Shown: positions 1 to 64,000 of the stretch, piece after piece | How positions within the stretch are numbered: position 1 is the stretch's first letter | How the letters are laid out: each line of letters opens with the position of its first letter | From: an uncultured Planctomycetia bacterium | Lineage (GTDB): Bacteria; Omnitrophota; Gorgyraeia; Tantalellales; Tantalellaceae | Assembly (NCBI GenBank): GCA_964409365.1 | Contig: CAYPCX010000007.1 | Location: forward strand, 18,655 to 82,654 | DNA: 64,000 nucleotides | Reading direction: 5' to 3' | Made by a program: the position numbers and the translations under genes | Notes under the pieces: generated by a model | The model's database searches: none | Told to the model about the DNA's origin: nothing | The model's input: the letters and a program-made list of their open reading frames with translations, nothing else

Positions 1-966
<966 letters not shown>

Positions 967-1052
967 CAAGTACCAAGGATAAAGGAAAAAGGATACAGGA
1001 TAAAGTGGCAAGTAGCAAATGCCGAGTGTTGAGAAAATCAGGAGGAGGATTT

Positions 1053-1505
1053 ATGCGTAAACGAATAGTTGTTCTGGTATTGGTTCTTGTGTTCGGGTTT
1101 GCGGCACAAGCCTGTGCGCTGGTGGTGACCGCGAAGTCCGTATCCAGCGGTACGTATGAGGACGGTGATTATACGCCGGGCGCCGCCGGCAATTTCGAAG
1201 GGGAGTACATCGTCGACGAGGCGGGCGGTGAGGTGATCCTGGACAGGATAGTAACGAACAACAGGGAAGGCCGGTTAGAAGAAGGCGCGGAATATGACAT
1301 AACTAATATCGTTATGAGCGAAGGCCTCTCGTCGCTTCTTGTCGCCAGGAACAAGAAAGGGCAGAAGATATTCACCGCCGTGCGCGAGGACGACCTCAGC
1401 GCGGTCGAGGTCCTTATACTGGGCGAGGACTTTTACGAGTTCTGCCGCGCCGCCAACGGCAAGTTCTATCTCGAATACGGAGAGGTCACGGTAAGGTCCA
1501 GATAA
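1053..1505 (+). CDS. hypothetical secreted protein, N-terminal signal peptide
   Basis: ATG at 1053 preceded by aggaggagg RBS. N-terminus MRKRIVVLVLVLVFGFAAQACA is signal-peptide-like. No recognisable family. Confidence 0.5.
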   Translation: MRKRIVVLVLVLVFGFAAQACALVVTAKSVSSGTYEDGDYTPGAAGNFEGEYIVDEAGGEVILDRIVTNNREGRLEEGAEYDITNIVMSEGLSSLLVARNKKGQKIFTAVREDDLSAVEVLILGEDFYEFCRAANGKFYLEYGEVTVRSR

Positions 1506-1531
1506 TATGACGAATTGGCCGGAAAAGAAGA

Positions 1532-3436
1532 ATGGGAGAAAACGATATGTCTGAATCAAAAAAGGAACGGCTGACGGAAATAGAGAGCCTGCGGGAAGAG
1601 GTCCAGAAGCTCAGGGAGATAGGCCTTATCTACCAGCAGACGCTGCAGGAGTTGAAGATCAAGGAAAAGGCCATCGCGTCCTCCGTGAACGCTATCGCTT
1701 TTTTCGATCTCGAAGGGAACCTGATATATGCGAACGAAGGTTTTACCAGGATGTGGGGGTACGGCTCCGAACTGGATATCCTGGGGAAGCACGTTTCAGA
1801 TTTCTGGCAGGGGGAAGCAGGCATTGGCGATGTAATGAAGAACGTGCGCGATACCGGTAACTGGTTCGGCGAGCTGAACGCCAAAAAACGGGACGGGTCC
1901 CGGTTCGATGCCCAGCTCGTGGCGAGCGTGGTCAGGGACGACAGCGGGAACCCCACCTGTATCATGGCCTCGGTCATAGACGTCACGGACCGCAAGGAAT
2001 CCGAGGAGAAGTGGCATTCTCTTGTGCAGAACGCGCCGAACATCATCATGATCATCGACAGGGACGGGACGATATCGTTCATAAACCGCACCGTGCCCGG
2101 GTTCACCGCGGAGAACACGGTAGGCACGAAGGTCTACGATTATATAGAACCGTCTTTCCATGACGTTGTAAGGGAGACGACCGAACAGGTCTTTCGCACG
2201 AAAAAACCGGGGAAATACGAGATCGAGGGCGATGGCCCCGATGGTAACAGAGCATGGTACGAGACCCGGATCGGCCCCATAATGAAAGAGGAACAGGTCG
2301 TCGGGGCGACGCTGGTAGTGTCGGACATCACGGTGAGAAGGCGCGCGGAAGAGGCCCTTAGGGAATCGGAAGAGAAGTTCAGGACCATATACGACCATGC
2401 CATGGACGGTATACTCCTGGCCGAGACCGAGAGCAAGAAGCTCGTTGACTGTAACGACATGATGTCCAACAAGCTCGGGTACTCCCGGGAAGAGATCAGG
2501 CAGCTGAGCGTAAAAGATATCCACCCCGAGGGCGACCTTAAGCGTGTGGAAGACGTGTTTGAAAAGCAGGCCAGGGGCCAGATCATACTGGCAAAGGACA
2601 TCCCGATGCTCAGAAAGGACGGGAGTGTATTCTACGCCGAAGTGAACTCCGGCCCGGTTACCATAGAGGGGAAGCATTGTCTGATGGGTTTATTTCATGA
2701 CGTGACCGAACGCAAGGAGATGGAAGAAGCCCTGCGCCGGAGCGAGCAGAAATTCCGTTTAATAACGGAAAATACGAGCGATCTTATCGCTATCATGTCC
2801 CTGGATGGGGCATATAAATATCTCAGTCCTTCCCACAGTCAGTTGGGGTATCAACCGGAAGAGCTTATTGGAAGATCAGGCATGGATATGATACATCCGG
2901 AAGACAAAAAAAGACTCACGCCCGTGCTGGCCCGGTATTCTCTTGAAAGGATCAGGGAGATCGTCAGCAGGAGAAAAGAGGCATATGTTTACGAACACGT
3001 TGAGTTCCGTTTTCCTGACAAAAAAGGGGAATGGCACGATATGGAATCCACGGCCAACCTGATGAAGAGCCTTTCCGGGGAAGGGTATGATATATTGATG
3101 ATATCCCGCGACGTCACCAAGCGCAAGAAAGCCGAACACGAACTTAGTGAACAGAGAAAACTCCTGGACAAGACCAACAAGGAGCTGAAGTGGAAGGTGG
3201 AGGAGCTCGAAGCGGCTATAAGCCATATCAAGCGGCTGGAAGGGCTTGTGCCCATATGTGTGAATTGCAAGAAGATGCGCACCGAAGGCGGTGACCCGAA
3301 AGACCCGAAGGCGTGGATACCGCTTGAAAAGTACATTTCCGACAGGACGGACGCCAGCCTGACCCACGGGTTGTGCCCGGAATGTATAAAAAAGCTGTAC
3401 GGCGACCTTGCGCAGGGACAGGGGAAAGAAAAATAA
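1532..3436 (+). CDS. multi-PAS domain sensor protein with C-terminal Cys-rich CxxC...CPxC tail, no kinase domain
   Basis: 634 aa with several PAS/PAC-like repeats (ID(R/V)DG, DVT(D/E)RK motifs) and a coiled-coil segment. Ends with ICVNCKKMR...HGLCPECIKKLYG, a zinc-ribbon-like motif. A second possible ATG at 1547. Confidence 0.75.
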   Translation: MGENDMSESKKERLTEIESLREEVQKLREIGLIYQQTLQELKIKEKAIASSVNAIAFFDLEGNLIYANEGFTRMWGYGSELDILGKHVSDFWQGEAGIGDVMKNVRDTGNWFGELNAKKRDGSRFDAQLVASVVRDDSGNPTCIMASVIDVTDRKESEEKWHSLVQNAPNIIMIIDRDGTISFINRTVPGFTAENTVGTKVYDYIEPSFHDVVRETTEQVFRTKKPGKYEIEGDGPDGNRAWYETRIGPIMKEEQVVGATLVVSDITVRRRAEEALRESEEKFRTIYDHAMDGILLAETESKKLVDCNDMMSNKLGYSREEIRQLSVKDIHPEGDLKRVEDVFEKQARGQIILAKDIPMLRKDGSVFYAEVNSGPVTIEGKHCLMGLFHDVTERKEMEEALRRSEQKFRLITENTSDLIAIMSLDGAYKYLSPSHSQLGYQPEELIGRSGMDMIHPEDKKRLTPVLARYSLERIREIVSRRKEAYVYEHVEFRFPDKKGEWHDMESTANLMKSLSGEGYDILMISRDVTKRKKAEHELSEQRKLLDKTNKELKWKVEELEAAISHIKRLEGLVPICVNCKKMRTEGGDPKDPKAWIPLEKYISDRTDASLTHGLCPECIKKLYGDLAQGQGKEK

Positions 3437-3451
3437 AGGAGACAGTCTGAG

Positions 3452-3865
3452 ATGAGCGGGAAGGTCATATTTGTTCTGACGGTTCTTATCGCGTCTCTAT
3501 TGGCGCCCGGGTCTCTTTCAGCCCAGGGGAGAGATGAACGGTCCATGCAGAGGTATCCCGGGGGCGAATATGGTATGAGTATAGGCGGCGGGTATGCGAT
3601 GGCTCCCGACGGGGAGCTCATAGAGCCCTCAGAGTACCGCGACCCTTACATCGACACCGAATACGGGCCCCTGACCAGAAAGGGTTTTTTATTGTTCCCG
3701 GGATACGAAGTGGGCGGTTCCGCGGCGCCAAGGCCGGTCAAGGAAGAAAAGGCGAAGATAGAGGATTTCATTTTCCACGAAGCGACGACTTCCGCCGAAG
3801 AGACTACTACTACCATGCAGAGCGATCTTTGGGGAGTATATTCGCCGGGAGATGAAAGCGAATAG
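3452..3865 (+). CDS. hypothetical secreted protein
   Basis: Signal-peptide-like N-terminus MSGKVIFVLTVLIASLLAPGSLSAQG. Acidic C-terminal tail. No family recognised. Confidence 0.45.
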   Translation: MSGKVIFVLTVLIASLLAPGSLSAQGRDERSMQRYPGGEYGMSIGGGYAMAPDGELIEPSEYRDPYIDTEYGPLTRKGFLLFPGYEVGGSAAPRPVKEEKAKIEDFIFHEATTSAEETTTTMQSDLWGVYSPGDESE

Positions 3866-3883
3866 TAAAATTCCGCGCAAGTC

Positions 3884-3911
3884 TTGCATGTTAGACCATA
3901 ATAAGTATACT
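3884..3911 (+). promoter_or_regulatory. putative sigma70-type promoter upstream of receiver gene
   Basis: TTGCAT at 3884-3889, 16-nt spacer, TATACT at 3906-3911, about 50 nt upstream of the ATG at 3963. Confidence 0.3.
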
Positions 3912-3962
3912 TTAGGTGACATTTATAGTATTAATTTTATATAAGCGCTTTTTGGGGCGGAG

Positions 3963-4349
3963 ATGGAAGACAGAAGCTATAAAGCCAAGTTGCTTATCGC
4001 GGATGACGAGCTGAATATCAGGGATATACTCAGGGATTTTTTTATACGGAAGAAATACCAGGTGGACACGGCCTCAAGCGGGAGAGAGGTCGTGGAGAAA
4101 CTGAAGCAAGACAAGCCGGACATACTGCTTCTCGATCTGAGGATGCCGGATATGACCGGGGAAGAAGTGCTCAAGTTCATTGACGACAATAAGATAAACG
4201 TCGGCATCATCATAATTACGGGTTACCCGGGTGAGGTCAAGAACAGGAAACTCCTTAACAGGACCTATGATTTCGTGGTGAAGCCGTTCGATCTGGATTA
4301 TCTGAACAACACGGTCTTGACAAAGGTGATCCTTCTTACCGAGGGATAG
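3963..4349 (+). CDS. single-domain response regulator (CheY-like receiver)
   Basis: KLLIADDE...ILLLDLRMPDMTGEEVL...VVKP receiver signature. 128 aa, no output domain. Confidence 0.8.
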   Translation: MEDRSYKAKLLIADDELNIRDILRDFFIRKKYQVDTASSGREVVEKLKQDKPDILLLDLRMPDMTGEEVLKFIDDNKINVGIIIITGYPGEVKNRKLLNRTYDFVVKPFDLDYLNNTVLTKVILLTEG

Positions 4350-4363
4350 GGTTTATAAGCGAT

Positions 4364-5437
4364 ATGACGAAGATATTCGTATTGGCTTTTGGCGCGTCAG
4401 TGATATTCACGTGGCTGGCCATCAGGTTAGCCTCGAAGCTCCGCATTTTTGACCAGCCTGAGGAGAGGAAGATCCATAAGAGGCCTGTTCCGCTTCTCGG
4501 CGGGGTGGCCGTGTTCGGCGCTTACGCGCTCGCGCTTCTTCTGAACTTTCATTTTTCGTGGGCGCTTAAAGGGGTGGTGATCGCTTCTTTCATCATCATG
4601 CTCTCCGGGCTTTTTGATGACGTGAAAAAGCTTCCCGCCGCGGCAAGGCTTATCGTGCAGATATTGTGTTCGCTGGTCGTCGTTTACTGCGGCATACGCA
4701 TCAATATAATCCCCGATGACCTTCCTTTTGCCGTTACCCTCGAGACGCTGATAACCGTGTTCTGGATAGTTGGCATAACCAACGCGCTGAATTTCATGGA
4801 CGGGATCGACGGCCTGGCCGCGGGGATGTCGTTCATTGTCTCGGGCACGTTCTTCATAATAGCTTACCAGACGGGACAGCCGTATTTCGCGTTCCTGAAC
4901 ATAGCCCTGGCGGGAGCGAGCCTGGGGTTCCTTGTGTTCAATTTCCACCCGGCCAGGATATTCCTGGGCGACGCCGGGAGCAGTTTCCTGGGTTTCACCC
5001 TGGCGTCCCTGGCGGCGATGGGAGAGTGGGCCGAGAAGAGGCCTATCGTCGCCCTGAGCATACCGCTTTTGCTCCTGGCGATACTTATATTCGACATGGT
5101 CTACATCACGATCTCCCGTATCGCGCGCGGTACTGTCAGGACGTTCAAGGAATGGATAGAGTACGTGGGAAGGGACCACCTTCACCACCGGCTTATCGGA
5201 ATGGGTTTCACGCAGGTCCAGACGGTCCTGTTCATTTATCTGGTGAACGTGATATTCGCTCTCGGGGCTCTCGTGCTCATGAAAGCGACCACCGCCCAGG
5301 CGATACTGCTCCTGTCGCAGGGTGTGTGCTTCCTGGTCATAGTTACGGTGCTCATGGTCGTGGGCAAGAACCATCTCGATAAGAGCCGTTTTTATGAAGA
5401 ACAGTTGAAAGAGGCCAGACAAAACAATTCTGTGTAA
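4364..5437 (+). CDS. polyprenyl-phosphate N-acetylhexosamine-1-phosphate transferase (WecA/MraY family)
   Basis: Polytopic membrane protein with NALNFMDGIDGLAAG and DAGS motifs typical of the WecA/MraY/WbpL family. Confidence 0.85.
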   Translation: MTKIFVLAFGASVIFTWLAIRLASKLRIFDQPEERKIHKRPVPLLGGVAVFGAYALALLLNFHFSWALKGVVIASFIIMLSGLFDDVKKLPAAARLIVQILCSLVVVYCGIRINIIPDDLPFAVTLETLITVFWIVGITNALNFMDGIDGLAAGMSFIVSGTFFIIAYQTGQPYFAFLNIALAGASLGFLVFNFHPARIFLGDAGSSFLGFTLASLAAMGEWAEKRPIVALSIPLLLLAILIFDMVYITISRIARGTVRTFKEWIEYVGRDHLHHRLIGMGFTQVQTVLFIYLVNVIFALGALVLMKATTAQAILLLSQGVCFLVIVTVLMVVGKNHLDKSRFYEEQLKEARQNNSV

Positions 5438-5457
5438 ACAGCGGGGGACTTGAGGTT

Positions 5458-6270
5458 ATGGACTTTTTGACTTACTGGCACATGGAAGAGAAACCGTTCG
5501 AGAACACGGGGGACCCGAAGTTCTTCTACTATTCTCCCTGTCACAAGGAAGCGCTGGTGAGGCTGATCTACGTCATAAGGCAGAACAAGGCGGGGGCCCT
5601 GCTTGCCGGGGATTACGGGACGGGAAAGACGACCATCGCCCACGAGCTTTTGATGGAGATAGAGCAGAGCGACCGGTATTGCAGCGTGTATATAAGCAAT
5701 CCCCTGCTGTCGCCGGAAGAGCTCATACAGGAAATAGCTTACCAGCTCGGGATCACGCAGGAGGGCGCCTCGCGCCTGCAGCTGAAACGCATGATAGAGG
5801 AACGCCTGCACCAGGTGGCGGAGGAGAACAACCATACCATAATAATCGTCGACGAGGCGCATCTGATAACCAACAAAGAGGTGCTCGAAGAACTGCGCCT
5901 CATGATGAACCTGCAGGTAAGGAACCGCTTTCTGGCGACGATAATCATGATGGGCCAGCTTGAACTGAGGGATATAATCAACGCCATGCCGCAGTTCAAA
6001 CAGCGGTTCGCTATATTCTACGTGCTCAGGAACCTGGACGAGGATGAGACGCTCAAATATGTCCAGCACCGGCTGGGCGTGGCCGGGGCCAAATATACCA
6101 TATTCGACGACGAGGCGAACAGCCTGATATTCAGGTCATCCAGCGGGAGGCCGCGGCAGATAAACAACATCTGCGATATGGCTCTTCTTGTGGGGTACAT
6201 GAAAAAACTGGATGTGATCAACGGGCAGGTGATCCGGGAGGTAGTCAAGGATCTGGGAAGCGAGATCTGA
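5458..6270 (+). CDS. ExeA/GspA-like AAA ATPase of the type found in PEP-CTERM/exosortase EPS loci
   Basis: Walker A GDYGTGKTT and Walker B IIIVDEAH. Size and order match the ExeA-like secretion ATPase that accompanies Wza/Wzc in PEP-CTERM-type loci. Confidence 0.8.
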   Translation: MDFLTYWHMEEKPFENTGDPKFFYYSPCHKEALVRLIYVIRQNKAGALLAGDYGTGKTTIAHELLMEIEQSDRYCSVYISNPLLSPEELIQEIAYQLGITQEGASRLQLKRMIEERLHQVAEENNHTIIIVDEAHLITNKEVLEELRLMMNLQVRNRFLATIIMMGQLELRDIINAMPQFKQRFAIFYVLRNLDEDETLKYVQHRLGVAGAKYTIFDDEANSLIFRSSSGRPRQINNICDMALLVGYMKKLDVINGQVIREVVKDLGSEI

Positions 6271-6272
6271 TC

Positions 6273-7346
6273 ATGGTCGATTTTCACAAAGGGTTTGAGG
6301 GGTTCGAAAGGCTGGATTCTTCCAAAGAAGGGAAGAAGGAAGAAGATCTTTCGCTGTCCGGCAAGCAGCGGGAACCGGAACAGCAGGTGGAAGGTCTTGT
6401 GCCCTCCAGGTCCGACCTGGCCAAGGCCGAGGCCTTTTACGAGAACGTCCTGGATTTTGTCAGGCCCTTGCTCGATAAGGTAAAGGAAGGCAGCGAAAGC
6501 CAGATCAAGGCCGAAGAGATCCTCGGCTGGGTGGACGAATTCAGCGATTGTTTCCGCACCAGCATCGCCTCCGGCGACCTTGTGCGGCTTGCCCTGCAGC
6601 ATGATGAGTATCAGGAGAACTATCTCTATACCCATTCGGTGAACGTCTGTTTCCTGGCGGTAAAAGTGGCCCTTGACCTTAATTTCACCAAAGGCAAACT
6701 TTCGGAGCTCGTGATGGCGTCCCTTTTGCATGACATAGGCATGATGAAGATACCCGAGCATATATGGAACAAGGACGGGCGTCTCACGAAGGCGGAGAAC
6801 GAAGAAGTCCAGAAGCACGCGCTGTACGGGGAAGAGATCGTCAGGGCCCTGCCGGGCATTCCCGAGGCGGTCCCCGTTATCATAGGGCAGCACCAGGAGA
6901 GGATCGACGGGTCCGGGTATCCGAGGCACCTGACGAAGGATGCCATACATTACGGGGCTCGTCTTTTGGCCCTGATAGACAGTTATGAAGCGCAGACGCA
7001 CACCAGGCTGTGGAGGCGGCGCACGCTGCCCGACAGGGCCATACAGGGCATACTTGATTCGGAGAGCAACGGTTACGATCCGCATTTCATGAAAGCCATG
7101 CTGAGGCATATATCCATATTCCCGGTAGGTTCGTGGGTAAAGATAAGTTCCGGGGACATCGGGATGGTGATAAAGACCAACGAGGATACGCCGATGAGGC
7201 CGGTCATAAGCGTGGTGATGAGCCGCGACCGCAACAGGTTCGAGGAACCGAGGATGATAGACCTGTCCAAACAGTTCCTTATACACGTATTAGAGTGCAT
7301 AGACCCGAGAGAGATCGAAGGTCTGCAGGGGGTGAAGACAGAATGA
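6273..7346 (+). CDS. HD-GYP domain phosphodiesterase (c-di-GMP signalling)
   Basis: LLHDIGMMKIP (HD) and RIDGSGYPRHL (GYP) motifs in the C-terminal half. Confidence 0.8.
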   Translation: MVDFHKGFEGFERLDSSKEGKKEEDLSLSGKQREPEQQVEGLVPSRSDLAKAEAFYENVLDFVRPLLDKVKEGSESQIKAEEILGWVDEFSDCFRTSIASGDLVRLALQHDEYQENYLYTHSVNVCFLAVKVALDLNFTKGKLSELVMASLLHDIGMMKIPEHIWNKDGRLTKAENEEVQKHALYGEEIVRALPGIPEAVPVIIGQHQERIDGSGYPRHLTKDAIHYGARLLALIDSYEAQTHTRLWRRRTLPDRAIQGILDSESNGYDPHFMKAMLRHISIFPVGSWVKISSGDIGMVIKTNEDTPMRPVISVVMSRDRNRFEEPRMIDLSKQFLIHVLECIDPREIEGLQGVKTE

Positions 7347-8152
7347 AGGGAAAATACCGGAAGGTTTACGCAGTATCCCTGGTCCTGGCTATGACGGTAA
7401 TGGTGGCCTTGGGCGGCGCCGGGTGCGCCCGCACGGCCGCGCCCAGGGGCAAGCTTGATTATTCTCTTTACGCTCCCGAAGGGTCGATGATCTCCGAAGG
7501 CCAATATGTCATCGGCGTAAGGGATGAGCTTGATGTTTTTGTGTGGAGGTGCCCGGAGCTGGATTCCAGCGTGACCGTAAGGCCCGAAGACGGGAAGATA
7601 ACCCTTCCCTTGATAGGCGACGTGAAGGCCGCCGGCCTTACCCCGAAACAACTCGCCAAGTCCATAAGCAAAAGAATGGAGTATTACGTCAAAGAGCCTA
7701 AAATAGCCGTAGGCGTGAAGAAGTTCGGGGAAAAGAAAGTCTACATCATGGGAGAGGTCATCAGCCAGGGGACTTACAGGCTGGAAAGGAGCGACAGGAT
7801 CATAGATCTTATAACGAGGGCGGGCGGGTTCACACCCGACGCCGTGCCCTCGACTACGTATATCGTGAGAGGTAATTACCATGATCACAAGACAGTGAGG
7901 GTAAATCTGGCCAGGCTGCTGCACGAGGGGGACATGACGCAGAACGTGTACCTCGAGGAAGGCGATATAGTGTATGTGCCCGAGGACCTGATAGATAATT
8001 ATAACCGGGCGCTGCAGAAGATATTCCCCACACTGTTCTTCGCGCAAAAGGTGGGAGAACTGAAGCTCGATATAATGAGAGAAAGATTTGACTGGCATGA
8101 GGTTTGGAATAAAATGGGCGATAAGGATTACACCAGACCGGGCGCGGATTGA
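7343..8152 (+). CDS. polysaccharide export outer-membrane protein (Wza/Poly_export family), lipoprotein-type signal
   Basis: Start ATG 7343 overlaps the previous stop (ATGA). Signal LAMTVMVALGGAGCA. Poly_export/SLBB signatures (PLIGDVKAAGLTPKQL, GEVISQGTY, EGDIVYVPE). Confidence 0.85.
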   Translation: MKGKYRKVYAVSLVLAMTVMVALGGAGCARTAAPRGKLDYSLYAPEGSMISEGQYVIGVRDELDVFVWRCPELDSSVTVRPEDGKITLPLIGDVKAAGLTPKQLAKSISKRMEYYVKEPKIAVGVKKFGEKKVYIMGEVISQGTYRLERSDRIIDLITRAGGFTPDAVPSTTYIVRGNYHDHKTVRVNLARLLHEGDMTQNVYLEEGDIVYVPEDLIDNYNRALQKIFPTLFFAQKVGELKLDIMRERFDWHEVWNKMGDKDYTRPGAD

Positions 8153-8194
8153 TATTTATAATAAAACGTGAAAGGCTGATGCGGAGGATGGAAA

Positions 8195-10183
8195 ATGCCT
8201 GAATACGGTTTGAATTTGTGGGATTACTGGCGAATAATCTACAAGAGGAAGTGGATCATCATCGCGGTATTTCTTGTTTCGGTGATCAGTGCGCACTTTT
8301 TCGGCGAGAAGACCATACCTATCTACAAGTCGACCGTCACCTTATATGTGAACATGCAGAGGACTCCTATAGCCGAGATCACCGGGTCCGGCGTCACCTT
8401 CTGGGGGGGAGGCGGGGTGGATATCACCACCCAGCTCGAGCTTATAAAGAGTTACAACACGTTGAAGGACGTAGCCTTGAAACTGGGCTATATCACGCCG
8501 GAGACGGACAGCGATAAGATCCAGGCGATCGTGTCTTCCCTGAGGGTCAGGATATCCGTGGAGGAGCAGCCGAACACGGACCTCGTGGATATTACCGCCA
8601 CGGACGCCAATCCCGAAAAGGCCAAGGCTATCGTGGAAACGGTAGCGGAAGTGTTCATACAGAAGCACTGGGAGAGGAAGATAGAGGAGACCAGGAACAC
8701 CAAGGAGTTCGTCGAAAGCCAGCTCAAAAAGATGGACGAGACCATGACCAACATCAAGAGGAAACTGAAAGCCCTTGGCGTGGAGGCGCAGGTGGAAGGC
8801 GCCATACCTTCCGGGGCCATGGATTTCGGGACCCGCCTCCTCCAGCTGAAATTCGAACTGAGCAACCTGGAAGCGCGTTACACGGATAACTACCCGAGGA
8901 TCATCAATATCAAGGAAGAGATAAAGAACATAGAAAAGCAGCTGGGCACGGCGCACGATGAGATACCGGATTCCGAGCTGGAAGTCGTCGACGCGGAAAG
9001 GCTCAGGAACGAGCTTGTCATCAACCAGAAACTGTACGCTCTTCTTAAAGAGAGGTACGAAAGGGCAAGTATCCTCGAGGCTTCAAAGACAAAGGATATC
9101 GAGATCGTTAATCCCGCGACAAAACCGCGTGCTCCCGCGACGACGCCGGCTTCGGCCAACATATTTTTCGGGGGAGTGATAGGTCTTGTCCTGGGCCTGG
9201 TGGCGGCGTTCATCACGGAGAGCCTCGATACCTCCATAGGGACGATAGAGGACGTCGAGGAATATCTTCACATGCCCGTTCTCGGGGTCATACCCCAGAT
9301 CGAGGTGAGCAAGAAAGACAGCTTGGATTTCTGGAAAGAACCCCCGCCGCCCGAAGAACGTAAAAAGATCACCGAGATCATGGGACGCCTCGTCACCCTT
9401 TACCAGCCCAAGTCCTCTGTTTCGGAAGCGTACAGGAACCTCCAGACGTACATAAAGTTCTCCGGTTTGGACAAGTTCGGCAACTGCATGATGTTCACCA
9501 GCGCGGGGGTCCGGGAGGGTAAAACTATAACGAGCGTCAATTCCGCTCTCAGCATGGCCCAGCTGGGGTACAAGGTCCTGTTGATAGACGCTGATCTCAG
9601 GAGGCCTTCCGTCCATAAGGTCTTCGGCATAAAAAGGGAGATAGGCCTGACGGAGGCGGTGCTGGGGACTTTCAAGATAGAGGACGTGGTCAAATCCGTG
9701 GACGACATCATGCTGGGTAATATCAAATCGAGCTTGATACTCAAGACGTACGGTATGGAGAACCTCAACATAATAACGGCGGGTCACATGGCGGCTAACC
9801 CGACAGAGATCCTGAGCTCCCAGAACATGTCATCGTTCATAAAAGAGGTGAAAGATAAGTTCCAGGTCGTATTTTTTGATTCCGCGCCGATCCTCCCCGT
9901 AACGGATTCATGTATACTGAGCTCAAAGATGGACGGCGTGATACTCGTATATGAGGTAGGCAGGGTCTCCCGGGGTGCTTTGCGCCGGAGTAAGATGCAG
10001 GTAGAGAACGCCAAAGGCAGGCCGATCGGCGTCGTCCTGAACAATATGAGGGCTTCGGACATGAGGTTCGGATCGCCTTTCTATTATTATTACCAGAAAT
10101 ATTACGGCGAAGAGCCCGAGGAAGAGAAGGGCCATCCGGCGGAGAAAAAAGAGTCGGCCGAAAAGGATTCTTCCAAAGGGTGA
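8195..10183 (+). CDS. fused chain-length determinant (Wzz) / BY-family tyrosine autokinase (Wzc-like)
   Basis: N-terminal Wzz-like TM and coiled-coil region. C-terminal P-loop FTSAGVREGKT, Walker A' LLIDADLRRPS, Walker B VFFDSAP. C-terminal Tyr cluster FYYYYQKYYGE. Confidence 0.85.
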   Translation: MPEYGLNLWDYWRIIYKRKWIIIAVFLVSVISAHFFGEKTIPIYKSTVTLYVNMQRTPIAEITGSGVTFWGGGGVDITTQLELIKSYNTLKDVALKLGYITPETDSDKIQAIVSSLRVRISVEEQPNTDLVDITATDANPEKAKAIVETVAEVFIQKHWERKIEETRNTKEFVESQLKKMDETMTNIKRKLKALGVEAQVEGAIPSGAMDFGTRLLQLKFELSNLEARYTDNYPRIINIKEEIKNIEKQLGTAHDEIPDSELEVVDAERLRNELVINQKLYALLKERYERASILEASKTKDIEIVNPATKPRAPATTPASANIFFGGVIGLVLGLVAAFITESLDTSIGTIEDVEEYLHMPVLGVIPQIEVSKKDSLDFWKEPPPPEERKKITEIMGRLVTLYQPKSSVSEAYRNLQTYIKFSGLDKFGNCMMFTSAGVREGKTITSVNSALSMAQLGYKVLLIDADLRRPSVHKVFGIKREIGLTEAVLGTFKIEDVVKSVDDIMLGNIKSSLILKTYGMENLNIITAGHMAANPTEILSSQNMSSFIKEVKDKFQVVFFDSAPILPVTDSCILSSKMDGVILVYEVGRVSRGALRRSKMQVENAKGRPIGVVLNNMRASDMRFGSPFYYYYQKYYGEEPEEEKGHPAEKKESAEKDSSKG

Positions 10184-10303
10184 TCTTGCTTCCGGGAGGG
10201 CAAAATTAGGCTTCCAGAATTTCCCCAGACCAACTACAAGATCGCGATAACCCTCTTTTTCGTCATACTTGCTTCCATCATTTTCATAAGGTCGATATTC
10301 GAG

Positions 10304-11593
10304 GTGACCGATATCACCAAAGCCGTCATGATAGTGACCGCGTTCGTTGTCATGATAGCCACTTTCGTTGATACCAACATAGGGCTTATAGTCATACTTC
10401 TATCCATGCTTCTTTCTCCCGAGCTGGAAGCGGGGTCGACCCCGGGCCGGGCCGTGGTCATCAGGGCGGAAGACCTTGTCCTGATAATGGTATCACTTAC
10501 CTGGCTGTTGAAGATGGCCCTGAGGAAAGCGCCTGTGGTAAGGCCCAGCCCGCTCAACGCGCCCATCGGTATTTATATCGCGGTGCTGACCATATCGACC
10601 CTGCGGGGGATGGTCACGGGGAATGTGATGCCTTTAAAGGGGACGTTCTATGTCCTTAAACTGGTGGAATATTTCATACTGTATTTCATAGTGCTGAACC
10701 ATACGACTACCGACAGGCAGGTAAAGATCTTTCTCCTGACGCTGCTTTTGACCGCTACCATAGTCGGGGTATACGGCAACACCCATATCGGCAGGGTCGA
10801 AAGGATATCCGCGCCGTTCGAAGGAAGAGGCGAGCCCAACACGCTGGGAGGGTATCTCCTTTTCATAATGTCGATACTGGGAGGTATAGTCTTGTATAGA
10901 AAGCAGGGGCGCCTGCCCCTGCTCCTTTTATTCCTTTTTCTTGTGCCGACGTTCGTTTTCACGCTTTCACGCGCTTCCTATCTCGGTATGGTACCCGCGC
11001 TGATAGCTTTTGTGGTGCTGTCCAGGGATAAGAGGGTAATGAACATAGTCCTTATACTTTTCGTTTCTTTCGCGTTCCTTGTGGCGTTGGGCCCGCCTGT
11101 CTTAAAACAAAGGGTTATCGGGGCGTTCATGCCCGAGCAGTCACAGAAACTGAAATCCGTGGCGGGTGTTTCACTGGGGCCTTCACCGGCCGCCAGGGTC
11201 ACTTCCTGGAAGGTGGCCCTTACAGAGCAGCTTCCCAAAAAGCCCGTCCTCGGGTTCGGCATGACGGGCGCGGGGTTCCTGGACAGCCAGTATTTCCTCG
11301 CGCTCGCGGAAACGGGTTTTGTGGGGTTCATGGTTTTCCTCTGGCTCATGTGGCGGGTATGGAAAGCCGCCTTTGACACCTACCGCAGAGTTGAAACGCC
11401 CCTGTACAAGGGCATCGCCCTGGGGTATCTTTCGGGTTTTGTGGGCCTTTTGTTCCAGGCTATCGGGACGAATACCTTTATAATCATACGTATCGCCGAG
11501 CCGTTCTGGTTCTTTACGGCGATAGTCGTGAAACTCGTGGATATAGAGACCGGAAAAGCCAAGATGGAAGCGGATTCGCTTGCGCTCCGGTGA
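10304..11593 (+). CDS. O-antigen ligase-like / exopolysaccharide polymerase (Wzy_C family) membrane protein
   Basis: Polytopic membrane protein with Wzy_C-like central loop. First canonical start is GTG 10304. The in-frame upstream sequence (10184-10303) has no stop and encodes a TM-like segment, so the true start may be upstream or non-canonical. Confidence 0.7.
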   Translation: MTDITKAVMIVTAFVVMIATFVDTNIGLIVILLSMLLSPELEAGSTPGRAVVIRAEDLVLIMVSLTWLLKMALRKAPVVRPSPLNAPIGIYIAVLTISTLRGMVTGNVMPLKGTFYVLKLVEYFILYFIVLNHTTTDRQVKIFLLTLLLTATIVGVYGNTHIGRVERISAPFEGRGEPNTLGGYLLFIMSILGGIVLYRKQGRLPLLLLFLFLVPTFVFTLSRASYLGMVPALIAFVVLSRDKRVMNIVLILFVSFAFLVALGPPVLKQRVIGAFMPEQSQKLKSVAGVSLGPSPAARVTSWKVALTEQLPKKPVLGFGMTGAGFLDSQYFLALAETGFVGFMVFLWLMWRVWKAAFDTYRRVETPLYKGIALGYLSGFVGLLFQAIGTNTFIIIRIAEPFWFFTAIVVKLVDIETGKAKMEADSLALR

Positions 11594-11608
11594 TCTTTTT
11601 TCGCTGGT

Positions 11609-13120
11609 ATGGAAATGGATTTTAAGGAAGATATAGTATCTGGAACGGTCGAGGAAGATGGCTCTCTTGCCCGGCGCGCCGTAAAAGGGGGCGTATGGGT
11701 TTTCGCCCTGAAGACGGCCCACAGGGTATTGGGGCTGATCAGGACGATAATACTGGCCAGACTTCTCTCTCCCGCCGATTTTGGCCTCATGGGCATAGCG
11801 GTCCTGGCTATCGGCACGCTCGATACGTTCTCCCAGGCGGGCCTGGAGCCGGCCCTCGTGCAGAAAAAAGGGGATATAAGGCCCTACCTGGATACGGTAT
11901 GGACGGTCAAGATAATACGTTCCGTCGTTCTCTTCGGCCTTTTGTATGTCAGCGCCCCGGTCATCGCGGGATTTTTTAAGACCTCCCAGGCGCTGCAGGT
12001 AATAAGGGTCCTTGCTTTTCTTGAGCTCTTCATGGGGATAAAGAACATAGGGACGGTGTATTTCCAGAAAGAGCTGCAGTTCGACCGGCGTTTTATCCTG
12101 GAGTTCAGCGGCCTGGTCGCGAATATAGGCGTTTCCATTACACTGGCGTTCGTGCTTAGAAATGTGTGGGCGCTGGTCTGGGGGTCGCTGGCCGGGGCTT
12201 TTGTCACGGGCATAGTCTCCTATATGGTCCACCCCTATAGGCCCCGGATAAGGTTCGGATCAGGCAAGGCGAAGGAGCTTTTTCGTTTCGGAAAATGGTT
12301 GTTCGGGTCAAGCATACTGTATTTCCTGATAACCCAGGGAGATAACGCGTTCGTGGGGAAGGTCATAGGCATCACCGCGCTTGGCCTTTACCAGATGGCA
12401 TACCAGCTGTCCAACGCCCCGGCGACGGAAATAACGCATGTCGTTTCATCCGTCACGTTCCCGGTCTATTCGAAGATACAGGATGACATGGCAAGGCTGC
12501 GGAAGGTGTATTCGGAGGTCCTTCAGCTGAACGTGTTCCTGGCGGCCCCTATGGCTACCGGCATATTCATACTTGCTCCCGATTTCACCAGAATATTCCT
12601 CGGGGAGAAATGGCTCCCGATGGTGCCCGCGATGCAGCTATTGGCCCTGGCCGGGTTTTTGCGGGCCCTGGCGGGCACTACAGGCGCCATGTTCTACGCT
12701 CTGGGCAGGCCGAAGACGGAGACGTTGTGGCAGGGGATAAGGTTGGCGACGCTCGCGGCGCTTATATTTCCTTTGAGCATGCAATGGGGCATTTCCGGCA
12801 CGGCCTTAGCCGTATGCGCGAGCATACTGGTAGCGACCGTCGGTTTTTTTCACAGCGTAACGAGGTTGACCCGTATACCGTTCGGTATTCTCGCGAAAGC
12901 GATAGGGTACCCCGTCGCGAACACTGTGGTCATGGCGGCGTTTATGGCCTTCATGAGACGGAAGATGCAGATCGCGGGCATACCGGGGTTCATTTTTCTT
13001 GTCCTCGCGGGCTTGGCGGTATATTTAGTGGCGAGCTACGTGTTTGAACGGTTCTCTTCTTATGACGTGTTTAACGTGTTAAAGACAAGGTTGAAAGGGC
13101 AGGCCGGCCATGATCGGTGA
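11609..13120 (+). CDS. Wzx-type oligosaccharide flippase (polysaccharide biosynthesis protein, MOP superfamily)
   Basis: 503 aa, about 12-14 TM segments, N-terminal KGGVWVFALKTAHRVLGLIRTIILARLLSPADFGLMGIAVL typical of PST-family flippases. Confidence 0.8.
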   Translation: MEMDFKEDIVSGTVEEDGSLARRAVKGGVWVFALKTAHRVLGLIRTIILARLLSPADFGLMGIAVLAIGTLDTFSQAGLEPALVQKKGDIRPYLDTVWTVKIIRSVVLFGLLYVSAPVIAGFFKTSQALQVIRVLAFLELFMGIKNIGTVYFQKELQFDRRFILEFSGLVANIGVSITLAFVLRNVWALVWGSLAGAFVTGIVSYMVHPYRPRIRFGSGKAKELFRFGKWLFGSSILYFLITQGDNAFVGKVIGITALGLYQMAYQLSNAPATEITHVVSSVTFPVYSKIQDDMARLRKVYSEVLQLNVFLAAPMATGIFILAPDFTRIFLGEKWLPMVPAMQLLALAGFLRALAGTTGAMFYALGRPKTETLWQGIRLATLAALIFPLSMQWGISGTALAVCASILVATVGFFHSVTRLTRIPFGILAKAIGYPVANTVVMAAFMAFMRRKMQIAGIPGFIFLVLAGLAVYLVASYVFERFSSYDVFNVLKTRLKGQAGHDR

Positions 13121-13739
13121 TCCGAAAAAAAGCGATATATATTTTGCGTCAGGTTATGACGATAAAAAGAGGTTCGCGAGCTACTGGCATCAGATCAACG
13201 AGGTGATATCGCTGAACCCCGGGAATGTCCTCGAGATCGGCGTCGGCAACGGATTTTTCGGGGATTATCTGCGAAAAAGGTCTTTTTCCGTGACGGGAGT
13301 GGATAACGACCCGGGTCTTTCTCCCGACATCGTCGGGGACGTCAGGGACCTTCCGTTCGAAGACGGGCAGTTCGACGTCTCGGTCTGTTTCGAGGTCCTG
13401 GAACATATTCCTTACGAACATTTCAAGGAAGGCCTTTCGGAGTTACGCAGGGTCACCGCCTCGCGCGTAATGATCTCTTTGCCGGACCCGACCCTGGTGT
13501 GGAGGTTCCTGCTTGAATTACCGCTGGTGGGGCGGAGAAAACTGATGATAACGTGGCCGGGCTTCCGCATGAAAGAGTACGGGATAAAAGGCCCGGAGCA
13601 CTGCTGGGAGATAGGAGTGGACGGGTGTTCCCTGAAAAGGATCAGGAAAGATATCGGGGATACGGGTTTCAGAGTAGAGAGGACTTACAGGGTCTTCGAG
13701 AACCCGTATCACAGGTTCTTTGTCCTGGAAAAAATATGA
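13110..13739 (+). CDS. class I SAM-dependent methyltransferase
   Basis: Motif I VLEIGVGNGFFG and post-I acidic residue. VCFEVLEHIP motif. Start overlaps the previous gene. Confidence 0.7.
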   Translation: MIGDPKKSDIYFASGYDDKKRFASYWHQINEVISLNPGNVLEIGVGNGFFGDYLRKRSFSVTGVDNDPGLSPDIVGDVRDLPFEDGQFDVSVCFEVLEHIPYEHFKEGLSELRRVTASRVMISLPDPTLVWRFLLELPLVGRRKLMITWPGFRMKEYGIKGPEHCWEIGVDGCSLKRIRKDIGDTGFRVERTYRVFENPYHRFFVLEKI

Positions 13740-14908
13740 ACGACAGAAGATTGAATATAGCCGTATTCAACGAGCTCTATCCGCCGGATCATCTGGGCGG
13801 CGCCGAGAGGACGGCCGAGCTCCTGTTCAAGGAACTGTCAAAAAAGGGGCATCATGTCCGGGTGCTTACCGGATATACCCGCCACCCGTCGCGGGAAGAG
13901 GGTATCTCCAGGATATTACCCCTTTACAATGATCCGGCCAAGCGGGTGGACAAGCTGCTCTGGCTGAAAAAGCTTTACTACGATGTGACCTCTTATTCGA
14001 CGGCTCAAAGCTTTTTCAAAGCGGGAGATTTTTCCGTGCTTTTGGCGCGGAGTGTGAGGTATATGTCCTTCCGGCCCATTACGGCGGCTTTGGCCATTGG
14101 GATACCGGTAGTGTTCATCGTGCCGGACGACTGGCTGGCGCGGCTCAAGGAAGGATGTGATAAGTCTTTTGTTTACGGCACTTTAAGAAAGAAATTCTTA
14201 TACGGTGGTTTTGATTTCAGCCGCGTGCTGTGCCCCAGCGAATATGTTCTCGATGCCTATGTAAAAGCGGCTTTCAGGCGCGAGAGCCTGTCGGTGCTGC
14301 CTCACGGAGTGGACGTGGACAGATTCAAGCCGGAGGAGAGGGTTGCCGGTCCGGCTCCGGTGAAGCTCATATATGTCGGGAGGCTGTTCCCGGCTAAAGG
14401 TGTCCATGTGCTGATAGAAGCGGCGAAGGTCATCAGGGAAAAAGGCCGTGACTTCAGGATAGATATAATAGGTAAGGGCCAGGAAAGGTACGAAGAGGAT
14501 CTAAGGAAGAAGATAGAAGAGTACGGGTTAGGTCCGAAAGTGATCCTTAAGGGGATGGTGCCGCAGGAAGATCTTCCGGAACATTACAGGCAAGCCGATA
14601 TAGCCGTCGCGCCTTCCCTGAAAGAGACTTTCGGGATAACTTTGATAGAGGCCATGTCTTCAGGGCTTCCGGTCGTCGCCTCCGGGGTGGAAGCCATACC
14701 TGAGAATATCGAGGACGGTGTCGACGGCATGTTAGTGAAACCCGAAAACCCCGATGTTCTTGCCGGCGCCGTCATATCCCTTATGGATGACAGGGAAAAG
14801 AGGCTGAGGATGGGCCGGGCGGCAAGGGAAAAAGCGGTCAGGGATTTTTCCCTTCAAAAGTTCATCTCGAAACTTGAAGAAATATTATTCTCGGTGTCGA
14901 AAAGATGA
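13736..14908 (+). CDS. glycosyltransferase family 4
   Basis: ATG 13736 overlaps the preceding stop (ATGA). GT4 C-terminal EX7E-type region (KETFGITLIEAMSSGLPVVAS...EDGVDG). Confidence 0.8.
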   Translation: MNDRRLNIAVFNELYPPDHLGGAERTAELLFKELSKKGHHVRVLTGYTRHPSREEGISRILPLYNDPAKRVDKLLWLKKLYYDVTSYSTAQSFFKAGDFSVLLARSVRYMSFRPITAALAIGIPVVFIVPDDWLARLKEGCDKSFVYGTLRKKFLYGGFDFSRVLCPSEYVLDAYVKAAFRRESLSVLPHGVDVDRFKPEERVAGPAPVKLIYVGRLFPAKGVHVLIEAAKVIREKGRDFRIDIIGKGQERYEEDLRKKIEEYGLGPKVILKGMVPQEDLPEHYRQADIAVAPSLKETFGITLIEAMSSGLPVVASGVEAIPENIEDGVDGMLVKPENPDVLAGAVISLMDDREKRLRMGRAAREKAVRDFSLQKFISKLEEILFSVSKR

Positions 14909-15693
14909 CAAGGTTCGACGATATATGGAAGAAATGGGATCGCGAAAAACTGGACGAATATATAAAGTCCCACGAAAAGGAAAGAACAAGATACCTTGAT
15001 CTGGTCAGGGACCATCTGGGAAAAGCCCCGGAACGCAGGGTGCTGGAAGTCGGATGCGGCGCCGCTATAGACCTGCACCTGGTAGCCGAAGGCACGGGAT
15101 GCGACGCTTGCGGTGTGGATATATCACGCGAGGCGCTAGATATCGCGAAAGACCTGGAACGGTATTTCAGCGGGAAAGTGGACCTGCGTGTCGGTGACGC
15201 CCGGGCCCTGGAATTTGCAGACGGCACTTTCGACGTCGTCTTCAGCCAGGGACTGATAGAGCACTTTGAAAGGCCGGTCGACATCCTCAGGGAACAGGTG
15301 AGGGTGCTTAAGCCGGGAGGCATCCTTATAGTCAACGTGCCTCAGAGATACACGGTTTACACTTTGTATAAGCATCTCCTGGCGATGCGCGGCCTCTGGG
15401 AATGGGGGGATGAGACGGAATTTTCCAGCTGGCAGCTTTCATGTTACGGCAGGCTTTTGGGCCTGGAGTTCCTGGAAAAGCGGGGATATGATTACTGGCG
15501 ATCGCCCTTTGAGCTGATGTTCGTTCTCAGGACCCTTAACGGCAAGGCGGGTAAGATACCCCTGGTGAAGAGGTGCCCGGTGCATGACGTGATATCGCGT
15601 TTCTGGGACGCTGTGTGGGAGGACATAGAAAACCGTTACGGACACCTGTTCATGAAGAACATAGTTTACGCATATCGTAAGCCGGTGGAATGA
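14905..15693 (+). CDS. class I SAM-dependent methyltransferase
   Basis: VLEVGCGAAID motif I, DVVFSQGLIEHFERP, LKPGGILIV. Confidence 0.7.
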   Translation: MTRFDDIWKKWDREKLDEYIKSHEKERTRYLDLVRDHLGKAPERRVLEVGCGAAIDLHLVAEGTGCDACGVDISREALDIAKDLERYFSGKVDLRVGDARALEFADGTFDVVFSQGLIEHFERPVDILREQVRVLKPGGILIVNVPQRYTVYTLYKHLLAMRGLWEWGDETEFSSWQLSCYGRLLGLEFLEKRGYDYWRSPFELMFVLRTLNGKAGKIPLVKRCPVHDVISRFWDAVWEDIENRYGHLFMKNIVYAYRKPVE

Positions 15694-15703
15694 AAACCAT
15701 TTT

Positions 15704-16873
15704 ATGAAGATACTTTTTGTGAACCGTTATGCCGCCCGGTTAGGCGGGGTCGAGTATTACGTTAACGCGCTTTCCTCAAGATTGCGTGATGCCGGTCACC
15801 GGACCGGTATGGTCCATTGGGATGAATCCGCGCCGGCGGAACGGTTCGATACGTATTACCGCGTGCCGTCATTGTGGGACGGGGAACTGGCCCTGACAAG
15901 CGGTACCAGAAAGCTTCTGGACGGGATACTCAGGGAGTTCTCTCCGGATATCGTATACTTGCATAACATCGAGAACGGAAAGGCTATCGATCACCTCGCG
16001 TACAAGGCGCGCACTGTCCGTTATGTGCACGGATACAAGACGGTCGACCCTGACGGGAAGATGCTGCTGAAGGAGCCCCTCGAGGCTAACAGCTTTCCGC
16101 TTTCCCCGACATGTTTTATACGCGCCTATACCAGAAAGTCGATGCCCCGCGCCCCGGTCAAGGCGTTAAGGTCGTATCTCCGGGCAAGAAGCTCGCTCAA
16201 GGCCACGAACCGCCTGGAGAAAATACTAGTCGCCTCGGGGCATATGAAAAGGACGATGATAATGAACGGCACCAGGCCGGAAAACATACATGTATTGCCT
16301 TACTTCGTGGATTATGAGGATCTTGCTCCGCCTGGTGCGCCCGGGGAAAGGCGTATACTTTTTTGCGGCCGCATAGCCGAAGGGAAAGGGTTGGATGTGC
16401 TTATGGATGTCCTTTCCATGGCCGGCGGGAACTTCACGCTCGATGTGGTCGGGACCGGGCCCATGGAAGACGCCTGCCGGAAAAAAGCGCGGGAACTGGG
16501 CCTGGAAAATAAGGTCCGTTTTCTCGGCTGGAAGGAGCACGGGGAATTGCCCCGGCTTTACAAGGAAGCTCTTTTTCTGGTGCTCCCGTCGGTCTGGCCG
16601 GAACCTTTTGGCATCTCGGGTATAGAGGCGGCGTTTTTCGCGAGGCCCGCCGTCGCTTTTGACGTCGGCGGGATATCCGACTGGCTGGTAGACGGGAATA
16701 CGGGATTTTTGGTGGAGCCGTATGATAAAAAGAAGATGGCTGAAAAGATAAGTTATTTTTTAAATGATCCGGAAGAAACATTGAAAATGGGCCAAAGGGC
16801 AAGGGGATCGGCCCTTGAAAAATATAAGCCGCAGACACACCTGGAGGAACTCTTCAAGGTTTTCGCGGCATAA
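15704..16873 (+). CDS. glycosyltransferase family 4
   Basis: EPFGISGIEAAFFARPAVAFDVGGISDWLVDGNTGFLVEP GT4 signature. Confidence 0.8.
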   Translation: MKILFVNRYAARLGGVEYYVNALSSRLRDAGHRTGMVHWDESAPAERFDTYYRVPSLWDGELALTSGTRKLLDGILREFSPDIVYLHNIENGKAIDHLAYKARTVRYVHGYKTVDPDGKMLLKEPLEANSFPLSPTCFIRAYTRKSMPRAPVKALRSYLRARSSLKATNRLEKILVASGHMKRTMIMNGTRPENIHVLPYFVDYEDLAPPGAPGERRILFCGRIAEGKGLDVLMDVLSMAGGNFTLDVVGTGPMEDACRKKARELGLENKVRFLGWKEHGELPRLYKEALFLVLPSVWPEPFGISGIEAAFFARPAVAFDVGGISDWLVDGNTGFLVEPYDKKKMAEKISYFLNDPEETLKMGQRARGSALEKYKPQTHLEELFKVFAA

Positions 16874-16881
16874 CACCGGTC

Positions 16882-16916
16882 ACTGGAAACTGGTTACTGG
16901 TTACTGGTTACTGGTT
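16882..16916. repeat. perfect heptamer tandem array (ACTGGAA)(ACTGGTT)x4 in a 50-bp intergenic spacer
   Basis: Read directly. It lies between the stop at 16873 and the ATG at 16924. Confidence 0.9.
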
Positions 16917-16923
16917 ACTTGAT

Positions 16924-18036
16924 ATGAAGATATGCATGATAGCGCCATATTATCCACCCCATCCGTCCCCGGACGGTATAGGGGATTATACCCGGAGATT
17001 ATGCGCCGAGATGGCGGGTATGGGGCATGAGGTCACCGTTCTGGTGTCTCATGGATATAGAGCCGCTACCGGGGACGGGTACGAGGCTCTCAGGATAGTT
17101 CCCTTTACTTCAGCGTGGGGTTTCGGGGCATTCTTGAAACTGTTCAGGTTGTGCCGGGACGAGAAGTTCGATTGTGTTGACCTTCAGTATTCCCCGCCGC
17201 TTTACGGGGTATTTTTTAAACTGTTATATCCCCTGATCGGACTGGTAAGTCCCGCGGTGGTGACGCTCCATACGCTGGTGGGGGGGGGACTGATCAACAG
17301 ATTTCTGGCCATGTCGCTGGTCTTGTTCACGGCCGAGGTAATCAGCACGAACGAGGAAGTAAGTTATCTGATCAGAAGACACCTCACCTGGAAAAAGAAC
17401 CTGGTCGAGATCCCTATCGGTTCGAACATCATTCCCCCGGAACACGGCAGGCCTCCGGGCATCAAGAAAAAAGAAGGGATAGTACTCACTCATTTCGGGC
17501 TGTTCTATCCGGGTAAAGGGGTAGAGACCATACTGGAAGCTGCTGCGGGGCTAAAGAAGGAGTACGATGATTTTCGGCTGTTCATGCTGGGAGGTAAATG
17601 GCCGGGAGCTGAAGATTACTATGACAGGTTGCGGCAGCGGGCCCGCGAGCTGGGGCTCGCTGATAAAGTATCCTGGCTGGGATATCTTGCGGATGAAAAA
17701 GTATCGGAATACCTGTCGATGACCGATATATTCCTTGTCCCGTTCGATGCGGGTATTTCCATACGCAGGGGCAGTTACATGGCGGGACTGGTCCATGGCC
17801 TGCCCATTGTCAGCACGCGGACGGACATAGGATCGGAGTATATCAAAGACGGCGAGAATATCGTCCTTGTGCCTCCCCGGGATGCCGCCGCCCTGAAAGA
17901 AAAAATACTGGAATTGATAAAGGACCCGGGCAAGAGGGCGCGGCTCGGGGAGAACGCGAGGCGTCTGGCAGCTGAATTCAGCTGGCCGAAGATAGCTTTG
18001 GAAATGGTACGCACCTTTGAGAAGATAAAATGTTGA
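16924..18036 (+). CDS. glycosyltransferase family 4
   Basis: MKICMIAPYYPPHPSPDGIGDYTRRL N-terminus and C-terminal GT4 fold region (FLVPFDAG...GLPIVSTR). Confidence 0.75.
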   Translation: MKICMIAPYYPPHPSPDGIGDYTRRLCAEMAGMGHEVTVLVSHGYRAATGDGYEALRIVPFTSAWGFGAFLKLFRLCRDEKFDCVDLQYSPPLYGVFFKLLYPLIGLVSPAVVTLHTLVGGGLINRFLAMSLVLFTAEVISTNEEVSYLIRRHLTWKKNLVEIPIGSNIIPPEHGRPPGIKKKEGIVLTHFGLFYPGKGVETILEAAAGLKKEYDDFRLFMLGGKWPGAEDYYDRLRQRARELGLADKVSWLGYLADEKVSEYLSMTDIFLVPFDAGISIRRGSYMAGLVHGLPIVSTRTDIGSEYIKDGENIVLVPPRDAAALKEKILELIKDPGKRARLGENARRLAAEFSWPKIALEMVRTFEKIKC

Positions 18037-19097
18037 AAAAAATACTTTCAAATATTTATTACCGGCTCCCGGCATTTTTGGGCGTAAGCGTCGCCTTCCC
18101 CTGCCGCAACGTGGTCTTCGAGCTTGAATACAGCTGCAACCTTAACTGTGAGATGTGCCCGTACAGAAAAGAGGTCTCTCTTACCCGGCCGAGCGGCACC
18201 GATCTGAAGCCCCTGGACAAGGATGAGGTCATCAGGCTTCTGGGGCGGTTCCCCAAAGGCAGTAATATGACTTTCACCGGCGGGGAACCGTTCCTGAAAG
18301 AGGGTATCCTTGAGATATTGAACGCGGCCGCAGGGTCGCACAATGTGACAATAGCGACGAACGGTACGCTGATCACTGAAGATATCGCCGGGAAAATGGT
18401 CCGGTGGGGCGTAAAACTTATCGGCCTGTCGCTGGACGGCCCGGAAAATATCCATAATGACATCAGGAAGGATCCGCAGGCGTTCGGTAAGCTCGTGAAC
18501 GCGGTTGAACTTATCAATGAGCAGAAAAAAAAGCGGGGCGCGGAATACCCGAGGGTGAACTTCAACGGCGTGATATTGAGAAAGAACTTCGATTCCCTGT
18601 ATAAGAACATAGAGCTGGCTAAGGCCCTGGGGGTGAATTCCCACTCTTTTCAGATATTTGATCCGTCATGGAGCAGGTCCGGCTGGCGTTTGAGCGATGA
18701 GATCAATACCGGCGAAAAAGTGATCGAACAGGTCGAGACAATAAACAGGGAAGAATTAAAAAAGGCCCTGGAACGGTTGATGCACGCGGCGAAGGAACTG
18801 GATATCAGCGTCAATATCATGCCCCCGCTTACTATAGAGGAAATAGCCGACTATTATGACAGGAGGTTCGATATCGGCAGGTGGCATTGTTTTTTTCCCT
18901 GGAGCACGATGCGGATCTCGCCTTATGGCGAGGTTTTCCCGTGTTTGAACTTCAAGATAGGTAATATAAGGCAGCAAAGCCCGGCTGAGTTGTGGAACGG
19001 CCCCGGTTACGGGAGATTCAGGAAGGGACTGAAGAAAGCGACGCTGTTCGAGAGCTGCGTCGGCTGTTGCAAGATGATCCGTGAGGAAAGTGCATGA
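18030..19097 (+). CDS. radical SAM protein with C-terminal SPASM/twitch-like Cys cluster, embedded in the glycosyltransferase operon
   Basis: CNLNCEMC (CX3CX2C) and FTGGEPFL. C-terminal CFFPW...CLNF...CVGCCK auxiliary-cluster-like cysteines. Overlaps neighbours by 7 nt and 4 nt. Confidence 0.75.
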   Translation: MLKKILSNIYYRLPAFLGVSVAFPCRNVVFELEYSCNLNCEMCPYRKEVSLTRPSGTDLKPLDKDEVIRLLGRFPKGSNMTFTGGEPFLKEGILEILNAAAGSHNVTIATNGTLITEDIAGKMVRWGVKLIGLSLDGPENIHNDIRKDPQAFGKLVNAVELINEQKKKRGAEYPRVNFNGVILRKNFDSLYKNIELAKALGVNSHSFQIFDPSWSRSGWRLSDEINTGEKVIEQVETINREELKKALERLMHAAKELDISVNIMPPLTIEEIADYYDRRFDIGRWHCFFPWSTMRISPYGEVFPCLNFKIGNIRQQSPAELWNGPGYGRFRKGLKKATLFESCVGCCKMIREESA

Positions 19098-20296
19098 GTT
19101 TTCTTGAATTTATACGGCACGTTGTGAAGCAGATAGTCGAGAGCGTCGAGTATATGCTGCTGAGCGTTACTCTGCTCAGGGGGAAAAGACACGTCCGGGC
19201 CGTGGAACCGAATGAAGTGCGCCCAAAAAAAATACTGATCGTCCAGATGAATTCTATAGGGGATGTTCTAATGATGACCCCGGCTTTGAGAGCTTTAAAG
19301 CGGTGTTTCGGAGATAGCACGATAGATGTGCTGGTGCAGCCTTTCGCGGCGGACCTTTTGCGGGAAGATCCGGATATTAACGGGGTTTATTCCTGCGGCT
19401 GGGCGTTCTGGAGAGGCCGTTTCACACAACCAGCGGCTTTCAATAGATCAGCGAGAACGGTCAAAGCGCTCAAAAGCGCCCGGTATGATCTCTGTGTGCA
19501 CTTTGGCCGGAATTTCGAAACGGTCGTGAACGCTTTGCTTGCCGAGGCGGCGGTCACGGTCGGGTTCCGGCAGACCGTCAAAAGGGGCATATTCAGAAGG
19601 AACGCTGAAGATCTTTATGACATAGCCGTCGATACGGATGAAAAACATATCGCGAGACAGGCCCTTCAACTGGTAAAGTTTCTTGGATGCGAAGGCGCGG
19701 CCGAAAAAGAAGAACTTTTTATCTCCGTTGAAAAAACGAAAGGGACGGAAGCCTTCCTCAGGGAGAACGGCCTGGGCGAAGGGGATTTCGCGGTCATGCA
19801 CCCCGGAGCTAAGTGGCCCCCGAAACGGTGGCCTAAGGGCAGTTTTGCCCGGCTGGTGAAGTTGATATTCGACGAGAAGGGCATGAAGACGGTGCTTATC
19901 GGCAGCGCTTCCGACAAAGAGCTTTTGCGGAAGATAAAGGAGGAAAGCGGTATTCCCGATACGGTGATAGCCGGAGATCTCGATCTGGCGGCGGCCGCCG
20001 CGGTGATACGGAAAGCGTGTGTTTTCGTGGGTAACGATTCGGGGCCGGCGCACATGGCCGCTGCCCTGGGTACGGATACCGTAGTGCTTTTTGGCCCGAC
20101 GGATCCCGAGGCCTGCCGTCCTTTAGGGGGGGGAGTGAAGATATTTCACTATAAGGTCCCATGCTGGCCGTGTATGATGTATTACAGGAGGGACAGGTGT
20201 GAGGCCGGATCTAATGTCTGCCTCCAGAACATCAGCGCCGGGGACGTATATGAAACCGTCGGCCGGATCATAGAAAGGAAAGGACATGGTGGATAA
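19094..20296 (+). CDS. glycosyltransferase family 9 (heptosyltransferase-like) with extra C-terminal Cys-rich tail
   Basis: KILIVQMNSIGDVLMMTPALRALK and FVGNDSGPAHMAAALG are GT9 RfaF/RfaC-like motifs. C-terminal PCWPCMMYYRRDRCEAGSNVC. Confidence 0.8.
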   Translation: MSFLEFIRHVVKQIVESVEYMLLSVTLLRGKRHVRAVEPNEVRPKKILIVQMNSIGDVLMMTPALRALKRCFGDSTIDVLVQPFAADLLREDPDINGVYSCGWAFWRGRFTQPAAFNRSARTVKALKSARYDLCVHFGRNFETVVNALLAEAAVTVGFRQTVKRGIFRRNAEDLYDIAVDTDEKHIARQALQLVKFLGCEGAAEKEELFISVEKTKGTEAFLRENGLGEGDFAVMHPGAKWPPKRWPKGSFARLVKLIFDEKGMKTVLIGSASDKELLRKIKEESGIPDTVIAGDLDLAAAAAVIRKACVFVGNDSGPAHMAAALGTDTVVLFGPTDPEACRPLGGGVKIFHYKVPCWPCMMYYRRDRCEAGSNVCLQNISAGDVYETVGRIIERKGHGG

Positions 20297-21035
20297 GACC
20301 GCGCTTGTCGTGGACGCGGCGCCCGGTGTATACGAGAAGGTGTTAAGCCTGCTTGAAGGCGAGACTCCCGGCAGGGCGCTTGACGCCCCGGCGGGTGAAG
20401 GGGCGTTCAGCCTGGAACTGGCCGAACGAGGGTACGAGGTCAAAGCCGCGGACTTGAACCGGGAAAAGTTCAAAGCGGAAGGCATCGCCTGTGACCTGGT
20501 CGACCTGAACAAGACCCTTCCTTATGAAGACGCCTTTTTTGACGCGGTAATATGCATAGAAGGGATAGAGCACCTTGAGAACCCGCACCATCTGGTAAGG
20601 GAGTTCAGGAGGGTCCTTAAAAGCGGAGGCACGTTGATGCTGACGACGCCTAACATATTGAACGTATACTCCAGGTTGAGGTTCCTGCTGTTCGGCTCCG
20701 CCGACAGGCTTCACAGCGAGATGGACTCGTTCAAAGGCAACCTGTACCAGCTCTTGAGGAGGCACATAAACCCGGTGGGGTATCCCGAACTGAAATATAT
20801 CCTCGAGCAGAACGGGTTCGGGGTAGAGAAAATAGCGACCAACGCGAGCGTGGTCTCATACAGGGGAGGCAGGTTCGTCCTGAGGTTGTTCCTGCCCGCG
20901 GTATTCCTGATGCTGGGCGGCCTGGTCAGGCTGGTGGCCGGCAGTTTCAGGAAGAAAGATTCTTTATCGGGGGTATTGTATTCTCCTGAACTGCTTTACG
21001 GGGAAACGTTGATCCTGAAAACGAGGAAAAGGTGA
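20286..21035 (+). CDS. class I SAM-dependent methyltransferase
   Basis: ALDAPAGEGAFS motif I-like, ICIEGIEHLENP, LKSGGTLMLTTPN. Confidence 0.7.
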   Translation: MVDKTALVVDAAPGVYEKVLSLLEGETPGRALDAPAGEGAFSLELAERGYEVKAADLNREKFKAEGIACDLVDLNKTLPYEDAFFDAVICIEGIEHLENPHHLVREFRRVLKSGGTLMLTTPNILNVYSRLRFLLFGSADRLHSEMDSFKGNLYQLLRRHINPVGYPELKYILEQNGFGVEKIATNASVVSYRGGRFVLRLFLPAVFLMLGGLVRLVAGSFRKKDSLSGVLYSPELLYGETLILKTRKR

Positions 21036-21042
21036 TCAAAAG

Positions 21043-21819
21043 ATGAGTACGTTACCGAAGATATCGGTGATCATTGTCGCTAGAAATGAAGAAAAGAACA
21101 TGAAGGAATGTCTTGAGAGCGTGAAATGGGCCGACGAGATCGTCGTCGTCGACGACATGAGCACGGACAGGACTCTCGAGATATGCGAAGGATACCCGAA
21201 CGTAAAGGTCTTTCGCAGGGAGATGGAAGGGCTGGGCCCGCAGAAAAATTTCGCCCTGAGCAAGGCGAGCGGGGAGTGGATACTGTCTCTGGACGCGGAT
21301 GAAAGGGTCACCCCGGAGTTGAGAGAGGAGATACTGCGGAAAGTGCCCGGAAGCGGGAACGACGGGTATTCCCTGAAGCTGAAGCACCTGATCTTCGGCG
21401 CGTGGGTGTTGGACTATACCCCTAAGGCGGTGCGGCTCTTCAGAAAGGGCAAAGGCAGGTTTTCCGGGAAAAAGGTGCATGAATCGGTGGTCCTTGACGG
21501 GAAGGCCGGTGTCCTGGAAGGCCTGATGATACACAGGTCTTCCCACCAGGAGAACATCGCGAATTATATCGAGGTTTACGTTAACAGGTATTCTTCCTAT
21601 ACGGCGGAAGACCTGTACGAGATGGGCAGGAGAGTTACCTTAGGGAACGGCCTCTTCTGTTTTGTGTTGAAACCGTTCTTTATCTTTATCCAGAAGTACT
21701 TTTTCAAGAGAGGTTTTCGCGACGGTTTGCGGGGATTCCTTCTGAGCGTTTTCGCCTCTTTTACTTATTTCGCAAGTTATGCCAAGCTCTGGGAGAAGCA
21801 AAAAAGTGAAAAGCATTGA
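21043..21819 (+). CDS. glycosyltransferase family 2
   Basis: ISVIIVARNEEKNM...IVVVDDMSTDRT and SLDADE (DXD) motifs. Confidence 0.8.
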   Translation: MSTLPKISVIIVARNEEKNMKECLESVKWADEIVVVDDMSTDRTLEICEGYPNVKVFRREMEGLGPQKNFALSKASGEWILSLDADERVTPELREEILRKVPGSGNDGYSLKLKHLIFGAWVLDYTPKAVRLFRKGKGRFSGKKVHESVVLDGKAGVLEGLMIHRSSHQENIANYIEVYVNRYSSYTAEDLYEMGRRVTLGNGLFCFVLKPFFIFIQKYFFKRGFRDGLRGFLLSVFASFTYFASYAKLWEKQKSEKH

Positions 21820-23272
21820 TACGAGGATAAAAATATTCCTGACCGCATGGCTCGTGTACCTGCTTTTCATATACGTGAAGCCCGAATCCATGTCCGCGCA
21901 GCTTTTGGACCTCGCCATGTCCATCGTCGATACGGGGAGCGTATACATGCGTTACGCGACGGATTTTGAGGTTTCGCTCGTCGACGGCCGTTATGTTTCC
22001 GGACAGTTCCCGGGCGCGAGCATAGCGGTGGTACCCTTATATTTCGTTATCAAACCGTTCATGGGAGACGTCGCGGGGGCATCGCGGCTGGTCGTCCTGA
22101 ACGTTTTGTCGACTATCTCTCTGGCCTCCGTCGCGGGGGCGTTAGTGGTGGTCGTGTTCTATTCATTCCTGCGCCGACTCGACGTCAGGGAAAGGGACAG
22201 GCTTACCCTTACGTTCTTCCTTGCTTTCGGGACGATGGTCTTCAATTATTCAACTTCTTTTTATAAGTCCACGTTGGCGCTCTTGTACGTTTTCGCGGCA
22301 TTTTTCCTTCTTTTTCGCGTGCGGCTCGGGGAAAGAGCGGGAAGAGGCGTGTTTTTCTGGACAGGTTTCCTGCTGACGGCGGCCGTGGCGACCAACCCGG
22401 CGTCGTGTTATATCAGCGCGGTTATTTTCGCGTACGGTATCTACGTGGGTGGGATAAAGAAGGTCCCGGCGTTTCTGGCGGGCGCCGTGATCCCCTTGGG
22501 GGCGTTCATGCTGTACCGGTGGACCGTATTCGGATCCTTCTTCACGAGCACGTATTCGCACCGGGCAGGAGATTATCCGAACATGATGACCTATCCGCGG
22601 TGGCAGAACTTTATTCACCTGTTTTTCAGCCTGAGAGAGGGATTTTTTATCTATATGCCGGTGATGATCCTTTCTTTATGGGGCATCGCGGAGGCGTCCG
22701 GGAAAAAGCGATTTATGCCGGAAGTCACGGTTATAGTTTTGATCTTTCTTCTTACGGGTCTTGTGTTTTCGGGATATGTAAGAAAATACGATCCTTTGAT
22801 GGTCGCCAACCCCCACGACCAGAGTATAGTTATCCGCTATATGCTTTCGCTGTGCCCGTTCATGATGATACCTCTGGCGTTCGTAGTAAGCAGGGTGAAC
22901 AGGTATGTGCTGTATTTTCTGGGGGGACTGGGTGTATTCTTTTCATACCTGGGCGCACAGGCCGGTGTTATACCTTATGCCGGGGGGTGGCAGCCTGTTT
23001 ACGCGGTCAAGGTCTTTATAAGCGGTTTCGGCATGCCGACGCTGTTCTCGGACGTTCTGCCCGGGATATCAGGGGTCGAGACATTACATACGTATCTGGC
23101 CCGGCCCGATGTGCACTTGAAAGAGATCCTTTCCGAAGGTAACCGGCAGCTCTTGATGGGGCTGGTAGGGCGCCAGATGGTATTTTTCGTTTTTTTTGTT
23201 GTCGCGGCATTCTGCCTGGCCGTGATCATCAGGGGGCTTTGGAAGAGTGTTCCGGGGGATCAGAAAGTATGA
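21779..23272 (+). CDS. large polytopic membrane protein, putative GT-C-type (ArnT/PMT-like) glycosyltransferase
   Basis: 497 aa, many TM helices, no soluble domain. Start uncertain (ATG 21779 overlaps the upstream gene by 41 nt; GTG 21806 is an alternative). Family call is by context and topology only. Confidence 0.55.
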   Translation: MPSSGRSKKVKSIDTRIKIFLTAWLVYLLFIYVKPESMSAQLLDLAMSIVDTGSVYMRYATDFEVSLVDGRYVSGQFPGASIAVVPLYFVIKPFMGDVAGASRLVVLNVLSTISLASVAGALVVVVFYSFLRRLDVRERDRLTLTFFLAFGTMVFNYSTSFYKSTLALLYVFAAFFLLFRVRLGERAGRGVFFWTGFLLTAAVATNPASCYISAVIFAYGIYVGGIKKVPAFLAGAVIPLGAFMLYRWTVFGSFFTSTYSHRAGDYPNMMTYPRWQNFIHLFFSLREGFFIYMPVMILSLWGIAEASGKKRFMPEVTVIVLIFLLTGLVFSGYVRKYDPLMVANPHDQSIVIRYMLSLCPFMMIPLAFVVSRVNRYVLYFLGGLGVFFSYLGAQAGVIPYAGGWQPVYAVKVFISGFGMPTLFSDVLPGISGVETLHTYLARPDVHLKEILSEGNRQLLMGLVGRQMVFFVFFVVAAFCLAVIIRGLWKSVPGDQKV

Positions 23273-24747
23273 TCGCGCACACGGTAAAGTTCATACAGGA
23301 AAAGAGATGGCAGCTGTTCTTTTTGCTGGCGCTTTGCGTCCTGGTGTACTGGAAAGGGCTTCATTATTATTTTGTTGACGATGACTGGGGGTGGCTCAAG
23401 TTCTCGTCGATCACGGACAACTGTTTTAAATATTTCAACCCGTTCTACAAGCCCCTCTTGGCGCGGACTAAATTCTTCAGGCCCGTGCCGTTGATGTTCG
23501 TCTGCGGCATTTATCACGCGTACAAGATGAACCCGTTCCCGTACCACCTCTTTATGCTGGTCTTCCACCTGTTCAATGTCGCCCTATTGTATAATTTCGT
23601 CCACATGATATCAAAGCATAAGACGTACGCTTTTGTAGCCAGCCTTATATTCGCGTTCCATTTCGAGAATTTCATGGGAGTGTTATGGCTGGGGAATGTA
23701 CATTCGATGCTGAACGTCTTTTTCATATTTTTGGCGCTTACAGCGTGGTACCGGTTCCTGGGATCCGGGAATAAACTGTTCTACGGGGGCGCCCTGGCAT
23801 CGTTCACGCTGGCTATATTTTCCAAGGAACTGTCCATTTATTTTCTCAGCGTGATCATGTTCTCCGTGGACCTGATATTTGCCCGGAAGATACGGCCGGG
23901 GACGTTCCGCGAGCTCCTCTCTTGGAGGTTCTGGAGGAAATACGCCCCCTTCGGCCTGGCTATAGTTTTCTATCTGGTGAATTACGCGATCTACAGGTAC
24001 CCCTTTACGTATTCATACGGGTACGGGTTCCATTTTAACGGGATAGACCAGGTGGCCATAATATTGAGGATGCTCCAGCTGATGCTGATAGGCACGTATT
24101 CCCCGACACTGCTGAAAGCCTTTATTGGCGCGGCTTTTGCGGTATTCCTCGTATTCGCGCTGTTCATGGACCGTGATCTTAATAGGACAAAGGACCGGCT
24201 TATCTGGCTCGGCGGTATATGGCTGATAGCCCCAACGCTTTTGATATCTGTTTATTCCAAAGAGAGGCTGCATTACTGTTATCTCATGTCGATAGGGCTG
24301 GGTCTTGTCGCCTCGGGCCTTGTGTCGCAGGTCTTCCTGAAAAAAAAGGGTCTCTTGCGGGTGTTAGCGGCTGTCCTGCTGGGCGTTCTGGTGTTATATT
24401 GGGCGATTGACATGAACCACAGTGCCGCGCAACGGATCAGCGGCGAATGGTACAGGAGCCTGATAGCACAAGTGCACTCTTATCTTCCCGATGTGTCCGA
24501 AGACGAAAAGATGATGTTCGTGCCGGAAAAAAGAGGAGCCCGGTTCACTTACGCCAGGCTGACAGGTGTTGTATACCCGCTTGAGGTCAGTTACGGGAAG
24601 GAACTGGATATCGAGATCTGTTTCAGGGAAGAACTGGACAAGGATCCCGGAAGGATGGAAGGGTTCACCGTCTTTAAAGTCGACAGCGACATAAAGAGAG
24701 AATATATCAAGATAGAGCCGTATCGAAGGATAAAGGATAAAGGATAA
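23269..24747 (+). CDS. second large polytopic membrane protein, putative GT-C-type glycosyltransferase
   Basis: ATG 23269 overlaps the preceding stop (ATGA). About 13 TM helices. Periplasmic-loop motif YYFVDDDWGW near the N-terminus as in ArnT/PMT-type enzymes. C-terminal soluble domain. Confidence 0.55.
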   Translation: MIAHTVKFIQEKRWQLFFLLALCVLVYWKGLHYYFVDDDWGWLKFSSITDNCFKYFNPFYKPLLARTKFFRPVPLMFVCGIYHAYKMNPFPYHLFMLVFHLFNVALLYNFVHMISKHKTYAFVASLIFAFHFENFMGVLWLGNVHSMLNVFFIFLALTAWYRFLGSGNKLFYGGALASFTLAIFSKELSIYFLSVIMFSVDLIFARKIRPGTFRELLSWRFWRKYAPFGLAIVFYLVNYAIYRYPFTYSYGYGFHFNGIDQVAIILRMLQLMLIGTYSPTLLKAFIGAAFAVFLVFALFMDRDLNRTKDRLIWLGGIWLIAPTLLISVYSKERLHYCYLMSIGLGLVASGLVSQVFLKKKGLLRVLAAVLLGVLVLYWAIDMNHSAAQRISGEWYRSLIAQVHSYLPDVSEDEKMMFVPEKRGARFTYARLTGVVYPLEVSYGKELDIEICFREELDKDPGRMEGFTVFKVDSDIKREYIKIEPYRRIKDKG

Positions 24748-24752
24748 AGGTT

Positions 24753-25448
24753 ATGGGGGCGGAGCCGGAAAAAATAAGCATAGTCATACCCGTTTTCAAC
24801 GAAGGCGTTCATATCGAAAAGTTCCTGGGGGACCTTTTCCGGTCGTTCGCGGAAAAAGAAAGACCTGAGGTCATCGTCGTGGACGACGGGTCCACCGACG
24901 ATACTCCGGAGCGCCTTGAAAAGTACGGCATGGAAACGATCCGTCATGAAAGAAGAAGCGGTTACGGCGCTTCCCTGAAAAGCGGCATTCGCCGCGCCAC
25001 AGGTGAATATATATGCATAATCGACGCCGACAACACCTATTCGGCAGACGACATATTGCCGATCTCTTCCGAAGTGGCCGGTTATGATATGGTCGTGGGC
25101 GACAGGCAAGACGATGACGAGAGGCCGAAAGACCACCTCCTCGCGAAAAAGTCGGTGGAGAAGATACTTTCGAACATCTCCGGGGTCCGGGTCGAGGACC
25201 TGAATTCGGGCCTGAGGATAATGCGAAAAGATATACTGGTGAAATATCTCGACTCTCTGCCGAATGGTTTTTCGTTCACTTCGTCACTGACGCTCATAAT
25301 GCTCCTGAAGAAGTACAGGATAAAATATATTCCCATCCGGTACGAAAGGCGTGAAAAGGGTACGAAGGTCAGGAGGGTAATGTTCGTGGCGGCTTTTGTG
25401 TCGGGATATTTAAAGATACTCTGCCGTTATTTTACCGGCAGGCTTTAA
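24753..25448 (+). CDS. polyprenyl-phosphate glycosyltransferase (GT2, DPM1/ArnC-like)
   Basis: ISIVIPVFNEG...VIVVDDGSTDDT, IIDADNTY (DXD). C-terminal TM tail typical of ArnC-like enzymes. Confidence 0.8.
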   Translation: MGAEPEKISIVIPVFNEGVHIEKFLGDLFRSFAEKERPEVIVVDDGSTDDTPERLEKYGMETIRHERRSGYGASLKSGIRRATGEYICIIDADNTYSADDILPISSEVAGYDMVVGDRQDDDERPKDHLLAKKSVEKILSNISGVRVEDLNSGLRIMRKDILVKYLDSLPNGFSFTSSLTLIMLLKKYRIKYIPIRYERREKGTKVRRVMFVAAFVSGYLKILCRYFTGRL

Positions 25449-25465
25449 GAGAGGAGAAACAGGAT

Positions 25466-25759
25466 ATGATCTTTTTTTACGGCATCCAGATCAATATATG
25501 GCTGGTCATCGGCTTTTTAGGGCAGAGCTGCTTCTTCCTGAGATTCCTTATCCAGTGGATAGTCTCGGAGAAAAGAAAAAAGTCGACCATACCCGTTGTT
25601 TTCTGGTATCTTAGTTTTGCGGGCGCGTTCTCCGTGCTCGTTTACGCGATATACCGGAAAGACCCGGTGTTTATAGTAGGGCAGAGCATGGGGTTGATGG
25701 TCTACAGCAGGAACCTGTGGTTCATATATTCCAGGAAAAGAGCGGCGGTAGGGGGATAA
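25466..25759 (+). CDS. small membrane protein, lipid-A-biosynthesis N-terminal-domain (LAB_N) family
   Basis: 97 aa. GQSCFFLRFLIQWIVSEKRKKSTIPVVFWYLSFAGA...GQSMGLMVYSRNL matches the LAB_N pattern that pairs with ArnC-like GT2 enzymes. Confidence 0.65.
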   Translation: MIFFYGIQINIWLVIGFLGQSCFFLRFLIQWIVSEKRKKSTIPVVFWYLSFAGAFSVLVYAIYRKDPVFIVGQSMGLMVYSRNLWFIYSRKRAAVGG

Positions 25760-25771
25760 CGGGGGAGACCG

Positions 25772-26905
25772 ATGAGGGTTTTGTATATTGCGAACAGGGC
25801 GGAGATCTTAAGCGGCGGGCAGATCAGCCTGCTCGAGTTCCTGGCGGGGATCGACAAAAGCAGGTTCGATCCGGTCGTCCTGTGCCCGGGAAAGGGGAGT
25901 CTCGCCGAGGGTTTAAGCGCTCTCGGTATCCCCGTGCGTTCTTGGGACATGCCCACCGTGAAGACGTTCAACATGAGCAGGATCCCGAAAAAGATCAGGG
26001 AACTGAGATCCATAATAAAGGAGACAGAGGCTTCGATAGTACATACCAACGGCAGCAGGGCCCAGTTCTATTCGTCGTTCGCGGTAAGGGGCACCGGTTG
26101 CGGCCTGGTGTGGAACGTGAGGGAATCGCTCCGGGATATCCCTTATTATGACCGGTTGTTGGCCGGCCCTTGCGACAGGATTATATGCGTTTCCAGGGCC
26201 GTAAGGGACAGGCGTTTCGGACGGTTCGCCTCGTCGGACCCGAAAATACAGGTGATATATAACGGGGTGGATACGCGCAAATTCGCCAAAGACCCCGAAG
26301 CGGGCCGGCGCGTGCGGGACGAATTAGGGATCGGTAAAGATAAAGTGCTTTTAGGTACTATCGGGATGATAATACCCCGCAAAGGACATGAATTTCTTTT
26401 CAGGTCGTTGAAGCAGGCCCTGAAAACAAATCCGGACCTGGTCCTCCTGGTCGCGGGGAAAACGCTGGAAGGGCCTTATACCTGCCGGTTCAAAGAGATG
26501 ATATACGAGCTGAAGCTGGAGAACAACGTGATGTTCACCGACTCGCGCGAGGATATAAAGGATATCCTGTCGGCCCTTGATGTTTTCATATTGTCATCCA
26601 AAAGCGAAGGGTTCAGCAGGGTGCTGCTGGAAGCCATGGCCTGTTCGCTGCCTATAATCGCCACGGATGTCGAAGGGAATAACGAGGCGATCGAGGACGG
26701 GGTATCCGGCCGGCTTGTGCCGTATGGCGACATAGACAGCATGGTCCTGGCGATAGAGGGTTTTATGGTGAACCGTCAGAACGCCGAAAACCTGGGGAAG
26801 AACGCCAAAAAAAGGGCGGGGGAATTTTTCAGTATCGACAGCCACGTATCCCAGGTGCAGGACCTGTACGGGGAAATAGTAAAAAGCAGAAAGCCGGGAG
26901 TTTGA
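25772..26905 (+). CDS. glycosyltransferase family 4
   Basis: SEGFSRVLLEAMACSLPIIATDVEGNNEAIEDGVSGRLV GT4 signature. Confidence 0.8.
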   Translation: MRVLYIANRAEILSGGQISLLEFLAGIDKSRFDPVVLCPGKGSLAEGLSALGIPVRSWDMPTVKTFNMSRIPKKIRELRSIIKETEASIVHTNGSRAQFYSSFAVRGTGCGLVWNVRESLRDIPYYDRLLAGPCDRIICVSRAVRDRRFGRFASSDPKIQVIYNGVDTRKFAKDPEAGRRVRDELGIGKDKVLLGTIGMIIPRKGHEFLFRSLKQALKTNPDLVLLVAGKTLEGPYTCRFKEMIYELKLENNVMFTDSREDIKDILSALDVFILSSKSEGFSRVLLEAMACSLPIIATDVEGNNEAIEDGVSGRLVPYGDIDSMVLAIEGFMVNRQNAENLGKNAKKRAGEFFSIDSHVSQVQDLYGEIVKSRKPGV

Positions 26906-29157
26906 TGAAGATCGGCATTGACGTCAGAGAGTTCAAGAAGGATACGTATACCGGGATAAGGAGTATACTCGGCAACGTTATGGGCCGTTCGGCGAAGATG
27001 GGAGGCAACGAATTCGTTTACTTCTGCGACCGGGACACCGATCTTCCGGCCCTTCCCGAAGAAGGTAAGAAGGTGGTCATCGCAGGGGATAATACCTTTT
27101 TCTGGGATCAGTCGCGCCTTCCGCTGGCGCTTTCAAGGGAAAAAGTGGACCTGTTCTTCTCGCCTTACATCAAGACGCCCCTGTGGAGGGTGTGCCCGTA
27201 CGTGAGCACTATATGCGACGTTATCCCGCTCGAGGTCCCCAAGCGCAAAGGGTTGGGCGCACTTTTGGAAAAAGCTTACTTTTACGCGTATTCTTTCCTG
27301 TGCGGCCGGCGGGCGGTAAAGGTGATAACGCTTTCGGAGAACTCCCGGGAAAGGATATCGGATACATTCGGTATAGGAAAAGAGAAGATAGAGGTCGTCT
27401 ACCCCTCGGTAGAGGCGCGCGCCGGACAGGCGGAGCCGGATGACAAGGCGAAGGAGCTTATCGACAGGTATAGTTTGGAGAGGCCTTTCTTACTGTATGT
27501 AGGTAATTTTAAACCGCATAAGAACCTGCGTAATCTTATTGCCGCTTACGATCTTTTGCCGGGAGGAGTGCAAGACCGGTACCGCCTCATGCTTGTGGGA
27601 GGTTCCGAAAAGGAGATGGAGGGGATAGAAGCGGTTATAAAAGAACACGGACTTTCGGGAAAGGTTACGCCCGTTGTCAACATCGGCCATGACGATGTCC
27701 GGGTATTTTACAGGCACGCTTCGGCCTTTGTCTTTCCTTCTCTGGCGGAGGGGTTCGGTATTCCCCCGGTAGAGGCGATGGCTTACGGGGTGCCGGTGGC
27801 GTCTTCGCGCCTGGCGCCCATGACCGAAGTGCTGGGTGAGGCGGCGCTTTTTTTTGATCCGCGTGACCCCGGGGACATCTCCGCCAAAGTGTCCAGGCTG
27901 CTCACGGAAGAGGGCTTGCGGAAAGAATACGCCGCACGGGGACGGGAGCGCGCTTTGTTGTTCGATCCCGACAGGATCTCGCGAAAGATGATGGATGTCC
28001 TGGAAAACGCCGGCCTGGAGAAGACCCTTTGCGTGAGCAGCGAATTCCCGCCGGTCAGGGGAGGTATAAGCACGTTTTTGTTCAATCTTTGGAACAGGCT
28101 GCCGAAAAGGGATATTGTCATCTTGACCGCGCGCCCGGCCGGGGAAGATATTTATCCGGATGAGGGAATGGATATCGTTAGGGAGGCGTATCCCCTGGGG
28201 AAGGGTATCTTCTCAAGGGCTGTACGGTCGATACTGCTGGTGTGGCATGTTTTGCGCCAGTGCCGGGCAAGGAATATCCGGCGCGTTCATTGCGCGCAAG
28301 TCCTTTCTGCGGGATCGGCGGGACTCCTCCTGAAATGGCTCAAAGGCACGCCGTACGTGGTTTACGCGTATTCGGCGGACATCCTCGAGTTCAGCAGAGG
28401 TTTTTTTACGGATTGGATGATGAGAAAGATATTTGCCGGCAGCGAGCGTGTCATAGCGAGCAGTATTTTTGCGAAGTCGCTTATTGTCGGGCATAAACTG
28501 GCCGGTGAAGACAAGATAAGCGTTATCGCCCCGGGGGTGGATACCGCAGAATACGATCCCGGCAAGGGGGCCGGCCGGATCAGGGAGACATACGGTATAC
28601 CGGCTGAAAGCAAAATGCTTCTTACGGTAGCGCGTCTGGCGGTCCGCAAAGGCCATGATAAGGTCATAGAAGCTTTGCCGGCCGTGGTAGAAGCTTATCC
28701 GGATGTCGTTTACGTCATAGTCGGGGAAGGCGGGACCGGGCCCGGACTTGCTGAGCGGGTAAGGGAAAAGGGGCTCGAGAAGAACGTGATATTTACCGGT
28801 GAAGTATCCGCGGAGCAGCTGGTATTCTTCTATAACGCGTGTGACATATTTATCCTTACCCCGCGCTATATAAAGGAAGAGGGTGACGTCGAGGGATTTG
28901 GTATAGTGTTCATAGAAGCGGGGGCGTGCGGCAAACCCGTAATAGCCGGCAGGAGCGGTGGAGTGTCTGAAGCGGTTGTTGACGGGGTGACCGGTATCCT
29001 CGTGGACCCGGAAAATACGGATCGGATCAGGGATGCCATGCTGACCTTGCTCGGGGACGCAAGTTTAGCTCGAAAAATGGGCACGAACGGGCTTACCAGG
29101 GCCCGGGAAGAATTCGGATGGAAGAACCGGGCGCGGGAACTGGAAAAATACATATAA
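26902..29157 (+). CDS. tandem double-GT4 glycosyltransferase (two GT-B modules fused)
   Basis: 751 aa. First module ends near FPSLAEGFGIPPVEAMAYGVPV...LAPMTEV. Second module has ILTPRYIKEEGDVEGFGIVFIEAGACGKPVIAGRSGGVSEAVVDGVTG. Confidence 0.75.
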   Translation: MMKIGIDVREFKKDTYTGIRSILGNVMGRSAKMGGNEFVYFCDRDTDLPALPEEGKKVVIAGDNTFFWDQSRLPLALSREKVDLFFSPYIKTPLWRVCPYVSTICDVIPLEVPKRKGLGALLEKAYFYAYSFLCGRRAVKVITLSENSRERISDTFGIGKEKIEVVYPSVEARAGQAEPDDKAKELIDRYSLERPFLLYVGNFKPHKNLRNLIAAYDLLPGGVQDRYRLMLVGGSEKEMEGIEAVIKEHGLSGKVTPVVNIGHDDVRVFYRHASAFVFPSLAEGFGIPPVEAMAYGVPVASSRLAPMTEVLGEAALFFDPRDPGDISAKVSRLLTEEGLRKEYAARGRERALLFDPDRISRKMMDVLENAGLEKTLCVSSEFPPVRGGISTFLFNLWNRLPKRDIVILTARPAGEDIYPDEGMDIVREAYPLGKGIFSRAVRSILLVWHVLRQCRARNIRRVHCAQVLSAGSAGLLLKWLKGTPYVVYAYSADILEFSRGFFTDWMMRKIFAGSERVIASSIFAKSLIVGHKLAGEDKISVIAPGVDTAEYDPGKGAGRIRETYGIPAESKMLLTVARLAVRKGHDKVIEALPAVVEAYPDVVYVIVGEGGTGPGLAERVREKGLEKNVIFTGEVSAEQLVFFYNACDIFILTPRYIKEEGDVEGFGIVFIEAGACGKPVIAGRSGGVSEAVVDGVTGILVDPENTDRIRDAMLTLLGDASLARKMGTNGLTRAREEFGWKNRARELEKYI

Positions 29158-29163
29158 AGGGCC

Positions 29164-30324
29164 ATGAAGCGGTATAAGATCTTACATGCGATAACGCGTT
29201 TAGATAAGGGCGGTTCCTCCGTGAACACGCTGCTCAGCGCTATCGGCCTCGCGGAAAAGGGATATGAAGTGGATCTTTTATCCGGCCGGACGATGGAACC
29301 GGATAATGATCTTATCGAACGGGCCGGGAGTTCGGGGGTGCGTTTTATTTACGAGGAACGCCTGGTCAGGGATATACATCCCGTAAAGGATATCACCGCG
29401 TTTTTCAGGGTGCTGGGCTTTCTGCGCAGGAACCGGTACGATATCGTGCACGCCCATTCGTCGAAAGCGGGGCTCATCTGCCGGATGGCCGCGAAATGCG
29501 CGGGAGTAAAAAATACAGTGTACACCCCCCATGGCCACGTGTTCTACGGGTATTTCGGCAGGGAACTTTCCCGGATGGTGGTCTTCGCCGAGGCGCTGCT
29601 GGCCCATATAACGGACAGGACGATCGGGCTTACTCCCGCCGAGTGTGACGAGTGGCTCCGTTTCGGGATAGGAAAAAAAGATATGTACGAAGCCATACCC
29701 AGCGGTATAGAGTTCGACCGGCTGGAACTCGAGGCGGAGAAAGGGAAAGACTGGAGGAAGGAGCTCGGGATCCCCCGGGAAGCCCCGTTTATCGGGTCCA
29801 CAGGCAGGTTCGCCGAGGTGAAAGGCTATAAATATTTTATAAGAGCGGCCGCGGAACAGGTAAAAAAACACCCGGATACACATTTTCTGCTGGCAGGCGA
29901 CGGGCCCCTCCGCGGTGAATTCGAAAAGATTATCAAAACCAGCGGGATCGAAAAGAATTTCCACATCATAGATTGGCAGGAGAACGCGGGGTCTGTTATA
30001 AAAGCGTTCGATGTTTTCGTGCTTTCCTCTCTTAACGAAGGGATGGGGAGGGCCCTGATAGAGGCGATGTTCCTCTGTAAGCCCGTTATAGCCACGCGTG
30101 TGGGAGGTGTGCCTTCGGTGGTATCGAAGGATACGGGGGCGCTTGTTGAGCCCGCCTCGTCTCAGGCCCTGGCGGCGGCCATGGACAGGCTGCTTAGTGA
30201 CCGGGGTAAACTGGAGGAGATGGGAAGGAAAGCCAGAGAGAGGGCGCTTGCCGGTTATTCGGCGGGCGAGATGGTGAACAGGCTTGACAAACTGTACAGG
30301 GAACTGTTAGAAAATAATAAGTAA
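29164..30324 (+). CDS. glycosyltransferase family 4
   Basis: SSLNEGMGRALIEAMFLCKPVIATRVGGVPSVV GT4 signature. Confidence 0.8.
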   Translation: MKRYKILHAITRLDKGGSSVNTLLSAIGLAEKGYEVDLLSGRTMEPDNDLIERAGSSGVRFIYEERLVRDIHPVKDITAFFRVLGFLRRNRYDIVHAHSSKAGLICRMAAKCAGVKNTVYTPHGHVFYGYFGRELSRMVVFAEALLAHITDRTIGLTPAECDEWLRFGIGKKDMYEAIPSGIEFDRLELEAEKGKDWRKELGIPREAPFIGSTGRFAEVKGYKYFIRAAAEQVKKHPDTHFLLAGDGPLRGEFEKIIKTSGIEKNFHIIDWQENAGSVIKAFDVFVLSSLNEGMGRALIEAMFLCKPVIATRVGGVPSVVSKDTGALVEPASSQALAAAMDRLLSDRGKLEEMGRKARERALAGYSAGEMVNRLDKLYRELLENNK

Positions 30325-30467
30325 CAAGGACAAAGGATAAAGGAAAAAGTAACAAGTAAGCAGGGTATAGGTGGATATTCGATGTGCTATATACGATATG
30401 CGAAATACGATATACTGGTTGCAAAACAAAAACCCTTAATTCTTAATACTTGATACTTTTTACTCGA
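30321..30467. repeat. 147-bp (21 x 7) heptamer-periodic degenerate array filling the intergenic spacer
   Basis: Read in register: gtaacaa ggacaaa ggataaa ggaaaaa gtaacaa gtaagca ... cccttaa ttcttaa tacttga tactttt tactcga. Contains the 17-mer aaggataaaggaaaaag, also present at 975-991. Confidence 0.8.
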
Positions 30468-30481
30468 AACGGATCGTTTAC

Positions 30482-31168
30482 ATGAAGATAGCTATACACC
30501 AGCCGCAGTATCTCCCATGGACGGGATATTTCGATAAGATGGACCGGGCGGACGTCTTTGTCCTTCTGGACGATGTCCAGTACAAGAAGAACGAGTGGCA
30601 GAACCGTAACCGCATCCGTAATGCCGAAGGCTGGCAATGGATCACGGTCCCCGTCCTGTACGAGTTCGGCCAGAAAATAAACGAGGTCAGGATCAATAAT
30701 AAAGAGAACTGGAGGGAGAAGCACCTTAAAAGTCTCGAGGTCAACTACTCCCAGGCCGCCCATTTTGATGAATATATCCTTTTTTTCAGGAAGCACTACG
30801 CTTGTGAATGGGAGAAGCTGGTCGATATAAACGTCCGTTTTATCGAATACCTGGCGGACACGATGGGTATAACGACGGAGATCGTGAGGAGTTCTTCGCT
30901 GGGCATAGGCACTGAAAAGACCCGGCGGCTGATCGATATATGCAAAGCGGTGGGTGCTGACGAGTACCTTTCCGGGGCGGGAGGGGGCGACTACCTCGAG
31001 GAAGAAAAGTTCGCCGGTGAAGGCATCAGGCTTGAATACCAGAAATATGAACAGAAACCCTATGAGCAGGTGTATAATGGATTTTGTCCGGACCTTTCGG
31101 CCGCGGACCTTTTATTCTGTTGCGGGAAAGACAGTATCAATATAATAAGGGAAGGGAGAAAAGAATGA
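30482..31168 (+). CDS. WbqC-like family protein
   Basis: MKIAIHQPQYLPWTGYFDKM...VLLDDVQYKKNEWQNRNRI is the hallmark WbqC-like N-terminus. Confidence 0.75.
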   Translation: MKIAIHQPQYLPWTGYFDKMDRADVFVLLDDVQYKKNEWQNRNRIRNAEGWQWITVPVLYEFGQKINEVRINNKENWREKHLKSLEVNYSQAAHFDEYILFFRKHYACEWEKLVDINVRFIEYLADTMGITTEIVRSSSLGIGTEKTRRLIDICKAVGADEYLSGAGGGDYLEEEKFAGEGIRLEYQKYEQKPYEQVYNGFCPDLSAADLLFCCGKDSINIIREGRKE

Positions 31169-31785
31169 ATATCCTCGCGATCGGCGCTCATCCTGACGAT
31201 ATAGAATACGGGTGCGGAGGCACGCTCCTGAAGATGTCTTCGCAGGAACAGGTACGCCTTTTCTATTTCATAGCGACCAAAGGGGAACTCAGCGGCGGGG
31301 CCAGCGTTAGAGAGAAAGAACAGGAAGAGGCCGCCCGCCTTCTGAAAGTGGAGAAGATATACTGGGGCGGCTTCAAGGACGCCAACTTTTCCGTCGGCAG
31401 GGACCTGATAGGCAAGCTTGAGGAAGTGATATCCGAGATACGCCCCGAGGTCATCTTCGTGAATTATCCCCAGGACACCCACCAGGACCACAGGTACCTG
31501 GCGGACTGCACCGTGGTAGCTTCCCGTTACTGCAAGAAAGTCGTTTATTACGAGGACTACACGTCCGTTAATTATGAACCCGATATCTTCGTTGACATAA
31601 GCGACGTCCTGGGGGAAAAGGTAAAGCTTCTCGAGTGCCACAAGTCGCAGATCGAAAGGGTGTACCCGACGGGGCTCGACATCGTGGAGAGCACAAGGGC
31701 CGTCGCGAGTTTCCGCGGGTTCCAGGCCAAGGTCAAATACGCCGAGGGCTTCAAGGCCCTGAGATATCTGCTGGATACAATATGA
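31165..31785 (+). CDS. PIG-L/LmbE family N-acetylglucosaminyl deacetylase
   Basis: ATG 31165 overlaps the previous stop (ATGA). ILAIGAHPDDIEYGCGGTL and later HQDH motifs. Confidence 0.8.
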   Translation: MNILAIGAHPDDIEYGCGGTLLKMSSQEQVRLFYFIATKGELSGGASVREKEQEEAARLLKVEKIYWGGFKDANFSVGRDLIGKLEEVISEIRPEVIFVNYPQDTHQDHRYLADCTVVASRYCKKVVYYEDYTSVNYEPDIFVDISDVLGEKVKLLECHKSQIERVYPTGLDIVESTRAVASFRGFQAKVKYAEGFKALRYLLDTI

Positions 31786-31800
31786 TGACAAGTTGCCTTG

Positions 31801-31877
31801 AAGAGAGAAGGGTGCTCCCGTACAGGGAGGATCCACACCGGGCGGAGGGGCCCTGGTAGGGAGCACCCTTCTCTCTT
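31801..31877. repeat. perfect 19-bp inverted repeat (aagagagaagggtgctccc / gggagcacccttctctctt) with a 39-nt loop, intergenic
   Basis: Read directly. Lies between the PIG-L stop (31785) and the DegT start (31901). No U-tract follows. Confidence 0.85.
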
Positions 31878-31900
31878 TAAGAGAACATGAAAGGCGAGGC

Positions 31901-32938
31901 ATGATCCCGCATTCAAGACCAACGCTGGGTGAGGAAGAGGCGCAGGCCGCAGCGGAGGTAATACGCTCGGGCCATATAGCCCAGGGAGAAAAGGTAAAAG
32001 AGTTCGAGGGGAAATTGGCGCGGTTCATCGGCGTGAAAGGCGCGGTATGCGTCAATTCCGGCACATCCGCCCTGCATCTGGGCCTTATTGCCATGGGGAT
32101 CGGTCCCGAAGATATCGTGCTCCTTCCTTCGTTCGTCTGCAGCGCTCCGCTGAACGCCATATACCATACGCTGGCCGAGCCCCGTCTTTGCGACATAGAA
32201 CCCGAAAGCTTCAATATCTCCCTGGAAAGCGTAGAAGATAACAGGACTGAGGAGACAAAAGCTGTAATAGTCCCCCATATGTTCGGGGCTCCGGCGGATC
32301 TGCAGAAAATAGAGGAGACAGGCATCCCCGTGATAGAAGATTGCGCTCATTCCGTCGGCGCCGCCTACGGCGACAGAAAAGTCGGCAGTGTGGGACGTTT
32401 CAGCATACTGTCTTTTTATGCCAACAAGATGCTGGCATGCGGCGAGGGAGGGGCGCTCCTTTCCGATGACGAGGAGATACTTTCCAGGGCGAGGGACCTC
32501 AGGGATTATGACGAAAAAGAAGCGTACAGGGTCCGTTACAATTACAAGATGACCGACATACAGGCGGCAGTGGGCCTGGTACAGCTTGAGAAGCTCCCCG
32601 GGATGATAGAGAAAAGGAAGGGAATAGCCTCCCGTTATAACGAGGCTTTCAAGGATCTGGACGTCGTATTGCCTAAGGCGGAGTTCGACCATGTATATTA
32701 CAGGTACGTTATCAGGACCGGTAAGGACGTACAGGACATTATCAGGGCCGGGCAGGAAAAAGGGGTGACTTTTGCCAGGCCCGTATATAGACCCTTACAC
32801 CGCTATCTTGAGCTCAGGTCAGGTTTCCGTAATGCCGACGAGGCCTATTCTTCGGCTTTATCCATTCCTATCTACCCGTCCCTCAGCGGGGAAGAGCAGG
32901 AAAAGGTCATCGATGCGGTCCACCTGCTTTCCAAATGA
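31901..32938 (+). CDS. DegT/DnrJ/EryC1/StrS family PLP-dependent sugar aminotransferase
   Basis: Full-length fold-type I aminotransferase, EFEGKLARFIG, SFYANKMLACGEGGALLSDDEE (PLP Lys region). Confidence 0.85.
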   Translation: MIPHSRPTLGEEEAQAAAEVIRSGHIAQGEKVKEFEGKLARFIGVKGAVCVNSGTSALHLGLIAMGIGPEDIVLLPSFVCSAPLNAIYHTLAEPRLCDIEPESFNISLESVEDNRTEETKAVIVPHMFGAPADLQKIEETGIPVIEDCAHSVGAAYGDRKVGSVGRFSILSFYANKMLACGEGGALLSDDEEILSRARDLRDYDEKEAYRVRYNYKMTDIQAAVGLVQLEKLPGMIEKRKGIASRYNEAFKDLDVVLPKAEFDHVYYRYVIRTGKDVQDIIRAGQEKGVTFARPVYRPLHRYLELRSGFRNADEAYSSALSIPIYPSLSGEEQEKVIDAVHLLSK

Positions 32939-32995
32939 AATCATATTTGTTATAATAATCATACAGCGGATATATGTTAAATTTCTCATATTGCC

Positions 32996-33772
32996 ATGAA
33001 ACGATCCCAGGAACTCAGACTTGACGCTAAGAACAAAAAGCTTTTCTTCGGAAGTGGGAACTGTGATGAAGTGCGCCATCTGTGCGAGGCGATATGCTGC
33101 AGGACGTATGACGTGAACATCAGCGAAGAAGAATACCGCTCCGGCAGATACAAGGCCAGACCGACGTGCAGATTGACCGGGAGGGATTGCGAAAGCAAAG
33201 ATTCGAATTGCATCAACAGAGAGTTCTGGATGTATAGGAAGGCAGATAGATCCTGCGTCTATCTAACCGGAGACAATAAATGCTCTATATATGAATGGAG
33301 ACCGGAAGCGTGCAGGGAGTTTCATTGCGTGGACGGGTGGGTAATATCCCATGCATGCCTTTCAACGAACAAGGAAAGCGTAAAGGCGCGAAAGGACATT
33401 CTTGACGAACATATACTTAAAATAATGAAAGATGACATGAAGTTCAGTCCTAACCCTCTCGTCCGGCCCAAAGCGTTGTTCTATTCAAAAGATAAAAAAG
33501 AAATACACTTTGCGATAGATATCGCGAATAAATGCGGCCTGTCGACCTCCCGCCGCGAAGCCGTCACCTCGGCGCTTGATGGGAATATGCTGTTGGAACT
33601 TTTTGGTCTTTTTGACGGGAATAGAGATCTGGGATCCGTCAGAAAGGAGTTTAACGACAGGTTCGGCCAAGTATTGTCCAGAGAGGACCTTTACCGTATT
33701 GTATGGCTTTTCAATACCGAGAAATTGATAGTTTTCACGCATTGTGCGCTGGTGTTCGGAGATAAGCAGTGA
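32996..33772 (+). CDS. fusion protein: N-terminal YkgJ-like Cys-rich zinc/iron-chelating domain plus C-terminal PqqD-like (RiPP recognition element-like) domain
   Basis: N-terminal half has 14 Cys including CEAICC and CSIYEWRPEACREFHC (compare YkgJ CxxCxxCC ... C.IYE.RP..CR.F). C-terminal 90 aa (HFAIDIANKCGLSTSRREAVTSALDGNMLLELFGLFDGNRDLGSVRKEFNDRF...EDLYRIVWLFNTEKLIV) follow the PqqD pattern. Confidence 0.6.
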   Translation: MKRSQELRLDAKNKKLFFGSGNCDEVRHLCEAICCRTYDVNISEEEYRSGRYKARPTCRLTGRDCESKDSNCINREFWMYRKADRSCVYLTGDNKCSIYEWRPEACREFHCVDGWVISHACLSTNKESVKARKDILDEHILKIMKDDMKFSPNPLVRPKALFYSKDKKEIHFAIDIANKCGLSTSRREAVTSALDGNMLLELFGLFDGNRDLGSVRKEFNDRFGQVLSREDLYRIVWLFNTEKLIVFTHCALVFGDKQ

Positions 33773-34872
33773 TCTCTAAGATGATACCTTTTCCCACTAC
33801 TGTAGACCTGGCTCTTACCGGCAGGTGCAATCTGAGATGCAAACATTGCAACGCTTCCGATGCCTGGGAGTTGGAGAGCGAACTGTCTTTTGATGAGATA
33901 ATAGGGGTTCTCGATCAGATCAGGAAGGAGAAGGTCTTCAATCTGAACCTTTTTGGAGGAGAGCCGTTCTGTTATCCTGAGATCCACGAGATCCTGGAAG
34001 CGCTCAACAGTTATCCGATAAGGATCACTATCCTCACCAACGGCACGCTTATTGACAAGAAAGCCGTTGAGTCGGTCAAAAAGATGAGGTTCCTGGCCGC
34101 TGTACAGGTGAGCGTTGATGGTTCGAACCCTTCCGTGCATGACTGGCAAAGAGGAGAGGGATCGTTCGACAAGGCAATGAACGGGGTCAGGCTGCTCATG
34201 GAAGAGGGCTTGCCGGTGAACTTAAAGGCCATTATCAACAGGCACAATATCGATGATATGGAGAATATGATCCGTATGGCAATGGGCCTGGGCCTCGGCG
34301 GCATGGATTTCGGTGATGCCGTAGAGTGCGGCAGGGCCGCGGTATACGCTAACGAACTTGTTTTCGAAGGCGAGACGCACCGGAAGATGATGGAGACCAT
34401 GTTCCGTCTGAAAAAAAAGTATCCGCGCTTTAACCTGGGCGGGACGCTGGGGCAAAAGGTAAGTATGCTCTGTGACTTTTACGCGAATGGCCGGGGTAAG
34501 GGCGCCAGGGGGACGTTTTCAACCTGCCCCGCGGGATTCAGCATGCTTTCGATACGGTCCGACGGGAAGGTGGTCCCTTGTTCCGCTTTCTGGACGCTTG
34601 TCTGCGGTGATCTTGGAGAACGGTCCCTGAAGGATATATGGGAGAATTCGCAGGTCCTGAACGAGATACGGGCCCTTGCGGATGAGGCTCTTGATAAATA
34701 TAAGAAAGAATGCGCTGATTGCGATTATCTCACCTACTGTAACGGGGGATGCCGGGCGGCCGCTTATTATTCCGCCGGGGGGGATTTAAGAGGCATCAAT
34801 ATGTCGACCTGTCTCGTATTTTCGGATCTGTACGGTTTCAGGGTGGAAAAGGATACCGCTTTATCGGCTTAG
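33769..34872 (+). CDS. radical SAM/SPASM domain peptide-maturase-like enzyme 1
   Basis: GTG 33769 with ggagat SD; overlaps the upstream stop. CNLRCKHC (CX3CX2C), LFGGEPF. C-terminal SPASM cysteines (CPAGF...CSAF...CADCDYLTYCNGGCRAAAY). Confidence 0.8.
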   Translation: MISKMIPFPTTVDLALTGRCNLRCKHCNASDAWELESELSFDEIIGVLDQIRKEKVFNLNLFGGEPFCYPEIHEILEALNSYPIRITILTNGTLIDKKAVESVKKMRFLAAVQVSVDGSNPSVHDWQRGEGSFDKAMNGVRLLMEEGLPVNLKAIINRHNIDDMENMIRMAMGLGLGGMDFGDAVECGRAAVYANELVFEGETHRKMMETMFRLKKKYPRFNLGGTLGQKVSMLCDFYANGRGKGARGTFSTCPAGFSMLSIRSDGKVVPCSAFWTLVCGDLGERSLKDIWENSQVLNEIRALADEALDKYKKECADCDYLTYCNGGCRAAAYYSAGGDLRGINMSTCLVFSDLYGFRVEKDTALSA

Positions 34873-34885
34873 GACCGGGTTCACT

Positions 34886-36016
34886 ATGAGCATGTGTAAT
34901 GAAAAAACAACAGGAAATGTCGCGCCGGAAGGCGACTTGACCAGCCTGTATATCAACCCTACCAGATACTGTAACCTTAAGTGCAGGCATTGCTGGATAT
35001 CTCCGCCGCAGAAAGAAGAACTGGACGGAAAGGGCGGAGAACTGTCGACCGGGGAGATCACAGGGATCATAAAAGAAGCGAAGGGACTGGGACTTAGGGA
35101 CGTCAAGTTCACCGGTGGAGAGCCGCTTTTACGGAAGGATATTACGGAACTTTTGAGGTTCTGCTATGAAGAAGAGGTAAAAACTTCCATAGAGACCAAC
35201 GGCACTTTGATCGACAAAGAGCTGGCTTCAGCCATGAAAAGATACGGGGTGTCTTTCATAGCGGTGAGCCTCGACAGCTACCGGGAAGAACTGAACGACC
35301 GTTTCAGGGGGCGCAAGGGAGCGTTCAAAAAGGCATTGGCGGGCATCAGGGCGCTGATCGACGAGGGCATCAGGCCGCAGGTGATTATGAGCATGTACAG
35401 GGAGAATTTCACCGACCTGCCCGAGTTCCTGAAGATGATGCAGGATCTGTGGGTCAATAATATCAAGCTGAACACTATAACGCCTCTGGGAAGGGGGGCC
35501 TCGCTTTATGATACAGGTGAGATACCCTCGGTCAGGGAGATACTCGAGTTTTTGGAAAGGCTCGGCAGTATCAGAAGGTCGTTCAAAGGCCGGTTATACC
35601 TGGACGTTCCTATAGCTTTCAAAAGTGTCGAGGAAATACACGCGGGCTGTGGGGTGTGTCACATCAAGAATATCCTCGGCATATTGTCGGACGGGAGTGT
35701 CTCTATCTGCGGGATAGGCCATCTTGAGGAGGAATTGCTTTTCGGGTCGGTCAGAGAAGATCCATCCGCATTGAAGTACATCTGGCGCGAAAATACCGTC
35801 CTTAAAAAGATCAAAGAGGAAATACCTTACAAGTTGAAAGGGGTCTGCAGCATCTGTGTTTTCAGGAACAAGTGCCTGGGGTACTGCAGGGCCGAAATAT
35901 ATCATAACACCGGGGATCTTTTCGCGCCGTACTGGTTTTGCCAGGAAGCTTATGACAAGGGGCTTTTTCCTCCAACCAGGCTTGTGCCGGAACCTTTGAG
36001 AGCGGGATATGGATAG
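34886..36016 (+). CDS. radical SAM/SPASM domain peptide-maturase-like enzyme 2
   Basis: CNLKCRHC, FTGGEPL. SPASM cysteines (CGVCHIKN...CGIG...CSICVFRNKCLGYCRAE). Confidence 0.8.
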   Translation: MSMCNEKTTGNVAPEGDLTSLYINPTRYCNLKCRHCWISPPQKEELDGKGGELSTGEITGIIKEAKGLGLRDVKFTGGEPLLRKDITELLRFCYEEEVKTSIETNGTLIDKELASAMKRYGVSFIAVSLDSYREELNDRFRGRKGAFKKALAGIRALIDEGIRPQVIMSMYRENFTDLPEFLKMMQDLWVNNIKLNTITPLGRGASLYDTGEIPSVREILEFLERLGSIRRSFKGRLYLDVPIAFKSVEEIHAGCGVCHIKNILGILSDGSVSICGIGHLEEELLFGSVREDPSALKYIWRENTVLKKIKEEIPYKLKGVCSICVFRNKCLGYCRAEIYHNTGDLFAPYWFCQEAYDKGLFPPTRLVPEPLRAGYG

Positions 36017-36815
36017 CATTTCTTATAGTGCTTTCAGGACAACCATACGTCTTAATTTCCTTAATTTTGAAGAAAGACCGGAATTATTCAAGCCGTCCGA
36101 TTCGCGGGGGGAAGGAAAAGCAGATCTGGATATTTACCTGTACAGGGGCAAGCGCAAGGAGATATCCCGCAAAGCGGAGAGAAGCCGTTTTCCGGTCAGC
36201 GCGGAGACGTTCGAAGGCAAGAAGGTCATCCGGCTTTACGACGGTAAGAGCAAAAGGGTCTTCTGTTTTTTTGAGGAAGGCCTGCTCATCGATCTGGTGA
36301 CGAACAGAGCGCTCAACCTTCCCCTGATGGACCTTCAGAACGTTCTGGACATTGTTTTCATGCATTCCGCTTCGATAGTGATGAACGGCAAGGCGTACCT
36401 TTTTATAGCTCCGAGCGGGGGCGGGAAAAGCACGATAGCCGCTCTGGCCCGGGATGAGGGTTTTTTTGTGATAGACGATGATTTCTGCGCGGTGAAAAGG
36501 TCCGGCGGGAGCTTTTTCGCGGCGCGTTTTCCGTGTTTTCTGTCGAAACGAAAAAGATTTAAAGAATGGGAAGTGGGTGGGCTTTTTCTTCTGAACAAGT
36601 CAAAAGAGAACAAGGTAAGGCCCGTTTCGGGCATCGAAGCGTTGCGCGATGCACTGCCCGAAGCGGTCCGTTATCCCCGTGAGAGAGTAGGCGCCATGCG
36701 GAACCAAGATTATCTCAGGGATGTTTTTTGTTTCCTGGACGAGATGATAGATCGTGTAGGGTTGAGCGTTCTTGATTTCAAGAAGGAAGCAGGTGTTTTC
36801 TCGTGTCTGGTCTAA
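36009..36815 (+). CDS. HPr kinase/phosphorylase C-terminal-domain-like P-loop protein (HprK-related kinase)
   Basis: HSASIVMNGKAYLFIAPSGGGKSTIAA matches the HprK C-domain P-loop region (HG..V...G.G.L..G.SG.GKS). 268 aa, no N-terminal HprK domain. Confidence 0.6.
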   Translation: MDSISYSAFRTTIRLNFLNFEERPELFKPSDSRGEGKADLDIYLYRGKRKEISRKAERSRFPVSAETFEGKKVIRLYDGKSKRVFCFFEEGLLIDLVTNRALNLPLMDLQNVLDIVFMHSASIVMNGKAYLFIAPSGGGKSTIAALARDEGFFVIDDDFCAVKRSGGSFFAARFPCFLSKRKRFKEWEVGGLFLLNKSKENKVRPVSGIEALRDALPEAVRYPRERVGAMRNQDYLRDVFCFLDEMIDRVGLSVLDFKKEAGVFSCLV

Positions 36816-38548
36816 GCTTTTTCGACGGCATTTTCGCTTCGAGGCGTCTTGTTTTACTTGAAGACCTGAAGGGTGTCCTGTCTTATGCGTCTGGCATACT
36901 TAAGAAAGACCGCTTTTCCCTGGCAATGGCCTCTTTCCTGAAGCTTTTAAGTTTCCCGCTGGGTATATCGATAGTCTACATAACGAAAGAGACCTTGGAT
37001 AAAGGTATAATGTCTAAGGACCTGAGGTCGTTCGGGTTCTTCACTGCGCTGGGCCTTTTCGTTTTTCTTCTCATGAGAGTGCTGCTGTACTTTTCGGGGA
37101 GGATCATGAACAGCGTGAAGACAAAGTTTTCCCTTGCGGTGGATCATGACCTTGCCAGGAGGCTTTTCGGTCTTGATTATCTGAAGATAAGACAACTGAG
37201 CTCCGCTGAGAACGCTTTTTACGTGAGTTACGATTGCGGTATCATCGAGAACCTGGTATTCTACGAGCTTCCCGCTCTTTTATCCTTTGTGAAAATACCC
37301 GTTTTCTTTATCCTCGCGGCGCTTTTGTCCTGGCAGTTGAGCCTATTCGTGTTTCTGGCTGTCCCGTTCGCTGTAATGCATACTATCTGGGCGTCGCGAA
37401 AGAGGCGGAGATTGAGATCGGGGTATGTGAAATCAGCGGGCAAGTCCAACGCGCTTTTTAGTGACTTCCTGATCAACGTTAAGCTTATCAAGAGCTTTTT
37501 TAAGGAAAGCTGGGCCGTTGACAGGATCATGAGACGGTTCCGGAGAAAGGCCAGGATAGACCTTTTATCTTCCCGTTTCAGGCAGGTCGAGAGATTTGTA
37601 TACGATATTTTTTCAAAATCCAGCACGGCAGCATTCTGGCTGCTGGGAGGGTATTTAATAATAACCGGCAAGTTAAGTCTTGGATCTTTCAGTGCCGTAA
37701 GCATGTATTCCGCGATGCTGTTATCAGAAGTATACAACCTGGGGTCCATTGTACGGAACCTGAACGAGGAGGGGCCTTCTATACACAGGAGTGCGCAATT
37801 TATAAGGGACATTACCGGGCCGGCTGAAGATGTTCCCGCGGTGCCGGTATCTGGCAAGTCGTTTTTTGGTGGAGATATCGAGTTCAGGGATATCGCGTTC
37901 GGATATAGTAAAGAAAAGCCTCTTTTCCAGGGACTGAACATGCTGGCGCCCGCGAGAAAGTGGACGTTGATAAAAGGTCCTTCCGGCGTCGGCAAGACAA
38001 CGCTTCTAAGTTTGATGATCAGGCTCTTCAGGTCCTGGCGCGGCGGGATCTATATCGGGGGGACGAATATCTTTGATGTGGACATTGGCCGCTTTTCCGG
38101 ATACGTTTCATGCGTGCATCAGGAATCGTATATATTCAATGACACCATCTTTAACAATGTACTTTTGGGTGATAAGAAGCCGGGCGGTCTCGTCAGGGAG
38201 GTCATGCGATTGACAAGGCTTGACGAGCTTGCCGATGACCTTTCTATCGGCTATAATACCAAGATAGGCGAACTTGGCGCAACCCTTTCAGGGGGGCAGA
38301 AGCAGCGGGTCGCGATCGCGAGAGCACTTATAAGAGAACCGAAGGTGCTTATACTGGACGAAGCGACTTCGTTTCTTGACGCCAGGATGGAAAGTGATAT
38401 TTTGAGCGACATAAAGGAACAGTTTTCCGGGCTCACGGTCCTGTATGTCACTCACAGGGAGACCGCGGACAGGTTCGCCGATGTTATCTTTGAACTTAAA
38501 GAGGAAAGGGTCGGATATGGAAGAGAAATGTCCTGTAAGAAATCCTGA
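36803..38548 (+). CDS. ABC transporter, fused permease/ATPase (exporter type, no peptidase domain)
   Basis: N-terminal 6-TM exporter domain. NBD with Walker A GPSGVGKTT, signature LSGGQKQRVAIARAL, Walker B ILDEATS. Confidence 0.85.
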   Translation: MSGLSFFDGIFASRRLVLLEDLKGVLSYASGILKKDRFSLAMASFLKLLSFPLGISIVYITKETLDKGIMSKDLRSFGFFTALGLFVFLLMRVLLYFSGRIMNSVKTKFSLAVDHDLARRLFGLDYLKIRQLSSAENAFYVSYDCGIIENLVFYELPALLSFVKIPVFFILAALLSWQLSLFVFLAVPFAVMHTIWASRKRRRLRSGYVKSAGKSNALFSDFLINVKLIKSFFKESWAVDRIMRRFRRKARIDLLSSRFRQVERFVYDIFSKSSTAAFWLLGGYLIITGKLSLGSFSAVSMYSAMLLSEVYNLGSIVRNLNEEGPSIHRSAQFIRDITGPAEDVPAVPVSGKSFFGGDIEFRDIAFGYSKEKPLFQGLNMLAPARKWTLIKGPSGVGKTTLLSLMIRLFRSWRGGIYIGGTNIFDVDIGRFSGYVSCVHQESYIFNDTIFNNVLLGDKKPGGLVREVMRLTRLDELADDLSIGYNTKIGELGATLSGGQKQRVAIARALIREPKVLILDEATSFLDARMESDILSDIKEQFSGLTVLYVTHRETADRFADVIFELKEERVGYGREMSCKKS

Positions 38549-38789
38549 TATCGTGGCGCGAAGGGAGAAGAAAGAAGCGCTTCTTTTCAATCCCGCTGAT
38601 GGCCACATGCTGTGTATTAACGGTACCGGTATGTTCGTCTGGGACCTGTGTGACGGGTCAAGTTCGGGGGACGATATTGTCGAAAAAATAGCGAATGTTT
38701 ATGAAATTACTTGCGAAAAAGCGACCGAAGATTATGATCGCTTCATAAAGGATATGGAGAAAGCCGGATTTATAGGATACAGAACCTGA
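38517..38789 (+). CDS. PqqD family protein (stand-alone RiPP recognition element-like peptide chaperone)
   Basis: ATG 38517 lies within the end of the ABC gene. NPDIVARREKKEALLFNPADGHMLCINGTGMFVWDLCDGSSSGDDIVEKIANVYEI...ATEDYDRFIKDMEKAGFIG matches the PqqD pattern closely. Confidence 0.7.
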   Translation: MEEKCPVRNPDIVARREKKEALLFNPADGHMLCINGTGMFVWDLCDGSSSGDDIVEKIANVYEITCEKATEDYDRFIKDMEKAGFIGYRT

Positions 38790-38799
38790 AGGGGGCCGT

Positions 38800-39096
38800 A
38801 TGAAGAAGAAAAAGAAGAAGTACACTCCTCCTCTTGTCCATGACCTGAGCGGTACGACTATCAGGGGGGCCCAGGCGTTCAATTGCAAAAGCGGCGCCGA
38901 AGCCGGACAGCTTTGTGATTTCGGCGCTGTGGCCGGTGGACAATGCAATACCGGAAGGGTGGCTACGCTCGGATGCTCTGCCGGCGCTGAATACGTCCCG
39001 ATGCCGAAACAATGCAGACCCGGGTTCATGGCTACCCAGCAGTGCCGTGACGGCACGTCGGCTCAGGGCACGTGTAAGACGGGATTCGGCTTTTAG
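38800..39096 (+). CDS. candidate RiPP precursor peptide: 98-aa Cys-rich peptide with a hexa-lysine N-terminus and seven tandem C-x-x-G decapeptide repeats
   Basis: gggggc RBS 6 nt upstream. MKKKKKKYTPPLVHDLSGTTIRGAQA then FNCKSGAEAGQL CDFGAVAGGQ CNTGRVATLG CSAGAEYVPMPKQ CRPGFMATQQ CRDGTSAQGT CKTGFGF. Eight Cys; every repeat starts C-x-x-G. Sits between the PqqD and peptidase genes. Confidence 0.55.
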   Translation: MKKKKKKYTPPLVHDLSGTTIRGAQAFNCKSGAEAGQLCDFGAVAGGQCNTGRVATLGCSAGAEYVPMPKQCRPGFMATQQCRDGTSAQGTCKTGFGF

Positions 39097-39119
39097 CCAA
39101 AGGTCTTATTTTCCCTGAT

Positions 39120-39848
39120 ATGCGCAGGATCGTGTACGGCCAGAGCATGATGCCATTTCTCAGGATGCTGGATGAATGCGTCTGCAAAAGTATAGACCCT
39201 CTTCAGATAAGTGCAGGAGATATAGTAACCTACCGCATACCCGATTGTGGTGCCACTGCCATTCACCGGGTCCTATATGTGAACAAGGAAGAAAAACATA
39301 TTGTAGCCAAGGGCGACAATATTCTTTCTGTCCCCGGTGACATAGTGCCTTTTTCGGAGGTGAAGGAAAAGGTGGTAACTGTTAAAAGGGGGGACAGGGT
39401 CTTTGATCTGGATACTTTTCCCCGCAGACGGGCGAACGCTCTTATCGCGTTCCTTTCCCGTCATAACCTGACGCCGTTTTTGGTCAAAAGGAGATTCCTT
39501 TCGCCGGTATTATTGAGTATTTCAAGAAAAAAGATCTACAAAGATGCGAGGAAGAGATATTATAAAAAGCTCTTTTTCACGTCCTATAGAAGCGGGGAGG
39601 GCCTTCGCTTTTTTGCTTTCGTGGGCAAGACAAAGAGCGCGGATGCCCTGATAAAAGAAAAGTCTGGATGCGGCGTGATAGTGAGCGCGCGTATCAGGCA
39701 CAGGGACAGGAACGAAGAGTTCGCCCGCGTATTCCTTGACAAGATCATAGAAGCGGCGGACAGGCAGTATGGCTCGGAGCATGATATCCATATAACCGAT
39801 GATACTTTCGAGGACCTTTTTTTGACTCCCACCGAATATAATGCATAA
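39120..39848 (+). CDS. Sec11/SipW-type (Ser-His dyad, ER/archaeal-type) signal peptidase I homolog with about 120-aa C-terminal extension
   Basis: YGQSMMPFL (catalytic Ser box), GDIVTYRI, AIHRVLYV (HRV His box as in SipW/Sec11 rather than bacterial KR), KGDN. The C-terminal 120 aa have no recognisable family. Confidence 0.55.
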   Translation: MRRIVYGQSMMPFLRMLDECVCKSIDPLQISAGDIVTYRIPDCGATAIHRVLYVNKEEKHIVAKGDNILSVPGDIVPFSEVKEKVVTVKRGDRVFDLDTFPRRRANALIAFLSRHNLTPFLVKRRFLSPVLLSISRKKIYKDARKRYYKKLFFTSYRSGEGLRFFAFVGKTKSADALIKEKSGCGVIVSARIRHRDRNEEFARVFLDKIIEAADRQYGSEHDIHITDDTFEDLFLTPTEYNA

Positions 39849-40983
39849 CATAGAACTTTTCCCGGCTTTGGGTTTCGATCTTTCCGCTTTAAGCGATGAA
39901 AAAAAGCTCATCGTCCTTTTTTCCAGGACGGATCTTGATGATGATATCCGGACGCAGGCGGAGTCCATACTTCACCCGGATAAAGTGGACTGGGACCGTT
40001 TCCTTGAGCTTGCCAACGTAAATCAGGTAACCTCTCTTTTTTACAGGTCCATTCAGCGGGTCGACGGCATTCCCGAAAAGGTGCTGGCCCGTTTGAGGGA
40101 ATGGTCGGCCGATATCTTCGCTTATAACATTAGGAACTTTGACGCCGCGAGGAGGCTTTCGGAACTTTTCCGCGAGGAAGAGATGGAGATCATTTTCACG
40201 AAGGGGCTTCCGTATCTCATTGATATATATGAAGATATGGGGCTCAGGGAGATGGCGGACGTCGATATTTTAGTGAAGCCGGAGGATATTCGCAAGGTGG
40301 ACATGCTGCTGGAAGGCGAAGGGTTCGCTCCTTTCGAAGAAAAGGAAGGGCTTGACGATTACAGGGCCCAGAAACTGTATTTTCGGGGTGACGGGATACA
40401 CCTGGACGTGCACAGGGGTTTTGTCGGGCGCATGCTGCACAACAGGGTCTTGGGAATAGATCCGGAAAAGGCCTGGGAGAATAAAAGAGAGCTCAGAAGG
40501 GACGATGTCCGCATTGATACACTTGACCTCACTCATACGCTTGTTTACCAGTGCCTGCACCTTTCCATGCAGCACAGTTTTTCCGGGATAAGGTGGTACG
40601 TCGACATCAATGAGTTCGTGAGAAAGTATGAGAAAGAGATCGATTGGGACAGGCTGGTCGACGCCGCGGGGGAGTACAGGATCAGGAAGCCCGTTTATTA
40701 TTCGCTTCTTTTTACGAAGGACATGTTCGATGCTCCCGTGCCCGGCCGGGTCATGAAAGAACTGAGCGGGGCAACGGGCAGGTGGGACCGGTGGTTCTTC
40801 CGCCGGATAAAGGCGAACGCGACGGGCGTGGATTATCTCGCGGAACTGGCGATGTTCGACAACTGCCTGGATGCCGCAAAGTTCATCATGCTGAGTTTCG
40901 TGTTTTATCCTCGCCGGATATTGCATTTTTTCGGGATATCAGGCAGTATATTTAAGGCATTACTATGGAAAAAGAAAAGTTGA
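39841..40983 (+). CDS. nucleotidyltransferase family protein (uncharacterised nucleotidyltransferase, NTP_transf_5-like)
   Basis: 380 aa. ADVDILVKPEDIRKVDMLLEGEGF (GS/D..D nucleotidyltransferase core context). Same length and architecture as the NTP_transf_5 proteins seen in lasso-peptide and PqqD-containing clusters. Confidence 0.55.
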   Translation: MHNIELFPALGFDLSALSDEKKLIVLFSRTDLDDDIRTQAESILHPDKVDWDRFLELANVNQVTSLFYRSIQRVDGIPEKVLARLREWSADIFAYNIRNFDAARRLSELFREEEMEIIFTKGLPYLIDIYEDMGLREMADVDILVKPEDIRKVDMLLEGEGFAPFEEKEGLDDYRAQKLYFRGDGIHLDVHRGFVGRMLHNRVLGIDPEKAWENKRELRRDDVRIDTLDLTHTLVYQCLHLSMQHSFSGIRWYVDINEFVRKYEKEIDWDRLVDAAGEYRIRKPVYYSLLFTKDMFDAPVPGRVMKELSGATGRWDRWFFRRIKANATGVDYLAELAMFDNCLDAAKFIMLSFVFYPRRILHFFGISGSIFKALLWKKKS

Positions 40984-41504
40984 GAGAGGTCTGGTGGACT
41001 ATAGCCGCGGCGTATGTCCTGGTTATCTATTCCACCCTTACGGTCGCGCCGAGTATATGGGAAAGTATCGATGTTTTCTTCGGCGGCAAGGCCATAATTG
41101 TCCTGTATTCTCTTTACTTCATAGCTGTCGTTTCTGTTCTGTATTATCTCATCCATGTAAAAAGAGAAATGTTCATTCTGACCTATATACTTTTTTTCCT
41201 TTTCATCGCTATCCTGTTCATGCTGACGAAGCTCGTAAAGAGTCCCGCGGAAAAGATACACTTGGCCGAGTACGCGATATTGGGAGTCATTTTATACAAC
41301 GCTTTAAAGGTGGATCTCGATGTTTACGGCGGAAAGCTTTATTTGTACGGTTCTCTCATCTGCGTTTTAGCGGGTTTTGGCGACGAAATAATACAGAAGT
41401 TCCTCCCCGGCAGGTTCTTCGGGTGGAAAGACGTCACCGTTAACGCCGTCAGTGGTATAATAGCCCTGCTTATGATCAGGTTCGTTGTCCTGAAAAAAAG
41501 TTAG
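40965..41504 (+). CDS. VanZ-like family membrane protein
   Basis: Four TM helices and the GFGDEIIQKFLPGRFFGWKDV motif typical of VanZ-like proteins. Overlaps the upstream gene by 19 nt. Confidence 0.6.
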   Translation: MEKEKLREVWWTIAAAYVLVIYSTLTVAPSIWESIDVFFGGKAIIVLYSLYFIAVVSVLYYLIHVKREMFILTYILFFLFIAILFMLTKLVKSPAEKIHLAEYAILGVILYNALKVDLDVYGGKLYLYGSLICVLAGFGDEIIQKFLPGRFFGWKDVTVNAVSGIIALLMIRFVVLKKS

Positions 41505-41525
41505 AAAAATATCCCTCAAAATTCT

Positions 41526-41554
41526 TTACAAGTTGTAAAGCTAAGTGATAAAAT
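41526..41554 (+). promoter_or_regulatory. putative sigma70 promoter overlapped by a 17-bp perfect palindrome (CTTTACAAGTTGTAAAG, 41524-41540)
   Basis: TTTACA at 41526-41531, 17-nt spacer, TAAAAT at 41549-41554. The palindrome covers the -35 element. 45 nt upstream of the receiver gene. Confidence 0.35.
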
Positions 41555-41598
41555 AAGTAACGCCGCTCGACGGTCGGTGACAGGGAAAGAAGAGCATA

Positions 41599-41955
41599 AT
41601 GCCGGAACATAGAAGAGTAGTAATAGCAGACGATAACAGGGAGATATGCGAACTGATCTCGGATGTCCTCGGACATTCGGGATACAACGTAGATACGGTA
41701 TATAACGGTTATGAGCTTTTGTCCTATCTGGAGAATAACAACCCTTCCATAATAATACTTGATCTGATGATGCCGGAGAAGACCGGCCTTTCTATCCTCA
41801 GCACGCTCAAACAGGTATCCCCTTATGCCCGTATCATCATCTATACGGGTTACCAGGAATATGAGAACAGCGTCTACGCCAGGACGGCGGACAGGTTCCT
41901 TGTGAAGGGCGGGAGCATGGAGGACCTGATCCAGGCCGTGCAGGACCTGACCTGA
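41599..41955 (+). CDS. single-domain response regulator (CheY-like receiver)
   Basis: RVVIADDNREI...IIILDLMMPEKTGLSIL...FLVKG receiver signature, 118 aa. Confidence 0.8.
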   Translation: MPEHRRVVIADDNREICELISDVLGHSGYNVDTVYNGYELLSYLENNNPSIIILDLMMPEKTGLSILSTLKQVSPYARIIIYTGYQEYENSVYARTADRFLVKGGSMEDLIQAVQDLT

Positions 41956-43080
<1,125 letters not shown>

Positions 43081-43108
43081 TATCCAACATCTAAGATCTA
43101 ACATCTGA
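43081..43108. repeat. heptamer-periodic degenerate repeats (tatccaa catctaa gatctaa catctga)
   Basis: Read directly. Reverse complement resembles the gatgttagat units at 46741-46790. Confidence 0.6.
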
Positions 43109-43135
43109 CTTGTCGTTCTCTTCTTATATACACTG

Positions 43136-43163
43136 TTGCAATTTCAGCGAATTTTAGTATACT
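43136..43163 (+). promoter_or_regulatory. putative sigma70 promoter for yajC-secDF
   Basis: TTGCAA at 43136-43141, 16-nt spacer, TATACT at 43158-43163. ggaagga RBS before the ATG at 43222. Confidence 0.35.
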
Positions 43164-43221
43164 TATACATATCTTATCTTGATTTACCTGCCAAAATAAC
43201 ATACTGAGGAAGGAGCATTAC

Positions 43222-43551
43222 ATGTTAACATTAGCATTTGCCCAGGAACAGGCTGCACAGGCTGGAACGGGAGCGGTCAGGGCCAACCCGATAATGGGCC
43301 TCATGCCGATATTCCTGATATTCATCATTTTCTATTTCCTGCTCATACGTCCGCAGAAGAAGACGCAGCAGGACCATGCCAAGATGCTCGGGGCCCTCCA
43401 GAAGAACGACGAGGTCGTCACTTCGGGCGGCATACACGGTACGATCGTCAATATCCAGGATGATGTGGTGACGCTGCGCATAGATGACAATACGAGGGTA
43501 AAGATACAGAAGGCGTCGATAGCCAGGCTCAAAAAGACCAAATCAGAATAG
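43222..43551 (+). CDS. yajC: preprotein translocase subunit YajC
   Basis: 109 aa, single TM (LMPIFLIFIIFYFLLIRPQKK) and VVTSGGIHGTIV motif. Position between tgt and secD. Confidence 0.85.
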   Translation: MLTLAFAQEQAAQAGTGAVRANPIMGLMPIFLIFIIFYFLLIRPQKKTQQDHAKMLGALQKNDEVVTSGGIHGTIVNIQDDVVTLRIDDNTRVKIQKASIARLKKTKSE

Positions 43552-43570
43552 AAGGAGGGATCACGGGAAT

Positions 43571-45799
43571 ATGGGTAAGAATCTCAAGTGGAAAGCTTTG
43601 TTGATAGTCCTTGTGGCGGCCGCTGCCATATGGTTTTCATACCCGCCGTTGGACGTGGTTGACCGGGAAGGGAACGTTGCCCAGGAAGGCAAGATAAACC
43701 TTGGGCTCGACCTGCAGGGCGGCATGCACCTTGTGCTCGAGGTGGATACCTCGAAACTTTCCGCGAACGAGGCGAAAGACGCGCCCCAGCGCGCGCTTGA
43801 GATCATACGCAACAGGATAGACCAGTTCGGCGTGTTGGAACCGGTGATACAGCTTCAGGGCAACAACAGGCTGCTCGTGCAGCTTCCGGGCATAACCGAC
43901 AGGCAAAGGGCCAAGGATATAATCGGGAAGACGGCCCACCTGGAATTCCGGCTGGTATCCGATGACCCCGATCTTTTAAAGAAGGCTACGGGAGGCGAGA
44001 TAGTAGCAGGATACGAGCTGAAGACCATCAAGAGAAGGGACGATTCGGAAGAGCAGGTCCTGATAGCTGAGGAAGCGGTCCTTACCGGGGACCTCCTTGT
44101 GGACGCTACAACGGAGTTCAGCCAGCAGGGCTTCGGCCAGCCCTATGTCTCGCTCGAGCTTAACGATAAAGGCGCCGACATATTCGCGGACGTGACGGGC
44201 CGTAACGTGGGCAAGCGCCTGGCCGTGGTGCTCGACGGCGAAGTGAACACCGCGCCCGTGATACGGGAGAGGATACCTTCCGGCAGGGCGCAGATAACCG
44301 GCAATTTCTCGCTCCAGGAAGCGAAGGATATCGCCCTCATCCTGCGGGCCGGTGCTTTACCCGCCCCGGTAGAGATCATCGAGGAGAGAAGCGTGGGCCC
44401 GGCGCTCGGGAAGGATTCCGTCCGGCAGGGTATCAACGCCATCATCATAGGCGGTATCCTGGTGCTTTCGTTCATGGCTATATATTACCTGCTCGCGGGG
44501 CTCATAGCCGACATGGCCCTTGTGCTTAACATAGTGCTCATAACGGGCGCGCTTTCATATTTTAAAGCCACGCTTACGCTTCCCGGTATAGCGGGTCTTG
44601 TGCTCACCATCGGTATGGCGGTCGACGCCAATGTCCTGATCTTCGAGAGGATACGCGAGGAATCGAGGCTCGGTAAGTCTCTCAGGGCGGCCATCCACGC
44701 GGGGTACGACAAGGCTTTCTGGACCATCCTTGACGCTAACGTGACGACGCTCATCACCGCGCTGATACTCTTCCAGTTCGGGACCGGGCCGGTGAGAGGG
44801 TTCGCGACTACTTTGAGCATAGGTATCCTGGCCAGCATGTTCACCGCGCTCGTCGTCACGCGTGTCGTGTTCGACCTTATCACGATCGCCAGGCCGCAGA
44901 TGGAGAAGCTCCCCATGCTGCAGTTCTTCAGCCAGCCGAACATACCGTTCGTTAATATACGCAAGGGAGCGTACGCTTTTTCGGTGATCCTGATAATCCT
45001 GGGGATGTCGCTTTTTATCCACCGGGGCGAGAAGAATTACGGTGTGGATTTTACGGGAGGCACGCTTCACCAGTTCCGGTTCACCGAGGTCGTCCCCGTC
45101 GATGAGGTGAGGTCCATCCTCGCGGGTGTCGGGCTCGGGGAGTCGTCCATCCAGCAGTTCGGGGAAGGCAAGGAAATGATAATCAGGTCGTATGCCGGGA
45201 AGACCGAGGATATCGTCTCCAGCCTGAAGGAAAGGTATGGCGTGGATTCCGTCGAGGTCCTGAGGGTGGAAACGGTGGGCCCGGCGGTAGGCGAAGACCT
45301 CAGGAGGGCGGCTATCAAGGCGCTTATCTTCGCCATGATAGGGATATGTATCTATATATCGTTAAGGTTCGAGTTCAGGTTCGCCGTCACGGCGATCATA
45401 GCGATCATCCACGATCTTCTGGTCAGTCTGGGGATGATCGCCCTTACCGGGAGGGAGATATCGCTGCCTGTCATTGCGGCTCTGTTGACCATCGTGGGTT
45501 ATTCCATAAACGATACGATAGTCCTTTTTGACCGGATAAGGGAGGACAGGAAGTTCATGCGCAAGGCCGGCCAGGAAGAGATAATCAACACCAGTATAAA
45601 CCAGACGCTTTCGAGGACGGTGCTCACGTCGCTTACAACGCTGCTCGTTGTCCTGGCCCTGTTCTTTGTCGGCGGCAAGGTCATCAACGATTTCGCTTTC
45701 GTGCTGATGGTCGGCGTGCTGGTCGGTACTTATTCTTCAATATTCATCGCAAGCCCGCTCCTTATAGACTGGCCGGGGCGGAGGGTAGTAAGACGGTGA
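43571..45799 (+). CDS. secDF: fused protein-export membrane protein SecD/SecF
   Basis: 742 aa. SecD periplasmic domain plus 6 TM, then SecF repeat (second set of TMs from about residue 440). Confidence 0.9.
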   Translation: MGKNLKWKALLIVLVAAAAIWFSYPPLDVVDREGNVAQEGKINLGLDLQGGMHLVLEVDTSKLSANEAKDAPQRALEIIRNRIDQFGVLEPVIQLQGNNRLLVQLPGITDRQRAKDIIGKTAHLEFRLVSDDPDLLKKATGGEIVAGYELKTIKRRDDSEEQVLIAEEAVLTGDLLVDATTEFSQQGFGQPYVSLELNDKGADIFADVTGRNVGKRLAVVLDGEVNTAPVIRERIPSGRAQITGNFSLQEAKDIALILRAGALPAPVEIIEERSVGPALGKDSVRQGINAIIIGGILVLSFMAIYYLLAGLIADMALVLNIVLITGALSYFKATLTLPGIAGLVLTIGMAVDANVLIFERIREESRLGKSLRAAIHAGYDKAFWTILDANVTTLITALILFQFGTGPVRGFATTLSIGILASMFTALVVTRVVFDLITIARPQMEKLPMLQFFSQPNIPFVNIRKGAYAFSVILIILGMSLFIHRGEKNYGVDFTGGTLHQFRFTEVVPVDEVRSILAGVGLGESSIQQFGEGKEMIIRSYAGKTEDIVSSLKERYGVDSVEVLRVETVGPAVGEDLRRAAIKALIFAMIGICIYISLRFEFRFAVTAIIAIIHDLLVSLGMIALTGREISLPVIAALLTIVGYSINDTIVLFDRIREDRKFMRKAGQEEIINTSINQTLSRTVLTSLTTLLVVLALFFVGGKVINDFAFVLMVGVLVGTYSSIFIASPLLIDWPGRRVVRR

Positions 45800-45826
45800 T
45801 TCCCGTCGACACTTCGGCGCTGCGTC

Positions 45827-46714
45827 ATGCTGCATTTCAATGAAAAGGGGTATAAGGAAGGCGAAAAAGGCGCCTGGCTGGGGATACTCACCAATATCCT
45901 TCTTTTCGCGATCAAGTTCGCCGCGGGGGTTTTGGGCAGGTCCCAGGCGATGGTGGCCGACGCTTTCCATACCGCGAGCGACGCGTTCACCAGCATAGGT
46001 GTGCTGATAGGGTTCAAGATAGCGCAGAGGCCCCCCGACAAGCACCATCCTTTAGGGCACGGGCGGGCGGAATCGATAGTCGCGAAGATAGTATCTCTTA
46101 TCCTCATACTGGTCGGCCTGGAGGTCGCCTACCACTCGGCGAGGGTCCTTATCGCCGGGAAGATGACGGAACCCGGGAACATAGCTCTGGTGGTGGTCAT
46201 CATCTCCATAATCGTGAAAGAGATGACATACCGCCGGGTGATCGCCGTCAGCAGCAGGATAAAGAGCCTTTCGCTTAAGACGGACGCTTACCATCACCGG
46301 AGCGACGTGCTTTCATCCGTGGCGGCTCTCGTGGGTATAGTGGGAGCCAAGTTCGGCCATACGTTCATGGACCCGCTGGCCGGTATAGTCGTAGGCGCTT
46401 TTATCATAAAGATCGGGGCGGAAGCGTTCCACGCGGCTTACGATGAACTGATGGACGCCGCGCCCTCGGAGGAGTTCAAGGGGAAGGTGCGGGGAATAGT
46501 CGCCGGCGTAGAGGGCGTAAAAGAAGTGAAGGACATAATGGCAAGGAAGACGGGGATCGAGTATTTCCTCGAGGTTATTATAGGAGTGGACGCTACGAAG
46601 ACGGTAGAGGAAGGCCACACCGTTACCATGAAGATAAAGAGGGATATGTTCAAGGCGATGCCGGATGTAAGGGACGTTATAGTCCACGTCGAGCCTTGCG
46701 GCGCATCCGATTAA
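45827..46714 (+). CDS. cation diffusion facilitator family metal efflux transporter
   Basis: AIKFAAGVLGRSQAMVADAFHTASD, six TMs, C-terminal cytoplasmic domain ending VHVEP. Confidence 0.85.
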   Translation: MLHFNEKGYKEGEKGAWLGILTNILLFAIKFAAGVLGRSQAMVADAFHTASDAFTSIGVLIGFKIAQRPPDKHHPLGHGRAESIVAKIVSLILILVGLEVAYHSARVLIAGKMTEPGNIALVVVIISIIVKEMTYRRVIAVSSRIKSLSLKTDAYHHRSDVLSSVAALVGIVGAKFGHTFMDPLAGIVVGAFIIKIGAEAFHAAYDELMDAAPSEEFKGKVRGIVAGVEGVKEVKDIMARKTGIEYFLEVIIGVDATKTVEEGHTVTMKIKRDMFKAMPDVRDVIVHVEPCGASD

Positions 46715-46740
46715 CCCGGAAACAATATGCAGGTTAACGG

Positions 46741-46887
46741 GTTTTGATATTAGATGTTAGATGTTGGATGTTAGATATTTGATGTTAGATTTTAGTTGTT
46801 AGTTTTTAGTTCTTAGTTTTTAGTCGTACAACTCATAACTAACAACTCACAACTCAATACTCAATACTTTATACTTGATACTTATGA
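46741..46887. repeat. 147-bp (21 x 7) heptamer-periodic degenerate array with three unit sub-families (tgttaga / ttttagt / ctcacaa-ctcaata)
   Basis: Read in register from 46741: gttttga tattaga tgttaga tgttgga tgttaga tatttga tgttaga ttttagt tgttagt ttttagt tcttagt ttttagt cgtacaa ctcataa ctaacaa ctcacaa ctcaata ctcaata ctttata cttgata cttatga. The last unit contains the recJ ATG. Confidence 0.85.
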
Positions 46888-48578
46888 GAAAGATCTGGAA
46901 ACCGCTCGACGCGAATCCACGGCTGCAAAAAAAACTCAGCGATGAGCTCGGAATATCACCGGTCTTCGCGCAGCTTCTTTTGAACAGGAATATCAGGACT
47001 CCGGAGGAAGCCCAGTTCTTTCTTTTCGGCGACCTCACGCATTGTCACGACCCGTCCCTCCTGAAAGACATGGAAAAGGCGGTGCGGCGGATAAAGCAGG
47101 CGGTCGAGAAGAGAGAAAAGATACTTATCTACGGCGATTATGACGTGGACGGGGTGACCTCCACGGCTCTCCTCGCGAACGTATTCGGGGAGATCGGAGC
47201 CGATTTCGAGACGTTCATACCGAACCGGCTGGAAGAGGGCTACGGCCTGAACCTCGGGGCCGTCGCGGTGGCGAGGGAACGCGGCATAGGCCTCATCGTT
47301 ACGGTAGATTGCGGCATCAATTCCGTGAAGGAGGTCGAATGCGCGAACGGTTACGGCATCGACGTGATCGTGACCGACCACCACGAGGTGAAAGCGGACG
47401 AACATCCGCCGGCCTACGCCATTATCGATCCTCACCAGGCCGACTGCCGGTATCCGTTCAAATACCTGGCAGGGGTAGGGGTCGCGTACAAGCTGGCCCG
47501 CGCCCTGATGCGGGGGTACGAGGATTCCGTGGACAGGCATCTTGACCTTGTGGCGCTCGGGACGGTGGCCGATATCGCCCCGCTTCACGGCGAGAACAGG
47601 ATCCTCACGAAGCTCGGTATGAACCGGCTCAAGGGTACTGACAAGCTCGGCCTTAAGGCGCTCATGGACGTGGCCAGGATAAGCCCGGAAAAACTTACCT
47701 GCAGGCATATAGGTTTTATATTAGGGCCCCGTATAAACGCGATGGGGCGCGTGGGGTCGGCGAACGTCGCGCTGGAGCTCCTTTTGATGAAGGACGCCGC
47801 GGAAGCGAAAAAGCTTGCCAACGTTCTTGAAAGAGAGAACAGGAACCGCCAGGCCATAGAAAAGGGTATCTTGAAGCAGGCGGTCGAAAAGGTGGAAGAA
47901 CTGATGGCCTTTGGCGAACAGAACGCCATCGTCCTGGCGGACGAGGCGTGGCATCCGGGCGTTATAGGTATCGTCGCGTCCAGGTTGACCGAGGAATATG
48001 GTGTCCCGGCGGTCCTGATCGCGCTCGAAGGCGAAAAGGGAAAGGGGTCCGGCCGGAGCGTCGACGGGTTCAACCTGTTCGAAGCGATCATGGAGGCGGA
48101 GGAACACCTTATAGATTTCGGCGGGCACGAAGCGGCCTGCGGCGTCAGGATAAAAAAAGAGAAAGTGGATGCTTTCAGGGAAAAACTCAATAAAGTAGCC
48201 GAAGGATATTTCGCGGGGAGGGAAGCGACCCTTCCTGAACTGGATATAGACCTGAGCCTGCCGTTCTCCCGGATAGGGGGCAACCTGGTGAATGAGCTCC
48301 AGCTTTTGATGCCTTACGGCCCCGGCAACAGTGAACCGGTCTTTTCGACCGGCGGCATCAAAGTGAAGAACACGCCGCGCGAGATCGGCAGGAACGGTTT
48401 CAAGTTCCTCGCCAACTGCGGTAACCTTACCTGGGAGGCAGTGACCTTCAGGAAGAATGAGGTGCTGAAACCGAAGGCAGGGAACAAGATCAATCTCGCC
48501 TATACGCCGTCCATTAACAGCTGGGACGGTATCGACTCCATCCAGCTCAATATCAAGGATATACAGGTAGTAAACTGA
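46884..48578 (+). CDS. recJ: single-stranded-DNA-specific exonuclease RecJ
   Basis: DHH motifs (ILIYGDYDVDGVTS, VTVDCG, IVTDHHE), DHHA1, C-terminal OB-like domain. ATG 46884 preferred over the upstream TTG 46875. Confidence 0.85.
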   Translation: MRKIWKPLDANPRLQKKLSDELGISPVFAQLLLNRNIRTPEEAQFFLFGDLTHCHDPSLLKDMEKAVRRIKQAVEKREKILIYGDYDVDGVTSTALLANVFGEIGADFETFIPNRLEEGYGLNLGAVAVARERGIGLIVTVDCGINSVKEVECANGYGIDVIVTDHHEVKADEHPPAYAIIDPHQADCRYPFKYLAGVGVAYKLARALMRGYEDSVDRHLDLVALGTVADIAPLHGENRILTKLGMNRLKGTDKLGLKALMDVARISPEKLTCRHIGFILGPRINAMGRVGSANVALELLLMKDAAEAKKLANVLERENRNRQAIEKGILKQAVEKVEELMAFGEQNAIVLADEAWHPGVIGIVASRLTEEYGVPAVLIALEGEKGKGSGRSVDGFNLFEAIMEAEEHLIDFGGHEAACGVRIKKEKVDAFREKLNKVAEGYFAGREATLPELDIDLSLPFSRIGGNLVNELQLLMPYGPGNSEPVFSTGGIKVKNTPREIGRNGFKFLANCGNLTWEAVTFRKNEVLKPKAGNKINLAYTPSINSWDGIDSIQLNIKDIQVVN

Positions 48579-48790
48579 TTTAATGTTTGAGAGGATTTTC
48601 GGGGACGTGAATTTTTTAACAAAGAAGAGTACCCCGTGCTCAAACAGTTTTTGCCTCGCATGTTCACGACAGCAAAAAAACTGCGCGCGGGACACTCTCC
48701 TCTGTTTAAATAGCATGGGCGGAACGATTAAAACCACTCAACCATAGAACTATTTTTCAACAGAAATAAGCGACGAGCTGGGTGGGGTAC

Positions 48791-49021
48791 TTATGCTACT
48801 TTTTTGACCTTGCCGGCTTTGAGACACTTGGAGCAGACCTTGATCTTTTTCTTTTTACCCTGGATAAGGACGTTCACGGTCTGTATGTTGGGGGCGAACC
48901 GGCGGAGGGTCTTTCCGGTGATCCTCTGACCTACGCCGCCTTTACTTTTGGCCATACCTCTCCGGGCTATGGTCCTTCCGCTTACGGGTTTCTTGCCGCA
49001 TATATAACATTCCCTTGCCAT
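48791..49021 (-). CDS. rpmB: 50S ribosomal protein L28
   Basis: MARECYICGKKPVSGRTIARRG...RRFAPNIQTV aligns with L28 (CxxCGK..xxG...SH...T.RRF.PNLQ). Confidence 0.85.
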   Translation of the reverse strand: MARECYICGKKPVSGRTIARRGMAKSKGGVGQRITGKTLRRFAPNIQTVNVLIQGKKKKIKVCSKCLKAGKVKKVA

Positions 49022-49146
49022 CCTGGAACCTTTCTTTTATAATTTACAAATGGCCGCTGTTTTAGCGGCTAAATCAATCTATATAAGTACTTTAGCGAAA
49101 ACAGGGCAAATAATATCACATTAGAAAATATTATGCAAGGGAAAAA

Positions 49147-51198
49147 ATGCCCCGCGATATCCCCATAAGATACATAAAAGGCGTAGGCCCCCAGAAAGCC
49201 CGGGTTTTTGAAAAGCTGGGCATCGAGAACGTATCCGACCTTTTTTATTACCTGCCCCGCCGTTACGAGGACAGAAGCCGGATAGTCGATATCAAAGACC
49301 TCAAGCCGGGTGAAATGCAGGCCGTTATAGGTAATGTCCTCAGCGCGAACATCTTTACCGCCAGGACCGGCACCTGTATATTAGAGGTGGCGGTGGGCGA
49401 CGACAGCCACAGGGTGTTCGCCGTGTGGTATAACCAGCCCTATATGAAGAAGCTTTTCACCGCCGGGCAGAAAGTGATGCTTTACGGTAAGGTAGAGCTC
49501 GAGAGGCGTTTCCAGATCACTCATCCGACCTTCGAGATACTGGAGGGGGAGGATAAAAAAGGGTCTCTCGATATCGGCAGGATAGTTCCCGTGTATCCCT
49601 TGACCGAGAATCTCTCCCAGAAGTACATGCGCAAGACGGTGCACCGGGCCATCGGTTCTCACCTCAGGGAACTGCAGGACTGCCTGCCCACGCGCGTGAG
49701 AGCGAGGAGGAAACTGGTCGATTCCAGGTTCGCCGTGGAGAACATACATTTTCCGCATTCCTTCGATAATCTCGAAAGGGCCTATAAGAGGCTCGTGTTC
49801 GAGGAGTTCTTTATCCTGCAGGTCGTGATGGCGCTGAGACGTAAAAGTTTCAAGACCAAAGGAGTAAAGCACGCGGCGGGGCAGGGTTTTTTGGATGATC
49901 TCGAGAAGCTGTTCGATTTCAAGCTGACCCGCGAACAGAAAAAATGCATAAAAGAAATAGAACGCGACATGTCCGATGAAAAGCCGATGTACCGATTGCT
50001 CCAGGGGGATGTCGGAAGCGGCAAGACCGCCGTGGCCATGTACGCGATGTTGCTTTCGGCGAAGAACGGGTACCAGGCCGTGATCATGGTCCCCACGGAG
50101 ATCCTTGCCCGCCAGCATTATGTCACGATAAGCAAGACCTTCATGCCGCTGGGGCTGAACATACGCCTTTTGGTGAGCGGGATGGACCGGAAAGCGGCTG
50201 AAAAGGTAAAGAGCGAACTGGCGAGCGGGGAGGCGGATATAGTCGTCGGCACGCATTCGCTTATACAGGAGGGTGTTGATCTTGCCAACCTCGGCCTTGT
50301 GGTCATCGACGAACAGCACAAGTTCGGTGTCGCGCAAAGGAAGACGCTGCGCGGCAAGGGTGCCGCGCCGGACACGCTCGTGATGACGGCCACCCCGATA
50401 CCCAGGAGCCTGGCGCTCACAGTTTACGGGGACATGGACATCTCTTTCCTGAAGGAGAAACCCGAAGGCAGGGAAAGCGTTATCACATACTGGGTAGGTG
50501 AGGGCCGCAGGGAAAAGGTGTATGAGTTCATCCGCGGTGAAGTGAAAGAAGGAAGGCAGGCTTTTATCGTGTATCCCAGGATAAAGGATACGGCTTCTTC
50601 CGACCTTTTGTCGGCGGAGACGATGTATGAACACCTGTCCAAAGACGTTTTCGGGGACCTGCGCCTGGCGCTTGTCCATGGAAGGATGAAAGTGGAAGAA
50701 AAGGACAGGGTCATGAGCGATTTCCGCCGCGGAAAATACGACATACTCGTGGCCACTACGGTGATAGAAGTGGGGGTGGACATTCCCAACGTCACGGTGA
50801 TGCTCATCGAGCACGCCGAACGTTACGGTCTGGCACAGCTTCACCAGCTCAGGGGCAGGATCGGCCGCGGCGGGCACGCTTCGTATTGCATCCTGCTGGG
50901 GGAGGCGAAAACGGGATCTTCGCGTGAAAGGCTTTCGACACTGGCGGAAACGGAAGACGGTTTCGAGATAGCCGAAAAGGACCTGGATATCAGGGGGCCC
51001 GGAGAATTCCTCGGTACGCGGCAAAGCGGCCTGCCGGAACTGAGGTTCGGCAACATAGCCAGGGATTACGCGATCATGGAGGAAGCCAGGGGAGAAGCGT
51101 TCGGTGTGGTCAGTGGGGATCCGGGTCTCAAAGATCCCCACAATGCGGGTATCAGGGCAAGTATAACTGAAAGATTCAGGGGCAAGCTGAAAATATGA
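49147..51198 (+). CDS. recG: ATP-dependent DNA helicase RecG
   Basis: N-terminal wedge domain. Helicase motifs LQGDVGSGKT, DEQHKFG, MTATPIPR, TTVIEVGVD, QLRGRIGRG. Confidence 0.9.
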   Translation: MPRDIPIRYIKGVGPQKARVFEKLGIENVSDLFYYLPRRYEDRSRIVDIKDLKPGEMQAVIGNVLSANIFTARTGTCILEVAVGDDSHRVFAVWYNQPYMKKLFTAGQKVMLYGKVELERRFQITHPTFEILEGEDKKGSLDIGRIVPVYPLTENLSQKYMRKTVHRAIGSHLRELQDCLPTRVRARRKLVDSRFAVENIHFPHSFDNLERAYKRLVFEEFFILQVVMALRRKSFKTKGVKHAAGQGFLDDLEKLFDFKLTREQKKCIKEIERDMSDEKPMYRLLQGDVGSGKTAVAMYAMLLSAKNGYQAVIMVPTEILARQHYVTISKTFMPLGLNIRLLVSGMDRKAAEKVKSELASGEADIVVGTHSLIQEGVDLANLGLVVIDEQHKFGVAQRKTLRGKGAAPDTLVMTATPIPRSLALTVYGDMDISFLKEKPEGRESVITYWVGEGRREKVYEFIRGEVKEGRQAFIVYPRIKDTASSDLLSAETMYEHLSKDVFGDLRLALVHGRMKVEEKDRVMSDFRRGKYDILVATTVIEVGVDIPNVTVMLIEHAERYGLAQLHQLRGRIGRGGHASYCILLGEAKTGSSRERLSTLAETEDGFEIAEKDLDIRGPGEFLGTRQSGLPELRFGNIARDYAIMEEARGEAFGVVSGDPGLKDPHNAGIRASITERFRGKLKI

Positions 51199-51273
51199 TA
51201 GGTGTAAGGTGTGAAGTGTTAGTTTGCCGTGGATCCTAAGGGGGATGTAAGATGTTGGATATTAGATATTTGA
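51199..51273. repeat. heptamer-periodic degenerate repeats downstream of recG (taggtgt aaggtgt gaagtgt tagtttg ... tgtaaga tgttgga tattaga tatttga)
   Basis: Read directly. Same unit family as 46741-46790. Confidence 0.6.
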
Positions 51274-51349
51274 TGGGGGAAGAAGACATGTCTTTTTCCA
51301 AAGGCCTGTAACCTGTTTTCTGTTCACTGTTCACTAACATAGCGAGCAC

Positions 51350-51904
51350 ATGATGCGTATTATAGGAGGCGAGTTCAGGGGAAGGAAGATCAGGCAGCCC
51401 GGTACGGGAGCTGTAAGGCCCACGAAAGACAGGATACGAGAGGCGGTGTTCAATATCGTCGCCGCGGAGGTCCCGGGGGCTAAAGTGCTTGATATCTTTT
51501 CCGGCAGCGGCGCTTACGGGCTGGAAGCGGTATCGCGCGGCGCGGAGAAAGCCGTCCTGGTGGAGAGCGATAGATCTTCAGCCGGCACGATCTCGGAGAA
51601 TGTCCGTGCTCTCGGGGTAGGGGATAAGGTCAGGACAGAGGTCGCGGATGCCTTCGAAACCGTGGAGTCATTAAGCGAGGACAAAGAAAGGTTTGATCTG
51701 GTGTTCGCGGATCCCCCCTTCGGTAAGGGGCTGGCCAAAAAAACCTTGCTAATAATAAATCAATATGATATATTATTCCCTTCCGGATTGCTTATTATCG
51801 AGCATCACGCGGAAGAGTGTCTTCCCGAGACAGAGGGAAACCTTTCTGTTTATAAGAAAAAGACTTACGGAGATATTTTGATCTCCGTTTATTCCAGGAA
51901 ATGA
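51350..51904 (+). CDS. rsmD: 16S rRNA (guanine966-N2)-methyltransferase RsmD
   Basis: MRIIGGEFRGRKI...RPTKDRIREAVFN...FADPPF signature. Confidence 0.85.
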   Translation: MMRIIGGEFRGRKIRQPGTGAVRPTKDRIREAVFNIVAAEVPGAKVLDIFSGSGAYGLEAVSRGAEKAVLVESDRSSAGTISENVRALGVGDKVRTEVADAFETVESLSEDKERFDLVFADPPFGKGLAKKTLLIINQYDILFPSGLLIIEHHAEECLPETEGNLSVYKKKTYGDILISVYSRK

Positions 51905-52383
51905 CTAGAAAAGCGGTTTATCCCGGCACTTTCGATCCTGTCACGTACGGTCATCTTGATGTCATCAAGAGGGCTGCCCAGCTGTATGACAGGGTCTTCG
52001 TCGCTGTCGCGCACAGCGCGGAAAAATCACCCCTGTTCTCGGCCAAGGAACGTGTCCAGATGATGGCGGAAGCCGCTAAGGGTCTGGAAAATGTCGAGGT
52101 AGAGGACTTCGATGGGCTGGTGGTCGATTACGCCGTGAGTAAGTCGGCCAGGGTGGTCTTAAGGGGATTGAGAATGATCTCGGATTTTGAATATGAGTTT
52201 CAGATGGCCCTTACCAACAGGAAGCTCAACTCGGATGTCGAAACGGTGTTCATGATGCCGAACGAATCGTATTCATATCTTTCGAGCAAGCTGATAAAAG
52301 AGGTCGCCCGGCTGGGGGCGGACGTGTCCGAGTTCGTTCCCGGGAACGTCGACGCGAAATTGAAGGAGAAGCTCCGCAAATGA
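51901..52383 (+). CDS. coaD: phosphopantetheine adenylyltransferase
   Basis: AVYPGTFDPVTYGHLDVIKRA, RGLR, ISSKLIKEVARLG, full-length alignment to CoaD. Confidence 0.9.
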   Translation: MTRKAVYPGTFDPVTYGHLDVIKRAAQLYDRVFVAVAHSAEKSPLFSAKERVQMMAEAAKGLENVEVEDFDGLVVDYAVSKSARVVLRGLRMISDFEYEFQMALTNRKLNSDVETVFMMPNESYSYLSSKLIKEVARLGADVSEFVPGNVDAKLKEKLRK

Positions 52384-53381
52384 GCAGGATATTGGAGCTC
52401 AGAGAAAAGGCCAAGAAGGAAAAAAGAAAGATCATCCTTCCCGAGGGAGAGGACGCGAGGGTCCTGAAAGCCGCGTCGGTACTGGCCGCGGAGAACATGG
52501 AAGAAGTGTATACCCTGGGCAGAGAAGGCAGTGTGGCCGCTCTGGCGAAGGAACATTCCATATCTCTCGACAGGGTGAACATCATAGATCCTGTTACCTT
52601 TGAAAAGCGGGAAGAGATAATCAATACTTATTACGAGCTCAGGAAACATAAAGGCATGACGCCCGAAGAAGCGGAAAAGATCGTGATGGGTAAGCTCGTG
52701 TTTTACGCCGCCATCATGACGCGGCTTGAGATGGCCGACGGATTCGTCGCGGGAGCGTGCCACACCACATCGGACGTCGCCAGGGCCGCCATACATTGCC
52801 TTAAGCTGGACAGGGAGATCGGCACCGTTTCTAGTTCGTTCATAATGGAACTGGAGAATTGTCCTTACGGCGAGCAGGGCCTTTTCGCCTTCGCCGACTG
52901 CGGGATAATACCGTACCCGTCGGCGAAACAGCTCGTGGGGATAGCGATATCCACCAGTGACATATTCCGCAAGCTCTTTAATGTCGAGCCGCGTGTCGCG
53001 CTTTTGAGCTATTCCACCAAGGGCAGCGCGAAGGGGGATTCCATAGATACCATACGGACGGCACTTGCCAAGATAAAGGAGAAGAGGCCGAACCTGATGA
53101 TCGACGGCGAGCTCCAGGTAGACGCGGCCCTGGTGCCTGAAGTGGCCAAGATCAAATGCCCGGACAGCAACGTGGCAGGGAAAGCGAACGTGCTGATATT
53201 CCCCAACCTCGACGCGGGGAATATCTCTTACAAGCTCACTCAGCGCCTGGGCAGGTCAAGAGCGGTGGGCCCGCTTGTTCAGGGGATGAACAAGCCCTGC
53301 AGCGATCTTTCCCGCGGCTGCAGCTGGGAAGACGTTGTCGATACGACCGTTGTGACCGCGATAAGGGCGCAGGGGCTTTAG
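52380..53381 (+). CDS. pta: phosphate acetyltransferase (short-form phosphotransacetylase)
   Basis: 333 aa PTA_PTB fold (IILPEGED, AGACHTTSD, SRAVGPLVQG). Directly upstream of acetate kinase. Confidence 0.8.
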   Translation: MSRILELREKAKKEKRKIILPEGEDARVLKAASVLAAENMEEVYTLGREGSVAALAKEHSISLDRVNIIDPVTFEKREEIINTYYELRKHKGMTPEEAEKIVMGKLVFYAAIMTRLEMADGFVAGACHTTSDVARAAIHCLKLDREIGTVSSSFIMELENCPYGEQGLFAFADCGIIPYPSAKQLVGIAISTSDIFRKLFNVEPRVALLSYSTKGSAKGDSIDTIRTALAKIKEKRPNLMIDGELQVDAALVPEVAKIKCPDSNVAGKANVLIFPNLDAGNISYKLTQRLGRSRAVGPLVQGMNKPCSDLSRGCSWEDVVDTTVVTAIRAQGL

Positions 53382-53402
53382 CAGGTTTAAGGATAGAACG
53401 AT

Positions 53403-54545
53403 ATGTTGATCTTAGTTATAAATTGCGGTTCGTCTTCGGCGAAGTACGAACTCCTGAACGTGGAAAAAGAGACGGTACTGTGCGGCGGCATAGTGGAACG
53501 GATCGGCGAAGAACAGGCTTTTTTCCGCCATGAAGTCAACGAAAAAGGCGAGTTCCGGGAGAACGTCTCCTGCCCGAACCATCACAGGGCCATAGAGATC
53601 ATCAGGGACGCCCTGGTCGATCCGGAGAAAGGCGTATTGAAGGACGTCAGTGAGGTTTGCGGCGTCGGCCACAGGGTGGTCCACGGGGGAGAGGAGTTCA
53701 ACGCCAGCACCGTCATAGACGATAACGTCATAAAGAGTATAGAGAAATTTTCCGAGCTCGCCCCGCTTCACAATCCGCCCTCCCTGGAAGGCATAAGGGG
53801 CTGTATGAAAATATTCAAAGGCGTGCCCCAGGTGGCGGTATTCGACACCGCGTTCCACCAGACTATGCCCGAACACGCGTACTGTTACGGTATACCTTAC
53901 GAGTATTACGAGAAATACGGCATCAGGAGGTACGGTTTTCACGGGACGAGCCACCGGTACGTGGCGGGTAAGACGGCGGAACTCCTGGAAAGGCCCCTGG
54001 AAGAACTCAATATCATCACCGTGCATCTCGGTAACGGCTGCAGCATAACGGCCGTTTCGGGCGGGAAAAGCATAGAAACATCGATGGGTTTCACGCCCCT
54101 GGAGGGGCTTTTGATGGGCACCCGTTCGGGGGACCTTGACCCTGCGGTAGTCAGCTTTTTAATGGAAAAGGAAGGCATGAGCGCCGACGAGGTCACCACT
54201 GATGTGCTTAACAAGAAAAGCGGTCTCCTGGGCGTCTCCGGTATCAGCAATGACATGCGTGATATACTGAAGGCCATTGGTGAAGGGGACGAACGCGCCA
54301 AACTGGCTTATGAGATTTTTGCCTACAGAATAAAAAAATACATCGGCGCGTATGCCGCCGTTCTTGGCAAGGTGGACGCCGTGGTGTTCACGGCGGGCAT
54401 CGGGGAGAACGTGCCGAAATTAAAGGACGATATCAAGAACCAGTTAAGGCCCCTGCTCGGCAGCGGCACCGAGTTCCTGACGATAAGCACGAACGAAGAA
54501 CTTTTGATAGCGAAAGACACCTATCGTATAGTTCAGAGACGGTAA
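53403..54545 (+). CDS. ackA: acetate kinase
   Basis: ILVINCGSSSAKYEL, VHGG, FDTAFHQTMP, HLGNGCSITA, GTRSGDLDP motifs. Confidence 0.85.
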   Translation: MLILVINCGSSSAKYELLNVEKETVLCGGIVERIGEEQAFFRHEVNEKGEFRENVSCPNHHRAIEIIRDALVDPEKGVLKDVSEVCGVGHRVVHGGEEFNASTVIDDNVIKSIEKFSELAPLHNPPSLEGIRGCMKIFKGVPQVAVFDTAFHQTMPEHAYCYGIPYEYYEKYGIRRYGFHGTSHRYVAGKTAELLERPLEELNIITVHLGNGCSITAVSGGKSIETSMGFTPLEGLLMGTRSGDLDPAVVSFLMEKEGMSADEVTTDVLNKKSGLLGVSGISNDMRDILKAIGEGDERAKLAYEIFAYRIKKYIGAYAAVLGKVDAVVFTAGIGENVPKLKDDIKNQLRPLLGSGTEFLTISTNEELLIAKDTYRIVQRR

Positions 54546-54564
54546 AGCCATAGAGGAGAATAGC

Positions 54565-54789
54565 ATGCCAAAAGTAAAACACAGACATTCAAAATCACGC
54601 GGAGCGAAAAGGAGAACTCACTATAAAGCGGAAACCGTCGCTCTTTCCAACTGCCCCCAGTGCGGAAAAGCGAAAAAACCGCATCATGTTTGTCCTTATT
54701 GCGGGTATTACGCGGGCAGACAGGTAAAGTATGTCGAGACCCTCGAAGAGCGCAAAGCCCGGAGAGAGGCGAAACAGAGAAAGACTTAG
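54565..54789 (+). CDS. rpmF: 50S ribosomal protein L32
   Basis: MPKVKHRHSKSRGAKRRTHYK...CPQCGKAKKPHHVCPYCGYYAGRQV is the L32 zinc-ribbon pattern. Conserved position before plsX. Confidence 0.85.
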   Translation: MPKVKHRHSKSRGAKRRTHYKAETVALSNCPQCGKAKKPHHVCPYCGYYAGRQVKYVETLEERKARREAKQRKT

Positions 54790-54824
54790 TTCAGGTTCCA
54801 AGTTGCAGGTTTCAGGTCTCAGGT
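54790..54824. repeat. heptamer tandem array (ttcaggt tccaagt tgcaggt ttcaggt ctcaggt)
   Basis: Read directly, immediately after the rpmF stop. Confidence 0.8.
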
Positions 54825-54848
54825 ATTCGGATAATGACGGAGGTTTAA

Positions 54849-55841
54849 ATGAGGATAGGTTTGGACGCGATGGGCGGCGACAAGGCTCCCGAGAGCCCTG
54901 TGGGCGGCGCGGTCATGGCGGTCAATGAGTTCGGGTATCATGTCACACTGGTGGGCAGGGAGCACGAGATACGCGGCCACCTGAGGGACTATGACTACCC
55001 GGCCGACAAGATAGACGTGATCAACGCCACACAGACGATCGATATGGGCGAACCCGCCGCGCTTTCCGTAAGAAAGAAACGGGATTCCTCTATCGTCAGG
55101 GGTGTCGACCTTTTGAAGAACGGTGTTTTCGACGCGTTCGTGAGCGCCGGGAATACAGGCGCCGTGGTCTGCGCGGCCACGCTGAGCCTGCGGCTCCTGC
55201 CGGGCGTGGACAGGCCGGGCATAGCAGTGATAATGCCGAGCCTTCACGAGCCCTGCATGGTCATAGACGTGGGCGCCAACATAGACCCCAAGCCTTTTCA
55301 TCTTTTGCAGTACGGCATAATGGGGGACGCGTATTCCAAACACATATTGTCGAAACACAATCCCACTATAGGCCTTTTGAATATCGGCGAGGAATCCACC
55401 AAGGGCACGGATTTTATCAAAGAGACCCACATGATGCTTTCGGAAAGCAAGCTGAATTTCATAGGGAACGTCGAGCCCAAAGACGTGTATTGCGGCAATG
55501 CCGATGTTGTCCTGTGCGACGGGTTCGTCGGGAACGTCCTGCTGAAGGTGACCGAAGGGCTCGTTGACGCCGCGACCGCACTTCTGCGCCGCGAGTTCAG
55601 GCACAGCAGTTTCGTAGCGAAGTTCGGCGCGACCCTTACGCTTCCCGTTATCAATAATATCAAGAAGAAGGTGGACTCGGCCGAGTACGGCGGGGCGCCG
55701 CTCATGGGGGTCGACGGCAGCGTTATAATAGCGCACGGGGCTTCCAACGATATAGCTATAAAGAACGCGGTGCGCGTCGCGGGCGAGTTCGTGGACCATA
55801 AAGTGAACACGCACGTCGTCGAGGAACTGCAAAGCTATTAA
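54849..55841 (+). CDS. plsX: phosphate acyltransferase PlsX
   Basis: MRIGLDAMGGD, SAGNTGA, GFVGNV motifs. 330 aa. Confidence 0.9.
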   Translation: MRIGLDAMGGDKAPESPVGGAVMAVNEFGYHVTLVGREHEIRGHLRDYDYPADKIDVINATQTIDMGEPAALSVRKKRDSSIVRGVDLLKNGVFDAFVSAGNTGAVVCAATLSLRLLPGVDRPGIAVIMPSLHEPCMVIDVGANIDPKPFHLLQYGIMGDAYSKHILSKHNPTIGLLNIGEESTKGTDFIKETHMMLSESKLNFIGNVEPKDVYCGNADVVLCDGFVGNVLLKVTEGLVDAATALLRREFRHSSFVAKFGATLTLPVINNIKKKVDSAEYGGAPLMGVDGSVIIAHGASNDIAIKNAVRVAGEFVDHKVNTHVVEELQSY

Positions 55842-55897
55842 GTTATGAGTTATGAGTTATGAGTTGTGAGTGAGGAGTTGGGAGTTCGGAGTTAAAA
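55842..55897. repeat. heptamer tandem array: (gttatga)x3 gttgtga gtgagga gttggga gttcgga gttaaaa
   Basis: Read directly. Starts at the base after the plsX stop and runs to the fabH RBS. Confidence 0.9.
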
Positions 55898-55913
55898 ACG
55901 AGGAGAAAAATTA

Positions 55914-56891
55914 ATGAGAACAGGGATACTTGGTGTAGGAAAATATCTTCCGGAAAACGTTCTCACCAATGCCGACCTTGAGAGAATGGTCGACACTACC
56001 GATGAATGGATCACCACGAGGACCGGCATAAAGCAAAGGCGTATAGCTTCCGACACCGAAGCTACCAGCGATATGGCCGTTAAGGCCGCGCGTAACGCGC
56101 TCAAGCACGCGAACCTGGAACCGAAAGACATCGACCTTATCATCGTAGCGACGATAACCCCCGACATGTTCTTTCCGTCGACCGCCTGTATCGTACAGAA
56201 CAAGCTCGGCGCCAGGGAAGTGCCGGCGTTCGACATAGCCGTTGCCTGTTCGGGATATATATACGGGTTGGCTATCGCGGACCAGTTCATCAGGGGAGGC
56301 GCTTATAAACACGCGCTGGTCATAGCTTCCGAGAAGCTTTCGGCGGTGACCGACTGGGAAGACCGCTCGACATGCGTGCTTTTCGGTGACGGCGCCGGCG
56401 CGGCTGTACTGGGTCCTGTGGAAGAAGGCGGTATCCTTGGCGCCAATCTCGGCGCGGACGGCAGCAAGGGCGAACTTCTGCAGCTTCCCGCCGGCGGCTC
56501 GCGCATGCCCGCTTCCTTTAAAACGGTGGAGAACAAACTGCATACGATAAAGATGGAAGGCAACGTCCTTTTCAAGCACGCGGTCAAGATAATGGCGGAC
56601 GCGGCTCTCGCGGTAACGGAACCTCTCGGGCTCAAAGGGGATGATATCGATATTATCATACCTCACCAGGCCAATGTCCGTATTCTCAATGCCCTGGCCA
56701 AAAGGATGGGCGTCGATCCCGCGAAGAAGGTCTATCTTAATATTGAAAAATACGGGAACATGTCGGCGGCTTCGAGCGCGGTAGCGCTTACCGAGGCCGT
56801 GGAAGAGGGAAGGATCAAGAAAGGCGATACCATCCTGATGGACGCTTTCGGCGGTGGCCTTACGTGGGGCGCGCTTATTATCAAATGGTAG
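55914..56891 (+). CDS. fabH: 3-oxoacyl-ACP synthase III
   Basis: GILGVGKYLPENVLTNADLE, active-site AFDIAVACSGYIY (Cys), HQANVRI (His), GGGLTWGA. Confidence 0.9.
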   Translation: MRTGILGVGKYLPENVLTNADLERMVDTTDEWITTRTGIKQRRIASDTEATSDMAVKAARNALKHANLEPKDIDLIIVATITPDMFFPSTACIVQNKLGAREVPAFDIAVACSGYIYGLAIADQFIRGGAYKHALVIASEKLSAVTDWEDRSTCVLFGDGAGAAVLGPVEEGGILGANLGADGSKGELLQLPAGGSRMPASFKTVENKLHTIKMEGNVLFKHAVKIMADAALAVTEPLGLKGDDIDIIIPHQANVRILNALAKRMGVDPAKKVYLNIEKYGNMSAASSAVALTEAVEEGRIKKGDTILMDAFGGGLTWGALIIKW

Positions 56892-56897
56892 GACTTC

Positions 56898-57037
56898 GAT
56901 GTTTGTGCATTTCTTTCGGGGACGGTCGATTTTCCCAGCGAGAAAATCGACCTCGACAATTCCTTCGCTCGTCCGCGCTTTGCGCGGACACCGTGCTCGC
57001 TCAGTCATTAACGCCCCGTCAGAAATAGCACAAACAT
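56898..57037. repeat. ~140-bp structured element bounded by imperfect 17-bp terminal inverted repeats, with internal stem-loops; MITE-like or small-RNA-like
   Basis: Arms gatgtttgtgcatttct (56898-56914) and agaaatagcacaaacat (57020-57036). Internal hairpins gtcgattttc/gaaaatcgac and gtccgcgc/gcgcggac. Lies in the 197-bp fabH-fabD spacer. Confidence 0.5.
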
Positions 57038-57088
57038 TCTCAGTAATATGGGTTTTTGTTTAATAGTAAATTATTTTGGGAAAGGTTG

Positions 57089-58099
57089 ATGATCATGGAG
57101 AGGAAATTCGGGCTTTTATTCCCCGGGCAGGGCGCCCAGCAGGCGGGCATGGGCAGGGAACTTTACGAGATCCAGGCGGCGGCGAGATGGGTCTACGACC
57201 GCGCTGACGAAGTGCTGGGAAGAGATATCAAAAGGCTTTGTTTTGAAGGTCCGGAGAACGAGCTCGCGACGACCGCCAACAGCCAGCCGTGCATTTTCAC
57301 TACCAGTATCGCCACACTGAACGTGCTCGTCGAGAAACTGAAAGGCTCTCCCGTGGGGAACGATGAAAGAGAAATATTCTCCCCGGAGGATATACAGTCT
57401 ATAGGCGCTCTGGCGATGGGCCTCAGCCTCGGAGAACCGACGGCTCTGGTAGCTTCCGGCGCCATGAGCTTCGAGGACGGATTGAAGTTCGTCGCGAAAA
57501 GGGGCGAATTCATGGAAGAAGCCTCTAATAAAGAACCCGGCAAGATGGCTTCCGTGATCGGCATGGAACTGGACAAGGTAGAAGAGCTCTGCATGGGGCT
57601 CGGCTGTCAGGTAGCCAACCTGAACTCGCCCGGCCAGGTCGTTATTTCCGGCGCGGCGAGCAGGGTGGAACTGGCGGCCGACCTCGCGAAAAGCCAGGAC
57701 GCGAAGAAGGTGATTATGCTCAAGGTGAGCGGCGCGTTCCATTCGGAACTCATGCTCCCGGCAAAGGAAAAGCTCATCAAGGTGCTTGAGGAGATAGATA
57801 TAAAAGAGCCGGTCATAGATTTTATAAGCAATATCGACGCGGAAATCACGAGGGATCCCGCGAAGATAAAGGAAAACCTCGCCAACCAGCTTGACAACAA
57901 GACGTTGTGGGAAGCTTCAATGAAAAAAGCCGCTTCGCTCGGCGTAAAGGATTACCTCGAAGTCGGCCCCGGAAGCGTCCTGAAGGGTCTTGCGAAAAAG
58001 ATCGATAACACGCTCAAGGTCACCCCGATCCATACCCCCGAGGACATAAAAAGCCTCGCCGAACCCCAGCTTCAGGAAGGGCCCGAAGCGGCCCAGTAA
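57089..58099 (+). CDS. fabD: malonyl CoA-acyl carrier protein transacylase
   Basis: LLFPGQGAQ, active-site AMGLSLGE (GLSLGE Ser), GAFHS. Start is ATG 57089 or 57095. Confidence 0.85.
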   Translation: MIMERKFGLLFPGQGAQQAGMGRELYEIQAAARWVYDRADEVLGRDIKRLCFEGPENELATTANSQPCIFTTSIATLNVLVEKLKGSPVGNDEREIFSPEDIQSIGALAMGLSLGEPTALVASGAMSFEDGLKFVAKRGEFMEEASNKEPGKMASVIGMELDKVEELCMGLGCQVANLNSPGQVVISGAASRVELAADLAKSQDAKKVIMLKVSGAFHSELMLPAKEKLIKVLEEIDIKEPVIDFISNIDAEITRDPAKIKENLANQLDNKTLWEASMKKAASLGVKDYLEVGPGSVLKGLAKKIDNTLKVTPIHTPEDIKSLAEPQLQEGPEAAQ

Positions 58100-58291
58100 G
58101 CTGTCGAACTGCGGCATACTGCAATTTAAAGGAAATCATTATTATAGCGGTTAGTTATAAAATAGCAAGTTCTTTGCTTGTTGAGGATTCTCCCCTTTAG
58201 TAGTATAATAATAGTAGATATCACGATTTGACGTTTTGTAAAAACGGAGGTTGTGATGAAACTGATAAGAACTGGAGAATAATATACTGGG

Positions 58292-58314
58292 AACACCCGA
58301 AAGGGTGTTTTTTG
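58292..58314 (+). terminator. rho-independent terminator downstream of fabD
   Basis: aacaccc-gaaa-gggtgtt stem-loop followed by tttttg. An 8-codon mini-ORF (MKLIRTGE, 58256-58282, ggagg RBS) lies immediately upstream. Confidence 0.6.
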
Positions 58315-58348
58315 ATCCGTGATATTTTGAAATTATTGAAAATTTTAT

Positions 58349-58377
58349 TTGACAAATCATCAAAGATTTGCTATCTT
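58349..58377 (+). promoter_or_regulatory. putative sigma70 promoter for the RHS-repeat gene
   Basis: TTGACA at 58349-58354, 17-nt spacer, TATCTT at 58372-58377. About 240-nt leader follows. Confidence 0.4.
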
Positions 58378-58502
58378 GTACTTGTTGTTGTCGTTCTTTT
58401 ATGAGGTGACAAAGGTAAACCTGCCGAGAGGCAGGGACACAAAGCCACGGGTGCTTTTGTCCGGGCATTACTTCAGGAATATCGGACAGAAAGTAACGCA
58501 TA

Positions 58503-58567
58503 GCCGGGCTGCCGGATCGTTCATAACGCGGAAACGCGCGTTATATCGAAAAGCAGCCCGGTTTTTT
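58503..58567 (+). terminator. terminator-like/attenuator-like nested hairpin with U6 tract inside the 5' leader of the RHS gene
   Basis: Outer stem ccgggctgc/gcagcccgg encloses inner stem ataacgcg/cgcgttat, followed by tttttt at 58562-58567. Ends 52 nt before the ATG at 58620. Confidence 0.45.
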
Positions 58568-58619
58568 CATATATACGATAAAAGGTTTCGCGCGTGCATT
58601 ACGGATCAGGGAGAAGAAG

Positions 58620-61600
58620 ATGGGCTCGTATACAAGATCAAATAGTTTCATGAAGATCATCTCGGTCGCGGTGGCCGTGATATTTTTGTGGAACCAGATC
58701 GTATGGGCGGGGGAGCCTGCTAATATCCCTTTGGATGCTCCTGTTGAAGAACAAATCCCCGGGACCCCTCCTGAAGATTTCCAGCAAGAACAGGAACAAG
58801 CACAATCTCTTGTAAACCAATTAAATGAGATAGAAGATTTTATCGACACGCAAAATTCATATGATCCTCTGGGAGAAAGCACTGATGAGGAGATATTTAC
58901 CTACTATAGTGGAAGCGGTCGCGTGCATACTAAAACCACATTCGACGGGACCATATACGAATACAGCGATGAAGACTGGGAGAGAGTCGGCGGCAACGAT
59001 GGCGAGATATACGGCGCCAGTTGGGTAGATGACGACGGAAGATCAGTGTTGAATTTTGACGGGGTAGACGATTATGTTGATTGTGGCAATGATGAGAGCC
59101 TGGATATTACAGGTGAGCTGACGTTGGAGGCGTGGGTAAAGACGACCGACACAAACGGGGTATATGTCATATCCAAGCGGGATCAGACGGGTCTGCAATA
59201 TGTCCTATACGTCTATGACGGCATTATGAACCTTGTTTATCATGGTGGAATGCTGGCCTTGAGCGCCACTTCGGTCACTGATGGTCTTTGGCATCATCTT
59301 GTGATAACTGTGGATGGTACTACGGCTAAGGGTTTTGTGGATGGGGATCTGGAGATCACCGGCACGATGAACAACTGTCTGCGAAGTTTCCCGTCCGTTC
59401 CGCTATACCTGGGGGTGCACAAGAGGACGGATACCATACTGAAATCTCTTTTTGAAGGCGAGATGAAAGAGGTGGGAATATATAACAAAACTTTGACGGC
59501 TGAAGAAATATCCGGCAGGCATGAGGGGAACGATGTTCTTAGTGGCCTTGTCGCGGCTTGGAACCTTGATGAAGGTGCAGGCGCGATGGCCGGGGATATG
59601 ATGAGCAAGCGTTACGGAAAGTTGATGAACAAAACACTTGCTGAAGCGAATGCCGACGGCGAGATCGCGTTTGTATATGAATATTTCCAAGGCACTAATG
59701 ACGTTAGATTCATGTATTCATATTCAGATACGGCTAGGACACAACGTGTTGCGTTGTATGAGTATGATACAAATGGCGAACTTTTGTATCGCGCATCAGA
59801 AGGCCAGCCGGGATATACATATTATCCAAGCGGCCGCGTGCATACGGAAGTCTTTCTGGACGGAACCATATTTGAATATATCGACGAGGATTGGGAAGAA
59901 CAGGAACACGGGAGAGTTATCAAGAAGACCTTTCCGAACGGGTTTTATACAACATATAACAGTTATTATCCTGGTACTGACCGGGCGAAATATGAAAACG
60001 ACTATTGTCCGGGAGGGTTTTTTAGCCGGATCGAGACCCGGGAATATGATATCAATGGATTTTTGATTAAGAAAACTGATTTTATTGGAAAGGTTTATAC
60101 TTATTATGTCCCCAGTGGTTTTTTGCGTAACGAGTATTTTGCCGGAGTTTACAAGGAGTATCTGGATGAGAATTGGAATAATACCGGTCGGGGCAGATTG
60201 ATCAAAACAACATGTCCAGACTCAAGTTATTACTTATATGAAGATTATTTTGAGGGCACTAATCAGGCCAGGTATATAAAATCTTATGGTATGTATCGTG
60301 AGTATGTTACTACTCCTTCCGGTACTTATTTTCATTATGTGTTCGGACACAGATGGACATGTGAATATGACGCCGAAAGCCACCTTGTGAAGAGAATGGA
60401 TTATTCCACTGGAACGATTTATGAATACTATGTGCCCAGCGGCCGGGTTTATTCCAAGACCCTGTCTGATGGCACTGTAGAGGAATATATCGACGAGGAC
60501 TGGAACGATCAGGGAGTTGGAAGGTTGATTAAACGCATACGCCCTGACGGAAGTTATTTAGTATTTGAAGAATACTATGAAGGCACGGATCAGGCGAAAT
60601 ATATTAAAGAATATGATGCTAATGACAACCTTTTTTCTGTCGCCGAATATGATGAAAACGGCGAATTTTTGTATTGTGTTTCAGAAAATCAACCAGGATA
60701 CACATATTATTCCAGCGGGCGAGTAAAAACCAAGATCATGTTCGACGGGACCATATACGAATACAGCGATGAAGACTGGGAGAGAGTCGGCGGCAACGAT
60801 GGCGAGATATACGGCGCCAGTTGGGTAGATGATGATGGAAGATCAGTGTTAAATTTTGACGGGGTGGATGATTATGTTGACTGTGGCGATGATGATAGCC
60901 TGGATATTACAGGTGAGCTGACGTTGGAAGCGTGGGTAAAGACGACCGACACGAACGGGGCATATGTCATATCCAAACGGGATCAGACGGGATTGCAGTA
61001 TGTCATGTATGTCTATGGCGGCATTATGAACCTTGTTTACCATGGCGGGATGCTGGCTTTGAGCGCCACTTCGGTCACTGATGGTCTTTGGCATCACCTT
61101 GTGATAACCGTGGACGACACTACGGCTAAGGGTTATGTAGATGGGGATCTGGAGATCATCGGTACGATGAACAACTGTCTGCGAAGTTTTCCGTCCGTTC
61201 CGCTGTACCTGGGGGCGTACAAGAGGACGGATACCATACTGAAATCTCTTTTTGAAGGCGAGATTAAAGATGTACGAATATATAATAAAACTTTGACGGC
61301 TGAAGAGATATCCGGCAGGCATGAGGGGAACGATGTTTTTAGTGGCCTTGTCGCGGCGTGGAACCTTGATGAAGGTGCAGGCACGATGGCCGGAGATATG
61401 ATAGATGAACGTTGTTATGGACGGCTTATAAAGGAAACAAGGCCCGATGGGACTTATACGGTATTTAAGGATCATTACAGGGATAAAGAGCAGGCGAAGT
61501 ATGTGGAAGAATACGATGCCGGTGAGAACCTGCTTTCCGTGACCGAGTATGACTGGAACGGCGTAGTCGGCGATGTTTACACATATACGTATGACAGCCG

Positions 61601-64000
61601 GGACAACTGCACGTCTATCTCGCACCCTGGCGGTACATATGAATATTTCGAGTACACTTATGAGAACGAAGTGGTGAAAGAGGCCGTTTATCTCAACACC
61701 GAATATAATAACCTGATATTCGCTGAATACTACGATTACGAGAAAGGGTATGTGGTCAGCACACAGGCCGGGCAGGGCGCGTATGTCGCAGGTTCCATAG
61801 TGTATGATGAGAACGCTCTTGATGCGCCGAAAATAGTTTACGAATATTCTCTGGATGGGGATGTTTTGACCCAGACAGGACACGCGCAGCATGTCGACAG
61901 TCAGGGAAATTCTGTAAATTATTATATTATAAATAGATACGATGCCGATGACAACCTTGTAAGCACCACGGAGAAGCTGAGCCAGGAAGAGTACGATGAC
62001 CCGCAGGCGGTCGTTTTAAAGACGACCACATATACCTACGATGCCGACGGTGACGTTCTTTCGGCCATCGACGGGGAAAGCAAGGGTTACAGGTACGAGT
62101 ACGTCAAGGACGGGGAGGGGAAGATAACGGACCTCGTGACCCTCGATCTGGAATATGGCGTCGTAAAAGGGCCCGAGACATACGATAGCGAAGAACGCCT
62201 TCTTACCTACAACGAAGGCGACGGGCATTGGAATGATACCGCTCAGGCGATAGTTGTGGACTCCATTCCGCAGGTACCGAAAATACGGAACACATATACG
62301 GATATTGGCGGGGGAGCCGGCTATACCCTGGAAAGTCATGTTGTGTATGCGGACGCGGAAGGGAACGGCATAGACTATATCGAAACAACGGTCTTTGATG
62401 GTGATGAAAATGTGGTCCATTTCGAGGATAAGGAAGGGAATATAACGGATTATACTTATGATGATGAAGGCAATATGCTCACCGAAGAATATTTCCCCGC
62501 GGGTTCGACCCTGAACGAATTAATGACATGCACATATTCCCATTCATATGTGAACGATGAAAGCATTGAGGTCATAACTGAACGGTATACAGCCTATGAG
62601 GATACGGAAAGGACCGTCATCAAGGAGGAAACGGAAATAAGCCGGACTTATTACAGGAATACGTTCTATGAGGTAGAGAGATATGTAGAGGAAATATCAT
62701 ATTCCGATCCCGCCGGGGAATCCGTGTATGTGGAGAAGTTATTCGATTCCGACGGAAGGCTCATTTCGGAGACCGAAAGAACGGGGGATGCCGATCCGGA
62801 GACCACGACTTATTCTTATTATGCTGACGGCGCCCTGGAGACGATCGCCTATCCGGGCGGAAGGACGGAGACATATGCTTACACGGAAGACGTAAGAGGC
62901 CGCATGACCGGGCAGGTCCTTACCGTGAGCGATACTGATATAACCGGTGCCCCTTACACCTATACGGAGACAACGACATACGATCCCGAGACCGGGGAAG
63001 TGAGGACTTTGACCGATAGGGACGGCAATGTAACGACTTACACTTATCAAACGGACGAAAAAGGTTCGATCAGCGTAAATACGGTGGTAAATGAGGATAT
63101 CGCCGATCCCGAGAGCAGCGTGACCACCATCGATACCTATAACGAAGAGGGTAACCTGCTTACCCGCAGCGAGCAGGTCGGAAGTAATGCCCCCGAAGTG
63201 ACCACTTATACCTATTACGCGGACGGCACGGTCGGATCCGTGACTTATCCGCTCGGGGAAGGTCAAACCCAGCCGAAGACGGTCAGTTTCAGCTATGAAT
63301 ATGATGACAAGGGAAGGCTGACTCGTTATGTCCAGAACGTGACCGAACCGGACGGCACCGTGTATTCAGTGACGGAAGAATACAACGCCGACGGTGATAT
63401 CAAAAGAACGATAGACGCCGACGGCAATGTTTATATTTATTCCTACGCCAGGTCCTCGACAGGAAAACTTTTGGTTAAAACGGTCACTGAACAGGACCCC
63501 GAGGGCACTACCGTATATATAAAGGAATTCGACTCAAGGGGGAACATAGTAAAAAGCGAGGATGTGGCCAGAGGACTGGTCCATGAATACGTATATGAAT
63601 ATGCTTATGAGAACACCAGGTACGAATACATCCTGACGATCACGGAAACGGTCACCCAGAACTTTCCGAATAACCCGGGTGTCGAACCGATAGTCACTTC
63701 CACCATCAAGCATTTCGACGAGGATGGCCAGATAACGGAGCTTGCTGACGGGAATGATAATTCTACGGTTTACGTATATTATGACGGTTCTACTGCCGGT
63801 GGCAAGGACGGCGACTTGAAAGAAGTGATCGACGCAAAAGGCAATAGAACTGAATACCTGTACGAATATGCCGGTGAGGATGAGTATCTGTCCAGGAAAA
63901 CGGTTAAATACTATTCGAACGATGGCGGCGGGCTGGTCCTGCAGTATACGGTCGAGCAGGAATATGACCCCGAGGGAAGGGTCCTGGTGGATAAGGATAA
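58620..64000 (+). CDS. giant secreted RHS/YD-repeat protein with two LamG/concanavalin-like domains, 3'-truncated by window edge
   Basis: gggaga RBS, signal peptide MKIISVAVAVIFLWNQIVWA. Open in frame to the window end (>1790 codons; hand-translated because the ORF track lists only closed ORFs). LamG-like segment (LNFDGVDDYVDCGNDESLDITGELTLEAWVKT...GLWHHLVITVDG) occurs twice. Many YD repeats (YEYDTNGELLY, YTYDADGDVLS, EYNADGDIKRTIDADGNVYIY). Confidence 0.75.
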   Translation, partial: MGSYTRSNSFMKIISVAVAVIFLWNQIVWAGEPANIPLDAPVEEQIPGTPPEDFQQEQEQAQSLVNQLNEIEDFIDTQNSYDPLGESTDEEIFTYYSGSGRVHTKTTFDGTIYEYSDEDWERVGGNDGEIYGASWVDDDGRSVLNFDGVDDYVDCGNDESLDITGELTLEAWVKTTDTNGVYVISKRDQTGLQYVLYVYDGIMNLVYHGGMLALSATSVTDGLWHHLVITVDGTTAKGFVDGDLEITGTMNNCLRSFPSVPLYLGVHKRTDTILKSLFEGEMKEVGIYNKTLTAEEISGRHEGNDVLSGLVAAWNLDEGAGAMAGDMMSKRYGKLMNKTLAEANADGEIAFVYEYFQGTNDVRFMYSYSDTARTQRVALYEYDTNGELLYRASEGQPGYTYYPSGRVHTEVFLDGTIFEYIDEDWEEQEHGRVIKKTFPNGFYTTYNSYYPGTDRAKYENDYCPGGFFSRIETREYDINGFLIKKTDFIGKVYTYYVPSGFLRNEYFAGVYKEYLDENWNNTGRGRLIKTTCPDSSYYLYEDYFEGTNQARYIKSYGMYREYVTTPSGTYFHYVFGHRWTCEYDAESHLVKRMDYSTGTIYEYYVPSGRVYSKTLSDGTVEEYIDEDWNDQGVGRLIKRIRPDGSYLVFEEYYEGTDQAKYIKEYDANDNLFSVAEYDENGEFLYCVSENQPGYTYYSSGRVKTKIMFDGTIYEYSDEDWERVGGNDGEIYGASWVDDDGRSVLNFDGVDDYVDCGDDDSLDITGELTLEAWVKTTDTNGAYVISKRDQTGLQYVMYVYGGIMNLVYHGGMLALSATSVTDGLWHHLVITVDDTTAKGYVDGDLEIIGTMNNCLRSFPSVPLYLGAYKRTDTILKSLFEGEIKDVRIYNKTLTAEEISGRHEGNDVFSGLVAAWNLDEGAGTMAGDMIDERCYGRLIKETRPDGTYTVFKDHYRDKEQAKYVEEYDAGENLLSVTEYDWNGVVGDVYTYTYDSRDNCTSISHPGGTYEYFEYTYENEVVKEAVYLNTEYNNLIFAEYYDYEKGYVVSTQAGQGAYVAGSIVYDENALDAPKIVYEYSLDGDVLTQTGHAQHVDSQGNSVNYYIINRYDADDNLVSTTEKLSQEEYDDPQAVVLKTTTYTYDADGDVLSAIDGESKGYRYEYVKDGEGKITDLVTLDLEYGVVKGPETYDSEERLLTYNEGDGHWNDTAQAIVVDSIPQVPKIRNTYTDIGGGAGYTLESHVVYADAEGNGIDYIETTVFDGDENVVHFEDKEGNITDYTYDDEGNMLTEEYFPAGSTLNELMTCTYSHSYVNDESIEVITERYTAYEDTERTVIKEETEISRTYYRNTFYEVERYVEEISYSDPAGESVYVEKLFDSDGRLISETERTGDADPETTTYSYYADGALETIAYPGGRTETYAYTEDVRGRMTGQVLTVSDTDITGAPYTYTETTTYDPETGEVRTLTDRDGNVTTYTYQTDEKGSISVNTVVNEDIADPESSVTTIDTYNEEGNLLTRSEQVGSNAPEVTTYTYYADGTVGSVTYPLGEGQTQPKTVSFSYEYDDKGRLTRYVQNVTEPDGTVYSVTEEYNADGDIKRTIDADGNVYIYSYARSSTGKLLVKTVTEQDPEGTTVYIKEFDSRGNIVKSEDVARGLVHEYVYEYAYENTRYEYILTITETVTQNFPNNPGVEPIVTSTIKHFDEDGQITELADGNDNSTVYVYYDGSTAGGKDGDLKEVIDAKGNRTEYLYEYAGEDEYLSRKTVKYYSNDGGGLVLQYTVEQEYDPEGRVLVDKD
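58941..59603. repeat. ~660-bp direct repeat, copy 1 (LamG-domain-encoding segment inside the RHS gene)
   Basis: Near-identical (roughly 95% by eye) to 60741..61403 at an exact 1800-bp offset. Confidence 0.85.
60741..61403. repeat. ~660-bp direct repeat, copy 2
   Basis: See copy 1. Explains the paired spurious minus-strand ORFs 59294..59608 and 61133..61384. Confidence 0.85.

Follow-up and report, generated by a model that had tools for sequence, protein, structure and literature searches.

The ten genes at positions 32996 to 41504 raise the question of what they would jointly produce and whether such a combination has been described before. The earlier note read them as a ten-gene cassette, and all ten + strand open reading frames (ORFs) are indeed present at the coordinates it gave in the window, i.e., the whole 64-kb stretch of DNA analyzed. 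The overlaps at 33769, 36009, 36803, 38517, 39841, and 40965 are all seen, as are the short gaps flanking the 98-aa ORF. The features are the following:

32928..32956, + strand: candidate promoter of the cassette (TTTCCA, 17-nt spacer, TATAAT with extended TG)
32996..33772, + strand: gene 1, a Cys-cluster (CxxCxxCC/YkgJ-type) domain fused to an RRE/PqqD-like C-terminal domain
33769..34872, + strand: ScmE-like radical SAM/SPASM maturase (TIGR04250; Pfam Radical_SAM and SPASM)
34886..36016, + strand: ScmF-like radical SAM/SPASM maturase (TIGR04251)
36009..36815, + strand: ScmC-like HprK-related P-loop protein, putative peptide kinase (PF27840, HPr kinase profile match)
36803..38548, + strand: ABC exporter with fused permease and ATPase, without a C39 peptidase domain (Pfam)
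38517..38789, + strand: ScmD-like stand-alone PqqD, predicted leader-recognition element (Pfam PqqD, TIGR04248)
38800..39096, + strand: predicted precursor peptide of 98 aa, a distant, expanded ScmA (TIGR04252, synteny, dN/dS)
39120..39848, + strand: soluble Sec11/SipW-type Ser-His peptidase, putative leader peptidase (TIGR02228, profile)
39841..40983, + strand: NTP_transf_5 nucleotidyltransferase-fold protein, putative tailoring enzyme (Pfam PF14907)
40965..41504, + strand: VanZ-like membrane protein (NCBIfam vanZ_1)

With a size floor of 180 aa, every non-nested ORF of the window (one not inside a longer + strand ORF) is on the + strand, except 60849-61892. Because nearly all long ORFs lie on this strand, co-directionality by itself is weak evidence here, and the signal beyond chance is conservation. 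The candidate promoter, found inside the 57-bp gap between the DegT gene and gene 1, ties for the highest score (10 of 12) of all sigma-70-like sites between 28500 and 43500; this region contains 19 such sites against 14.1 expected, and the candidate is a consensus match only.

All ten genes are found, in unchanged order, in three further Omnitrophota lineages, with 37 to 76% amino acid identity. Beyond these lineages, eight of the genes form a recurring set in 80 more distantly related loci of many anaerobic phyla. This eight-gene module consists of ScmD, ScmE, ScmF, the precursor, ScmC, the soluble Sec11/SipW-type peptidase, the ABC exporter, and the NTP_transf_5 protein. Among these 80 independent loci, many of which are cut by contig ends, ScmE is found in 69, PqqD in 66, ScmC in 59, and the ABC exporter in 43; the complete set is found in 18, from bacteria and archaea. 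The parts that had seemed odd in the earlier note are the norm in these related loci: the peptidase and a small syntenic ORF for a repeat precursor are each found in 51 of the 80, and NTP_transf_5 is found in 37. The peptidase is fused to the nucleotidyltransferase in four cases (L089, L056, L014, and L038) and to ScmC in two, whereas PqqD is fused once to ScmC and twice to ScmE; such fusions tie the module proteins together functionally. Judged from this comparison, the region is a real, conserved ten-gene operon. Its conserved chromosomal synteny with housekeeping and polysaccharide genes is less typical of, and counts against, an antibiotic cluster.

The suggestion that this combination is undescribed does not hold, as the best or near-best NCBIfam/TIGRFAM matches of the five core genes are SynChlorMet (Scm) models, namely, TIGR04248 (ScmD), TIGR04249 (ScmC), TIGR04250 (ScmE), TIGR04251 (ScmF), and TIGR04252 (ScmA). 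Four of the five have an Scm model as the top match, all below cut-off: ScmE (219 bits, cut-off 400; runner-up WgkB, 162 bits), ScmF (319 bits, cut-off 400; runner-up, 153 bits), ScmD (46.9 bits, cut-off 100), and ScmA (12.8 bits, cut-off 35, E value of 0.1), the last being the sole NCBIfam match of the precursor. For the fifth, the HprK-like protein, ScmC (20.1 bits, cut-off 125) is a close second behind HprK_rel_A (22.6 bits), both far under cut-off; a precomputed Pfam match to ScmC (PF27840) is on record. JGI gives the ScmF name to homologues of the ScmF-like protein with 40 to 44% identity. These matches place the cassette with the SynChlorMet system already listed in protein family databases, as a distant branch found in Omnitrophota. 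No product or enzyme activity for any Scm cassette was found in the searchable literature; as far as found, the system is apparently defined only in databases, and its product is uncharacterized.

At the domain level, the RiPP-type reading is sustained: the Cys-repeat precursor, two SPASM maturases, PqqD, the HprK-like protein, the Ser-His peptidase, NTP_transf_5, ABC, and VanZ are all identified. Radical_SAM with SPASM (twice), PqqD, ABC_membrane with ABC_tran, NTP_transf_5, and CxxCxxCC pass the Pfam cut-offs, VanZ passes that of NCBIfam, and the HprK-like and Sec11-type assignments are borne out by profile comparison. In gene 1, which is specific to the Omnitrophota clade of this cassette, the PqqD-like domain is supported at the fold level only. 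The stop of gene 1 overlaps the start of the ScmE-like gene by 4 bp. Both radical SAM proteins retain the CxxxCxxC motif (C20/C24/C27 in the ScmE-like protein) and the SPASM cysteines, and both lack an N-terminal recognition domain; in the ScmF-like alignment, C29, C33, C36, and seven cysteines of the SPASM region are invariant. StsB, AlbA, and PapB are significant but subthreshold NCBIfam matches. The models for anaerobic sulfatase maturase, PqqE, MftC, and heme enzymes score far below ScmE and ScmF and their own cut-offs, so the sulfatase-maturase or cofactor-enzyme identity that the earlier note had considered is not indicated. The stand-alone PqqD (Pfam PqqD, 59.3 bits) has its longest ORF start at 38445; public contigs annotate the 90-aa form (38517-38789).

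The 98-aa precursor combines a Lys-rich leader containing KYTPPLVHDL with seven C-x2-G-x2-A repeats. Its cysteines are at positions 29, 39, 49, 59, 72, 82, and 92, with Gly at +3 in all seven repeats and Ala at +6 in five. The start codon is preceded by a good Shine-Dalgarno sequence (AGGGGG), and dN/dS values of 0.20 to 0.25 against two orthologues show that the ORF is under purifying selection. A HMMER scan yields 24 matches among 1.8 billion representatives, mostly peptides of 57 to 149 aa, largely 90 to 105 aa, that share this design; public sources annotate the family members as “hypothetical.” In a set of 90 members, in which the leader Pro served as the selection anchor (and is hence present in 100%), the leader Tyr is found in 94%, 18 to 22 residues ahead of the first Cys, +3 Gly in 90%, and +6 Ala or Pro in 70%; 212 of 429 Cys-Cys intervals show a spacing of exactly 10. 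The leader consensus is Lys-rich with Y-x-x-P-x-[LVI]-x-D-L (Y8 and P11 in the 98-aa peptide). Members carry 2 to 15 repeats, which differ widely in sequence except at C, G, and A. Insertions are confined to positions after +6, which suggests the constant C..G..A heptad as the modification unit. An Asp, Asn, or Thr acceptor like those of characterized ranthipeptides is not conserved in the repeats of the family. On the strength of its dN/dS, the precursor family is genuine. Lasso kinases act on a C-terminal Ser; the GFGF end of the 98-aa peptide counts against such a target here, and C termini differ across the family.

Type I signal peptidases follow a -3/-1 small-residue rule, which is fitted by the [A/V]-x-A motif kept in Omnitrophota precursors two residues ahead of the first Cys (A24-Q-A26 in the 98-aa peptide). 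The peptidase itself scores 37.3 bits with TIGR02228 (cut-off 51.85), and its family profile matches human SEC11C/SEC11A with an E value of 1e-14 over the SM-P, HRV, and GDN boxes. G7, S9, M10, P12, H49, R50, and D66 are invariant in the family alignment, G65 and N67 nearly so, and the protein has an additional C-terminal domain of unknown function. Hydropathy analysis shows no hydrophobic signal peptide core in the precursor and no membrane anchor in the peptidase (all 19-residue windows under a mean of 1.6); cleavage would therefore be cytoplasmic.

The ScmC-like protein has intact His, P-loop, and Asp catalytic motifs, H119, G139, K140, T142, and D157 are retained in its family alignment, and the family profile matches HPr kinase structures (E value of about 1e-4). 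The nucleotidyltransferase-fold protein matches PF14907 with 175 bits. In the ABC exporter, ABC_membrane spans residues 45 to 307 and ABC_tran residues 376 to 523, with every NCBIfam match below cut-off. The VanZ-like protein has four hydrophobic segments and scores 40.1 bits with vanZ_1 (cut-off 20) and 26.7 bits with Pfam VanZ (under the cut-off of 30.1). Kept in L086, L088, and L089 and at 1 of the 80 distant loci, its gene appears specific to the Omnitrophota clade of this cassette; it might be an immunity protein or an export accessory.

Although there is real room for doubt, the cassette is probably an operon whose product is a ribosomally synthesized, posttranslationally modified peptide of the SynChlorMet type, in a divergent Omnitrophota form. 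Its most likely function, we infer, is to cross-link each repeat in a leader-guided thioether reaction, to phosphorylate and possibly glycosylate the peptide, to cleave off the leader, and then to export the product. ScmD would bind the Lys-rich leader, and the RRE-like domain of gene 1 would probably do so as well. ScmE and ScmF would then modify all seven repeats, most likely by forming an intrarepeat thioether that joins the Cys sulfur to a carbon atom within the C..G..A heptad. A role as electron donor is possible for the Cys-cluster domain of gene 1, which may hold Fe-S or Zn. By analogy with lasso peptide kinases, ScmC would phosphorylate the peptide, and, as in lasso kinase/nucleotidyltransferase pairs, the NTP_transf_5 protein would add a further group. 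In the lasso precedent, an HPr kinase homologue phosphorylates the precursor and a nucleotidyltransferase, in some cases fused to the leader protease, puts hexoses on the phosphate (PMC8498205). The soluble peptidase would remove the leader, plausibly after A24-Q-A26, the ABC transporter would export the product, and VanZ might serve self-protection.

The product could instead be an envelope-associated conjugate rather than a free secreted peptide: cross-linked, phosphorylated, glycosylated from the neighboring amino-sugar genes, and carried to the cell surface within a polysaccharide or lipopolysaccharide-like layer. Four Omnitrophota lineages carry the cassette in the same polysaccharide island, right after WbqC, PIG-L, and DegT, although synteny in close relatives may reflect inheritance, not function, and a promoter-like site lies between DegT and gene 1. 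A more distant Omnitrophota locus (L006) also has the cassette beside PIG-L, WbqC, and a glycosyltransferase of PF00953, differently arranged. In L016, a locus assigned to Desulfobacteraceae, co-directional WbqC, PIG-L, and DegT adjoin PqqD and ScmF-type genes; however, this is a 6.5-kb contig of a co-assembly bin, and mis-binning is possible. Among the 80 distant loci, WbqC and PIG-L neighbors are confined to these 2, and weak DegT-like matches occur in 2 more, so that the link to sugar genes is not general. VanZ being a membrane protein and the link of the related lasso nucleotidyltransferase to phosphoserine glycosylation (PMC8498205) also speak for this reading, which is conceivable but unlikely.

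Even less likely is a redox cofactor or other small molecule made from the peptide, akin to PQQ or mycofactocin, with each repeat cross-linked and then excised. The core enzymes are PqqE/PqqD-like, PqqE is among only three solved relatives by sequence, the conserved module includes a peptidase, and the cassette is vertically inherited amid housekeeping genes. However, the significant matches to PqqE (114 bits, cut-off 381) and MftC (124 bits, cut-off 265) fall far under those to ScmE and ScmF, and the NCBIfam/Pfam scan finds no PqqB/C or MftD/E/F-type genes in the cassette. A dedicated exporter at 43 of 80 loci counts against this reading as well, and 2 to 15 variable repeats better suit a variable secreted peptide than a fixed cofactor. 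The least probable reading is a thiol-based metal binder (a metallophore or metallothionein-like peptide) with free Cys or other sulfur ligands and a nonthioether role for the radical SAM enzymes, since the characterized SPASM maturases of Cys-rich precursors (AlbA, PapB, and StsB) form thioethers and the NCBIfam/Pfam scan finds no metal transporter or metal-responsive regulator in the cassette, even though seven evenly spaced cysteines in an otherwise featureless Gly/Ser/Ala-rich peptide, repeats without a conserved acceptor residue, and a Cys-cluster metal-binding protein encoded by the first gene would suit it.

Taken as a divergent SynChlorMet-type peptide operon, the cassette resembles several known systems in part. 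Lasso peptide leaders carry a Y-x-x-P motif, which is also found in the leader of the 98-aa precursor. Firmicute lasso clusters (paeninodin and pseudomycoidin) share with it a PqqD-type protein, an HprK-like kinase, a nucleotidyltransferase, a leader peptidase, an ABC exporter, and nucleotidyltransferase-leader peptidase fusions (PMC8498205). In contrast to them, it has no lasso cyclase, transglutaminase-type B2 protease, or conserved C-terminal Ser in the precursor; its class-defining enzymes are two radical SAM/SPASM proteins, and its peptidase is of the Sec11/SipW type.

Sactipeptide and ranthipeptide systems (AlbA/subtilosin, PapB/freyrasin, StsB, and SCIFF maturases) likewise combine RRE-dependent radical SAM/SPASM enzymes with a Cys-rich precursor, and PapA, like the precursor here, has several copies of a short Cys motif. 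They use one maturase instead of two and lack the module of kinase, nucleotidyltransferase, and Sec11-like peptidase, whereas the RREs here are stand-alone, C-x2-G-x2-A offers no acidic or amide acceptor, and the thioether chemistry is a prediction. PQQ and mycofactocin systems (PqqD/PqqE and MftB/MftC) share a PqqD-type chaperone, a SPASM radical SAM enzyme, and a small ribosomal peptide but differ in the subthreshold scores, the absence here of the remaining pathway genes, and the presence of an exporter and a multirepeat precursor.

The closest likeness is to SynChlorMet itself, where a pair of PqqE-like radical SAM/SPASM proteins is encoded together with a PqqD homologue, an HprK-like protein, and a short precursor with Cys repeats. 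Canonical loci, such as Chlorobium L057 (ScmC, 309 bits), share the peptidase, and most have the ABC exporter and NTP_transf_5 as well. The match that the earlier note had envisaged is thus one in kind but not in full: scores are below cut-off, the genes run X1-E-F-C-ABC-D-pre-Pep-NT-VanZ rather than in the usual order D-E-F-pre-C-Pep-ABC-NT, and the 98-aa precursor has seven repeats compared to the 49-position ScmA model. The two additional, clade-specific genes, the Cys-cluster/RRE fusion and VanZ, further set the Omnitrophota cassette apart.

By their family matches, the ten + strand genes at 32996-41504 are a SynChlorMet-type (Scm) cassette; none of the Scm models reaches its curated cut-off, which places the cassette on a distant branch. 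In NCBIfam, gene 3 matches ScmF best (TIGR04251; 319.3 bits, E = 3.8e-95, cut-off 400), with the next family at 153 bits, and gene 2 matches ScmE (TIGR04250; 219.2 bits, E = 7.4e-65, cut-off 400), with WgkB as the runner-up at 162 bits. The best NCBIfam match of gene 6 is ScmD (TIGR04248; 46.9 bits, cut-off 100), and this protein passes the Pfam PqqD model at 59.3 bits. Gene 4 reaches 20.1 bits against the NCBIfam ScmC model (TIGR04249; cut-off 125), carries a precomputed, unmarked match to the Pfam ScmC family PF27840 (that is, E at most 1e-5), and is linked to canonical ScmC by an iterated profile. The only library match of the precursor, obtained at a relaxed threshold, is ScmA (TIGR04252; 12.8 bits, E = 0.1, cut-off 35); the peptides beside canonical Scm cassettes likewise score below this cut-off. 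The remaining products include an ordinary ABC exporter that lacks a C39 domain (gene 5), an NTP_transf_5 protein (gene 9; 175 bits, Pfam), and a VanZ protein (gene 10; NCBIfam, 40 bits, cut-off 20).

Other described systems were rejected on score. The two radical SAM proteins reach 123.9 and 125.9 bits against TIGR04303 of the GeoRSP system (cut-off 400), and gene 6 only 36.8 bits against the GeoRSP PqqD model (TIGR04302, cut-off 100). For the HPr-rel-A system, gene 4 scores 22.6 bits against TIGR04352 (cut-off 200), and the corresponding PqqD model is absent from the NCBIfam matches of the PqqD gene. The ScmE-like protein falls short of PqqE (114.5 bits, cut-off 381), the mycofactocin protein MftC (123.8 bits, cut-off 265), and anSME (77.6 bits, cut-off 349); the NirJ/Ahb heme enzyme models score much below ScmE and ScmF. 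Thus, an identity of the radical SAM proteins as anaerobic sulfatase maturases or cofactor enzymes, which the earlier note had named as grounds for giving up its RiPP-like reading, found no match above a cut-off. The same note did not recognize the combination of genes as a described system; in this respect it needs amending, as the Scm families are already in NCBIfam, even with every model below its cut-off here.

A pattern scan of species-representative genomes revealed at least 590 relatives of ScmF. The best 80 of these loci, used for the wider comparison, span Deltaproteobacteria, Chloroflexota, Nitrospirae, Aminicenantes, Chlorobium, Lentisphaerota, Bacteroidetes, methanogens, and others. 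Components were counted with iterated profiles built on the window proteins, and the counts are lower bounds, with many loci cut by contig ends; tblastn alone undercounts ScmC, the peptidase, and the precursor relative to these profiles.

Table. Cassette components in the best 80 ScmF-relative loci (iterated profiles; lower bounds)
ScmE: 69/80 loci
PqqD: 66/80 loci
ScmC: 59/80 loci
Repeat precursor: 51/80 loci
Peptidase: 51/80 loci
ABC exporter: 43/80 loci
NTP_transf_5: 37/80 loci
VanZ: 1/80 loci
Gene 1: 0/80 loci

The eight shared components are found all together in 18 of the 80 loci. Fusions join the peptidase with the nucleotidyltransferase (related loci L056, L089, L014, and L038) or with ScmC (L032 and L061), and PqqD with ScmC (L081) or with ScmE (L068 and L071); these fusions confirm a functional linkage. 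Being recurrent across the 80 loci, the doubled maturases, the signal peptidase, and the repeat precursor, which the earlier note had singled out as unusual, prove typical of the family. A soluble Sec11-type peptidase, an ABC exporter, and NTP_transf_5 can be added to the conserved Scm module, with the backing of gene fusions, and Scm cassettes are seen to be widespread among anaerobic bacteria and archaea. In locus L016, a B12-binding radical SAM protein (3244-4725) is encoded upstream of ScmF with a PqqD gene on either side, in the usual place of ScmE.

The closest ScmF homologues share 50-71% identity and belong to MAGs of “Candidatus Omnitrophota” and to metagenomes; JGI gives the name ScmF to proteins that share 40-44%. 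Three further Omnitrophota lineages, L086, L088, and L089, contain the ten genes in the same order with 37-76% identity. The neighborhood is also that of the window, with glycosyltransferases, WbqC, PIG-L, and DegT upstream and with a response regulator and tgt downstream; in L086 and L088, yajC-secD comes next. The peptidase and NTP_transf_5 of L089 form a single 621-aa protein, present in two independent assemblies. In L001, a contig otherwise identical to the window, the NTP_transf_5 protein (14956-15975) has 339 aa versus 380 aa at window positions 39841-40983, with 89% identity over the match, so that the population may contain an in-frame deletion variant.

An ORF check of the window agreed with the earlier coordinates of all ten + strand ORFs, with the overlaps at 33769, 36009, 36803, 38517, 39841, and 40965, and with the short gaps (10 and 23 nt) flanking the 98-aa ORF. 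Metagenome contigs of identical sequence have the same gene boundaries in their public annotation, including the 90-aa form of PqqD that starts at 38517. The five Scm-type genes lie together on one strand within 33769-39096 and are clustered in the same way in related loci. Among ORFs of at least 180 aa, leaving out those nested in a longer + strand ORF, 60849-61892 is the sole exception to the + strand in the 64-kb window. As nearly the whole window reads from this strand, the co-directionality of the cassette genes is by itself uninformative; the informative signal is their conservation. Every 2-kb bin of 1-64000 has a positive GC skew, and this co-directional stretch is unusually long. A promoter-like site (TTTCCA, 17 nt, TG-TATAAT) in the gap upstream of gene 1 and a second one 3' of VanZ point weakly to 32996-41504 as a single transcription unit. 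No second copies of the cassette genes were found elsewhere in the 64-kb window. At 58405-58517 (+), in a lower-GC stretch devoid of ORFs of 180 aa or more, Rfam identifies a c-di-GMP-I-GGC riboswitch aptamer (RF03167; 66.2 bits, gathering score 59).

Small ORFs adjoining the cassettes share a common design, with a basic N terminus followed by Tyr-Glu-x-Pro-x-[LVI]-x-Asp-Leu. The leader Tyr is found in 94% of the precursor set, and the leader Pro in 100%, the latter being the anchor used in selecting the set. The first Cys follows 18-22 residues after the leader Tyr, and the repeats have the form C-x2-G-x2-A/P, with Gly at +3 in 90% and Ala or Pro at +6 in 70%. Cys residues are spaced by exactly 10 in 212 of the 429 intervals, by 11 in 83, and by 9 in 39. 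Since Gly +3 and Ala +6 are kept whatever the spacing, insertions fall after +6, and the constant unit is the C..G..A heptad. Most precursors have 5 to 7 Cys, within a range of 2 to 15. With seven repeats, the peptide of the window has the leader and C-x2-G-x2-A design in common with the peptides beside canonical cassettes. Its 98-aa ORF has an AGGGGG ribosome-binding site and a dN/dS of 0.20-0.25. The peptide contains no hydrophobic core and is therefore not a Sec signal peptide.

Among 1.8 billion representatives scanned with HMMER, the precursor has 24 matches, mostly of 57-149 aa (largely 90-105 aa) and of the same design; the long repeat proteins P0122 and P0128, which look like unrelated Cys-containing repeats, were set aside. 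Searching 5.8 billion proteins with a profile gave 39 matches, all of them named hypothetical or unnamed and with no Pfam domain. Together, the precursors make up a general family that can be assigned to the Scm cassette, with a conserved leader and 2 to 15 C-x2-G-x2-A repeats. Several precursors per cassette are encoded in a Bacteroidetes MAG (five in tandem; L029, 8308-9508), a Nitrospirae MAG (three; L019, 2524-7462), and an Aminicenantes MAG (three; L056, 11131-17457), and the short precursors in these cassettes have only two or three Cys.

Gene 1 narrowly passes the Pfam CxxCxxCC model (23.3 versus a cut-off of 23). Only eight homologues were found, of which the six full-length ones are confined to the Omnitrophota clade of the window; 11 Cys are invariant in the N-terminal half. 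The C-terminal half aligns weakly with ScmD (hhalign probability 15%), and gene 1 has no significant match to an HMM made from the PqqD proteins of the loci; an AlphaFold model of the C-terminal domain only (pLDDT 72) consists of three strands followed by three helices. An RRE-like fold of this half is moderately supported. As many distant loci contain a second PqqD gene, and gene 1 overlaps the start of ScmE, it is reasonable to propose that each radical SAM enzyme has a recognition element of its own. Second PqqD-like proteins with N-terminal extensions are encoded in L011 (9278-9691), L013 (13129-13635), L015 (123-527), L025 (2219-2617), and L052 (9254-9673). The extensions resemble twin-arginine or membrane-anchor signals, e.g., RRSFLGAFLKLLFF and RRRFLQSLGWLASGALLA, and would put the leader-binding domain outside the cytoplasm.

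The peptidase family alignment contains the invariant residues G7, S9, M10, P12, G33, D34, H49, R50, and D66 and the nearly invariant G65 and N67. Its profile aligns the SM-P (Ser), HR (His), and GDN boxes with human SEC11C and SEC11A (E = 1e-14), which bears out the initial call of a Ser-His signal peptidase. The score against TIGR02228 is 37.3 bits (cut-off 51.85), no membrane segment or anchor was found in the protein, and there is an extra C-terminal domain of ~130 aa. The predicted catalytic fold matches that of the S26B peptidases (Sec11, SipW), but the protein is not a classical membrane signal peptidase. Type I signal peptidases follow a -3/-1 small-residue rule. The Omnitrophota precursors keep an [A/V]-x-A motif two residues ahead of the first Cys, which fits this rule, so that the leader would be cleaved after A26. 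In ScmC, the alignment preserves H119, the GK(S/T) P-loop (G139, K140, and T142), and D157, and the profile matches HPr kinase structures with E of about 1e-4. In the HprK active site, the P-loop is preceded by a His and followed by an Asp; in the putative ScmC kinase, H119 and D157 would match this arrangement, suggesting kinase activity.

WbqC and PIG-L genes are located next to cassettes in three arrangements (window 30482-32938, L006 17412-19705, and L016 528-2911), joined by DegT in L016, whose contig is assigned to Desulfobacteraceae, and in the window clade. Such neighbors outside the window clade leave a link of the Scm cassette to sugar modification as an explanation of low probability; the adjacency may reflect a functional amino-sugar link, common ancestry of the islands, or mis-binning. 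A far-reaching version, which we consider very unlikely, would make Scm cassettes an uncharacterized RiPP class whose decapeptide repeats are cross-linked by the radical SAM pair in a manner unlike sactionine or ranthionine and are phospho-glycosylated by the HprK-like kinase and NTP_transf_5, with the sugar in Omnitrophota supplied by WbqC, PIG-L, and DegT and the product being an envelope peptide-glycan conjugate rather than an antibiotic. A PF00953 (WecA/MraY-type) glycosyltransferase is found near an AAA_22 ATPase both in the polysaccharide island of the window (4364-6270), where the two genes are adjacent, and in L006 (17978-20523), where WbqC lies between them. A third radical SAM/SPASM protein is encoded in the polysaccharide island of the window at 18030-19097 (+), flanked by a GT1 glycosyltransferase and by a GT9 heptosyltransferase; a search of its vicinity revealed neither a PqqD gene nor a peptide gene.

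In sactipeptides and ranthipeptides, a radical SAM/SPASM enzyme forms a thioether from a Cys sulfur to an alpha, beta, or gamma carbon. At the sequence level, the cassette has the prerequisites for this chemistry, namely, SPASM maturases, an RRE, and a Cys-rich core; in NCBIfam, the radical SAM proteins score below the cut-offs of StsB (130 versus 625 bits), AlbA (95 versus 850), and PapB (93 versus 340). On ranthipeptides in Omnitrophota, the literature yields only general BGC surveys, and no publication, product, or enzyme activity for SynChlorMet/Scm was found in the searchable literature, exclusive of paywalled papers.

The lasso-peptide precursor is phosphorylated by an HPr-kinase homologue, hexoses are added to its phosphate by a nucleotidyltransferase, and the latter is at times fused to the leader protease (PMC8498205). 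The proposed chain of steps in the cassette would follow from its protein families and this precedent (PMC8498205), tying the Scm module to the lasso-peptide tailoring pair of kinase and nucleotidyltransferase. In contrast to lasso clusters, Pfam and NCBIfam reveal no cyclase (asparagine-synthetase-like C) or transglutaminase-type B2 protease among the ten proteins, and the only lasso matches are weak ones to lasso-type PqqD models (26 and 24.8 bits).

With its kind already known from NCBIfam, the cassette is not categorically new. The window nevertheless holds a new variant: its scores are sub-threshold, its gene order is rearranged relative to the usual D-E-F-precursor-C-peptidase-ABC-NT, its precursor is twice the length of the ScmA model, and two of its genes are clade specific. 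The cassette is a well-defined target for peptide chemotype discovery and offers a concrete construct for testing, by expression, what may be a new chemotype of an uncultured phylum.

Follow-up and report, generated by a model that had tools for sequence, protein, structure and literature searches.

The locus and its operon

The window, i.e., the whole 64,000-nucleotide stretch of DNA that was analysed, contains a ten-gene operon (32996-41504) in which an ORF for a small Cys-rich peptide lies among genes for putative peptide-modifying enzymes (Table 1). The translation of this ORF was exactly that given in the original prediction, and the gene order described there (two SPASM enzymes, exporter, PqqD protein, peptide and signal-peptidase-like gene) also stood. 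The start of the PqqD gene, placed previously at 38445, is most likely at 38517 (a product of 90 aa), as in the gene calls on the identical contigs L009 and L010. A promoter-like site (32928-32956, 10/12 matches) precedes the first gene of the operon, whose CxxCxxCC product has orthologues confined to the clade of the window (five loci) and a C-terminal third with a weak match to a PqqD profile (hhalign probability 43%, E 2.4e-4). The cassette is flanked by the housekeeping genes for TGT, YajC, SecDF and RecJ, a synteny kept in three independent contigs, and with conserved flanks and no GC anomaly a horizontal-transfer island was rejected.

Table 1. Coordinates of the operon genes and of the elements of the precursor gene within the window
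Feature	Coordinates	Strand	Remarks
CxxCxxCC protein, first operon gene	32996..33772	+	258 aa; N-terminal Cys-rich PF03692, E 1.1e-4
ScmE-like radical SAM/SPASM enzyme	33769..34872	+	Radical_SAM E 4e-28; SPASM E 4e-12
ScmF-like radical SAM/SPASM enzyme	34886..36016	+	Best NCBIfam match TIGR04251 ScmF
ScmC-like P-loop protein, HprK/PEPCK-type kinase features	36009..36815	+	Walker A APSGGGKST; IDDD motif
ABC exporter, fused membrane and ATPase domains	36803..38548	+	ABC_membrane, ABC_tran
Stand-alone PqqD-family protein, putative leader-binding chaperone (RRE)	38517..38789	+	PF05402, E 4.7e-16
Shine-Dalgarno-like GAAGGGGG, 5' of precursor gene	38788..38795	+	Read from sequence; ends 5 nt before ATG
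Precursor gene, SCM-like cassette	38800-39096	+	98 aa
Putative leader of precursor, aa 1-26	38800..38877	+	Poly-Lys stretch, then Y-T-P-P-L-V-H-D-L; A-Q-A at end
Putative precursor core, aa 27-98 and stop codon	38878..39096	+	Seven C-x-x-G-x-x-[A/x] modules
Anchorless Sec11/archaeal-type (S26B) signal-peptidase-like protease, putative leader peptidase	39120..39848	+	
NTP_transf_5 protein ("uncharacterised nucleotidyltransferase")	39841..40983	+	PF14907, E 2.4e-51
VanZ-like membrane protein, last operon gene	40965..41504	+	PF04892, E 9e-6, under gathering score

The two radical-SAM enzymes have the radical SAM domain and the SPASM auxiliary Fe-S cysteines by which sacti- and ranthipeptide maturases are recognised: CX3CX2C at residue 20 and CX2CX5CX3C at residue 315 in the ScmE-like enzyme, the same motifs at residues 29 and 321 in the ScmF-like enzyme, and in both a Pfam SPASM match with further Cys upstream. 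With the cluster motifs intact, both enzymes look functional. The solved structure nearest to the ScmE-like enzyme was that of the sactisynthase SkfB (6efn, E 1.8e-20), and the PDB matches of the ScmF-like enzyme were BlsE, PqqE, SuiB, SkfB and CteB. Both scored about equally against the models of AhbD/NirJ (heme-modifying), WgkB, MftC and PqqE and against sactisynthases.

The P-loop protein matched the NCBIfam models HprK_rel_A (E 4.8e-5) and ScmC (E 3.2e-4), both under their cut-offs; its orthologues bear the precomputed Pfam annotation PF27840 ScmC, and its family profile retrieved P-loop proteins and ATP-dependent PEP carboxykinase from the PDB (E about 1e-3). Single-sequence PDB searches with this protein and with the S26-like protease gave nothing useful, nor did Pfam searches of the C-terminal domains of the CxxCxxCC and S26-like proteins. 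The ABC exporter, in which a domain search found no C39 peptidase domain, is present in all cassettes of the window's clade. The VanZ-like gene, which overlaps the NTP_transf_5 gene by 19 nt, is kept at this position in those clade cassettes that reach that far (window, L001/L004, L002, L003, L005 and L009) but not in L006, and has a possible immunity or accessory role.

A periodic peptide encoded by a real gene

The ribosome-binding site proposed for the peptide gene was located as GAAGGGGG, and the orthologues L001-L003 have stronger sequences at the same position (GAGGTGAT or GGAGGAG). The leader segment MKKKKKKYTPPLVHDLSGTTIRGAQA, quoted previously as 24 residues, in fact comprises 26, and ends in a small-x-small site (A24-Q25-A26) just ahead of the first Cys, where we infer the boundary between leader and core. 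Since this leader is polar, with a poly-Lys run and A-Q-A as its only such features and no hydrophobic H-region (maximum 11-residue Kyte-Doolittle mean 0.99), it is not a Sec signal peptide.

The seven Cys, at the residues originally reported (29, 39, 49, 59, 72, 82 and 92, i.e., at spacings of 10, 10, 10, 13, 10 and 10), are each followed by x-x-G (CKSG, CDFG, CNTG, CSAG, CRPG, CRDG and CKTG). The description of this array as a near-perfect series of decapeptides holds for its periodicity and fails for the C59-C72 unit, which has 13 residues; similarly, of the proposed consensus C-x-x-G-x-x-A-x-x-Q, the Ala at position 7 is found in five of the six complete units, and the Gln before the next Cys in only three. 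The C-x-x-G pattern lies far outside what chance would give: when the 72-aa core was shuffled 1,000,000 times, no more than six CxxG ever arose, against seven in the peptide, and five or more spacings of exactly 10 did not occur. The periodicity is a property of the protein and not of the DNA, in which Tandem Repeats Finder detected no repeat apart from the (GAA)n that encodes the poly-Lys stretch. No Pfam or NCBIfam model reached its threshold with the peptide, and an AlphaFold2 model built with 17 homologues was disordered (pLDDT 40.5), as would be expected of a RiPP substrate.

That the gene is real was indicated by several comparisons. It was called by independent gene callers and is conserved within fully syntenic cassettes, and in orthologues at 55-76% identity all seven Cys and all of the +3 Gly are invariant. 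Relative to L002, 59 of 89 nucleotide differences fall in the third codon position, and relative to L003 the dN/dS is 0.19. An antisense ORF of 132 aa (38658-39056) overlaps the gene and, because the two share a wobble phase, dN/dS alone cannot tell one from the other; the antisense ORF was rejected as a true gene by the stop codons that break it in L003 and L001. On this comparative evidence, the precursor gene is judged to be real and under purifying selection.

A large peptide family linked to a conserved set of enzymes

The search for similar Cys-periodic peptides beside radical-SAM/SPASM genes, which had been suggested as a check, was productive. A profile search with the precursor retrieved 860 representatives (50% identity clusters) at E<=1e-3, 77 of them at E<=1e-10; most of the representatives have 70-140 aa and are matched from end to end. 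They occur mostly in metagenome assemblies, with MAG labels that include Omnitrophota and Deltaproteobacteria/Syntrophales, and the named database entries are all "hypothetical protein". The family has a leader motif, [K/R]-x-x-Y-E/T-P-P-x-phi-phi-D-L, for which 194 members gave a conservation of 95% for K/R(-3), 85% for E(+1), 72% for P(+2), 62% for D(+7) and 85% for L(+8), with Y(0) and P(+3) imposed by the search pattern.

The core that follows consists of 4-12 modules of C-x-x-G-x-x-[A/P], the module count being anchored on C1 and G4. At position 7, 68-75% of the modules have Ala and 17-22% have Pro, the variable residues lie past it, and the Cys are spaced by 10 residues in 404 cases and by 11 in 212. 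As 155 of the 194 peptides have 7-10 residues past their last Cys, the last module is also complete. No side-chain acceptor is conserved in the module, and since Gly4 and Ala/Pro7 are the only conserved residues besides the Cys, acceptors of the PapB type (Asp/Glu) are absent; conservation of Ser/Thr in every module was not seen either.

Linkage of the family to its enzymes was assessed in 20 independent loci of the peptide that had 3 kb or more of DNA on either side, the metagenome scan for peptide loci having used the PYEPPR-clade alignment (A4) as query. Radical-SAM/SPASM genes were found in 17 of the 20, PqqD in 18 and NTP_transf_5 in 17, and in 17-18 of them the peptide gene adjoins two radical-SAM/SPASM, PqqD-type, ScmC-like and NTP_transf_5 genes. 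As judged from these gene neighbourhoods, the family is genomically locked to this set of proteins, and the ScmC-like and NTP_transf_5 proteins are linked to the peptide as tightly as the radical-SAM enzymes. Homologous cassettes lacking such a peptide had been named beforehand as evidence that would speak against a precursor; no such cassette was found. Of six genome loci obtained by searching with the ScmF-like enzyme, five carry a C-x-x-G repeat peptide, and the contig of the sixth (L008) stops about 160 bp past the enzyme match. Among other members of the family, L011 and L015 lie far from any enzyme, and L012 adjoins only PqqD and ScmC. To the common gene set the cassettes of the window's clade add the ABC exporter, the VanZ-like protein and the anchorless Sec11-type (S26B) peptidase.

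Relationship to SynChlorMet and other systems

Of the families described so far, the SynChlorMet (SCM) system of TIGRFAMs/NCBIfam (ScmA TIGR04252, ScmC TIGR04249/PF27840, ScmD TIGR04248, ScmE TIGR04250 and ScmF TIGR04251) comes closest; it has cassettes in Syntrophobacter fumaroxidans MPOB, Chlorobium limicola DSM 245 and Methanocella paludicola SANAE. Its logic is that of the window's cassette, i.e., two SPASM enzymes, a PqqD protein, ScmC and a small precursor, in an SCM-like set and order of genes. The corresponding Scm model was the best NCBIfam match of the PqqD protein and of both radical-SAM enzymes, and ScmC the second-best of the P-loop protein, at scores that fall short of SCM membership (bits against curated cut-off: ScmE 219/400, ScmF 319/400, ScmD 46.9/100 and ScmC 20/125). 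The peptide itself scored 12.8 bits (E 0.1) against TIGR04252 ScmA, under the cut-off of 35, and about 30 family peptides likewise stayed under it, the best relatives at 19-20. A homologue search meant to retrieve a protein named ScmA gave only entries called "hypothetical protein". Compared with the ScmA model, the precursor aligns only at positions 18-45, inside the repeats, whereas residues 9-60 of the family peptide P0009 and 16-65 of P0015 align to positions 1-49, from Y-E-P-P into the C-x-x-G repeats. As all of the window's proteins are under the SCM cut-offs, the cassette is called an SCM-like variant and not a member. It also differs from SCM in having one PqqD protein where SCM has two or three, and in its additional ABC exporter, Sec11-type peptidase, CxxCxxCC protein and VanZ-like protein. 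Searches of the literature on SynChlorMet, ScmF, ScmA-E and TIGR0425x yielded no relevant paper and no experimental study, and in a compendium of the radical-SAM enzymes of RiPP pathways the family goes unmentioned.

Among characterised systems, the closest mechanistic parallel to a putative ring in each module is provided by the local rings of freyrasin, where PapB puts six thioethers into the repeated CXXXD motifs of PapA (PMC12373016). Both systems have one Cys per repeat in a repeat core and a radical SAM/SPASM maturase. However, the module C-x-x-G-x-x-A/P is without a conserved Asp/Glu and so departs from C-X3-D/E, the PapB model NF047865 gave 93 bits against a cut-off of 340, and the cassette joins two maturases with kinase-like and NTP-transferase partners, where freyrasin has a single maturase. 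The sactipeptide systems (sporulation killing factor/SkfB, subtilosin/AlbA) offer the structure nearest to the ScmE-like enzyme, and their Cys-to-C-alpha links can be made to acceptors of the Ala or Gly type, which would suit the conserved Ala7. In sactipeptides, however, N-terminal Cys donors and C-terminal acceptors form a hairpin in place of tandem modules, the RRE is part of the enzyme itself whereas the window's PqqD stands alone, and the AlbA and SkfB models were far under their cut-offs in the window's enzymes. The precursor model of SCIFF (six cysteines in forty-five) was absent from the peptide's NCBIfam matches at E up to 10, and the SCIFF maturase model from the best 25 of the 87-90 families matched by each enzyme.

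The pairing of an HprK-like protein with an NTP transferase has a precedent in lasso peptide tailoring, in which the HprK-type kinase PsmK phosphorylates the RiPP and an uncharacterised NTP transferase, PsmN, is then needed for hexosylation (PMC6993621). In both the PadeK/PsmK plus PsmN pair and the window, a P-loop protein with an HprK-like DD motif is encoded with an "uncharacterised nucleotidyltransferase", directly beside the genes for a RiPP precursor and a PqqD-type RRE. The window differs in having neither a lasso cyclase nor a B2 protease, the family has no conserved C-terminal Ser, and the resemblance of the ScmC-like protein to HprK models is weak (E 5e-5).

A signal-peptidase-like protease without an anchor

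Eukaryotic/archaeal-type signal peptidases I (S26B) are also found in bacteria, SipW being an example. The S26-like protein of the operon has the catalytic Ser and His motifs of S26B (SM-P, H-R, GDN), and shares with SEC11A and SEC11C the Ser (GQSMMP), His (IHRV) and KGDN motifs. Against TIGR02228 it gave an E of 2.3e-9 at 37.3 bits, under the cut-off of 51.85. A single-sequence AlphaFold2 model (pLDDT 33.5) was too low in confidence for a fold search, which was replaced by a search of the orthologue profile against the PDB; this matched human SEC11C and SEC11A (7p2q and 7p2p; E 6.7e-9) across SM-P, HRV and KGDN. An alignment of seven sequences (A6) shows no variation at His49 or at the Gly of KGDN; six of them have Ser9, and the called start of the seventh ORF lies two residues past that position.

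Unlike Sec11/S26B enzymes, the protein has no membrane anchor (maximum Kyte-Doolittle 0.96, with only 14 in-frame codons upstream), has an additional domain of about 150 aa at its C-terminus, and would act on a substrate without the hydrophobic core of a signal peptide. A small-x-small motif is expected in substrates of Sec11/S26B, and the precursor has A-Q-A before its first Cys. Small-x-small is also common before the first Cys in the PYEPPR clade, where no S26-like gene could be detected in the cassettes, so that the motif need not be the cleavage site of this peptidase.

Proposed maturation and its alternatives

The claim that the peptide is a precursor for the neighbouring radical-SAM/SPASM enzymes and PqqD is backed by conservation, selection and locus linkage, and on these comparative grounds a precursor role for the 98-aa peptide is well supported. 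We consider it likely that the ORF encodes a RiPP precursor matured by the ten-gene operon through the following steps. The PqqD protein would bind the Y-x-P-P...D-L leader and offer the core, which is disordered, to the pair of radical-SAM/SPASM enzymes, and these would most likely join each Cys sulfur to a carbon of its own module. Thioether chemistry, probably with one ring per module, is plausible on the basis solely of the Cys periodicity and the class of the enzymes. The fixed distance from each Cys to the Ala/Pro at position 7 would imply a ring of about seven residues per module and, therefore, seven small thioether rings in series. The ScmC-like kinase-fold and NTP_transf_5 proteins may add a phosphate- or nucleotide/sugar-type modification. 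As the exporter has no C39 domain, a separate protease is needed to remove the leader, and the Sec11-type peptidase would cut after A24-Q25-A26; the ABC transporter would then export the product, and the VanZ-like protein may protect the producer. Two other chemistries were rejected: a lanthipeptide-like route in each module, with kinase-driven dehydration of Ser/Thr and then Cys addition, by module 2 (CDFGAVAGGQ), which has neither Ser nor Thr; and formylglycine formation by the absence of the anSME-type motif C-x-P/A-x-R.

More tentative, and on balance doubtful, is the proposal that the cassette represents a widespread RiPP class, new to the bench, with three unusual features: small rings to unactivated Ala/Pro, closed in each C-x-x-G-x-x-[A/P] module by two cooperating enzymes; decoration by the kinase-fold ScmC and NTP_transf_5; and, in this lineage, release of the peptide by a cytosolic, anchorless Sec11-type signal peptidase turned leader peptidase. 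A ring from Cys to an unactivated Ala/Pro position would be a connectivity not described for sacti- or ranthipeptides.

The acceptor side chain is not conserved, and it is conceivable, if unlikely, that the Cys are modified otherwise (as heterocycles or altered thiols), or are left free beside epimerisation or C-C links, and that the product is a metal-binding peptide, i.e., a metallophore. Evenly spaced thiols on a flexible Gly/Ala/Ser-rich chain suit metal binding, the radical-SAM thio(seleno)oxazole maturase model SbtM was among the weaker matches, and the bufferins, which are Cys-derived RiPP metallophores, provide a precedent (PMC11626156). However, bufferins need MNIO enzymes and true Sec signal peptides, neither of which was found here, the ScmE-like enzyme is nearest, among solved structures, to a thioether synthase, and the fixed spacing from C to +6 suits a ring within the module.

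Both enzymes matched PqqE and the mycofactocin maturase significantly, and the peptide could also serve, like PqqA in the making of PQQ and MftA in that of mycofactocin, as the scaffold on which a small molecule or cofactor is built. Its modules would be modified and several identical products freed by proteolysis, a yield that a repeat core would multiply. Housekeeping synteny and the lack of a GC anomaly likewise suit a physiological role better than that of a strain-specific toxin. The scaffold role is improbable, however: the modules vary outside C, G and A/P, so that freed products would differ; their number ranges from 4 to 12; the single protease gene is of a type specific for small-x-small sites; and the VanZ-like gene and dedicated ABC exporter speak for a peptide that leaves the cell. 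That the ORF is a chance frame in GC-rich DNA, or that it encodes a small Cys-rich protein of the ordinary, unmodified kind, to which the lack of a Pfam/NCBIfam match above threshold, the overlapping antisense ORF and the orphan copies L011 and L015 might point, is hardly credible given the retention of every Cys at 55% identity, purifying selection, antisense stops in orthologues, about 860 related clusters, a systematic linkage to PqqD and radical-SAM genes and neither a signal peptide nor a predicted fold; the chance frame is in effect already refuted.

Significance

As far as the literature searched shows, the SCM-type cassette has so far been purely a bioinformatic prediction. To an SCM-like cassette is now tied a precursor family with a leader motif and a module grammar, of about 860 clusters, whose peptides are missed by current NCBIfam models. 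Family and cassette together provide a defined substrate and enzyme set for heterologous reconstitution, with a testable hypothesis of a ring from Cys to position 7; the possible leader peptidase is of the Sec11 type, of which we found no report in RiPP pathways. If the chemistry is new, the family would represent a further RiPP class, from uncultured lineages that have been little studied (MAGs labelled Omnitrophota and Deltaproteobacteria); should it be ordinary sactionine or ranthionine formation, the family would still be a large unannotated branch of those classes.

The cassette and its surroundings

The 98-aa ORF with the cysteine array belongs to a set of ten forward-strand genes, tightly packed and often overlapping, that were assigned from Pfam and NCBIfam matches and by inspection of the sequence (see the table). 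Each of the two radical-SAM proteins carries CX3CX2C as well as the full SPASM motif, CX2CX5CX3C, with further cysteines upstream, and orthologues of the P-loop protein carry Pfam PF27840 (ScmC). The GC content of the cassette gives no island signature and its flanks are conserved between lineages, and therefore it looks vertically inherited.

Genes of the cassette and other features of the window (cut-offs are the curated scores of the SynChlorMet models)
Feature	Position	Strand	Evidence
Glycosyltransferase/heptosyltransferase/methyltransferase run	15704-31168		
Third radical SAM/SPASM gene	18030-19097	+	Radical_SAM E 3.6e-18, SPASM E 1.1e-13
DegT-family aminotransferase	31901-32938		directly upstream of cassette
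CxxCxxCC-domain protein	32996-33772	+	PF03692, E 1.1e-4
Radical SAM/SPASM, ScmE-like	33769-34872	+	219 bits against cut-off 400
Radical SAM/SPASM, ScmF-like	34886-36016	+	319 bits against cut-off 400
P-loop protein, ScmC-like	36009-36815	+	Walker A APSGGGKST, IDDD; weak HprK_rel_A and ScmC matches
ABC exporter	36803-38548	+	without C39 peptidase domain
PqqD	38517-38789	+	best match ScmD, 46.9 against cut-off 100
Antisense ORF, 132 aa (rejected)	38658-39056	-	
Precursor peptide (candidate)	38800-39096	+	conserved seven-Cys CxxG array
Signal-peptidase-I-like protein	39120-39848	+	Ser/His/KGDN motifs
NTP_transf_5	39841-40983	+	PF14907, E 2.4e-51
VanZ-like membrane protein	40965-41504	+	PF04892, E 9e-6

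The third radical SAM/SPASM gene, surrounded by the long glycosyltransferase run, probably has nothing to do with the peptide cassette; its product may be a sugar-modifying enzyme. The DegT gene recurs just upstream of the cassette in the window's clade and also in distant loci of the PYEPPR clade of the precursor family (sites besides the window: L039 6084-8346, L053 170-2441 and L008 1835-2908); in the PYEPPR loci the gene after it encodes a WecA/MraY-like membrane transferase with a NAMNFIDGMDGLA motif. This recurrent adjacency of glycan genes could be functional, perhaps through sugar decoration involving NTP_transf_5, or coincidental. The VanZ-like gene overlaps the end of the NTP_transf_5 gene, its position is kept in window-clade cassettes whose DNA reaches that far, except in locus L006, and its product could be a self-protection factor. 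Residues ~200-235 of the CxxCxxCC protein, in its C-terminal third, gave a weak match to the helix region of PqqD-type leader-binding chaperones, or RREs (hhalign probability 43%, E 2.4e-4); if the likeness is real, the cassette would have another leader-binding domain besides its one PqqD.

A conserved gene with a periodic product

The identical protein is present on several metagenome contigs, as a search of 5.8 billion proteins showed; the search also gave three relatives at 76, 71 and 55% identity, in which all seven cysteines and their +3 glycines are invariant. Synteny with the window is complete on the contigs of the 76% and 55% relatives, which share the order DegT, CxxCxxCC protein, two radical-SAM enzymes, ScmC, ABC transporter, PqqD and peptide, then an unnamed 235-253-aa protein, NTP_transf_5 and VanZ, and, farther downstream, response regulator(s), TGT, YajC, SecDF, a cation-efflux gene and RecJ. 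Third codon positions hold 59 of the 89 nucleotide differences from the peptide gene of related locus L002, and against that of L003 dN/dS is 0.19. The frame is open in all loci, each time with a Shine-Dalgarno sequence ahead of it, and independent gene callers also call the ORF. The antisense ORF overlaps both the precursor gene and PqqD (at the latter's 3' end). It shares the codon wobble phase, and so it mimics purifying selection and seems just as conserved when judged by dN/dS; it is interrupted by stop codons in L003 and L001 and was rejected. The presence of a cysteine-repeat peptide gene is confirmed.

Its translation (MKKKKKKYTPPLVHDLSGTTIRGAQAFNCKSGAEAGQLCDFGAVAGGQCNTGRVATLGCSAGAEYVPMPKQCRPGFMATQQCRDGTSAQGTCKTGFGF) has cysteines at 29, 39, 49, 59, 72, 82 and 92, each followed by x-x-G, just as the original prediction had stated, and the ribosome-binding site noticed there is a Shine-Dalgarno-like GAAGGGGG ending 5 nt ahead of the ATG. 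The leader had been counted as 24 residues, but the one quoted has 26. The description of a near-perfect periodic array holds for the regularity of Cys and CxxG, but one unit has 13 residues; likewise, of the suggested consensus C-x-x-G-x-x-A-x-x-Q, the position-7 Ala is found in five of six complete units, but Gln precedes the next Cys in only three of six. Among 1,000,000 shuffles of the 72-residue core, the maximum was six CxxG motifs, seven never being reached, and none had at least five Cys spacings of exactly 10. Tandem Repeats Finder detected no DNA-level repeat in the peptide gene except the (GAA)n of the poly-Lys run; since the periodicity exists at the protein level only, the repeats are old and kept by selection, not products of recent DNA duplication. 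AlphaFold2, given the family alignment, predicted a disordered peptide (pLDDT 40.5), which counts against an autonomously folding small protein; disorder is expected of a RiPP substrate.

The precursor family

One scan of 185,579 species genomes with the ScmF-like enzyme as bait produced six loci, in MAGs labelled Omnitrophota, 'Planctomycetia', Deltaproteobacteria and Desulfobacteraceae. Five of these have a small ORF with 5-7 C-x-x-G motifs, and in the sixth (L008) the contig ends ~160 bp past the enzyme match. A profile of the bait-locus peptides led to further members, and an exhaustive search of 1.84 billion cluster representatives with a 17-member profile yielded 860 proteins at E<=1e-3 and 77 at E<=1e-10, nearly all of 70-140 aa and matched from leader to C-terminus. 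Every named database entry among them is a 'hypothetical protein'.

The core is built of modules, C-x-x-G-x-x-[A/P] with Cys as position 1. Among 142 of the family's peptides there are 4-10 modules, most commonly 5-6, with a Cys spacing of 10 in 404 cases and 11 in 212; when positions are counted from C1 and G4, Ala occupies position 7 in 68-75% and Pro in 17-22%, its distance from Cys being fixed and the length varying after it. The leader logo of 194 distinct peptides, for which the search pattern itself fixed Y at 0 and P at +3, has K/R at -3 (95%), E at +1 (85%), P at +2 (72%), D at +7 (62%) and L at +8 (85%), a frequent A-[Y/H/Q]-A at +13 to +15 and the first Cys at +19 to +23. The window peptide follows this grammar (K5, Y8, P10, P11, D15, L16, A24-Q25-A26, and C29 at +21). 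In 155 of the 194, 7-10 residues follow the last Cys, and therefore the last module is complete. One 236-aa member (L032 4867-5589) has seven modules and then a highly charged, Asp/Glu/Lys-rich tail of ~120 aa. The repeat profile also matched five large database proteins (P0019, P0028, P0030, P0051 and P0089; 770-1843 aa) in up to 19 stretches; these hold 21-47 CxxG motifs and could be either distant relatives of the modules or surface proteins whose Cys repeats are unrelated.

Linkage to the putative modification enzymes

A metagenome scan with the PYEPPR clade added 46 loci, and HMMs from the window's proteins were iterated against all ORFs of the 61 loci. Linkage was counted in the 20 non-redundant loci whose peptide gene has 3 kb or more of sequence on each side: radical-SAM/SPASM genes are present in 17, PqqD in 18 and NTP_transf_5 in 17. 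The condition named beforehand as refuting the precursor reading, homologous cassettes devoid of such a peptide, was checked and did not hold. Comparative genomics supports reading the window peptide as the precursor. The ScmC-like gene is the immediate neighbour of the peptide gene in both the PYEPPR and the deltaproteobacterial clade. The ABC exporter, CxxCxxCC protein and VanZ-like protein are confined to the window's clade, and the deltaproteobacterial cassette (L013/L014 3088-12012) has three PqqD genes, a B12-binding radical-SAM gene, a large methyltransferase gene and, 3' of the peptide, a short 127-aa S26-like gene.

The exceptions are the orphan peptide loci L011 and L015, and L012, with PqqD, peptide and a long ScmC only. 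L011, a Syntrophus MAG, has tandem precursor genes (9512-9850 and 10001-10348; 113 and 116 aa, seven modules each), and no gene for PqqD, a radical-SAM enzyme or ScmC lies closer than 10 kb; L015 is similar, and such precursors may be encoded apart from their enzymes. The minimal arrangement of L012 (9443-11879; ScmC of 502 aa, no radical-SAM gene closer than 10 kb) suggests that ScmC, together with PqqD, may work on the peptide without any SPASM enzyme.

Relation to known systems

A Cys-rich precursor beside radical-SAM/SPASM genes is a familiar genome-mining pattern. Of the systems described so far, the SynChlorMet cassette (NCBIfam TIGR04248-04252) comes closest. Family members can be aligned to ScmA, its precursor model, over a stretch that starts at the Y-E-P-P motif and runs into the repeats, but against a cut-off of 35 bits the window peptide scores 12.8 and the best of ~30 relatives ~20, none of those tested reaching it; the enzymes, too, score below their model cut-offs, and the accessory set differs. 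Judged from these alignments and scores, the locus is SynChlorMet-like, evidently related and likely to work in a similar way, but not a member by the curated criteria. SCIFF identity was rejected (no SCIFF precursor model among the peptide's NCBIfam matches at E up to 10, no SCIFF maturase model among the best 25 families listed for either enzyme), as were freyrasin-type identity (the window peptide has no CX3D, and the acidic acceptor of PapA has no conserved counterpart in the family) and bufferin identity (no MNIO enzyme, no Sec signal peptide). The literature searched held no experimental paper on SynChlorMet cassettes or this peptide family, though one may exist. What was already known is the bioinformatic prediction of the SynChlorMet kind; new are the variant and a large unannotated superfamily.

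A proposed route of maturation

The conserved leader and modular Cys core are co-inherited with two intact radical-SAM/SPASM enzymes and a stand-alone PqqD. Leader binding is the known role of PqqD-type RREs, and here PqqD would bind the Y-x-P-P...D-L leader, while the SPASM enzymes would oxidatively link each Cys to a carbon within its own module. Thioethers are argued for because Cys is the sole invariant side chain of the module, because, of the solved structures, that of the sactisynthase SkfB lies nearest to the ScmE-like enzyme (E 1.8e-20; CteB, SuiB and PqqE were also matched by the cassette's radical-SAM enzymes), and because PapB, which forms six thioethers in repeated CXXXD motifs, is a precedent for one ring per repeat (PMC12373016). 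The fixed distance from Cys to position 7 and the fact that the last module is always complete point to a ring between Cys(i) and a residue near i+6; as no acidic acceptor is conserved, the ring might be closed by a C-alpha (sactionine-like) bond to Ala or Pro, or in some other way.

The lasso peptide pseudomycoidin is phosphorylated and then hexosylated by an HprK-type kinase and an 'uncharacterised NTP transferase' (PMC6993621). This pair is similar to the ScmC-like protein and NTP_transf_5, which by analogy would add a phosphate-linked decoration; no target residue stands out, since Ser/Thr conservation does not extend to every module. The ScmC-homologue profile matches P-loop proteins and ATP-dependent PEP carboxykinases, consistent with, but not proof of, an HprK/PEPCK-type fold.

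The 242-aa protein encoded downstream of the peptide has GQSMMP (Ser9), IHRV (His49) and KGDN motifs. His49 and the KGDN Gly are invariant in an alignment of seven S26-like sequences. Six of them have Ser9; the called start of the seventh ORF lies two residues past that position. The profile of these sequences matches human SEC11C (E 6.7e-9) and SEC11A (E 5.3e-8), the catalytic subunits of ER signal peptidase, exactly across the motifs, and the NCBIfam archaeal-type signal peptidase I model matches at E 2.3e-9, yet below its cut-off. The protein has no transmembrane anchor (maximum 19-residue hydropathy 0.96) and only 14 in-frame codons lie upstream of its start; no relatives of its ~150-aa C-terminal domain were detected. 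The window leader has no hydrophobic core and is therefore not a Sec signal peptide. It ends in A-Q-A, the presumed cleavage site, directly ahead of F27-N28-C29, and small-x-small is the pattern cut by S26 peptidases. A caveat is that A-x-A-like motifs occur also in the PYEPPR clade, where no S26-like gene is seen in the cassettes. Since the exporter lacks a C39 domain, the most economical reading is that a dedicated, anchorless Sec11-type peptidase would remove the leader. The RiPP system is well defined, widespread and uncharacterised, and its candidate leader peptidase is unusual.

Follow-up and report, generated by a model that had tools for sequence, protein, structure and literature searches.

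An anchorless signal peptidase-like protein with a GNAT-like domain is a probable leader peptidase of a radical SAM RiPP cassette

Results

The window, by which we mean the whole 64,000-nucleotide stretch of DNA that was analyzed, encodes a 242-aa protein (39120..39848, + strand) that is probably a dedicated RiPP leader peptidase: a cytoplasmic, anchorless Ser/His(/Asp) enzyme that would descend from the ER/archaeal signal peptidase I lineage and be a homolog of LppS. The argument starts from what the analysis established, namely the fold and family of the protein, its conserved catalytic residues, the missing membrane anchor, the polar leader of the neighboring precursor, the synteny and fusions of the gene, and a conserved Ala at the putative P1 position. 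From these features, and by analogy with LppS, we infer that it is an active enzyme, where it cuts, what its C-terminal domain does, and in which order the steps occur. LppS is a SipW-homologous, RRE-dependent leader peptidase of the linear polyphosphorylated peptide (LPP) BGCs of Bacillota (Popov et al., Nat Commun 2026; PMC13381572). RRE-dependent leader cleavage was demonstrated for that homolog by deletion, mass spectrometry, in vitro cleavage, and S/H/D mutants, of which S29A, H68A, and D93A abolish cleavage (PMC13381572); the window enzyme would act in the same way. An earlier note on this DNA had proposed a leader peptidase for a non-secretory leader and had considered this an unusual use of the SipW family. 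Cassette synteny, the polar YxxPxV leader, and the LppS precedent support the proposed role; the use is likewise borne out by homology to LppS, but it is no longer without precedent, LppS having been published in May 2026 (PMC13381572).

The peptidase domain is of the ER/archaeal type

The ORF listing confirmed the reading frame described earlier at 39120-39848 (+). Its product begins MRRIVYGQSMMPFL, with AIHRVLYV at residues 47–54 and KGDN at residues 64–67. The ORF, HMM and profile searches, hhalign, and an AF2 model of the full protein (mean pLDDT 90) together describe an SpI-like peptidase of the Sec11/SipW/LppS type with a C-terminal GNAT-like domain, in which the ER/archaeal-type (Sec11/SipW-like) S26 domain occupies residues 1–96 (39120..39407, +).

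Family assignment depended on pooling relatives. Word-indexed homolog searches returned just 4–6 of them and a related-locus search from one family alignment gave 1 locus, whereas an exhaustive representative search gave 18 clusters at E < 1e-30. NCBIfam TIGR02228 (sigpep_I_arch) matched the window peptidase with E 2.3e-9, at 37.3 bits and thus under its curated cut-off of 51.85, and a Pfam search of the peptidase on its own found no match; among its relatives, Pfam at E ≤ 0.1 found Peptidase_S24 in 9 of 24 and Peptidase_S26 in 5 of 24. A search of the PDB with the single sequence stayed at noise level (SEC11A at E 1.5, level with hemoglobin), and significance needed the family profile. With 24 members, the profile matched human SEC11C (E 9e-12) and SEC11A (E 4e-10) among PDB sequences, while the bacterial Ser-Lys enzymes reached only 3e-5 to 6e-5. 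Comparison of the window family with LppS by hhalign gave a probability of 98.5% and E 2e-15 over 103 columns. On these sequence comparisons, we judge the resemblance to ER/archaeal-type signal peptidases to be beyond chance.

The catalytic residues could be paired one by one. Ser9 (codon 39144-39146, +), in GQSMMPF, aligns with SEC11A Ser56, LppS Ser29, and the SGSMEP box of SipW, and is invariant wherever the N terminus is complete. His49 (codon 39264-39266, +) aligns with SEC11A His96, LppS His68, and the general-base Lys of SpsB (S. aureus) and of 4nv4 (VKRVIG), and Asp66 of the GDN box (codon 39315-39317, +) aligns with SEC11A D116 and LppS D87. Ser9, His49, Arg50, Gly65, and Asp66 show no variation within the family, in LppS, or in two bona fide SipW sequences. 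The Ser box and the HRV His box of ER/archaeal type that had been read from the sequence are therefore matched by aligned catalytic Ser, His, and Asp residues. We conclude from the alignments that the predicted general base is His, as in the Ser/His (ER/archaeal) type and not the Ser/Lys type; a Ser-Lys enzyme of the S24 (LexA/UmuD-type) or S26A kind was rejected because His49 occupies the base position in all members.

The second acidic residue is less regular. We take the second catalytic Asp of the relatives to lie six residues after the GDN Asp (yeast D103/D109, human D116/D122, LppS D87/D93). In the window enzyme Pro72 occupies the GDN+6 position, the acidic residue closest to it being Asp74 at +8 (codon 39339-39341, +). 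Asp74 is a candidate third acidic residue, with D or E at this site in 19 of the 24 members, and hhalign places it beside LppS D93/E94, as an approximate counterpart only.

The enzyme also differs from SipW and Sec11 in having no membrane anchor. Its highest 19-residue Kyte-Doolittle hydropathy is only 0.96, so we assign no TM segment; the N-terminal anchor typical of Sec11/SipW is absent, with the catalytic Ser at residue 9. A longer N terminus is impossible, because an in-frame stop (39075-39077) lies upstream of the ATG and none of the 14 intervening codons is ATG, GTG, or TTG. Other family members likewise start about 8 residues ahead of the Ser, apart from gene calls truncated at Met10 and two N-terminal extensions that are not hydrophobic. 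Since neither terminus carries a TM segment, the active site must be cytoplasmic. The earlier assignment to the SipW/Sec11 family thus stands as to homology and the S/H/GD residues, with the reservation that the protein has no anchor and scores under the TIGR02228 cut-off.

The gene belongs to a conserved cassette

The peptidase gene lies in a cassette whose genes are all on the + strand. At its head is a 258-aa Cys-rich protein of the CxxCxxCC/YkgJ-like type (32996..33772; Pfam PF03692, E 1.1e-4, 23.3 bits against a cut-off of 23), with orthologs at 61–62% identity in L001-L004 and L010, 37% in L005, and 27% in L012. Two radical SAM/SPASM maturases follow, one ScmE-like (33769..34872; TIGR04250, 219 bits against a cut-off of 400; Pfam Radical_SAM and SPASM) and one ScmF-like (34886..36016; TIGR04251, 319 bits, cut-off 400). 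The next gene encodes an HprK-related/ScmC-like P-loop protein (36009..36815) with weak NCBIfam matches to HprK_rel_A (E 4.8e-5) and ScmC. Among its orthologs HprK_rel_A was matched in 6 of 7 (best E 2e-9), and precomputed Pfam annotation assigns PF27840 ScmC; the Walker A sequence A-P-x-G-G-G-K-x-T is invariant in these proteins, and the kinase assignment is otherwise weak. An MsbA-like ABC exporter without a C39 peptidase domain (36803..38548; Pfam ABC_membrane and ABC_tran; NCBIfam MsbA-type) precedes the PqqD-family RRE (RiPP recognition element), which spans 90 aa from the conserved start (38517..38789; Pfam PqqD, E 4.7e-16; ScmD-like at 46.9 bits against a cut-off of 100). In the crystal structure of the LPP recognition protein LppB, D70 and N33 hold the leader Tyr and Pro (PMC13381572). 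In our PqqD alignment, which includes the window-type proteins, LppB positions N33, D70, Y60, and W40 are invariant.

Downstream of the RRE come the precursor (38800..39096) and the peptidase, whose stop is overlapped by 8 nt by the start of an NTP_transf_5 nucleotidyltransferase-family gene (39841..40983; Pfam PF14907, E 2.4e-51). In this lineage the conserved part of the cassette ends with the gene for a VanZ-family membrane protein (40965..41504; NCBIfam vanZ_1, 40 bits against a cut-off of 20), syntenic in L001, L003-L005, L007, L008, and L012. The genes for PqqD, precursor, peptidase, and NTP_transf_5 follow one another in this order on all contigs of sufficient length (L001-L009, L012, L013, and L015), and two lineages have peptidase and NTP_transf_5 joined in one protein (P0005, 621 aa; P0016, 643 aa). 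The relatives are MAGs labeled Omnitrophota or Planctomycetia. That the peptidase is dedicated to the cassette, as had been claimed, agrees with this gene order and with the fusions. A scan of the conserved cassette found no other protease gene and no C39 domain on the ABC exporter.

The precursor has a polar leader and a conserved Ala ahead of the core

The 98-aa precursor reads MKKKKKKYTPPLVHDLSGTTIRGAQAFNC. Its leader (aa 1–26; 38800-38877, +) contains a run of Lys, the motif YTPPLV (aa 8–13; 38821-38838), and AQA (aa 24–26; 38869-38877), and its core consists of seven C-x-x-G-x-x-A-type repeats with 7 Cys. The leader has a GRAVY of −0.94 and no hydrophobic run, and the best 7-residue Kyte-Doolittle window of the precursor (1.6) falls in the core and not in the leader. 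By the n-h-c layout of Sec signals, a Lys-rich n-region and a small-x-small c-region are present without an h-region, in agreement with the earlier judgment that the segment ahead of AQA is too polar for a Sec signal. In eight aligned precursors K5, K7, Y8, and P11 are invariant, together with the Cys, Gly, and Ala positions of the repeats. The leader motif is kept as YxxPx[V/L/A], its Tyr and Pro invariant in 11 of 11 precursors in which the N terminus is present.

The placing of the cut is more delicate. The same note had regarded AQA↓F as a textbook cleavage motif. An AxA motif alone is not special here, because it occurs four times (AQA, AEA, AVA, AGA) in this Ala/Gly-rich peptide; among these positions, only that of AQA is conserved in relatives. 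All 12 precursors share the last Ala ahead of the first Cys, and at the corresponding P3 they have A, V, I, L, T, or F. These P3 and P1 residues fit the −3/−1 rule of type I signal peptidases. Multi-site cutting at the other core AxA motifs was rejected, since those motifs are not conserved and number 0–4 per precursor. We therefore favor AQA↓F as the putative site on comparative grounds, P1 being Ala in 12 of 12 precursors. The conserved Ala resembles the Ala of the G-x-x-A core repeats, and it could be a core residue rather than P1.

A cut three residues upstream, at Gly23↓Ala24, would leave the RRE-guided role of the enzyme unchanged and give a core beginning AQAFNC; we regard it as possible but unlikely. 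From YxxP to the junction, MAFFT aligned LppA ...FET↓AQSWNKG and window ...IRG-AQAFNCKSG gap-free, with the Tyr 16 residues before the cut in both, so that homology to the LppA site predicts G23↓A24. Cleavage of LppA after T-1 was shown by MS (PMC13381572), and the hydrophobic Ile21 would occupy P3 as F-3 does in LppA. However, the residues just ahead of A-x-A vary among the precursors (G, E, S, I, A, L), and such a cut would place G, G, G, E, G, S, I, A, E, or L at P1 in the relatives, with P3 equally variable; the LppS site residues F-3, E-2, and T-1 are by contrast conserved and needed (PMC13381572). The spacing from Tyr to AQA also differs in L005 and L013, and the window peptidase is without the LppS helix that sets the geometry. 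The textbook motif thus gains from the invariant P1 Ala and loses from its fourfold occurrence and the LppA alignment, and cleavage after Ala26 remains our preferred placement.

The C-terminal domain resembles a degenerate GNAT fold

The note had also pointed to an unexplained 120-aa C-terminal extension. The extension is real, but it is longer, about 145 aa (residues ~97–242; 39408..39845, +), and it appears GNAT-like by fold: three helices and a degenerate, truncated GNAT-like alpha/beta core (mean pLDDT 83). The Foldseek PDB top 50 for this domain were mostly GNAT acyltransferases, with probabilities up to 0.99 but E values of 0.03–0.3 and TM of about 0.4, at rmsd 2.3–3.9 Å over 70–105 columns. 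Family-profile matches to the N-acetyltransferases 7wx5, RimI, and NAA10 were weak (E 0.03–0.7), and for the domain alone a profile search of PDB sequences and a Pfam search found nothing. A distant full-length member, P0028, matches Pfam Acetyltransf_1 at the homologous position with E 7.6e-12, and P0028, P0047, and P0023, all distant full-length members, retain sequences like GNAT motif B. Based on sequence and model, we conclude that the extension is probably a degenerate GNAT-like domain.

Motif A of GNATs, R/Q-x-x-G-x-G/A, is the loop that binds the acyl-CoA pyrophosphate. In the window protein the fourth strand is followed by a loop of sequence R-H-R-D-R-N-E-E-F-A, and the motif A glycines are missing. 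This loop lies in a near-invariant I-R-x-R-D-R-N motif (aa 192–198; 39693-39713, +), in which R-D-R-N is invariant in the 13 closest members and nearly so in all 24. The window protein also stops short of the last GNAT strand or strands found in longer members.

These features bear on whether the peptidase could be bifunctional, acylating the new N terminus or another core amine through its GNAT domain once the leader is cut. N-terminal acetylation following leader removal occurs in other RiPPs, for example through MdnD in microviridin, and both the fold and the motif B-like sequences of the three distant members, with the Acetyltransf_1 match of P0028, speak for such an activity, which would be compatible with leader cleavage. 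Against it, the acetyl-CoA pyrophosphate loop is replaced by R-x-R-D-R-N-x-x-F-A in the window protein and most members, the last strands are gone, Pfam finds no GNAT match in the window protein, and the Foldseek E values reach just 0.03–0.3. We consider acylation by this protein quite doubtful.

A different and still tentative idea, unlikely but with wider consequences, is that the GNAT-derived domain serves as a checkpoint. The Arg-rich R-x-R-D-R-N loop sits at the CoA-pyrophosphate site of GNATs, and it might read a phosphate or nucleotide modification, which could stem from the HprK-like or NTP_transf_5 enzymes, or bind NTP_transf_5 itself, so that leader removal would be licensed only after modification.

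Proposed role of the peptidase

We propose that the PqqD-type RRE would bind YTPPLV in the polar precursor leader and that the two radical SAM/SPASM enzymes, probably with the HprK-like P-loop protein and NTP_transf_5, would modify the Cys-repeat core. The RRE–leader complex would offer the leader–core junction to the peptidase, in which Ser9 would act as nucleophile and His49 as base, aided by Asp66 and perhaps Asp74. Cleavage would most likely follow Ala26 (A-Q-A↓F-N-C), and the MsbA-like ABC transporter would export the product. Because the N-terminal docking helix of LppS is missing, the C-terminal helical/GNAT-like domain may have taken over docking to the RRE–leader complex, to NTP_transf_5, or to both.

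The top Foldseek match of the full peptidase model is S. pyogenes SipA, a non-catalytic signal peptidase homolog. This match, the displaced second Asp, and a structural partnership suggested by the NTP_transf_5 fusions would suit a SipA-like pseudo-peptidase, a scaffold or chaperone that keeps the RRE, precursor, and NTP_transf_5 together and leaves leader removal to another enzyme. Pseudo-enzymes usually lose their catalytic residues, yet Ser9, His49, Arg50, and Gly65-Asp66 are invariant down to members at ~20% identity, and the conserved cassette provides no other protease and an exporter without C39; we regard a scaffold as very improbable. Rejected with still more confidence is an ordinary SipW-like secretory signal peptidase for Sec substrates that lies beside the peptide gene by chance, for which the best named HMM, archaeal-type 'signal peptidase I', would speak: a TM anchor is missing and none is possible upstream, the neighboring peptide has a polar leader and no h-region, and strict synteny ties the gene to those of the RRE, precursor, and NTP_transf_5 even in distant MAGs, with gene fusions besides.

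Discussion

Signal peptidase-like leader peptidases became known to the RiPP field only in May 2026, from a single Bacillota family described as phylum-restricted (PMC13381572). The known part of our finding is thus the use of an SpI-like enzyme as leader peptidase, from that one paper, and the new part is another lineage and another enzyme architecture. The window locus has the same chassis in uncultured Omnitrophota/Planctomycetia-labeled MAGs, with two radical SAM/SPASM maturases and a cysteine-repeat core added, and in its peptidase the docking element appears swapped, an N-terminal helix having been lost and a C-terminal GNAT-like domain gained. The locus also ties the orphan NCBIfam/TIGRFAM "SynChlorMet cassette" to an experimentally grounded mechanism. 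If the domain is indeed a checkpoint, RiPP tailoring and proteolysis would be coupled in a novel manner, and the LPP-type chassis of RRE, SpI-like peptidase, kinase, and NTP transferase would be old, joined outside Bacillota to radical SAM chemistry in the SynChlorMet cassette. As an S26B enzyme that is anchorless and looks soluble, and whose site combines a simple, conserved Ala at P1 with a tolerant P3, the peptidase is a potential tool for leader removal. The persistence of sugar and polysaccharide genes beside both systems hints at a shared role at the cell surface.

Comparison with known systems

The named resource closest to the maturation genes is SynChlorMet (ScmC/D/E/F). The best NCBIfam matches of both radical SAM/SPASM proteins and of the PqqD protein are ScmE, ScmF, and ScmD, and the P-loop protein matches HprK_rel_A first and ScmC second; all fall below the cut-offs (ScmE 219/400, ScmF 319/400, ScmC 20/125, ScmD 47/100). 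JGI names relatives at 38–58% identity ScmF, and one such locus, L015, also carries the peptidase-GNAT and NTP_transf_5 genes. For the other three proteins the NCBIfam search yielded no model specific to the cassette, the precursor and NTP_transf_5 being unmatched and the peptidase matching only the generic TIGR02228. A literature search on SynChlorMet, the Scm names, and the TIGR numbers found nothing relevant.

Paeninodin-type lasso BGCs share accessory genes (PqqD-like B1, HPr-kinase-like, nucleotidyltransferase, and ABC exporter) and a [Y/W]xxPx[L/V] leader motif read by a discrete RRE (PMC13381572). Unlike them, the conserved cassette of the window lacks both a lasso cyclase (Asn-synthetase-like C) and a Cys-protease B2, and its predicted leader peptidase is a serine enzyme of S26 type.

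With SipW, Sec11, and SEC11A/C (MEROPS S26B), the window enzyme shares the fold, the S-M-x-P box, the H-R box with His in place of the bacterial Lys, and the G-D-N box, and SEC11C (E 9e-12) is the best match of its family among solved structures. It differs from SipW and Sec11 in lacking N- and C-terminal TM segments, where SipW has ~45 TM-containing residues before the Ser; in the second Asp, displaced relative to Sec11 to +8 rather than +6 after GDN; in its extra GNAT-like domain; in a substrate leader without an h-region; and in scoring under the TIGR02228 cut-off.

The closest parallel is with LppS and the LPP clusters. The peptidase domains are homologous with the same Ser/His/GD residues (S9=S29, H49=H68, D66=D87), and the predicted substrate of the window enzyme, like that of LppS, has a non-secretory leader with YxxPxV. 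In both systems the peptidase gene has as its neighbor a discrete PqqD-type RRE that keeps the Tyr- and Pro-holding residues, is accompanied by genes for an HprK-like P-loop protein, an NTP_transf_5-type transferase, and an MsbA-like exporter, and is set among sugar/polysaccharide genes. The differences lie in architecture and chemistry. LppS has 151 aa, with 28 residues before the Ser and an N-terminal alpha1 of ~25 residues that docks on LppB; the window enzyme has 8 residues before the Ser, no alpha1, and a C-terminal domain of ~145 aa, and its type is, unlike LppS, sometimes fused to NTP_transf_5. The junction is [A/V/I/L/T/F]-x-A↓ in the window family as against F-E-T↓ in LPPs, and the position of the LPP phospho-acceptor Ser3 is Ala in 10 of 11 window-type precursors spanning the site and Met in L009, with no Ser or Thr. 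The core carries Cys repeats where that of LppA is Gly/Asn/Pro-rich. Beyond the LPP gene set, the window cassette adds two radical SAM/SPASM maturases, the CxxCxxCC protein, and VanZ, and its hosts are Omnitrophota/Planctomycetia-labeled MAGs, whereas LPPs have been described as restricted to Bacillota (PMC13381572).

The peptidase gene belongs to a conserved cassette

The peptidase is encoded by a 242-aa ORF at 39120–39848 (+) that opens with MRRIVYGQSMMPFL. An earlier start is excluded because of an in-frame stop at 39075–39077, with no ATG, GTG or TTG from that stop to the ATG. Its own stop overlaps by 8 nt (39841–39848) the start of an NTP_transf_5 gene (39841–40983, +; Pfam PF14907, E 2.4e-51), and the 98-aa precursor ORF (38800–39096, +), which reads MKKKKKKYTPPLVHDLSGTTIRGAQAFNCKSG..., ends 23 bases 5′ of it. 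The surrounding + strand genes are a single cassette: a 258-aa Cys-rich CxxCxxCC protein at its head (32996–33772, +, with a borderline PF03692 (YkgJ-like) domain), two radical SAM (rSAM)/SPASM enzymes (top NCBIfam matches ScmE, 219 bits, and ScmF, 319 bits, each against a cut-off of 400), an HprK-related/ScmC-like P-loop protein, an MsbA-like ABC exporter without a C39 domain, a ScmD-like PqqD protein, the precursor, the peptidase, NTP_transf_5 and VanZ. A 542-aa ORF at 41476–43104 (−), antisense to response-regulator and TGT genes, is almost certainly a spurious shadow of these conserved + strand genes.

We recovered the loci of nine other peptidase-family members and, via a JGI-labelled ScmF protein, L015; L010, from a genome scan, duplicates the L001 type. 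The relatives are in MAGs with labels including "uncultured Planctomycetia" (L010) and "Candidatus Omnitrophota/Omnitrophica" (rSAM proteins). Every sufficiently long contig has the order rSAM, rSAM, ScmC, ABC, PqqD, small ORF (81–99 aa across loci), peptidase, NTP_transf_5, and two lineages have the peptidase fused to NTP_transf_5 (P0005, 621 aa; P0016, 643 aa), findings that bear out the earlier note's claim of a peptidase dedicated to the cassette. The in-frame peptidase-GNAT/NTP_transf_5 fusions lie at L005 10001–11866 and L007 5526–7457, respectively. Together with the overlap in the window, the fusions suggest that peptidase and NTP_transf_5 form a physical complex. Judged by identity to relatives, the cassette genes are far less conserved than their housekeeping neighbours (peptidase 29–58%; SecDF 80–85%, TGT 71–80%). 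The CxxCxxCC protein is kept in the window lineage (61–62%), L005 (37%) and L012 (27%), and a PrmA-like methyltransferase occupies its position in L009 and L015. Sugar genes of WbqC, PIG-L, DegT or glycosyltransferase type stand beside the cassette in the window (~30480–32940; WbqC, PIG-L and DegT by synteny with L001 only) and also border the distant loci L009 (13185–15463) and L015 (17817–20169).

The peptidase is of the Ser/His type

Taken alone, the peptidase matches TIGR02228 (NCBIfam, archaeal-type signal peptidase I) at E 2.3e-9 over residues 5–86, with 37.3 bits (cut-off 51.85); the single sequence gave no further NCBIfam match and no Pfam family. Exhaustive searching of 1.84 billion representatives with an HMM returned a small family of 18 clusters with whole-length matches (E < 1e-30), and ~1,400 weaker matches that cover the first ~115 residues only, after a 25–35-residue offset, as is typical of ordinary signal peptidases with a membrane anchor. 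A profile built from 24 full-length members matches human SEC11C (E 9e-12) and SEC11A (E 4e-10), with bacterial Ser-Lys enzymes ranking next (3e-5 to 6e-5). Profile alignments pair Ser9 with SEC11A Ser56, His49 with His96, and Asp66 with Asp116 of GDNN, and they also set His49 opposite the Lys that is the general base in SpsB and 4nv4 (VKRVIG). Thus, the enzyme is of the Ser/His, ER/archaeal-like type that the earlier note had claimed, with His49 replacing the Lys of Ser-Lys enzymes. Sec11 and SEC11A have a second essential Asp six residues past GDN. So does LppS, the leader peptidase of the linear polyphosphorylated peptides (LPPs) (PMC13381572); this position is Pro72 in the window peptidase, where Asp74, at +8, is the closest acidic residue; 19 of 24 family members have D or E there. 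When LppS and two authentic SipW proteins, taken from the PMC13381572 supplement, were included in the alignment, all three catalytic candidates were invariant (Ser9, His49 and Asp66), as were Met10, Pro12, Gly33, Asp34, Arg50 and Gly65.

The precursor is probably cut after the AQA motif

The last Ala ahead of the first Cys can be P1 in 12 of 12 precursors, giving a candidate cut at A26↓F27 for which P3 is A in 6 precursors, V in 2, and otherwise I, L, T or F. Counted from the motif Tyr, this Ala comes 19th in L015 and in 8 of the 10 tabulated precursors with a complete leader. The pattern agrees with the −3/−1 rule known for type I signal peptidases. The AQA↓F cut proposed earlier holds up in this respect, although the AxA motif itself, with four occurrences in the window peptide, is not distinctive. 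A competing site is G23↓A24, where a gap-free MAFFT alignment (LppA YARPMVLSQQPVRFETAQSWNKG, window YTPPLVHDLSGTTIRGAQAFNCKSG) puts the cut of the LPP precursor LppA; the conserved A-x-A could then be the core N-terminus, as AQS is in LPP. At that site, however, P1 would be G, E, S, I, A or L and P3 would be unconserved, whereas the corresponding three LPP residues are conserved and required (PMC13381572). We regard G23↓A24 as unlikely and, from the precursor alignments, A26↓F27 as the probable cut. The F-M-A of L015 echoes the F-E-T of LPP.

The core (aa 29–98) consists of seven tandem ~10-residue units, C-x-x-G-x-x-A-x-x-x, that are presumably substrates of both rSAM/SPASM enzymes. In eight aligned precursors, Cys and Gly(+3) are invariant and Ala(+6) is invariant in five units; the L009 precursor lacks one unit and that of L012 is down to 5 Cys. 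Because the position of the LPP Ser3 is Ala here, we raise Ser31 and Thr94, in the conserved C-x-(S/T)-G of the first and last units, as residues that could be phospho-acceptors.

The C-terminal extension resembles a degenerate GNAT domain

Confident AF2 models (mean pLDDT 90 for the whole protein and 83 for the isolated domain) show a beta-rich peptidase domain (1–96), three helices (100–148), four antiparallel strands (151–192), a long helix (199–217) and a short strand. Foldseek matches to the domain were mostly GNAT acyltransferases (probability ≤0.99, rmsd 2.3–3.9 Å over 70–105 columns, with weak E of 0.03–0.3), the sequence profile gave weak matches to N-acetyltransferases (E 0.03–0.7), and the distant full-length member P0028 carries Pfam Acetyltransf_1 at the equivalent place (7.6e-12). 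The extension that the earlier note called unexplained is indeed present but can now be read as GNAT-like. A near-invariant R-x-R-D-R-N takes the place of the acyl-CoA loop in most relatives and in the window protein, which also stops short of the last strand(s) of longer members; we read the extension as a degenerate GNAT-derived domain, and an active acyltransferase is a minority possibility. The stretch I-R-x-R-D-R-N (aa 192–198; 39693–39713) is among the most conserved of the peptidase, equal to the catalytic boxes; GNATs bind the CoA pyrophosphate at the corresponding loop. Because the docking helix of LppS is missing here, we infer that the C-terminal domain would dock onto the complex of leader and RiPP recognition element (RRE) and/or onto NTP_transf_5.

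An anchorless enzyme beside a non-secretory leader

SipW has ~45 residues, including a TM helix, ahead of its Ser, and a further C-terminal TM segment. The window peptidase has neither: the candidate nucleophile is residue 9, no transmembrane segment was found anywhere in the protein (19-residue Kyte–Doolittle maximum 0.96), and the relatives' N-termini lie at the equivalent place, bar a few shortened or extended gene calls. The precursor combines a Lys-rich N-terminus with a small-x-small motif; no hydrophobic core was found in its leader (GRAVY −0.94), which is too polar for a Sec signal, as first noted. With no anchor and a polar neighbouring leader, the enzyme is not a conventional signal peptidase. 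Six Lys codons stand in succession at the precursor start (38803–38820, AAGAAGAAAAAGAAGAAG); K5 and K7 never vary among the eight aligned precursors, and every complete precursor has a Lys/Arg run upstream of the YxxP motif, perhaps for N-terminal anchoring to the RRE, like LppA K-18, or as a translation effect.

Comparison with known systems

LPP clusters, embedded in capsule loci and, per the authors, restricted to Bacillota, were described by Popov et al. [quoted passage not shown] Their core genes encode LppS (an archaeal-type SpI and SipW homologue), LppB (a discrete RRE), the HprK-like kinase LppK, the NTP transferase LppN and the MsbA-like exporter LppD. Deletion of lppS abolishes the leader-less product, in vitro cleavage requires LppS and LppB and is abolished by LppS S29A, H68A and D93A, and the MS-mapped cut follows T-1 in ...YxxPxVLxHQxIxFET↓xxS; LppK polyphosphorylates core Ser3 (PMC13381572). 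LppB D70 H-bonds the leader Tyr and N33 fixes a kink at the Pro, and LppS touches the LppB-leader sheet with its N-terminal alpha1 helix according to an AF3 model backed by mutagenesis (PMC13381572).

Our family profile aligns with LppS at 98.5% hhalign probability (E 2e-15, 103 columns), window-type PqqDs keep N33, D70, Y60 and W40 of LppB, and the window leader, like that of LppA, carries a YxxP motif (YTPPLV). The P-loop protein is the putative counterpart of LppK, with an invariant Walker A and HprK_rel_A matched by 6 of 7 orthologues, and the sugar-gene context parallels the capsule-locus setting reported for LPP and paeninodin clusters. Together, these likenesses support the reading, already proposed in the earlier note, of this SipW-family enzyme as a putative leader peptidase acting on a non-secretory leader. 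The system would be a variant of a kind described only very recently. Small unstudied non-Bacillota SpI-like peptidases adjoining RREs are present in SSN clusters 18 and 23 of Supplementary Data 1 of PMC13381572. A Desulfobacca member of that dataset (OGR25484.1, 132 aa) begins at MGSSMFP, without an N-terminal helix, and anchorless, helix-less variants may thus occur more widely than the present family does.

The SynChlorMet models (ScmC–F) mark the nearest relative, although scores fall under their cut-offs; relatives carry the JGI label ScmF, and one such locus (L015) has an equivalent peptidase. A literature search found no publication on the SynChlorMet cassette. Unlike LPP, the window system has two rSAM/SPASM maturases and a seven-fold C-x-x-G-x-x-A repeat core, and it has no Ser3 acceptor, no FET motif and no docking helix on its peptidase. 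We conclude from this comparison that the system probably works like LppS/LPP, yet by the chemistry that defines the LPP family it is not an LPP.
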